Part shown: positions 1 through 23,559 of the stretch, piece after piece
How positions within the stretch are numbered: the stretch's first letter is position 1
How the letters are laid out: each line of letters starts with the position of its first letter
IMG/VR virus record: IMGVR_UViG_3300023174_000088
Coordinates: 91,410 to 114,968 of that record
Length of the DNA stretch: 23,559 nucleotides
Strand: one strand, 5' to 3'
From: a virus
Taxonomy: Duplodnaviria; Heunggongvirae; Uroviricota; Caudoviricetes
The notes under the pieces: generated by a model
The model's input: only the letters and a program-made list of their open reading frames with translations
What the model was told of the DNA's origin: nothing
Databases searched by the model: none
Position numbers and translations under genes: made by a program

Positions 1-1
1 A

Positions 2-3000
2 GGTGCTGTACCTTTAATTGGTCTGCAGATAGGAAAGGCATCTCTCTATCTAAATAAACTTTTTGCTGGGTCAAATAAACTTGACAAAGTTCTTGATATT
101 GCAAAATCCCTCAATAAGACAGAGAAGCAACTGCTCACTCTGAAAAACTTAGCCTATGCAGCTGAAGCCACTAAACTTTCTAATGGTTTCAGATATGGTC
201 TTTCGTTGTATGGAGCATCAAGAACAGAGGCTGCTGTTGAGTCTAGAGATGCGTATAGAACAATTAAAGACAAGTTGATTTCAGACTACAGAAAACAAAA
301 TGGCGTAGATCCAAGTGGAGCAGTATTGGATGAAATAGAAAAATATGCTACGGATGGGATGAATGTTAGGTTTGGTATTAACATGACTCTTCTGACAGCA
401 TCAAACGCTATACAGTTTGGTTCCCTTTTTAAATCTTTCACAAATGCAAGTAAGGGAGCCCCTGGTCTGTTTGAAGCACCTGTAGGAGAGCTTGGAAAGG
501 TGGGACTTGCAAAAGGGTCTATAGATGTATTTGAAAAGAAAGCTACCACTGGACTTGGAGCAAAGGTTTGGGAATCCATCAAACCTACAGTGAAGAATGT
601 ACTAACAGAAGGTGTGTATGAAGAAGGTGGACAGTTTGCTGCTGAAAAGGGCGTGTATGACTACTACACTAGGAAATACAAAAACTTAAAAAACCCAGAA
701 TACGCAAAAACCTGGAACACCCTTAATGAGGTGATGAAATCTACCAACGAAGGTTTGGCAGAACAGTTCGGGTCTACGGAGGGTATTCAGAACATGCTGA
801 TTGGTGGTATAACCGCACTGATTACAGGAGGAGTTTCAAGCAAAATGAGGAGGCTTAGAGGAGAACCATCTAAAGACGAGAGATTACAATCTGCAATAAA
901 TATTCTAAACAACCATAAAGTTACAGGAATATTAGGAGATCAGTATGACTCAACACTAAACTCTGCAAACATTTCTAGAGAAATGCAGGAAGCTGCAAAT
1001 AGTGGCGATGTCTACAAATATAAAAACTTAAAACATGATCAGTTCTTCACATATGTAATGTCACGTATTCCTGCAGGAATGCATGATATCACTATTGAGC
1101 AATTGAAGATGCTTAAAGATCTTGACAAAGAGCAGTTTGAGAAAGCCTTCGGAATGAATTTTGACGAGTCTAATAAAAAGACAGTTGGTGAATACGTTGA
1201 CTCATTGATAGAAAAAGCAAATAGCATTAAAGAAACTGCAGACTCTCTTGACTTTACATTTAAAAATCCATTCAGAAACTACGTAGATCCAAAAACTCCA
1301 GAAGAAACTGAAGAGCGTTTAAAACATATTGTATTTAATAATTGGAAAAAAGATCTTGCTTATTACGCAAGTGCTGAACAAGATACAAAAGAAAGACTTC
1401 TGAGTATTGAACAGGATTTGTCAAAGATCAATCCTCTTATAGATTTGGATCTTGTTTCCAAACTTACAAAGAAAGAAGGACTGCAAGAACTGACAAGGGA
1501 ATATGAATCTCAAGCCACTACGCTGGAAAAATCCATAAATGAATACACCACTCCAGAAGACAAGAGAAAACTGAAGAGTCAAGTTAAAGCTCTAAGAACT
1601 GCTATTGAGAAAATCAATCTTGCATTGACAGCTAAAAATCTTGATACAAAAACATTTGAACAGCTTATTAATTTTGAAATAGGAGGAAGAACAGACATCA
1701 CTTCCAAAAACTATCCTTCTGAAAAGACGGCAAACTTATTCAAACTTGCTACAGATGTCAACAGTCTCAATGCAAGAAGAGATGCTGCAAGTCAATCGTT
1801 TGACGCTCTCACCACTGAGGGTGGTGTCAATAAGTATTTTGAGCAAGCTGATGAAATGGAGGAAGAGTCTGAGAAAGAAGAAGAAAAACCCGAACAACAG
1901 CCACTTACACAGACACCTCAATACACTTACAAAAATGCTGCTGGTGAAATCAAACCCATCGATTTAAATAGAGAATACCAAATCCCAACTGCCAAAGTTG
2001 CCAAGCTCAACAAGATTAATGATGATAAATATGAAGTGGTTTCTCCTAACGGAACCATTACATTTTATGACAATCTTGAGGATGCAAAAGAGGCGCTTGA
2101 TGAAATAAATGCTGACCTGTCAGAGCTAGCAAAGGTTAAGGTGATTGCTCTCAATCCAGATGGTACAATCAAAGTGGAAGACATATCTGGAAACATCCAG
2201 AACATCAGAGCTGAGGACCTTGAGGGCTATGAAGGTTTGGAGACAGAACAGGAAAAGATTACAAGGCAAAAGGACCAGATTGATAAGGAGCAGAAAGAGA
2301 TCGAAACAAGATCTGGCACTGTAAACACAGGAGATCCTACAAAAGAAACCTGGGAAGAGGAAGGGTTTCTAAAGGATGCCAACTGGTTATTCACTTCTGG
2401 AATAACAGAATCTGAAGACTGGGCCGACACTACAAAGTCTTCTCCTCATGTAATCAGAGCAAGGAAGTTTCTTAGAAAAGCCAAGCGACTGTCAAACAGA
2501 AATAAGCTTAGGGCAATTGTTGTAACAGCAAAACAACTCAATGCTCTTGGTCTTAAAGGACTTGCACAGCTTTCCTACAAAAAAGATTTAGCATCAGATA
2601 TAAATGAAATCGAAGATGTATTTGATGTAGAAAAAGGATTTGTTGCACAAGTTTTCACCGTACAGGAAGCTGATGGATTGTATTATGTAGATGAGAAGGG
2701 TGAGAAGATTTCCAAAGTGGGAGAGCAAGTGGATTTGAACAGGGTGGTATTCCAGACGATGCCCACAACATCTCTTGAAAATAGAAGAGGAAATCCAAGA
2801 TATAGAAAGGACCAGAAAGATGTTGCGGAGAAAATGGCAGAAGCCTGGAAGAAAAAAAGAGCAGAACTGTTCTCTGCCCCAGAAAACTCATATACAACAT
2901 ATGAATTTGTCATCTCTAGAGGTATCCCTGAGCCAAGTATAGTGGTAAATGGCATTAAAGAAAAAAACCATGTAGGTACAACGCTCATTGATGAAGACCA

Positions 3001-6000
3001 AAAAGAAGCAGAAAAGATAATTTCTTCCCAACAAGGACTGATTCTCATTCCAACAAGAGATACAATTTCACACAATGGGAGATTGTTAAAGGTTCCAAAA
3101 GGAAGACCTGTCCTGCAATTTGGAGATACATTAGAGTTTCTTAACAATAAGAAGTTTTCTCGCTCTCAGGCAAAGTCCATTTTTGAGGTGATGAAGGCAA
3201 TTGCTGAGGAAACTGTAACTCAAACAAAAGAAGGTAGGGAAATAAAATTTAATAGATCGTATTCCTTATTCTTACAGAATGTGCTGTTCTGGGTGAAGGG
3301 CACCACTACATCTGGTAACCAGATGTATATAGATGAGAAAAACATCTATATTGGAGGAAAGGCGTATTCCCTTGTAGACTTTGCTGATAAAGAGTCTGAG
3401 ATAGTTCAACAGCTCGAGGAAACTTACAATAACGTAAATAACAAAAGTCTTACAGAATACTTCTCAGAACCGTTTGTAGAATTCTATTATGAGGATGGAG
3501 AGATTAAAGATAGGGAATGGAAAAACTACCAGTCTTATCTATTGTCTTCAAAAACTCCAGATGGCAAAGCAAGAAACATAAATGAAACTCCGCTTTCCAC
3601 AACCATCCCAACTCCTTCAGCATCAATCCCTTACACGCACAAGCAAAAGTATGCAATTCTGATAGGAATGGAACTTCCTATTTCACAACCACAAACTTCC
3701 ACACCCCCTCCTGCAGGAGACACTACAGAAGCTCCTAAGATTGGAGAATATGTTGCTGATGGAACTACAAAAAATAAGATTAAACTCAAAGAACCTATTG
3801 GAGAGATTGAGTTTGTGGCTTCTATAGATGGTACAAACACAGTATCTGTTAAAGTCTTTTCTGGCCCTAATACAGAAGCTATATCAAAAGATGCTGCAAA
3901 GGTTAAGCCCTATTTAGACTTCTTGAAAGCTGCAGGAAAGTTTGATGCTAAAAAAGATGTAGAGCAACTTCTTCTTGAATTCATTTCAATGAACGTTGCC
4001 CAAAGGCTCCAAACTCAGCTGAATGAACAAATAAAGAATGCAAAACCTGCTGGCGCCACTGAGGTGATTTCAGAAGAAGAGTATAAAAACTTCATAGACA
4101 AGAACATTGTATCAGATGTAATCTTAAATTCCATTGCTGACAAAGTGGTGTCAAGAGCACCTCTTTCCGAAAGGGAACTTGTAATATTTAATGCAAGAGT
4201 TGCTGATATAAATGAAATCATTAGAAAGAAAAAAGCCCCCACCACTGATTCCGATAAAGAGATTAGAGATAAAATAAAATCTCTACCTGATTCTGTGTAC
4301 AATGATGATAAAAACACTGGACTATTTTTAGATGTCATTATAGATAAAACAAAAGATTATAAAAAAGGAGCAGACATAAATCAAGAAGGATTTATCGTAA
4401 ACTTCTCTGGTGTTGATTCTAAAGATGATATCAAATTAACAATTAATAGTGTTTCTAAAGAAGGTGATAATTATAGAATTATTGGTAGAGGAGGAATTGG
4501 TGCAAAAGCTGCTAGTTATAATTTTTTAGTTTCTCCGTCTGGAGAAATACTTTCTATTACTTCAGCTGAAGGTAAAACTTTCTCTGGTCAAACAAACGCA
4601 AACATTCGCCCAACAGAAGCAATAAGAAAATCTATACAGTCTACATCAAATAAAGATTTGATGAATAGATTAGCTTCTTTAGCAACAGCCCCTGTTTCTA
4701 CAGATGCTAAAGCTAGTATAGACAGTGATATTCAAAATGTATTAAATGCTAAAAATAAAGAAGAATTAATTAAAGCTGCTGAGAAACTTGTTGGTATAAA
4801 TCCTTATGATCAGGGTGCTGTTAGTATGGGAACAAGAGCTGCACTAATGACTCCTGGATCTTTTGATAGAGGAAAAACTTTATTTTTAGAAGAAATAAAA
4901 GGTATTATTGAAATAAAAAGAAAATCAGAAGGAGTTAAACCTACAGATGCTAAAGCTGATATAGAAAGAAGAAAAAAAGAAGCTTTACAACCAAAAACTA
5001 AAAATAATCCTAATGGATATGATGTAATAAAAATTAGTGACACAAAAACAGACTACTATTACTTTTATCAAAATCCTTCAGATAAAGAAGATTTTGAAGG
5101 TATGAGAACAAGCTCTAAAGCAGAAATACTTAAACAAATTGCAGCTAAGTATGATGCAGAACTAGCTAGAGAACTTTATAAAGAAATCAAAGCTGGTAAA
5201 ATGGTTACTGATATGACAATAGCTGAGCAAGCTGTTGCTGATAAATATATTACTCCTGAACTTAGAGCAAGTGTTGACGCAGAACTAGCTGCTTTAGAAG
5301 GAACTAAGCCACAGGAAAAGGAATTAAAAACAGTAGAATCTGCAATTAGAGCAGTGTTTGGGTTTTATGACCAAGCCAAAAGAAATCAAGAAGCTGGCAA
5401 TAAGTTACGAGATGATGAGAAAGATGTGATTAACGATCCTCTGAAGTATTTGGAAAAGGAACGTGATGGATACCAAAATAGTATAAATGAGATAATTCCT
5501 AAACAAATAGCAAGTCTTGAGGCATCAAAAGCTAAAAAGAATGAAAAAGAAATAGCTAAAATAAATGAGAAGATAGAAGCAAATAAAAAAGACTTAGCTA
5601 GATATGAAGAATGGCTGAAGCAGATAGATGGTGTAATAGCTAAGGTGAGGGAAGTTATTGCTTCTTCAGAAAAATCTTCTAAGACAGGAGAACAAACAAA
5701 AAAAGATCCTAATAAATTTGATGGGTTTGACGGTCCAAGTGGAGACTTTAGAAGGATATCTCTTGGAGAAGTGGGTGGTATGACAGAGGAAGAGATTGAG
5801 CTGTTTAAAGCTTGGCATGCAGAGAATGTTCCGTTTATTCCTTATGAGATTTTAGAAAACATCATTAAAACACATAATGGTGGAAAGGCATGGGGTGTAT
5901 TTGAGAATGGTGTGGCTAAGTTCGTAAGAGGTGGACTCAGAGGTACAGAATATCATGAGGTGTTTGAGGCCATCTGGAAAGGCTTCCTTACGGAGCAGGA

Positions 6001-9000
6001 GAGAGTAGCTCTTATGACAGAGTTCAGATCTAGAAGCGGTCAGTTTGTAGATAGGGAATCTGGCATGAGAATAGACTACTCAGCTGCTACAGATAGACAA
6101 ATAAAAGAAAGAATAGCTGATGACTTTTCTGATTTCAGACTTGGTAAGCTTCCTGCCAGGAACCTTAGTGAAAGAATTTTGAGATTTTTCAAGGCTATGA
6201 TTGACTTCTTTAGAAGCTTTGTAACAAAACCTTCTTTAAAAGATAAGCTGTTCAATGCTATTGATACAGGAAAGTTTAAAGAGAGAGTTCTTCCTGAATC
6301 TGTAAAAAATGAAGCTGCTGAATACAGGGCTGTTGAAGGACTTACAGAACAGCAAACACATGAGTTTGTTGAAGATATGACAGCAAGGGCTGCTGGGATT
6401 CTCTTTAAAGAGGCTGATAAAAAGACACTGTTCAACCCTGAGGGTATTACAAGCGTTAAGATGTTCTCAGAGATTGAGAGAATGTACGAGTCTGAAAGGA
6501 ATGCCAGTGGGTTTTCTAAGAGAGACATGTTGTCTGATGAGGCTTGGAGTCAGCTCAAGAGTAAGACAAAGAACTATCTTCGAACATTAGGTATAAACTT
6601 TAATGAGGAGGATAGGGTGAATATAAACGACGAGAACCATGATGGTCGTATGTATGCTGCAGAGCCTTTCTCTACAGACTGGAAGAAATCTTCTCCATTT
6701 GCAATCAAATTCACTCTTGCAACACTTTTGAAAACAGTTGCTATAAACCAAAAGAATAATCTCAGGCTGGAATTACCAAAAGCAGATACGTCAACAATTG
6801 GATATAAACTTATAAATTTCAGCAGGGCATTTGCCACACTCATGGACAAAATGTCTAATACGACAAGTGTTAGCAAGTTGGTTGAAAAGCTAATTGACAT
6901 ATCTAATAGAGACTCCGATTATGTAAGGTTGTTTAGAAGACTTGGTGGGGTCACCACTAAAGAGGGGGAATCTTACATACCTTTTGAAAACTTTGATAGG
7001 CATGATTGGAGACTGTTCATCAACTTCTTTCAGGTTTTTACAAAACAAAAACCAGAAGCCATCATACAATATAGAAGTGAAGGAGATGTCTATTCAAGAC
7101 CAGCAGCGTTTTTCTCTGCTTCAAAAGAGGTTGAGCTGTCATGGATGGAAAATCTAAAAGCATTGGCTCTTGATAAGGATTCTATTGTGTGGCTTGATAG
7201 AGATTCAACAACATATAAAGTTAATAGAAGGCCTCTTGAAGGAATTGACATATCAAAACCTCGAAGTGCAATAGGGTTTATTAGTGAGATAGGTATTAAG
7301 TTTCCGATGGAGTCATTCCTGAAACTGAGCACTGATGAACAGAATCAGTTTATGGATTCTGTTAGTCAGATATATAACTATTTAGGTAGTAATGAAGATG
7401 TGGCATCTATTAAAGGGAACACACTTGGCATCAGTGGACCTGTTTCTAAACTTAGCAAATTATATGTACAAGTGACCAATCCCAATAGGGAAAACACCCA
7501 TTTCAACATTGATGGTAAACGTGCACAAAACTATGCTGATAATAATGTAAGTTCTGTATTTGAGAATGTCTTTAATGAGGTGGATAGTTTGGAAGAGCTG
7601 TTTGAAGCAATGCCTCATCTTAAGGACGTATTCTCAGCAGGCTCTCAAGTGTTGAAAAAGGGAGGGTTGTTCTTTGATGCAGATGGTAAGAGGATAAAGA
7701 AAATGAAGGTTAAGACAATTGAGGGTACAAAGATTGTTGATAAGAACAAGGGCATGAGTAGTGCAAAGCTCAATCTTGGAGATAGATTTGTACAGGAGAT
7801 TAATGAAAATCTGGATGGCAACTATTACATCCTTGTCCCTGCAGATAGCTCTACAGAGTGGATGATGGAGATGGGTAACACCATAAGCTTCATTGATGTG
7901 GATAGTGGCAGAGCCTGGAATAAGGTGTACAAGATTTTCCAAGGATATTTAATGGACGACATCAACCTTGCGCTTGATTGGAAGAATAGAGAAAAGCTTA
8001 CAAATGTTGGAACAAAGGGTAAGCAACTTAGGTTTTTCAAAGACATCTTAGGCAAAAAGGAGTTGGAGGAAATTGAATCTTTGATTAATAGGGGAGCAAC
8101 AGAAGATGAAATCACTGATTATGTTAAAGACAATATTGAGGCTATAAACAATGCTGTAAAGGATTATATTAATGGAACTGTTAATGAGACAATTGATATT
8201 CTAAAAGAAAACAATAAGATTATTACAAAGGATGGTGGGTTTAAATTTCCAAATCTACTTGACGCATTTGCATTAAAGAGAAATGTAGGCATTGACAAAA
8301 ACAATATGAGTGAAAAAGATGTCAATAGTCTTATTACATTTGTAAACATAAATTACATCATCAATAACATTGAATACCACAAAATCCTATTTGGAGATCC
8401 CTATCAGTTTGGTATTAAGGAAAAAGATGGCAAGGTGATTCTTGATGAGACAAAACGTATTAAATCATTCCTGTCTCCAAGAAGAACAACATTTGATCAT
8501 CCTGAATATAACAACCATTTGAACAATGAGTATAATGAAACTCCAAGCGGTATTGCTCTTTCTGGTAGAACAGAAGCTTATCCTTTTGGAGATCCTGGCT
8601 ACCACAACTTCAAATCCTACGTAAACACAGTTACAATTAAAGATGTGAAGATTGCAGGAAGTCTTGCAAACATCATGTCTGCATACGGTGATGTAAATGA
8701 AACTGATGCTATGTCCTGGCTTATGGATGGGACATATAGAGAAATTAAACTGAAGAATGGACAATGGCCTGATGAGGCAGAAGCTTGGCATCAATGGCAA
8801 ATGGCTTGGACAAGACAAAATCTTCCAGGGTATATATACAGGAATCCTGCCTTAGAAACAGAAGATAAGAAGATGATTTCCAAACCTGCTCCTAAATACA
8901 CAATAGAAGTTTTAAAGCCTATTGTCACTGGTGTTAAGTATGGGAAGTCAAACATTGATCTTGTTCTTGATAAGTTTTCTCAAATGCCCATCTATTATAG

Positions 9001-12000
9001 TATGGTGAAAGGCACCAACCTTGAAAATCTCTATCTTGAGATGGCTAGGAAAGATGTGGGATATGCGATTGTAGAATCTGGAAGGAAGGTTGGGGCTGAG
9101 GGCGTACATAGTCTTTACAATCCTGATGGTTCTTTTAACAAATCTGCATTCAATAATAACATCCAGATTCCTTGGAAGGCTTATGGTATTCAGGTGGAAA
9201 ACTCATATGAGGGAGAGAAACAACAAACCCGTGGTAGCCAAATCACTAAACTTGCATCTATAGATCTTTTTGAAAACGGTCAGGCAAGTGAGGCAGCCAA
9301 ACTTGAATATGCACGCAATAAGAGAATTCTTGATGAAATGCATGAGAATGCATACAGAGAATTTTTGAAAGACTTTGGAATCCAGGATGTTGGTAATGGA
9401 TTTGCCACAACCGCAGATAGCAATAAAAGAGTTTCAGAAATGCTTGTTTATGAGATGTTAAGAAGAAAACTCTCTGACAATGCTATAGACACTGTCCAGC
9501 TTGATGAAAACGAACAGTTCAGAATACCATTTGAAGCATCACCCTCATATGTACAGATAAGAGATATTCTCTATTCGATGATTGACAAGAAGATATTGTC
9601 TCCAAGAATGAACGGTGGTGCTCATGTACAGGTGTCTTCCACAATGTTTGAATCTGCTACAAAAGGGAGAAGTCTTGCTATGAAGACAGAAACTGGGTGG
9701 AGAAAAATCACCAAGAAAGAATACAAAAAACTCAGCGAAGAAGATAAGAAAAAAGTTGTCCTTACAGATGACACATTAAAGTTTTATACAAAAGAAGACC
9801 CTTATTGTGAAATTCTACTCCCTCACTGGTTTGGTGAGAAGTTGATGAAAGAGGCCAAGTTTAAAACAAAAGAAGCTCTTCTAACCTATCTAAATGACAC
9901 TGAAGAAGGGAAGAAAATACTTAGGGGAATCGGTTTCCGCATTCCTACAGATGCTTTGAACAAGATTGAAGTGTTTAGAGTGAAAGGGTTTCTTCCTGAA
10001 TATATGGGCGCTACAGTGGTGGTTCCTTCAGAAATCACCACAAAGGCTGGTTCTGACTTTGACATTGATAAACTCAGTATGTATTTGAAATCAGTCTATC
10101 TGGATCCAAATGGTAACATAAGACTTATACAATATAAGGGATCTGAGGAAGAAACTAAAGATTTTTATTCTCAAGTTTATGAGAATACAATCAGAAAGCA
10201 GATTAAGAGAATTGAAAGATTTGATGAGTTTAGAAAAAGGCTTGTTGACATATTTGATCAAATAGAAAGATATGATGGTGAGGAAACCGAGATGGAGTAC
10301 ATCCTCAGTCCAGAAGATTATGATTTCTATGAATACCACATCAAACTTATTGATGAAATAGATGCACAAGCAGAAGAAGCTGGCCTATACACATCTGATT
10401 ATATACGTGAACAGATAGACAGGCTCAAGGATGTAAAAGAAGAATTGAGAGCTGAAATTCTCAACGAAGAGATGAGAGAGAAGTTTGTAAATAGGATGTA
10501 CAAGAAATCACTTGAGAATGAATACTATGATTCTCTTGAGAAGCTGATTACACTTCCTGAAAACTTTGAAAGACTCATTAAGCCAACGGATGATGCAGGT
10601 ATTAAAGATATATCTGATGAAATTGATTCATTGATAAACTACGATGAGTCTAATATCATGAACAGGCTTCTTAACAGGAACTACATGACATCTTTGAGAC
10701 ATTCATTTGTTGTTGCAAAAAGATGGGTGGGAATTGGTGCTGTTAATATTACAGGCCATTCTCTTGCCCAGAAAACAACTCTGATCGTCAATACAGACAT
10801 GTTCAATAAACTTTCAGGTAGAGACAAAGACATAATTGGAGATGGCTCAATCGCTCTCCCTCATAATAAGGTGACTATTAATGGAAGAGAATTCATTTCT
10901 CTTTCTGGTAAGATGGATGCTGAGGATAAGCTTTACATTTCTGATGGCCTATCTGGGTATATAACTACATTTGTGGATGTGGCAAAAGATCCGTACATCA
11001 TGAAGATTATTAAATCTGATCTTGCTGTTGGCACATTCATGTTTTTGCAAAGAGTGGGAGTTCCTATTAGAACTTCCGCAATGTTCATGAATCAGCCAAT
11101 TATAAGAACCTATTTGCAAATGCTTGACTCAAGAGGGTCCAGAAACCTGTTTGATAAGAACATACAGGTTCTTGCAAAGATGTTGTTCTCTGACACCACT
11201 GGAGATATAGCAAGCGAAATTGATATAAATGTAGATGGTCTTTCTGATAATATTAAAAAATATTATTCTGGTAAAAAGCTTTCCCAGGAAGAGAATGCTG
11301 AGCAGCAAAAAATCCTTGATGAGTTTTTGAAATACGCAAAGATGGCAGAATTTAACTTTAAGTTTACACAGGCCACAAACTATGACACATCAAAATTCAG
11401 AAGTGCTGAGAATCTCTTTAAGAAAGAATCTCTTACAGATAAGGCAATCGAATCAAATATAATATCTTCTGTTGAAGAAGTGCTCAAATCTTCACATCTC
11501 AAGAAGCAGAAAGATGTTCTCCACTCACTGGCAGATGCTATGGGTGTGATATTGAAACTGGATAAGTATCAATTCAGGAACATAACAAACAGTGTACTTA
11601 GAAGATTTGCAGAACGAGAGTTTCTTAGCAATGACGATTATGTTAAAATAGCAGCTAAGGTGAAGGCATCATTCCTCGATTTCATCATCCAGACAAAAAC
11701 GGGATTGAACAAGGATGTGAGAGAGCTTCTTGTAGATGCTGGTACGGCTGTTGTGGCCCAACTTGAAAAAGCAAAGATTGCCCATCCTGAAATGAAAATA
11801 CTTCAGGAGTTACAGCCAGCCAGCTCTGATCGTATAGGTGGAGCAAAAACGGTGAAACTTGCTGTGAACATTAAAGAGGCATATGATGAAAATCTCTATA
11901 CAGGCTATATGAGGGAATTAAGGGACAACCCTGATACGACAAATCTATATTACAACATCATCTATGCGTCTCTTCTGCAAAACACCTATCAGTATTCTGT

Positions 12001-13570
12001 ATCAATAAGGAATATTATTCCTATAGAAGACTACGCTGAAACAATCACCCCAATCATAGACTCTCTCGTATCTGATGAGTCTGTACAGGCCTTTGCAGAT
12101 CAAAAATGGTTTGAGAGAAACAATTGGCAAGATGAAGATGTTGTAAGAACTGTCACCCCCAAGTTCTTGTTCCCGATAGATTTTAGAACTGGTGAACCAA
12201 TTGATCCTTCAACAGGAATGCCAACAGATGAACCAATAGGGGTTGATGAATGGGGCAATGAAATATATCAGTATACGTCCCCATCTTATATAGATATTAA
12301 AGACCTTGGAATACTTGGAAGAGACAGAAAAATCTTATTTTTAGGGGAGAAATACAACTATGTGGATGTTCAAAGTGAAATCATAAAGGTACCAAGAGTC
12401 ATCCAGATGGACGATGGTAGTAGGGTGGATGTTATGACTGGAAGAACAATCACTCCAGCAATGTTCAATGCCATGCGAAAGAAAGGAGACATCTCCTATA
12501 GAGATTACATTGGTTATGAAAAAGTGAGAGATGCTTATGGAAATCCCGTAATAGCAAAGGTGGATAAGCAGGGTAATGTTACATATGTATACAAGCTCAT
12601 CAACTTGTTTGGTGATGGTATATTTGCATCTGAATACTATTCAGATTTCAAACCTTCTCCTATAAATAACGGAACAATAAAACTTGAAAACGAAATACCA
12701 GTTGCTGATATAGTTGCTTATTATGGTGGAATAGTTAGTGCTGATGAAATTGCATCTTTACAGTCAGTGCCTAGAGCTGCAACCACTGTCACTTCTCCTG
12801 TAACTGACGGTAGAGCTAAAGTAGCAATGCAACCAATGAATGTCGAAAAAATCAAAAATGGTACAAAGACAACTACGACAAGAAGTGAAAGAGAGTTTGA
12901 AAAAATAGGAATTCCTATTGGTCAATCAGCTACAGTTAACTTTGGCGGACAGGATTTTACAGTGACAAACAGAGGATTTCTTACAGTCCAGGAAGCTGGG
13001 GGTAAGGAGGCAATGCTTAAATCTGAAGGATATGCATCTGTACAAGATCTTTTGTACCAACAAACAAAAGATTGGATTGGTGGAAAGGGTAGGTTGTATG
13101 TTTATGACATTAAACCTGTACAAGATGTTGAAGCAGAAATAGAAGATAGTGGTTCAATTGTATATGCTTCTGATATAGATGCAACTGGAATGACAACTTC
13201 AAGTCCTAGAGAGGGATATGTAATGGTGAAGTTTGATAGACTGGATGAGGAAGTGGAGTTTAAGAAATCTGAATTAGAACTGGCAAATGCAGATGATTTA
13301 TTTGAATATTCTTATTTTAATAATATAGAGGATGAGATAGGCGAAATGATTACTGTAGATAATGCAAAGTTAAAACTTCTTGATGTCACTGATACAGACT
13401 ATGAGCATATAAAAATTTTGAAACTGCAGTCAAAGTCTGGAAGAGTATTCCCTGCAATTATAGATTATGTTGAGGAAACAGGAGATACAAAAATTGACCC
13501 TAATCCTCCTTCAGATGAAGACCTTGGACTGAGTGATGATATGTATGACAGCGAAGACTTTAGTTGCTGA
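2..13570 (+). CDS. Giant virion-associated RNA polymerase polyprotein of crAss-like phage type (5'-partial, at least 4522 aa)
   Basis: The supplied ORF starts at TTG 206, but the frame is stop-free back to position 2 (GAVPLIGLQIGKASLYLNKLFAGSNKLDKVLDIAKSL...GLSLYGASRTE), so the true start lies upstream of the window. Contains GFRIPT (R at 9938), GSDFDIDKL (10049-10075), DETKR (8444-8458) and QQTRGSQITKL. Ends TGA-TAA at 13568-13573. Confidence 0.93.
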   Translation, partial: GAVPLIGLQIGKASLYLNKLFAGSNKLDKVLDIAKSLNKTEKQLLTLKNLAYAAEATKLSNGFRYGLSLYGASRTEAAVESRDAYRTIKDKLISDYRKQNGVDPSGAVLDEIEKYATDGMNVRFGINMTLLTASNAIQFGSLFKSFTNASKGAPGLFEAPVGELGKVGLAKGSIDVFEKKATTGLGAKVWESIKPTVKNVLTEGVYEEGGQFAAEKGVYDYYTRKYKNLKNPEYAKTWNTLNEVMKSTNEGLAEQFGSTEGIQNMLIGGITALITGGVSSKMRRLRGEPSKDERLQSAINILNNHKVTGILGDQYDSTLNSANISREMQEAANSGDVYKYKNLKHDQFFTYVMSRIPAGMHDITIEQLKMLKDLDKEQFEKAFGMNFDESNKKTVGEYVDSLIEKANSIKETADSLDFTFKNPFRNYVDPKTPEETEERLKHIVFNNWKKDLAYYASAEQDTKERLLSIEQDLSKINPLIDLDLVSKLTKKEGLQELTREYESQATTLEKSINEYTTPEDKRKLKSQVKALRTAIEKINLALTAKNLDTKTFEQLINFEIGGRTDITSKNYPSEKTANLFKLATDVNSLNARRDAASQSFDALTTEGGVNKYFEQADEMEEESEKEEEKPEQQPLTQTPQYTYKNAAGEIKPIDLNREYQIPTAKVAKLNKINDDKYEVVSPNGTITFYDNLEDAKEALDEINADLSELAKVKVIALNPDGTIKVEDISGNIQNIRAEDLEGYEGLETEQEKITRQKDQIDKEQKEIETRSGTVNTGDPTKETWEEEGFLKDANWLFTSGITESEDWADTTKSSPHVIRARKFLRKAKRLSNRNKLRAIVVTAKQLNALGLKGLAQLSYKKDLASDINEIEDVFDVEKGFVAQVFTVQEADGLYYVDEKGEKISKVGEQVDLNRVVFQTMPTTSLENRRGNPRYRKDQKDVAEKMAEAWKKKRAELFSAPENSYTTYEFVISRGIPEPSIVVNGIKEKNHVGTTLIDEDQKEAEKIISSQQGLILIPTRDTISHNGRLLKVPKGRPVLQFGDTLEFLNNKKFSRSQAKSIFEVMKAIAEETVTQTKEGREIKFNRSYSLFLQNVLFWVKGTTTSGNQMYIDEKNIYIGGKAYSLVDFADKESEIVQQLEETYNNVNNKSLTEYFSEPFVEFYYEDGEIKDREWKNYQSYLLSSKTPDGKARNINETPLSTTIPTPSASIPYTHKQKYAILIGMELPISQPQTSTPPPAGDTTEAPKIGEYVADGTTKNKIKLKEPIGEIEFVASIDGTNTVSVKVFSGPNTEAISKDAAKVKPYLDFLKAAGKFDAKKDVEQLLLEFISMNVAQRLQTQLNEQIKNAKPAGATEVISEEEYKNFIDKNIVSDVILNSIADKVVSRAPLSERELVIFNARVADINEIIRKKKAPTTDSDKEIRDKIKSLPDSVYNDDKNTGLFLDVIIDKTKDYKKGADINQEGFIVNFSGVDSKDDIKLTINSVSKEGDNYRIIGRGGIGAKAASYNFLVSPSGEILSITSAEGKTFSGQTNANIRPTEAIRKSIQSTSNKDLMNRLASLATAPVSTDAKASIDSDIQNVLNAKNKEELIKAAEKLVGINPYDQGAVSMGTRAALMTPGSFDRGKTLFLEEIKGIIEIKRKSEGVKPTDAKADIERRKKEALQPKTKNNPNGYDVIKISDTKTDYYYFYQNPSDKEDFEGMRTSSKAEILKQIAAKYDAELARELYKEIKAGKMVTDMTIAEQAVADKYITPELRASVDAELAALEGTKPQEKELKTVESAIRAVFGFYDQAKRNQEAGNKLRDDEKDVINDPLKYLEKERDGYQNSINEIIPKQIASLEASKAKKNEKEIAKINEKIEANKKDLARYEEWLKQIDGVIAKVREVIASSEKSSKTGEQTKKDPNKFDGFDGPSGDFRRISLGEVGGMTEEEIELFKAWHAENVPFIPYEILENIIKTHNGGKAWGVFENGVAKFVRGGLRGTEYHEVFEAIWKGFLTEQERVALMTEFRSRSGQFVDRESGMRIDYSAATDRQIKERIADDFSDFRLGKLPARNLSERILRFFKAMIDFFRSFVTKPSLKDKLFNAIDTGKFKERVLPESVKNEAAEYRAVEGLTEQQTHEFVEDMTARAAGILFKEADKKTLFNPEGITSVKMFSEIERMYESERNASGFSKRDMLSDEAWSQLKSKTKNYLRTLGINFNEEDRVNINDENHDGRMYAAEPFSTDWKKSSPFAIKFTLATLLKTVAINQKNNLRLELPKADTSTIGYKLINFSRAFATLMDKMSNTTSVSKLVEKLIDISNRDSDYVRLFRRLGGVTTKEGESYIPFENFDRHDWRLFINFFQVFTKQKPEAIIQYRSEGDVYSRPAAFFSASKEVELSWMENLKALALDKDSIVWLDRDSTTYKVNRRPLEGIDISKPRSAIGFISEIGIKFPMESFLKLSTDEQNQFMDSVSQIYNYLGSNEDVASIKGNTLGISGPVSKLSKLYVQVTNPNRENTHFNIDGKRAQNYADNNVSSVFENVFNEVDSLEELFEAMPHLKDVFSAGSQVLKKGGLFFDADGKRIKKMKVKTIEGTKIVDKNKGMSSAKLNLGDRFVQEINENLDGNYYILVPADSSTEWMMEMGNTISFIDVDSGRAWNKVYKIFQGYLMDDINLALDWKNREKLTNVGTKGKQLRFFKDILGKKELEEIESLINRGATEDEITDYVKDNIEAINNAVKDYINGTVNETIDILKENNKIITKDGGFKFPNLLDAFALKRNVGIDKNNMSEKDVNSLITFVNINYIINNIEYHKILFGDPYQFGIKEKDGKVILDETKRIKSFLSPRRTTFDHPEYNNHLNNEYNETPSGIALSGRTEAYPFGDPGYHNFKSYVNTVTIKDVKIAGSLANIMSAYGDVNETDAMSWLMDGTYREIKLKNGQWPDEAEAWHQWQMAWTRQNLPGYIYRNPALETEDKKMISKPAPKYTIEVLKPIVTGVKYGKSNIDLVLDKFSQMPIYYSMVKGTNLENLYLEMARKDVGYAIVESGRKVGAEGVHSLYNPDGSFNKSAFNNNIQIPWKAYGIQVENSYEGEKQQTRGSQITKLASIDLFENGQASEAAKLEYARNKRILDEMHENAYREFLKDFGIQDVGNGFATTADSNKRVSEMLVYEMLRRKLSDNAIDTVQLDENEQFRIPFEASPSYVQIRDILYSMIDKKILSPRMNGGAHVQVSSTMFESATKGRSLAMKTETGWRKITKKEYKKLSEEDKKKVVLTDDTLKFYTKEDPYCEILLPHWFGEKLMKEAKFKTKEALLTYLNDTEEGKKILRGIGFRIPTDALNKIEVFRVKGFLPEYMGATVVVPSEITTKAGSDFDIDKLSMYLKSVYLDPNGNIRLIQYKGSEEETKDFYSQVYENTIRKQIKRIERFDEFRKRLVDIFDQIERYDGEETEMEYILSPEDYDFYEYHIKLIDEIDAQAEEAGLYTSDYIREQIDRLKDVKEELRAEILNEEMREKFVNRMYKKSLENEYYDSLEKLITLPENFERLIKPTDDAGIKDISDEIDSLINYDESNIMNRLLNRNYMTSLRHSFVVAKRWVGIGAVNITGHSLAQKTTLIVNTDMFNKLSGRDKDIIGDGSIALPHNKVTINGREFISLSGKMDAEDKLYISDGLSGYITTFVDVAKDPYIMKIIKSDLAVGTFMFLQRVGVPIRTSAMFMNQPIIRTYLQMLDSRGSRNLFDKNIQVLAKMLFSDTTGDIASEIDINVDGLSDNIKKYYSGKKLSQEENAEQQKILDEFLKYAKMAEFNFKFTQATNYDTSKFRSAENLFKKESLTDKAIESNIISSVEEVLKSSHLKKQKDVLHSLADAMGVILKLDKYQFRNITNSVLRRFAEREFLSNDDYVKIAAKVKASFLDFIIQTKTGLNKDVRELLVDAGTAVVAQLEKAKIAHPEMKILQELQPASSDRIGGAKTVKLAVNIKEAYDENLYTGYMRELRDNPDTTNLYYNIIYASLLQNTYQYSVSIRNIIPIEDYAETITPIIDSLVSDESVQAFADQKWFERNNWQDEDVVRTVTPKFLFPIDFRTGEPIDPSTGMPTDEPIGVDEWGNEIYQYTSPSYIDIKDLGILGRDRKILFLGEKYNYVDVQSEIIKVPRVIQMDDGSRVDVMTGRTITPAMFNAMRKKGDISYRDYIGYEKVRDAYGNPVIAKVDKQGNVTYVYKLINLFGDGIFASEYYSDFKPSPINNGTIKLENEIPVADIVAYYGGIVSADEIASLQSVPRAATTVTSPVTDGRAKVAMQPMNVEKIKNGTKTTTTRSEREFEKIGIPIGQSATVNFGGQDFTVTNRGFLTVQEAGGKEAMLKSEGYASVQDLLYQQTKDWIGGKGRLYVYDIKPVQDVEAEIEDSGSIVYASDIDATGMTTSSPREGYVMVKFDRLDEEVEFKKSELELANADDLFEYSYFNNIEDEIGEMITVDNAKLKLLDVTDTDYEHIKILKLQSKSGRVFPAIIDYVEETGDTKIDPNPPSDEDLGLSDDMYDSEDFSC
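4698..4965 (+). repeat. Imperfect 25-bp direct repeat pair CTACAGATGCTAAAGCT(AG/GA)TATAGA encoding TDAKA(S/D)I(D/E)
   Basis: Copies at 4698-4722 and 4941-4965: 17 bp exact, then 2 mismatches, then 6 bp exact. Confidence 0.85.
5153..5290 (+). repeat. 15-bp direct repeat pair GA(T/C)GCAGAACTAGCT encoding DAELA
   Basis: Copies at 5153-5167 and 5276-5290, one mismatch. Confidence 0.75.
5750..6330 (+). other. Zincin-like (MPTase-like) domain in ORF1 with altered metal motif HEVFE
   Basis: AWGVFENGVAKF...GTEYHEVFEAIW (HEVFE at 5954-5968), downstream KERIADDF (from 6104) and ILRFFKAMIDFFRSF helix. This is the usual layout of phage polyvalent-protein zincins, but with HExxE in place of HExxH. Confidence 0.75.
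8400..11100 (+). other. Catalytic core of two-barrel (crAss/phi14:2 gp66-type) RNA polymerase within ORF1; boundaries approximate
   Basis: Metal-binding DxDxD as DFDID at 10055-10069, preceded by RIPT...VVVPSEITTKAGS. The DFDID variant is the crAss-type form, versus DFDGD in cellular RNAPs. Confidence 0.92.
12812..13120 (+). other. ASCH (PUA-like) domain near the C-terminus of the RNAP polyprotein
   Basis: VAMQPMNVEKIKNGTKTTTTRS matches the ASCH signature GxKxxTxR (12860-12883). It is followed by a beta-rich segment, KSEGY and a terminal strand RLYVYDIKPV, about 100 aa in total. Confidence 0.8.
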
Positions 13571-13594
13571 TAATTAACTGATAATAAAAACAAT

Positions 13595-16500
13595 ATGGCC
13601 AAAATTTGTAGTTTAGGAATTAAAAGAGTTGTTACAGATTTGAGTAAGGACAAGCCTTGGTTTAAATATAAAGAGGAAAGTAACTTTATACAAGTGGTGC
13701 CCTCTCCAAAAGCAAGGATCAATGAGTCCAATCTTAAGGCTGTTGCTGCCACCACTGCCAACTTTTTAAATAGGTCAATCAATAAAGGTCTGGCTGTTGG
13801 AGATGTTTTTGAAGCCACCGTATTGTATGATGGTAGGGTGGGAGTTTTAATTTCTCCTACAGATAGGCAACTACGCCTTATTAATGCAAAAGATGAAGCT
13901 GAAAAAGAGCAGCTTATAAAAGAGGTGGAGCAAGAACAAGCCGAACAAGAACAAAATGAATTGAGAGAGGCTCAAGAGGCAGAAAGAAAAAGAGGTGGTT
14001 ATACAGAGGAAGACAGGGGTGAGTTTTATCAGAAACCAGCAGAACGAGTTCAGCAAGTTATATCTGAAAAGCTGAGAACCAAGCTGTTAAACTTTTTAAA
14101 AGCTTTGAATATAGACGTCGCTCTTAATGCAGACGATATTCTAAACAGTACAAATTTCAAGAACAAACCACTTGCAGCATTTGATGTTCTACAAAAGTTT
14201 ATGGCATTTGCCTCTGGACAAGAGAATCTTCTCCCTGAACAGGTGGCATCTGTAATGTACACCTTTCTTGGTAGAAAGTCCACGCTCTCCAAGGCTCTAT
14301 GGAAAAACATAGACAAGTGGGAGAGATATGGTGAGGTGTACGACTATTATAAAAATTCAAAAAATAAGGTTGACTCTGATATATTCTATGCAGATGATGA
14401 ATTTGTTGAAAATGAGAAGTTCAGTTCATTTGCTCATAGAATGGCAATTATAAAATTCCTTGAAGAGTCTCTGCTTAGACTTGACTCTGGTGAACAGGCT
14501 ACAGAAAAAAGAGAGAATGAGGACATTGATTCCAACTATTTCAAACGTAGAGGAAGACTAAATCCATACCAAGGAAACTTTCTACAGAGATTGTTCAATT
14601 CTATTTACAACTGGTTCCAAGATACATTGGGAAAACCTGTATTTGAAAAGTATTCAAGGAAAGACCTTGTTGACCTAGGACTCGATATTGCTGATGACAT
14701 CTTTAAAGAGGATTACAAAAAGTGGATGAGATCTTTCATTGAAAAAGATGGAGAGCTGTACGACAGTTCAGGAAATAAGCTTGAATTGAAAAGCTATGAT
14801 GAATCTATAAACAAAGATCCATTTGCTAAAGAAATTATTGAAAAACTGTTTAACAATCCATTCATTAGATTTAAACTTAGTGGATCTTTAACAATTAGAA
14901 AATATGGAATTGTTTTTAGAAAGAAGGAGGAGGACATTCATGACATTGATGGTGTAATAACCCTTGATACCTTCAAACAAGATCCTGAATATGATAATTT
15001 TAGGAAGTGGGTTCAAACTGAAGGTTTATATCTGATGAACTCAGGAAGAGCTAAGATATTCCATAGGAAGATGAAAGAGAAACTTCCTGGATTGAACTGG
15101 TATCAAAACCTGCTCTACTCTTTTCCAAACTTCCAGCTTACAAATAGTTTCATTGGAAGAGACCATAAACAAGGGGAGAGTATAACAATTCAGGGATATG
15201 TTGAACATCCTACAGAAAAGGAAATTGATAAAACCACTGGTGAGGAAAGACCTAAAAGATATGCACTTGACTTCTTTTTGAGGGTGGATGAAGGCAACTA
15301 TCCTGAAATATTTGACAACTATTGGAAAGACTGGAAGCAGATATTTGAAGCAAAACTTAACATGGGAAGATCTAAAGATATTTCAGATCTCATCTATTTT
15401 GCTCCATTCCTCAAAGACAAATATAAGTTTACAAATAGAGGATTTAGATATTTCACTTTCATGGAACGTCCTATTGCCCAAGCTCAGGAAACCACTGAGG
15501 GAGTGAAAACCCAACTTAGGGGAACAGAAACATCAAAAGCATCTCCTGAGACAATTGCACTTCTTAGGGATTTCTTGAAGCGGATTGGTGTGGATGTGAA
15601 GATGTTGCAACAAATTGTTGTAGGTGGAAAGAAACAAGATGTTAATGGTGTTGCTCGAATAATGCAGGGTCTTATTGAGGTGATTGAGGGCAGGGAAGCT
15701 GAGGCTCTTCCTGAAGAAGCTATGCACTTTGCCGTTGAGATTATTAAACAAACTAATCCCAAGCTGTACAACCAACTCTTGAAGGAAATCAATAGCTATG
15801 CTATGTACAAACAGGTGTTGGCTGATTATAGCTCAGATCCAAACTACCAAACAAAAGACGGTAAACCTAATATACAAAAGCTTAAGGATGAGGCTATTGG
15901 AAAGGTTCTAACTGATACGCTCATTTACAAAAGTGAGGGGTCTATAGAAAAGCCCGAAAACCTCTCAAAGGTACAATCCTGGTGGTCTGCAATACTTGAT
16001 TGGCTCAAGAGTTTGTTTAATAAAAGTGGATTTGACAAAGCTGCAATGAGCATCCTCTCTGGAAAGAACATAGGCACTCTTGAGGACATCAGAACTTCTG
16101 AGGACAATGTCTTCATGCAAAAAACCAAACAAGACACAGTGTACGATTCAATCAAGGAGATTAGCGCTAAGATTGATAGTAGGGGAAAAGAGGGCTATTA
16201 CATTGGTGATAAGAAAGTTCCAAGAAGGGTTACAGATATTGTTAAAGACTGGTATGATAGAAGATTTGCTGAGAAACAACTAACTGATTCAGAATTCCAG
16301 AAGGCAGTGAACGACCTCAAAGCTGAAAAAGGAACAGCTGGACATGCTGATATAGATTACATCATCGAGCTATTTGTAGATAAAGATGGGTATTTAAGGC
16401 AAACTGAACTAGACGATAGTTCATATACATCCCAAATAGATCCAAATAGCAGGAAGATTTATGACTTACTTAAAGATAATGTCAGACAAAGATTGAATTC

Positions 16501-19500
16501 ATTTAAGCCAGGAACAAGATTTATGTCTGAAATTGTTGTGTACGATCAGGCAAGAGGCTTGGCTGGTACAATTGACTTTCTTGCCATAGATAGGGATGGT
16601 AAGGTGAGCATCCTTGACTGGAAGTTTATGGACTTAAACATAGATAGATATGATGATGTTCCATGGTATAAGGTGAATGCTTGGCGAACACAAATGGATC
16701 AATATAGATTGATTTTGCAGAATGCATATGGTATAAAGCCTCAAGACTTTGTACAAACCAGAATGATTCCTATAAGAGTTAGGTATAGCTCTGGTGACCC
16801 TGCAAGGAATGTTCTTCCTCAACTTTTGGATATTGAAATAGGTGGCGTAGTGGTGAAGGACATAAAAGAAGACTATTTGATTCCTGTAGCTACAAAAGGA
16901 GAGAAAACTGGTATAAAGAAAATAGATAAGCTTATAGAAAGACTTAACGACGTTTATACAAAACTTTCCGAAAAGAAAGCAATACCTTCTGAGAAGCTAA
17001 ACAAGGCTGAACAGTTGAATGCCTTGTTCACAGCAATCAGACATCTCCAGATGAGACAAGATGTTGGACCTCTTGTTGATCAGGCAAAAATATTGAACAA
17101 GCAGCTAAAAGAGCTTATACAATCCTATAGGGAAAATATTGAGGGTAAAGATCCAAACTCCTTCACAGATGACCAGGTGACAGATTTTACAGAATCAATT
17201 GCACTTGGTCTTGATGCTATTTCTACATATACACAACTATCAGGAGATTTAAAACCTATATTTGACAAAGACCTTTCTGAGGAAGATAAGGAGCTTTGGA
17301 ACAGTGTTCGTAATGCAACTGAAGATGCTAGAGACATCCATAGTGAACTTAAGGAAATTGACGAAGAATTTACAAGTGATGTAATTGGTAAGAGAGAAGG
17401 AGTTGAAAATCTATCAACACCTGAGAAAATTATAAAGGGATTGGCAAGATGGTTTGGTAATACCGCCACATTGCAGCTAAAATCTTTACATGTTCTATAT
17501 AGAAAAGTGAACAAGGCTTTTGGATATGCTGCGATGGATAGCTTGAATGAGACAAAAAAGCTACTTGAAATAAAGGAAAGGTATCAGGCATGGGCAGCCT
17601 CTAAAGGTTTGACCATGAAAAACTACTTTGACATTATAAAGAAAAAGCCTCAACTAAATCAAAAAGATGCTGAGAATAGAAGAAGGATTGAAATAGCTGA
17701 TTTAAATAAAATAAAATCTACTATTTCTCAAGAATCTTACAAACAAGAATTAGATAAAATCAATGAGCGTTATGAAAGATCTATTAAGGATCCAAACGAA
17801 CTTATAGATGAATTCGATCCTAATTTTTATTCTGAGCTCAAGAAAAGGATACAGGACAAAGACCTTAAATGGATTAGAGAAAACGTAGACAGTTCTGAAT
17901 ATAATATTTATTTGAAAGAAAAGCTTAAGGAAGAAATAGATAGGATTGAGAATAAGGTGAGGATTGGTACAGATGAAGAAATCCAAAAACAAATAGACAG
18001 AGAAAAGGCTCAGGCAGCATCTCTCTATAACATATCCACAACAGAGTCTCCAGGATGGTATTTGTATAATGATATTAGAAAATTTCCAAGAAGGGATAAG
18101 TGGGAGTCCAAAGAGTGGAAAGAACTATATAGAAAAGACTCTTCTGGTAATTACGTAAATAAACCTGCTGTAGATTTTTATGAATACATCAAAGAAAGAA
18201 ATAATTACTACCAGGAAATAGGATATATACATGCTAAACAAGCAAGAACGTTCCTTCCTTGGGTGAGACAAGGTATGTCTGAGAAACTTATTTTTGGAGG
18301 AAAGATTACACTAGGAGAACAGTTTCTCAGGAACATTTCTCTAGACGAGAATGAAACGGGATTTGGTCAAATTGATCCTCAAACAGGTAAGCCCATTGAC
18401 GTTATTCCAGTTTACTTTACAAGAGAACTTCCAGCTGGAGAGGAGAGTAAGGACCTGTTTAAAACCATGGCTCTATATAATGAGTTTGCCATAAAGTTCA
18501 AATATCTTTCTGACATTGAATCTCAGGCCAAAGCACTTCTTAGACTAGAAAGAAACAAGAAAGCAATCAGAACATCTTATTTTGGAAAAACCCAATATGA
18601 AGAAGGAGATATAGCATACACTCCTGATAATAATGAAAACGCAGATCTGTATGAAAATATGATGAAGGCAATCCTTTATCAACAAAAGTTTATTGAAAGT
18701 GAAACGTTTGACCAGATACTTTTGAAGTTTGGTAAGTTTGGAGAGAAGATTAACAAGAAGCTTGGATATAAACTTCTTCCTGAAAATCTAGAAGGAAGAC
18801 AAATGAGTATAAACAAAACTTTAAACCAACTCAATACCACATTCCAAATCAATGCGTTAGGATTAAACTTCCTATCCTCTTTCTCAAACTTCTTTGGCGG
18901 TAGTTTCCAGTCTTTAATTAATTCTGGTAAATATTTTACAAAACCAGAACTGGTTTCTACAGAACTATGGATTTTGTCACAGAAGATGTATGGATTGGAA
19001 GATCTTGATGCAAAGAAAGCGATTGCAGCATTGGAATACTTCCTCCCACTTACAGAAAACTATGGGGGAGAGATTGCTAAAAAACTAGCACTAAACAAAA
19101 TTAATGGTCAAAACATTCAAGACTTCCTGATGATTCTGATGAGAAATTCAGAAAAAGCAGTCCAAACCACAAACTTCTTTGCATATTTAAGAAATACAAT
19201 TGTTGAGAACGGCAAGTTGTATAATGCAAGAGAATACCTTAGATCTACTCCTGAATATGAAAACATGTATTTAGGAAGCAAAGAACAAAGGGATGCAAGA
19301 ATGGAAAAGTTTGAAAGGGATGTACAAGACTTGATAAAAGAAAAAGGTGTCACTAAACTCGGTAAGGTTGTAAATGGTGAGTTTGTAATTCCAGGAGTTG
19401 ATAGAAAGTCAGATACGGTGATTGAACTTAGGAGAATTGTGCAACAGATAAACAACGATGCTCTAGGGTCTTTAAGTCCAGATAATAGAAGAATGATTAA

Positions 19501-20257
19501 TATGAATGTATATGGCAATTCATTCATGGTATTTAAAAACTGGATACCTAGGCTTGTAGATGTTAGAATTGGCGCACTTAAATATAATTCTGCCTCAGAT
19601 GCCTATGAGTGGGGTAGGACAAGGATGCTATTTAAAATCATAAGTGATGATCTTTTAGGGATGATTGGCAATGTTAGAAACTCTATTGTTGCAAATGATA
19701 AGGGAATTGAATATATTAGAAAACTTTATGAAACTAAAAAAGACCAATATGAAAGAGAAACAGGTAAAACTCTAGAGATGACAGAAAGCGAGTTTATAGA
19801 CCTGGTGAGACAAAATCTCAAAAATCAAATGCTGGACATGATTTTCTATGCTGTTCTTCTTTCTTTGCTTGCTGGACTAAAAGCTATTCCTCCAGATAAG
19901 GATGAAGATGCAGATGTGAAGAACCAATACAAATTCCTCTTAAGGGCAACAGATAAGCTTGTAGATGAGATTGGGTATTTCTATGATCCTACAAGTTTTA
20001 CAAAACTTGTAAGTGGTGGCCTATTTCCCTCTGTAAGACTCTTAGATAATTACAAAGCCCTACTTGTAAACTTCTTAAAGGAAAACTATGCTCTTGCTAC
20101 AGGAGATGATGAAACCGTAGAGAAAAACTATGTGATAAAATATCTCCTAAAATCTTTCCCAGTGCTCTCTCAAGGACAGGCCATTCTTCCAATGTTCTAC
20201 CCTGAGCTTGCAAAAGACCTTGGTATCAAGATGCAATCTAGATCAGGTATAAGATAG
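13595..20257 (+). CDS. Giant virion/ejection polyvalent protein (2220 aa): 2x degenerate zincin module, nucleotidyltransferase, PD-(D/E)XK nuclease, helical C-terminal region
   Basis: ATG after A-rich leader (ataataaaaacaat), long ORF, stop TAG at 20255-20257. Domain motifs are listed separately. It lies directly downstream of the RNAP gene, like the large co-packaged proteins of crAss-like phages. Confidence 0.9.
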   Translation: MAKICSLGIKRVVTDLSKDKPWFKYKEESNFIQVVPSPKARINESNLKAVAATTANFLNRSINKGLAVGDVFEATVLYDGRVGVLISPTDRQLRLINAKDEAEKEQLIKEVEQEQAEQEQNELREAQEAERKRGGYTEEDRGEFYQKPAERVQQVISEKLRTKLLNFLKALNIDVALNADDILNSTNFKNKPLAAFDVLQKFMAFASGQENLLPEQVASVMYTFLGRKSTLSKALWKNIDKWERYGEVYDYYKNSKNKVDSDIFYADDEFVENEKFSSFAHRMAIIKFLEESLLRLDSGEQATEKRENEDIDSNYFKRRGRLNPYQGNFLQRLFNSIYNWFQDTLGKPVFEKYSRKDLVDLGLDIADDIFKEDYKKWMRSFIEKDGELYDSSGNKLELKSYDESINKDPFAKEIIEKLFNNPFIRFKLSGSLTIRKYGIVFRKKEEDIHDIDGVITLDTFKQDPEYDNFRKWVQTEGLYLMNSGRAKIFHRKMKEKLPGLNWYQNLLYSFPNFQLTNSFIGRDHKQGESITIQGYVEHPTEKEIDKTTGEERPKRYALDFFLRVDEGNYPEIFDNYWKDWKQIFEAKLNMGRSKDISDLIYFAPFLKDKYKFTNRGFRYFTFMERPIAQAQETTEGVKTQLRGTETSKASPETIALLRDFLKRIGVDVKMLQQIVVGGKKQDVNGVARIMQGLIEVIEGREAEALPEEAMHFAVEIIKQTNPKLYNQLLKEINSYAMYKQVLADYSSDPNYQTKDGKPNIQKLKDEAIGKVLTDTLIYKSEGSIEKPENLSKVQSWWSAILDWLKSLFNKSGFDKAAMSILSGKNIGTLEDIRTSEDNVFMQKTKQDTVYDSIKEISAKIDSRGKEGYYIGDKKVPRRVTDIVKDWYDRRFAEKQLTDSEFQKAVNDLKAEKGTAGHADIDYIIELFVDKDGYLRQTELDDSSYTSQIDPNSRKIYDLLKDNVRQRLNSFKPGTRFMSEIVVYDQARGLAGTIDFLAIDRDGKVSILDWKFMDLNIDRYDDVPWYKVNAWRTQMDQYRLILQNAYGIKPQDFVQTRMIPIRVRYSSGDPARNVLPQLLDIEIGGVVVKDIKEDYLIPVATKGEKTGIKKIDKLIERLNDVYTKLSEKKAIPSEKLNKAEQLNALFTAIRHLQMRQDVGPLVDQAKILNKQLKELIQSYRENIEGKDPNSFTDDQVTDFTESIALGLDAISTYTQLSGDLKPIFDKDLSEEDKELWNSVRNATEDARDIHSELKEIDEEFTSDVIGKREGVENLSTPEKIIKGLARWFGNTATLQLKSLHVLYRKVNKAFGYAAMDSLNETKKLLEIKERYQAWAASKGLTMKNYFDIIKKKPQLNQKDAENRRRIEIADLNKIKSTISQESYKQELDKINERYERSIKDPNELIDEFDPNFYSELKKRIQDKDLKWIRENVDSSEYNIYLKEKLKEEIDRIENKVRIGTDEEIQKQIDREKAQAASLYNISTTESPGWYLYNDIRKFPRRDKWESKEWKELYRKDSSGNYVNKPAVDFYEYIKERNNYYQEIGYIHAKQARTFLPWVRQGMSEKLIFGGKITLGEQFLRNISLDENETGFGQIDPQTGKPIDVIPVYFTRELPAGEESKDLFKTMALYNEFAIKFKYLSDIESQAKALLRLERNKKAIRTSYFGKTQYEEGDIAYTPDNNENADLYENMMKAILYQQKFIESETFDQILLKFGKFGEKINKKLGYKLLPENLEGRQMSINKTLNQLNTTFQINALGLNFLSSFSNFFGGSFQSLINSGKYFTKPELVSTELWILSQKMYGLEDLDAKKAIAALEYFLPLTENYGGEIAKKLALNKINGQNIQDFLMILMRNSEKAVQTTNFFAYLRNTIVENGKLYNAREYLRSTPEYENMYLGSKEQRDARMEKFERDVQDLIKEKGVTKLGKVVNGEFVIPGVDRKSDTVIELRRIVQQINNDALGSLSPDNRRMINMNVYGNSFMVFKNWIPRLVDVRIGALKYNSASDAYEWGRTRMLFKIISDDLLGMIGNVRNSIVANDKGIEYIRKLYETKKDQYERETGKTLEMTESEFIDLVRQNLKNQMLDMIFYAVLLSLLAGLKAIPPDKDEDADVKNQYKFLLRATDKLVDEIGYFYDPTSFTKLVSGGLFPSVRLLDNYKALLVNFLKENYALATGDDETVEKNYVIKYLLKSFPVLSQGQAILPMFYPELAKDLGIKMQSRSGIR
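14063..14635 (+). other. Degenerate zincin-like module 1 of ORF2
   Basis: KLLNFLKALNIDV...AAFDVLQKFMAF...LLPEQVASV...FLQRLFNSIYNWF aligns by eye with module 2; no His is retained. Confidence 0.6.
14810..15460 (+). other. Pol-beta superfamily nucleotidyltransferase domain (AbiEii/MenT-like motif IV) within ORF2
   Basis: FKLSGSL (GS at 14882-14887), IHDIDGV (DxD at 14942-14950), YALDFF (third Asp at 15269), EAKLNMGRSKDISDL (15347-15391). Confidence 0.78.
15542..16021 (+). other. Degenerate zincin-like module 2 of ORF2
   Basis: LLRDFLKRIGVDV...NGVARIMQGLIEV...ALPEEAMHF (EEAMH at 15713-15727)...KDEAIGK...WWSAILDWLKSLF. Confidence 0.7.
16220..16860 (+). other. RecB/Cas4-like PD-(D/E)XK nuclease domain within ORF2
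   Basis: KGTAGH (16328-16345), SEIVVYD (E at 16529), LAGTIDFL (D at 16574), ILDWK (DxK at 16616-16624), QMDQY (16691-16705): the full motif series in the expected order. Confidence 0.88.
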
Positions 20258-20293
20258 ATAGCTATATTATGCCGACAATAATCTATTAACACA

Positions 20294-20323
20294 TTGAAAA
20301 TACATTAACTTCAATTAACTTTA
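20294..20323 (+). promoter_or_regulatory. Putative Bacteroidota-type sigma70 promoter: TTG-N19-TAACTTTA
   Basis: TTG at 20294-20296, exactly 19 nt spacer, TAACTTTA at 20316-20323. One mismatch to the Flavobacterium/Bacteroides consensus TTG-N19-TAnnTTTG. It sits in the only sizeable intergenic gap (72 nt). Confidence 0.55.
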
Positions 20324-20329
20324 CGTATT

Positions 20330-21010
20330 ATGAGAACAGCAGACATTTGCCCAACATGTGCTACATACATAAATGCATTATGTGTAATATATAATGGCGT
20401 GTATTTGAGCACAATAGATGTTGAACCTCTGGACAGTCTTGAGGTGGCATTAGGTAAAATCAACACGTTCCTGGGAACAATTCAGCCCTCTTTAGGCTTC
20501 ACTCCAGAGAATGTAGCTAACAAGTCTACAGACATTACACTTGGTGGAGCCACCCCAAGCGATGTTCTCTACCCCTCACAGAAGGCTGTGAAGAATTATG
20601 TAGATGCTGCAATTTCAGCATCATCTTTCACTACAGTGAAGGTTTCTCTCACATCTGCTGATATTTTGGCTCTTGATTTCTCAGCTCCATTTACACTAAT
20701 AGCTGCTCCAGGAGCTGGTAAATTCATCAATGTTCAAAGTATATATTTTAAATTGAACTTTGGAACAACCCCTTATTCAAATGTCACCATTGCTGTAAAT
20801 CTAGGACCTATAACTGGTGTAGTGAGCGGAATGTCTGCTCTTTTAGATGCATCTGTAGACACATTCCATACTGGTGGGGTGTACCCAAGTTCTTCTCCTA
20901 TAGCTTCACCAGTGGCAAATACAGCTTTGGAAATTACAACTTCTGCTCCCCCAACAGGAGGAGATGGTACATTGGATGTGTACATAACATATAATGTAAT
21001 ATCGTTATAA
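20330..21010 (+). CDS. Putative virion structural / fibre-associated protein (226 aa) with Cys-rich N-terminal module
   Basis: N-terminal CPTC...CVIYNG...LEVALGKI module, fibre-type motif LGFTPENVANKST...SDVLYPSQKAVKNYVD (20492-20605), small beta-rich C-terminal domain. Stop overlaps the next start (TAATG). Confidence 0.65.
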   Translation: MRTADICPTCATYINALCVIYNGVYLSTIDVEPLDSLEVALGKINTFLGTIQPSLGFTPENVANKSTDITLGGATPSDVLYPSQKAVKNYVDAAISASSFTTVKVSLTSADILALDFSAPFTLIAAPGAGKFINVQSIYFKLNFGTTPYSNVTIAVNLGPITGVVSGMSALLDASVDTFHTGGVYPSSSPIASPVANTALEITTSAPPTGGDGTLDVYITYNVISL

Positions 21011-22959
21011 TGAATGTTTCCTGTGCTACAAGTCCTTGTCCAACAATATTAAACAGCACCTGCGTATTTTACGAAGGTGGTAACCTTGTATATACAGGAA
21101 TCCTTACAAACGACAACCTCCAGATAGCTCTTGAGAAGATAGATCAAAAGTTTCAAGATGCTGGACTGGGATATATATTCAATAATGGAGTGATACAAAC
21201 CACTCCAGGAGCTCCTGTTGGGCTCGGTGGCTCTCTGATACAGAACACCACAATAACAAGTGGACCATATAACCTGACTATTACAGGTGACATTTTTGGT
21301 GGGAAATTTACAACAATAGGAGGAACCTCCTCAGAATTCGTAAAAGGAGATGGGTCTTTAGACAGCACTTCCTACCAAGTGACAGGTAACTACATAACGG
21401 CATTAACAGGAGATGGAACAGCTTCTGGACCAGGAACCGCTGTATTTACATTAGACCCTATCAGTACGCCATATGCTGGAACCTGGGGATCTGCAACAGA
21501 AGTACCTAGATTCACTATAGATACAAAAGGGCGAGTGATAAGTGTATCTAACGTAACAATCACTCAAACTTCACCATTTCTTACTTTTGCAGGAGATGTT
21601 ACAGGATTTGGAGTTACAGGAGCAATTGTAACCCTCACCCTGAACACTGTCAACACTGGTGTATTCCCAGCCATAACACCCCTGAAGTTCTCTGTGAATG
21701 ATAAGGGATTGGTTACAGGAGCTTCTGCCCTGACAAACCTTGATCTTGATGCAATATATGGCTACACTCCTGTTCCCAACACACGCACCATCACAATCAA
21801 CGGTGTCACACAAGATCTTTCAGTAAATAGAACCTGGACCATCTCAGCAGGAACAGGCACTGTAACATCTGTAGGAGTGACAGCAGGGACAGGAATCTCA
21901 GCGTCCGTTTCTAATCCAACCACTACCCCCAACATAACAATCACCAACACTGCTCCAGATCAGATAGTTTCCCTATCCTCAGGAACAGGCATCAGTGTGA
22001 CAGGAACCTACCCCAATTTCACCATCACCAATACAGGCACTGTTATAACACCAGCAGCCCTGACAAAGGTGGATGATACAAATGTTACATTAACATTAGG
22101 AGGATCTCCGTCTACAGCCTTATTAGCTGCTACAAGTCTTACATTAGGATGGACAGGTACATTGGCTGATAGTAGAATAGCATCAGCTGCTACATGGAAT
22201 GCTAAGCAAAATGCCATCGCTCTCACTACCACTGGTACATCTGGAGCTGCTACATTTATAGGGAACACACTCAATATTCCTCAATATCAGGCTGCTGGTA
22301 CGTATGTCACAGGTGTTACAGCAACCACTCCTTTAGCTTCTTCTGGGGGCACCACTCCTAACATCACTATACAACAAGCCAGTGGGTCTCAAAGTGGTTA
22401 TTTAAGTTCTACAAATTGGACCACATTCAATAACAAGGCTAATTACAACACTCTAACAAATACAATTCCTGTTTTCAACGGAACCATATTTGCAAACTCC
22501 AACATTTCAAATACCGCACTGGGAATAATTCAAGTGAACCCATTTGGGTTGTATATAGATGTTCCTAATAAGCTTTCAATTTTAGGTGATTGGGGTGCTA
22601 CAGGTAATTCAACTAGTTTATTTGTAGATGATGTTGGTCAATATGTTAGTGTGTCTACACTGTCTGGTGTGGGTACAAGGATGGTGGTGGCTGATTCAAG
22701 TGGCATTCTCAGTACACAAACTATCCCTTCAGCTGGTGTTACAAGTGTAGGAGCAACCTCTCCAATCACATCATCAGGAGGGTCTACACCAACCATCTCC
22801 ACCTCAATGTCCACCAATAAGCTAATTGGCAGGAGTACAGTTGGTACAGGAGTGATGGAAGAAATAAGTGTTGGAACAGGACTTTCTCTCTCTGGAGGCA
22901 CACTTAATGCTACAGCATCTGTAGGATTTGAACAAAACTTTTTATTAATGGGAGCATAA
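21010..22959 (+). CDS. Putative tail fibre / receptor-binding fibre protein (649 aa, Thr/Gly/Ser-rich)
   Basis: Same Cys-rich N-terminal module as the previous gene. Many T/G/S-rich beta repeats (GTVTSV, GTGIS, TTPNIT, DTKGRV, NDKGLV). Ends GFEQNFLLMGA. Confidence 0.75.
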   Translation: MNVSCATSPCPTILNSTCVFYEGGNLVYTGILTNDNLQIALEKIDQKFQDAGLGYIFNNGVIQTTPGAPVGLGGSLIQNTTITSGPYNLTITGDIFGGKFTTIGGTSSEFVKGDGSLDSTSYQVTGNYITALTGDGTASGPGTAVFTLDPISTPYAGTWGSATEVPRFTIDTKGRVISVSNVTITQTSPFLTFAGDVTGFGVTGAIVTLTLNTVNTGVFPAITPLKFSVNDKGLVTGASALTNLDLDAIYGYTPVPNTRTITINGVTQDLSVNRTWTISAGTGTVTSVGVTAGTGISASVSNPTTTPNITITNTAPDQIVSLSSGTGISVTGTYPNFTITNTGTVITPAALTKVDDTNVTLTLGGSPSTALLAATSLTLGWTGTLADSRIASAATWNAKQNAIALTTTGTSGAATFIGNTLNIPQYQAAGTYVTGVTATTPLASSGGTTPNITIQQASGSQSGYLSSTNWTTFNNKANYNTLTNTIPVFNGTIFANSNISNTALGIIQVNPFGLYIDVPNKLSILGDWGATGNSTSLFVDDVGQYVSVSTLSGVGTRMVVADSSGILSTQTIPSAGVTSVGATSPITSSGGSTPTISTSMSTNKLIGRSTVGTGVMEEISVGTGLSLSGGTLNATASVGFEQNFLLMGA

Positions 22960-22960
22960 C

Positions 22961-23290
22961 ATGCCAAACGTATACAAAATATTAGGACAATCCAGTCCAT
23001 CTGCAACAACAGAAACAACATTGTACACTGTTCCTGCTGCTACATCATCTGTATGTAGTTCTCTTTCTATATGTAATAGGGGTGGCACACAGACAACATT
23101 TAGGGTGTCTATATCTGCAGGAGGTGCTGCAACTACTAATAAAGACTATCTGTATTATGACGTAACACTGGCTGGTAATGATACATTCATTGCTACAATA
23201 GGCGTGACACTAGCCACTACAGATGTAATAAGGGTGTATTCAGGAAACAGTAGCCTCTCATTTCAGGTGTGGGGTACAGAAATAAGTTAA
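22961..23290 (+). CDS. Small beta-rich phage protein (109 aa), probable fibre-associated/accessory structural protein
   Basis: MPNVYKILGQSSPSATTETTLYTVP...SICNR...FRVSI...YLYYDVTLAGND...GVTLATTDVIRVYS...SFQVWGTEIS. From recollection (not a search), this resembles a family common in uncultured tailed phages. Starts 1 nt after the upstream stop. Confidence 0.7.
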   Translation: MPNVYKILGQSSPSATTETTLYTVPAATSSVCSSLSICNRGGTQTTFRVSISAGGAATTNKDYLYYDVTLAGNDTFIATIGVTLATTDVIRVYSGNSSLSFQVWGTEIS

Positions 23291-23293
23291 TAT

Positions 23294-23559
23294 ATGGCAC
23301 AATCATATTCAGGATATAGTATAATTGATCCAGATGTAGCCATCAGAGATGGTGCAAACCTAGATGCATTTAGTAGACTAAGGGTTAGTAATCCTCTTGT
23401 CTTACATAACTCTCAACTTACATATGATCTTGTTCCTATTATATATGAACAAATTACTAATGGAACTGGAGCCACTGTAACTCATGATGCTACTAATAGA
23501 TATGCTTTAATGACATTTAGCTCCACTCCAACAGGTGGTAAAGCTTATATGCAGAGTTA
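23294..23559 (+). CDS. 3'-partial phage structural-region protein (not in supplied ORF track)
   Basis: ATG at 23294, open to the window end: MAQSYSGYSIIDPDVAIRDGANLDAFSRLRVSNPLVLHNSQLTYDLVPIIYEQITNGTGATVTHDATNRYALMTFSSTPTGGKAYMQS. The DAFxRLRVSNP motif is one I recall from uncultured phage proteins. Confidence 0.75.
   Translation, partial: MAQSYSGYSIIDPDVAIRDGANLDAFSRLRVSNPLVLHNSQLTYDLVPIIYEQITNGTGATVTHDATNRYALMTFSSTPTGGKAYMQS

Follow-up and report, generated by a model that had tools for sequence, protein, structure and literature searches.

The window analysed here is a stretch of 23,559 nucleotides of DNA from a crAss-like phage (IMG/VR record IMGVR_UViG_3300023174_000088, positions 91,410 to 114,968). 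A giant ORF encodes a crAss-type virion RNA polymerase (RNAP), and directly after it lies P0001, an ORF whose N-terminal cassette carries a predicted nucleotidyltransferase (NTase) domain. The upstream ORF matches the putative RNAP of crAss001 (E 9e-26) and has the SDFDID motif, which bears out the position beside a phage RNAP given in a preliminary description of this DNA. The segment singled out in that description, 14810-15460, is in frame in ORF 13595-20257 (+) and codes for residues 406-622; our boundaries for the domain (residues ~399-625) are slightly wider. The features of the locus are as follows:

2..13570 (+), upstream giant ORF for the crAss-type virion RNAP (4753 aa in the full genome), with the catalytic SDFDID at 10052-10069
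13595..20257 (+), ORF P0001 (2220 aa), with an NTase cassette at its N-terminus joined to a cargo-protein body of the crAss001 gp49 type
14087..14788 (+), conserved domain, probably of helical structure (residues ~165-398), found ahead of the NTase in 161 homologues, with no HExxH and no known family
14789..15469 (+), Pol-beta-fold NTase domain (residues ~399-625), predicted from the AF2 model, fold matches and conservation
14876..14887 (+), motif I, L428-S-G-S431 (hG[GS]), with [ST]-G-S invariant within the family
14918..14920 (+), invariant Arg442 between motifs I and II, counterpart of the DUF1814 motif II arginine (PMC3985639)
14939..14950 (+), motif II, H449-D-I-D452, predicted metal-binding DxD, with H449, D450 and D452 invariant
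15266..15277 (+), LDFF strand with the third acidic residue, the invariant D559
15347..15391 (+), EAKLNMGRSKDISDL, C-terminal helices that carry K587-L-x-x-x-R592 and K594-D595-x-x-D598, a more compact equivalent of DUF1814 motifs III/IV (PMC3985639)
15563..16102 (+), domain with a conserved EExxH motif (residues ~657-836), also present in crAss001-type gp49 and a frequent companion of the NTase
16094..16750 (+), PD-(D/E)xK (RecB/Cas4-like) nuclease domain (residues ~834-1052; phrog_298, E 5.3e-6) with IDFLAID, LDWK and QMDQY motifs

The motifs first read from the letters, namely LSGS, HDID, a third Asp in LDFF and the C-terminal EAKLNMGRSKDISDL, are present as described and near-invariant across more than 200 homologues. 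In an alignment of 105 sequences, S429, G430, S431, R442, E446, H449, D450, D452, D559, K587, R592, K594, D595 and D598 are invariant, and the same residues are near-invariant in ~125 further, more distant cluster representatives; because of this conservation, the motifs are not chance matches. The family signature can be written [ST]GSG...R...E..HDxD ... DFF ... AKMGRxKDxxD. Mean identity is 0.75 at residues 551-600 against roughly 0.28 elsewhere in the protein, the NTase domain being its best-conserved part. In the AF2 model (pLDDT 87.1 for the domain), D559 falls in a predicted strand (model E157-169). An hG[GS] followed by [DE]h[DE]h, a third acidic residue and an NTase alpha/beta fold, the features that define the Pol-beta superfamily, are all found here. 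The model and the alignments thus agree with the preliminary claim of an intact NTase, a Pol-beta fold with all catalytic-type residues kept, and from these predictions we consider residues ~399-625 very probably an active NTase.

MenT1 (Rv0078A) and MenT3/TglT (Rv1045) are DUF1814 tRNA nucleotidyltransferase toxins of Mycobacterium tuberculosis. Both are among the closest solved folds to our domain model, as is JHP933, the top Foldseek PDB match (E 0.011), and MenT1 is the best full-length structural match; a Bacteroidota AbiEii cluster also matches the model (TM about 0.5). The Foldseek rows are all weak, whether against PDB, AFDB clusters, Swiss-Prot models or BFVD, the best E values being 0.011 (PDB), 1.1e-3 (AFDB clusters) and 1.5e-3 (BFVD, an unnamed entry). 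ANT(2'') and LnuA equal MenT in Z against the domain, over shorter alignments of 131-132 residues. At the level of profiles, PF08843 matched neither the NTase domain (Pfam scan, E<=10), nor any of 36 relatives scanned (E<=1), nor the phage genome in a six-frame search (E<=0.01); NCBIfam, PADLOC and PHROGs gave no meaningful match to the domain or its relatives (36 + 10 scanned), the single exception in the HMM scans being one relative that matches NTP_transf_2 at E 0.017. A profile search with the NTase domain against PDB sequences returned chance matches only. The comparison of fold and profile put forward in the preliminary description therefore came out divided: MenT1, MenT3 and JHP933 are among the closest folds, whereas the PF08843 profile is unmatched.

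The motif layout can be compared with the definition of DUF1814, which comprises hG[GS], a long spacer between motifs I and II with an Arg in motif II, DxD, K...R and +DxxD (Dy et al. 2014; PMC3985639). In order and character, the phage motifs agree with those of AbiEii/PF08843, H. pylori JHP933 included (Dy et al. 2014). The motif I-II spacer is 18 residues here, against 15 in the DUF1814 family and 9-13 in the Pol-beta consensus (PMC3985639). When two profiles of the phage family were aligned by hhalign with 29 Bacteroidota AbiEii sequences, the scores were non-significant (P 0.005 and 0.037, probability 7% and 1.4%), and despite this motifs I, II and III/IV were placed in register, with R442 at most 1 residue from the AbiEii Arg. 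Motif III (KLxAaxxR) has its counterpart in K587-L-N-M-G-R592, in which the K and R are invariant, the distance between them is 5 residues instead of 7, and the aromatic residue is absent; hhalign aligns this stretch only with a 4-residue gap. Motif IV (+DxxD) corresponds to K594-D595-I-S-D598, invariant or nearly so, and aligns to rD.YD of AbiEii. There is no small partner gene for an AbiEi/MenA-type antitoxin; the domain is internal to its ORF, between the RNAP ORF and tail-fibre-like genes. The phospho-acceptor Ser/Thr of MenT lies two residues before the first catalytic Asp (T39 in MenT1, S78 in MenT3; PMC11375011) and is absent here, where I448-H449 stands instead. Set against MenT1 and MenT3, the phage NTase thus has only 6-15% identity, no antitoxin partner, no phospho-acceptor, compressed motifs III and IV, and a place within a 2220-aa phage protein; set against AbiEii/PF08843, it differs in the unmatched profile, the spacer, the K-to-R distance and the missing AbiEi neighbour.

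Judged on the model and the motifs, the DUF1814 toxins (MenT1/3, JHP933, AbiEii) are the closest to the NTase domain in fold and motif layout. The likeness to AbiEii/MenT that had been proposed for this domain holds for the fold matches, the order of the motifs and the long motif I-II spacer; membership in the family does not follow, given the negative HMM searches, the non-significant hhalign scores, the tie with ANT(2'') and LnuA, and the lack of an antitoxin. We read the domain as a new phage-only family that would work like MenT/AbiEii, not as a demonstrated member of AbiEii/DUF1814.

MNT antitoxins AMPylate HEPN toxins, and ANT(2'') and LnuA modify antibiotics. The phage NTase could likewise nucleotidylate a protein or a small molecule, not RNA. 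It might AMPylate a host defence protein, say, and so serve counter-defence, or it might act on a small molecule as ANT(2'')/LnuA do. We consider such a target unlikely: the C-terminal K..R.+DxxD arrangement has been described as specific to DUF1814 (PMC3985639), MenT1 gives the best full-length structural match, and the PF10706 and PF01909 profiles match no member of the family save one at E 0.017. ANT(2'')-Ia and LnuA are cellular resistance enzymes acting on small molecules, and the phage domain has no sequence-profile match to them.

The NTase family is restricted to phages and is matched by no Pfam, NCBIfam, PADLOC or PHROG model. It comprises at least 185 cluster representatives, every one from a phage-like context, and is present on 39 IMG/VR contigs; no relatives turned up when 185,579 species genomes were scanned by pattern, and the NTase region had no match in 50,697 GenBank phage records (megablast, tblastn). 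Two short homologues that appear to stand alone lie on contigs of only 1-2.5 kb, where the context is uninformative. The NTase closes a cassette of ~600 residues, in which it follows a variable N-terminus and the conserved helical domain. The N-terminal 395 residues, searched against the ESM Atlas, yielded no usable match. EQVAS (residues 215-219) was considered as a decayed zincin motif and rejected, since 160 of the 161 homologous N-termini have no HExxH. Among the giant proteins, the position of the NTase varies, and in five cluster representatives the cassette shares its polypeptide with the RNAP motif GSDFD[IV]D. Elsewhere, the NTase ends a separate gene of ~580 aa, of which one example (574 aa) sits between the RNAP and gp49-like genes. 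Homologues add ART-PolyVal (P0141, 36.1 bits, above the cut-off), a PIF1/UvrD helicase, LysM or a CCA-adding enzyme, the cassette of P0095 being fused behind the last of these. The CCA-enzyme fusion is a single architecture, and the enzyme may be just another independent effector. The phage's own genome was found to contain neither a CCA-adding enzyme (PF01743) nor ART-PolyVal; the latter is a weak negative, as the control genomes were negative too.

Beyond the cassette, the body of P0001 is distantly related to crAss001 gp49-class proteins, at 21-31% identity. Residues 625-1348 and 1616-2172 match residues 140-885 and 1159-1668 of cr108_1 (E 1e-20 and 1e-13), and residues 657-836 match residues 177-368 of a Kehishuvirus gp49-like protein (E 1.6e-8 in a database of five sequences; 1e-3 when all phages are searched). 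With crAss001 gp49 and its cr108_1 homologue, P0001 is collinear over residues 625-2172, has the EExxH motif in common, and is likewise encoded directly after the RNAP gene; the crAss001-type proteins differ in having no ~600-residue NTase cassette. Mass spectrometry of crAss001 virions detected gp47, gp49 and gp50 (PMC10172136), and the phi14:2-type RNAP has been described as translocated into the host (PMC7886860). Because the body is collinear with gp49-like proteins that are themselves detected in virions, the NTase-bearing protein is likely to be packaged and injected with the RNAP, as far as homology can tell.

The protein might instead stay unpackaged, with the NTase acting late in the producing cell or the cassette serving assembly. 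The occurrence of the cassette as a separate 574-aa gene fits this idea, but we regard it as quite improbable, because many lineages have the cassette in one polypeptide with a gp49-like or RNAP-bearing giant, and because the crAss001 virion proteins and the translocated phi14:2-type RNAP argue for delivery. The neighbouring PD-(D/E)xK nuclease raises the thought that the NTase acts with it on DNA, for instance by extending the ends of phage or host DNA with nucleotides while the genome enters. Such a role is very unlikely: the cassette also occurs as a separate gene or in proteins that have no nuclease region, so the two are not obligately linked, and Pol-X matches span the palm alone and score below small NTases, with no 8-kDa, fingers or thumb domain evident. 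That the domain is a pseudo-enzyme or a purely structural module keeping an NTase-like fold would suit the modest structural scores but is extremely improbable, since GS, DxD, the third D, K, R and KDxxD are invariant in more than 200 divergent sequences while the remainder drifts to about 28% identity.

Based on these findings, we propose a mechanism for the NTase. The cassette, which forms the N-terminal part of a crAss001 gp49-like cargo protein encoded directly after the virion RNAP, would be packaged with that protein and leave the virion together with the RNAP as infection begins. At that point, D450, D452 and D559 would hold two Mg2+ ions, the NTP would be bound by K587, R592, K594 and D595, and the NMP would be transferred to a hydroxyl group. 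Leaving the acceptor aside, an active NTase module of an injected cargo protein is the reading that we favor on balance. RNA or tRNA as the acceptor is a tentative choice; the best guess would be an RNA 3' end, either host tRNA acceptor ends, as for MenT, or the transcripts of the co-injected RNAP. The phage genome encodes a single tRNA. Blocking of tRNA at the onset of infection would harm phage translation too, which counts against tRNA as the target. A more specific proposal, which we consider rather unlikely, makes the cassette a working partner of the virion RNAP and not a mere passenger: an injected MenT-type RNA 3'-end NTase in a large clade of environmental crAss-like phages. Such a partner could tag host tRNA acceptor ends for an immediate and selective takeover of translation, or, alongside the CCA-adding enzyme of one fusion, it could tail and repair the 3' ends of early transcripts or tRNAs.

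Few proteins of a very abundant phage group are understood as poorly as the large ones of its crAss-type transcription block, which are essentially unannotated beyond the RNAP barrels. Within these giants, our analysis defines a discrete, assayable enzyme module, under strong purifying selection and repeatedly seen in fusion with the RNAP or the gp49-like cargo protein, and its invariant signature offers a handle for mutagenesis and for the annotation of hundreds of metagenomic phage proteins. If the module is injected and active, a phage would be turning Abi/MenT toxin chemistry on its host, or putting it to use on its own RNA, as soon as infection begins, and the repertoire of phage polyvalent proteins would be extended. 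If it does act as a partner of the RNAP, then among the offensive enzymes that the phage injects the most conserved would have a fold that serves bacteria as an abortive-infection toxin.

This architecture recalls the polyvalent proteins (Iyer, Burroughs, Anand, de Souza, Aravind 2017), which, like P0001, are giant, multi-domain proteins with swappable catalytic modules. The modules here are the NTase, the PD-(D/E)xK nuclease and the EExxH domain, and the combination and shuffling of unrelated domains by which polyvalent proteins are recognised are seen in this family as well. Delivery together with DNA is predicted for polyvalent proteins and, from the likeness to crAss001 gp49, would apply to the phage protein too. 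Pol-beta NTases in polyvalent proteins were previously reported only from conjugative elements (Iyer et al. 2017); the NTase described here is of a different family, and the phage proteins that contain it are associated with the virion RNAP block.

The stretch 14810-15460 lies in frame with the 2220-aa ORF 13595-20257(+) and codes for residues 406-622. A preliminary description had read it as an intact nucleotidyltransferase (NTase) from four motifs, all of which are found:

14876-14887, plus strand: LSGS
14939-14950, plus strand: HDID
15266-15277, plus strand: LDFF
15347-15391, plus strand: EAKLNMGRSKDISDL

A k-mer-seeded search recovered 87 giant homologues (1800-3000 aa) and 35 shorter ones, with 44-66% identity in the NTase region. 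In a 105-sequence alignment, S429, G430, S431, G438, R442, E446, H449, D450 and D452 are invariant on the motif I-II side, as are D559, F560, F561, K587, G591, R592, K594, D595 and D598 on the C-terminal side. When 1.84 billion cluster representatives were searched with a family profile, 185 proteins scored E<=1e-3, of which 101 reached <=1e-10 and 58 <=1e-30. The same residues are still almost invariant in the distant members recovered in this way; the family signature is [ST]GSG...R...[EDN]..HDxD ... DFF ... AKMGRxKDxxD. No other part of the protein is as well conserved among 20 full-length relatives as the NTase region: mean identity is 0.56 at residues 401-450 and 0.75 at 551-600, compared with roughly 0.28 elsewhere. 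Because the catalytic residues and the NTase region are so strongly conserved, these alignments argue strongly for a working active site and not a relic; the claimed intactness is thus borne out.

The predicted fold agrees with the NTase assignment as well. A first AlphaFold2 model (36 sequences) reached pLDDT 78.5, and a second (105 sequences; residues 395-630) pLDDT 87.1 and pTM 0.82. In an exhaustive VIA-align search of 48,161 PDB representatives, the best full-length structural match was MenT1 (Z 7.9; rmsd 3.7 Å, 155 residues, model 12-229). ANT(2'')-Ia (Z 7.6), LnuA (Z 7.2), TglT/MenT3 (Z 7.1), TM1012, JHP933 and Megavirus poly(A) synthase (each Z 6.0) and MenT4 (Z 4.9) were also matched; outside the NTase-family entries, a Tetrahymena complex I subunit (7tgh_S3) scored Z 6.3 over 92 residues. 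By Foldseek, JHP933 was the top PDB match (E 0.011), and several AbiEii/AbiGii entries were among the AFDB clusters matched (E 0.013-0.047). A Bacteroidota AbiEii cluster in the ESM Atlas gave TM 0.49/0.51 to the model.

The window is the final 23.6 kb of a 114,968-bp IMG/VR virus record with 99% completeness (CheckV). Since its terminal ~140 bases overlap (1-~140 vs 114830-114968), this record probably represents a complete genome with circular permutation, although IMG/VR classes it as linear. Its sole tRNA gene is a tRNA-Arg(TCT) at ~50184-50256 of the genome, minus strand (L004:10184-10256 in our sequence pieces). The giant ORF upstream of the NTase protein (window 2-13570, plus strand), open at the window 5' end, has 4753 aa in the full genome. 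At cut-offs of E<=0.01 (Pfam) and E<=0.001 (PHROGs) it matched no profile, so a proposed C-terminal ASCH domain (12812-13120) has no backing from HMMs at those cut-offs. Its sequence includes SDFDID at 10052-10069; the 800-residue stretch surrounding this motif aligns over 97% of its length with the "putative RNA polymerase" (gp47-type) of crAss001 (E 9e-26). Matches to crAss-type PHROGs were also obtained for the terminase, the portal and the major capsid protein; the best relatives of the terminase come from Leptolyngbya phage Lbo-JY46, Cellulophaga phages phi17:2 and phi4:1, and Crassvirales. Together, these matches confirm the proposed position beside a phage RNA polymerase (RNAP).

Downstream of the NTase, body residues 625-1348 and 1616-2172 are collinear with a 1714-aa cr108_1 protein (E 1e-20 and 1e-13). 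Residues 657-836 match a 1349-aa "RNA-polymerase subunit" of Kehishuvirus, the crAss001 genus (E 1.6e-8 with five sequences as the database, 1e-3 when all phages were searched); its gene lies directly 3' of the RNAP, and these two Crassvirales proteins, from cr108_1 and Kehishuvirus, match each other too. In crAss001, gp47, gp49 and gp50 were found in virions by mass spectrometry and proposed to be ejected cargo (PMC10172136). From this orthology and synteny with crAss001-type virion proteins, we infer that the 2220-aa protein would also be packaged.

The protein has these further features:

13886-14000, plus strand: strongly acidic Glu/Gln-rich low-complexity linker EAEKEQLIKEVEQEQAEQEQNELREAQEAERK (residues ~98-135), between the poorly conserved first ~100 residues and a conserved helical domain
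15713-15727, plus strand: EEAMH (residues 707-711), part of a family-wide conserved [TP]EExxH
16094-16750, plus strand: PD-(D/E)xK (RecB/Cas4-like) nuclease domain (phrog_298, E 5.3e-6), whose motifs IDFLAID, LDWK and QMDQY appear intact

The conserved domain at residues ~165-398, probably helical, precedes the NTase in 161 homologues and has no HExxH. EQVAS (14237-14251), a column of this domain, was rejected as a decayed HExxH, as 160 of the 161 homologous N-terminal regions have none. EEAMH was likewise rejected as a degenerate zincin motif, since [TP]EExxH is conserved family-wide: it occurs in 50+ homologues and a crAss001-genus gp49-like protein (PEEFAHF), with HEAIH in one relative, and looks like a conserved variant and not a locally decayed site. 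It is surrounded by a domain of ~180 residues that often accompanies the NTase. Further downstream, two Cys-rich ORFs (20330-22959) gave no family match, and a 109-aa ORF (22961-23290) matches tail-fibre PHROGs (phrog_1276, 11338, 693) in their N-terminal parts.

The N-terminal part of the protein appears to be mobile. Some phages encode the first ~575-650 residues as a gene of their own, terminating just past the NTase; on a 118-kb contig, for example, such a gene of 574 aa has an RNAP-type giant (3947 aa) on one side and a 1934-aa protein on the other. A 1193-aa protein on 11 contigs (P0095; L009:10001-13582), encoded between giant genes, has a complete CCA-adding enzyme (PolyA_pol, HD and a weak tRNA_NucTran2_2 match) followed by the NTase at residues 946-1183. 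The profile search placed the NTase at many positions within 2000-6000-aa proteins, and at least five cluster representatives (P0167, P0192, P0208, P0212, P0226) combine it with the RNAP motif G[SA]DFD[IV]D in one polypeptide, on either side of that motif. Whole-protein relatives exchange ART-PolyVal, PD-(D/E)xK, PIF1/UvrD helicase and LysM modules. Searches detected the domain on 39 IMG/VR contigs (24-226 kb), whereas 185,579 bacterial and archaeal species genomes and 50,697 GenBank phage records yielded no occurrence. Because a 240-aa, stand-alone-looking homologue (L164:1034-1756) translates correctly only if TAG is Gln, the family also occurs in stop-codon-recoded phages.

The module, which is physically linked to the virion RNAP block, thus has a conserved NTase active site of the predicted two-metal type. 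We propose that the 2220-aa protein would be injected into the host, where its NTase would move an NMP onto a hydroxyl acceptor early in infection. We tentatively favour RNA or tRNA 3' ends as this acceptor, because the closest structure over the full length and the arrangement of motifs III/IV are both of MenT/AbiEii type, and because the module recurs in RNAP polypeptides and, once, with a CCA-adding enzyme. Since ANT(2'') and LnuA tie in Z, nucleotidylation of a protein or small molecule for counter-defence stays a serious, if less probable, rival. Joint work with the neighbouring nuclease on DNA ends is unlikely, as each module can occur without the other. Given the conservation, a pseudo-enzyme is very improbable.

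The likeness to AbiEii/MenT enzymes proposed earlier holds for fold and motif layout, but membership of the PF08843 family finds no support in profile tests. PF08843 gave no match to the domain at E<=10, none to the six-frame translation of the genome at E<=0.01 and none to 36 relatives at E<=1; NCBIfam and PADLOC had nothing for the domain. PF08843 occurs in 79 of 201 Bacteroidota genomes, from which 29 proteins with this domain were collected; against these, hhalign aligned motifs I, II and III/IV of two phage-family profiles in register, but not significantly (P 0.005, probability 7%; P 0.037, probability 1.4%). A full-text literature search for crAss and nucleotidyltransferase returned nothing relevant, and an NTase goes unmentioned in two crAss papers, according to which large multidomain proteins make up the transcription block (PMC7886860, PMC10172136).

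DUF1814 proteins have hG[GS], an unusually long 15-residue spacer to DhD, an Arg in motif II, KLxAaxxR as motif III and +DxxD as motif IV (Dy et al. 2014; PMC3985639). The phage domain has hGS and DxD with an 18-residue spacer, invariant Arg442, K587-L-x-x-x-R592 and K594-D595-x-x-D598, and therefore matches this layout, although its motifs III and IV are compressed. Unlike AbiEii/MenT systems, it has no antitoxin gene, and I448-H449 replace the Ser/Thr auto-phosphorylated in MenT1 (T39) and MenT3 (S78) (PMC11375011). We conclude that the domain is predicted to work like a DUF1814 enzyme; it may be a very distant DUF1814 offshoot, and is best described as a separate family covered by no current HMM library. 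We rate it as a new NTase family that phage cargo or polyvalent proteins use as a module, an architecture in line with the "polyvalent protein" concept put forward by Iyer et al. 2017 (PMC5512222).
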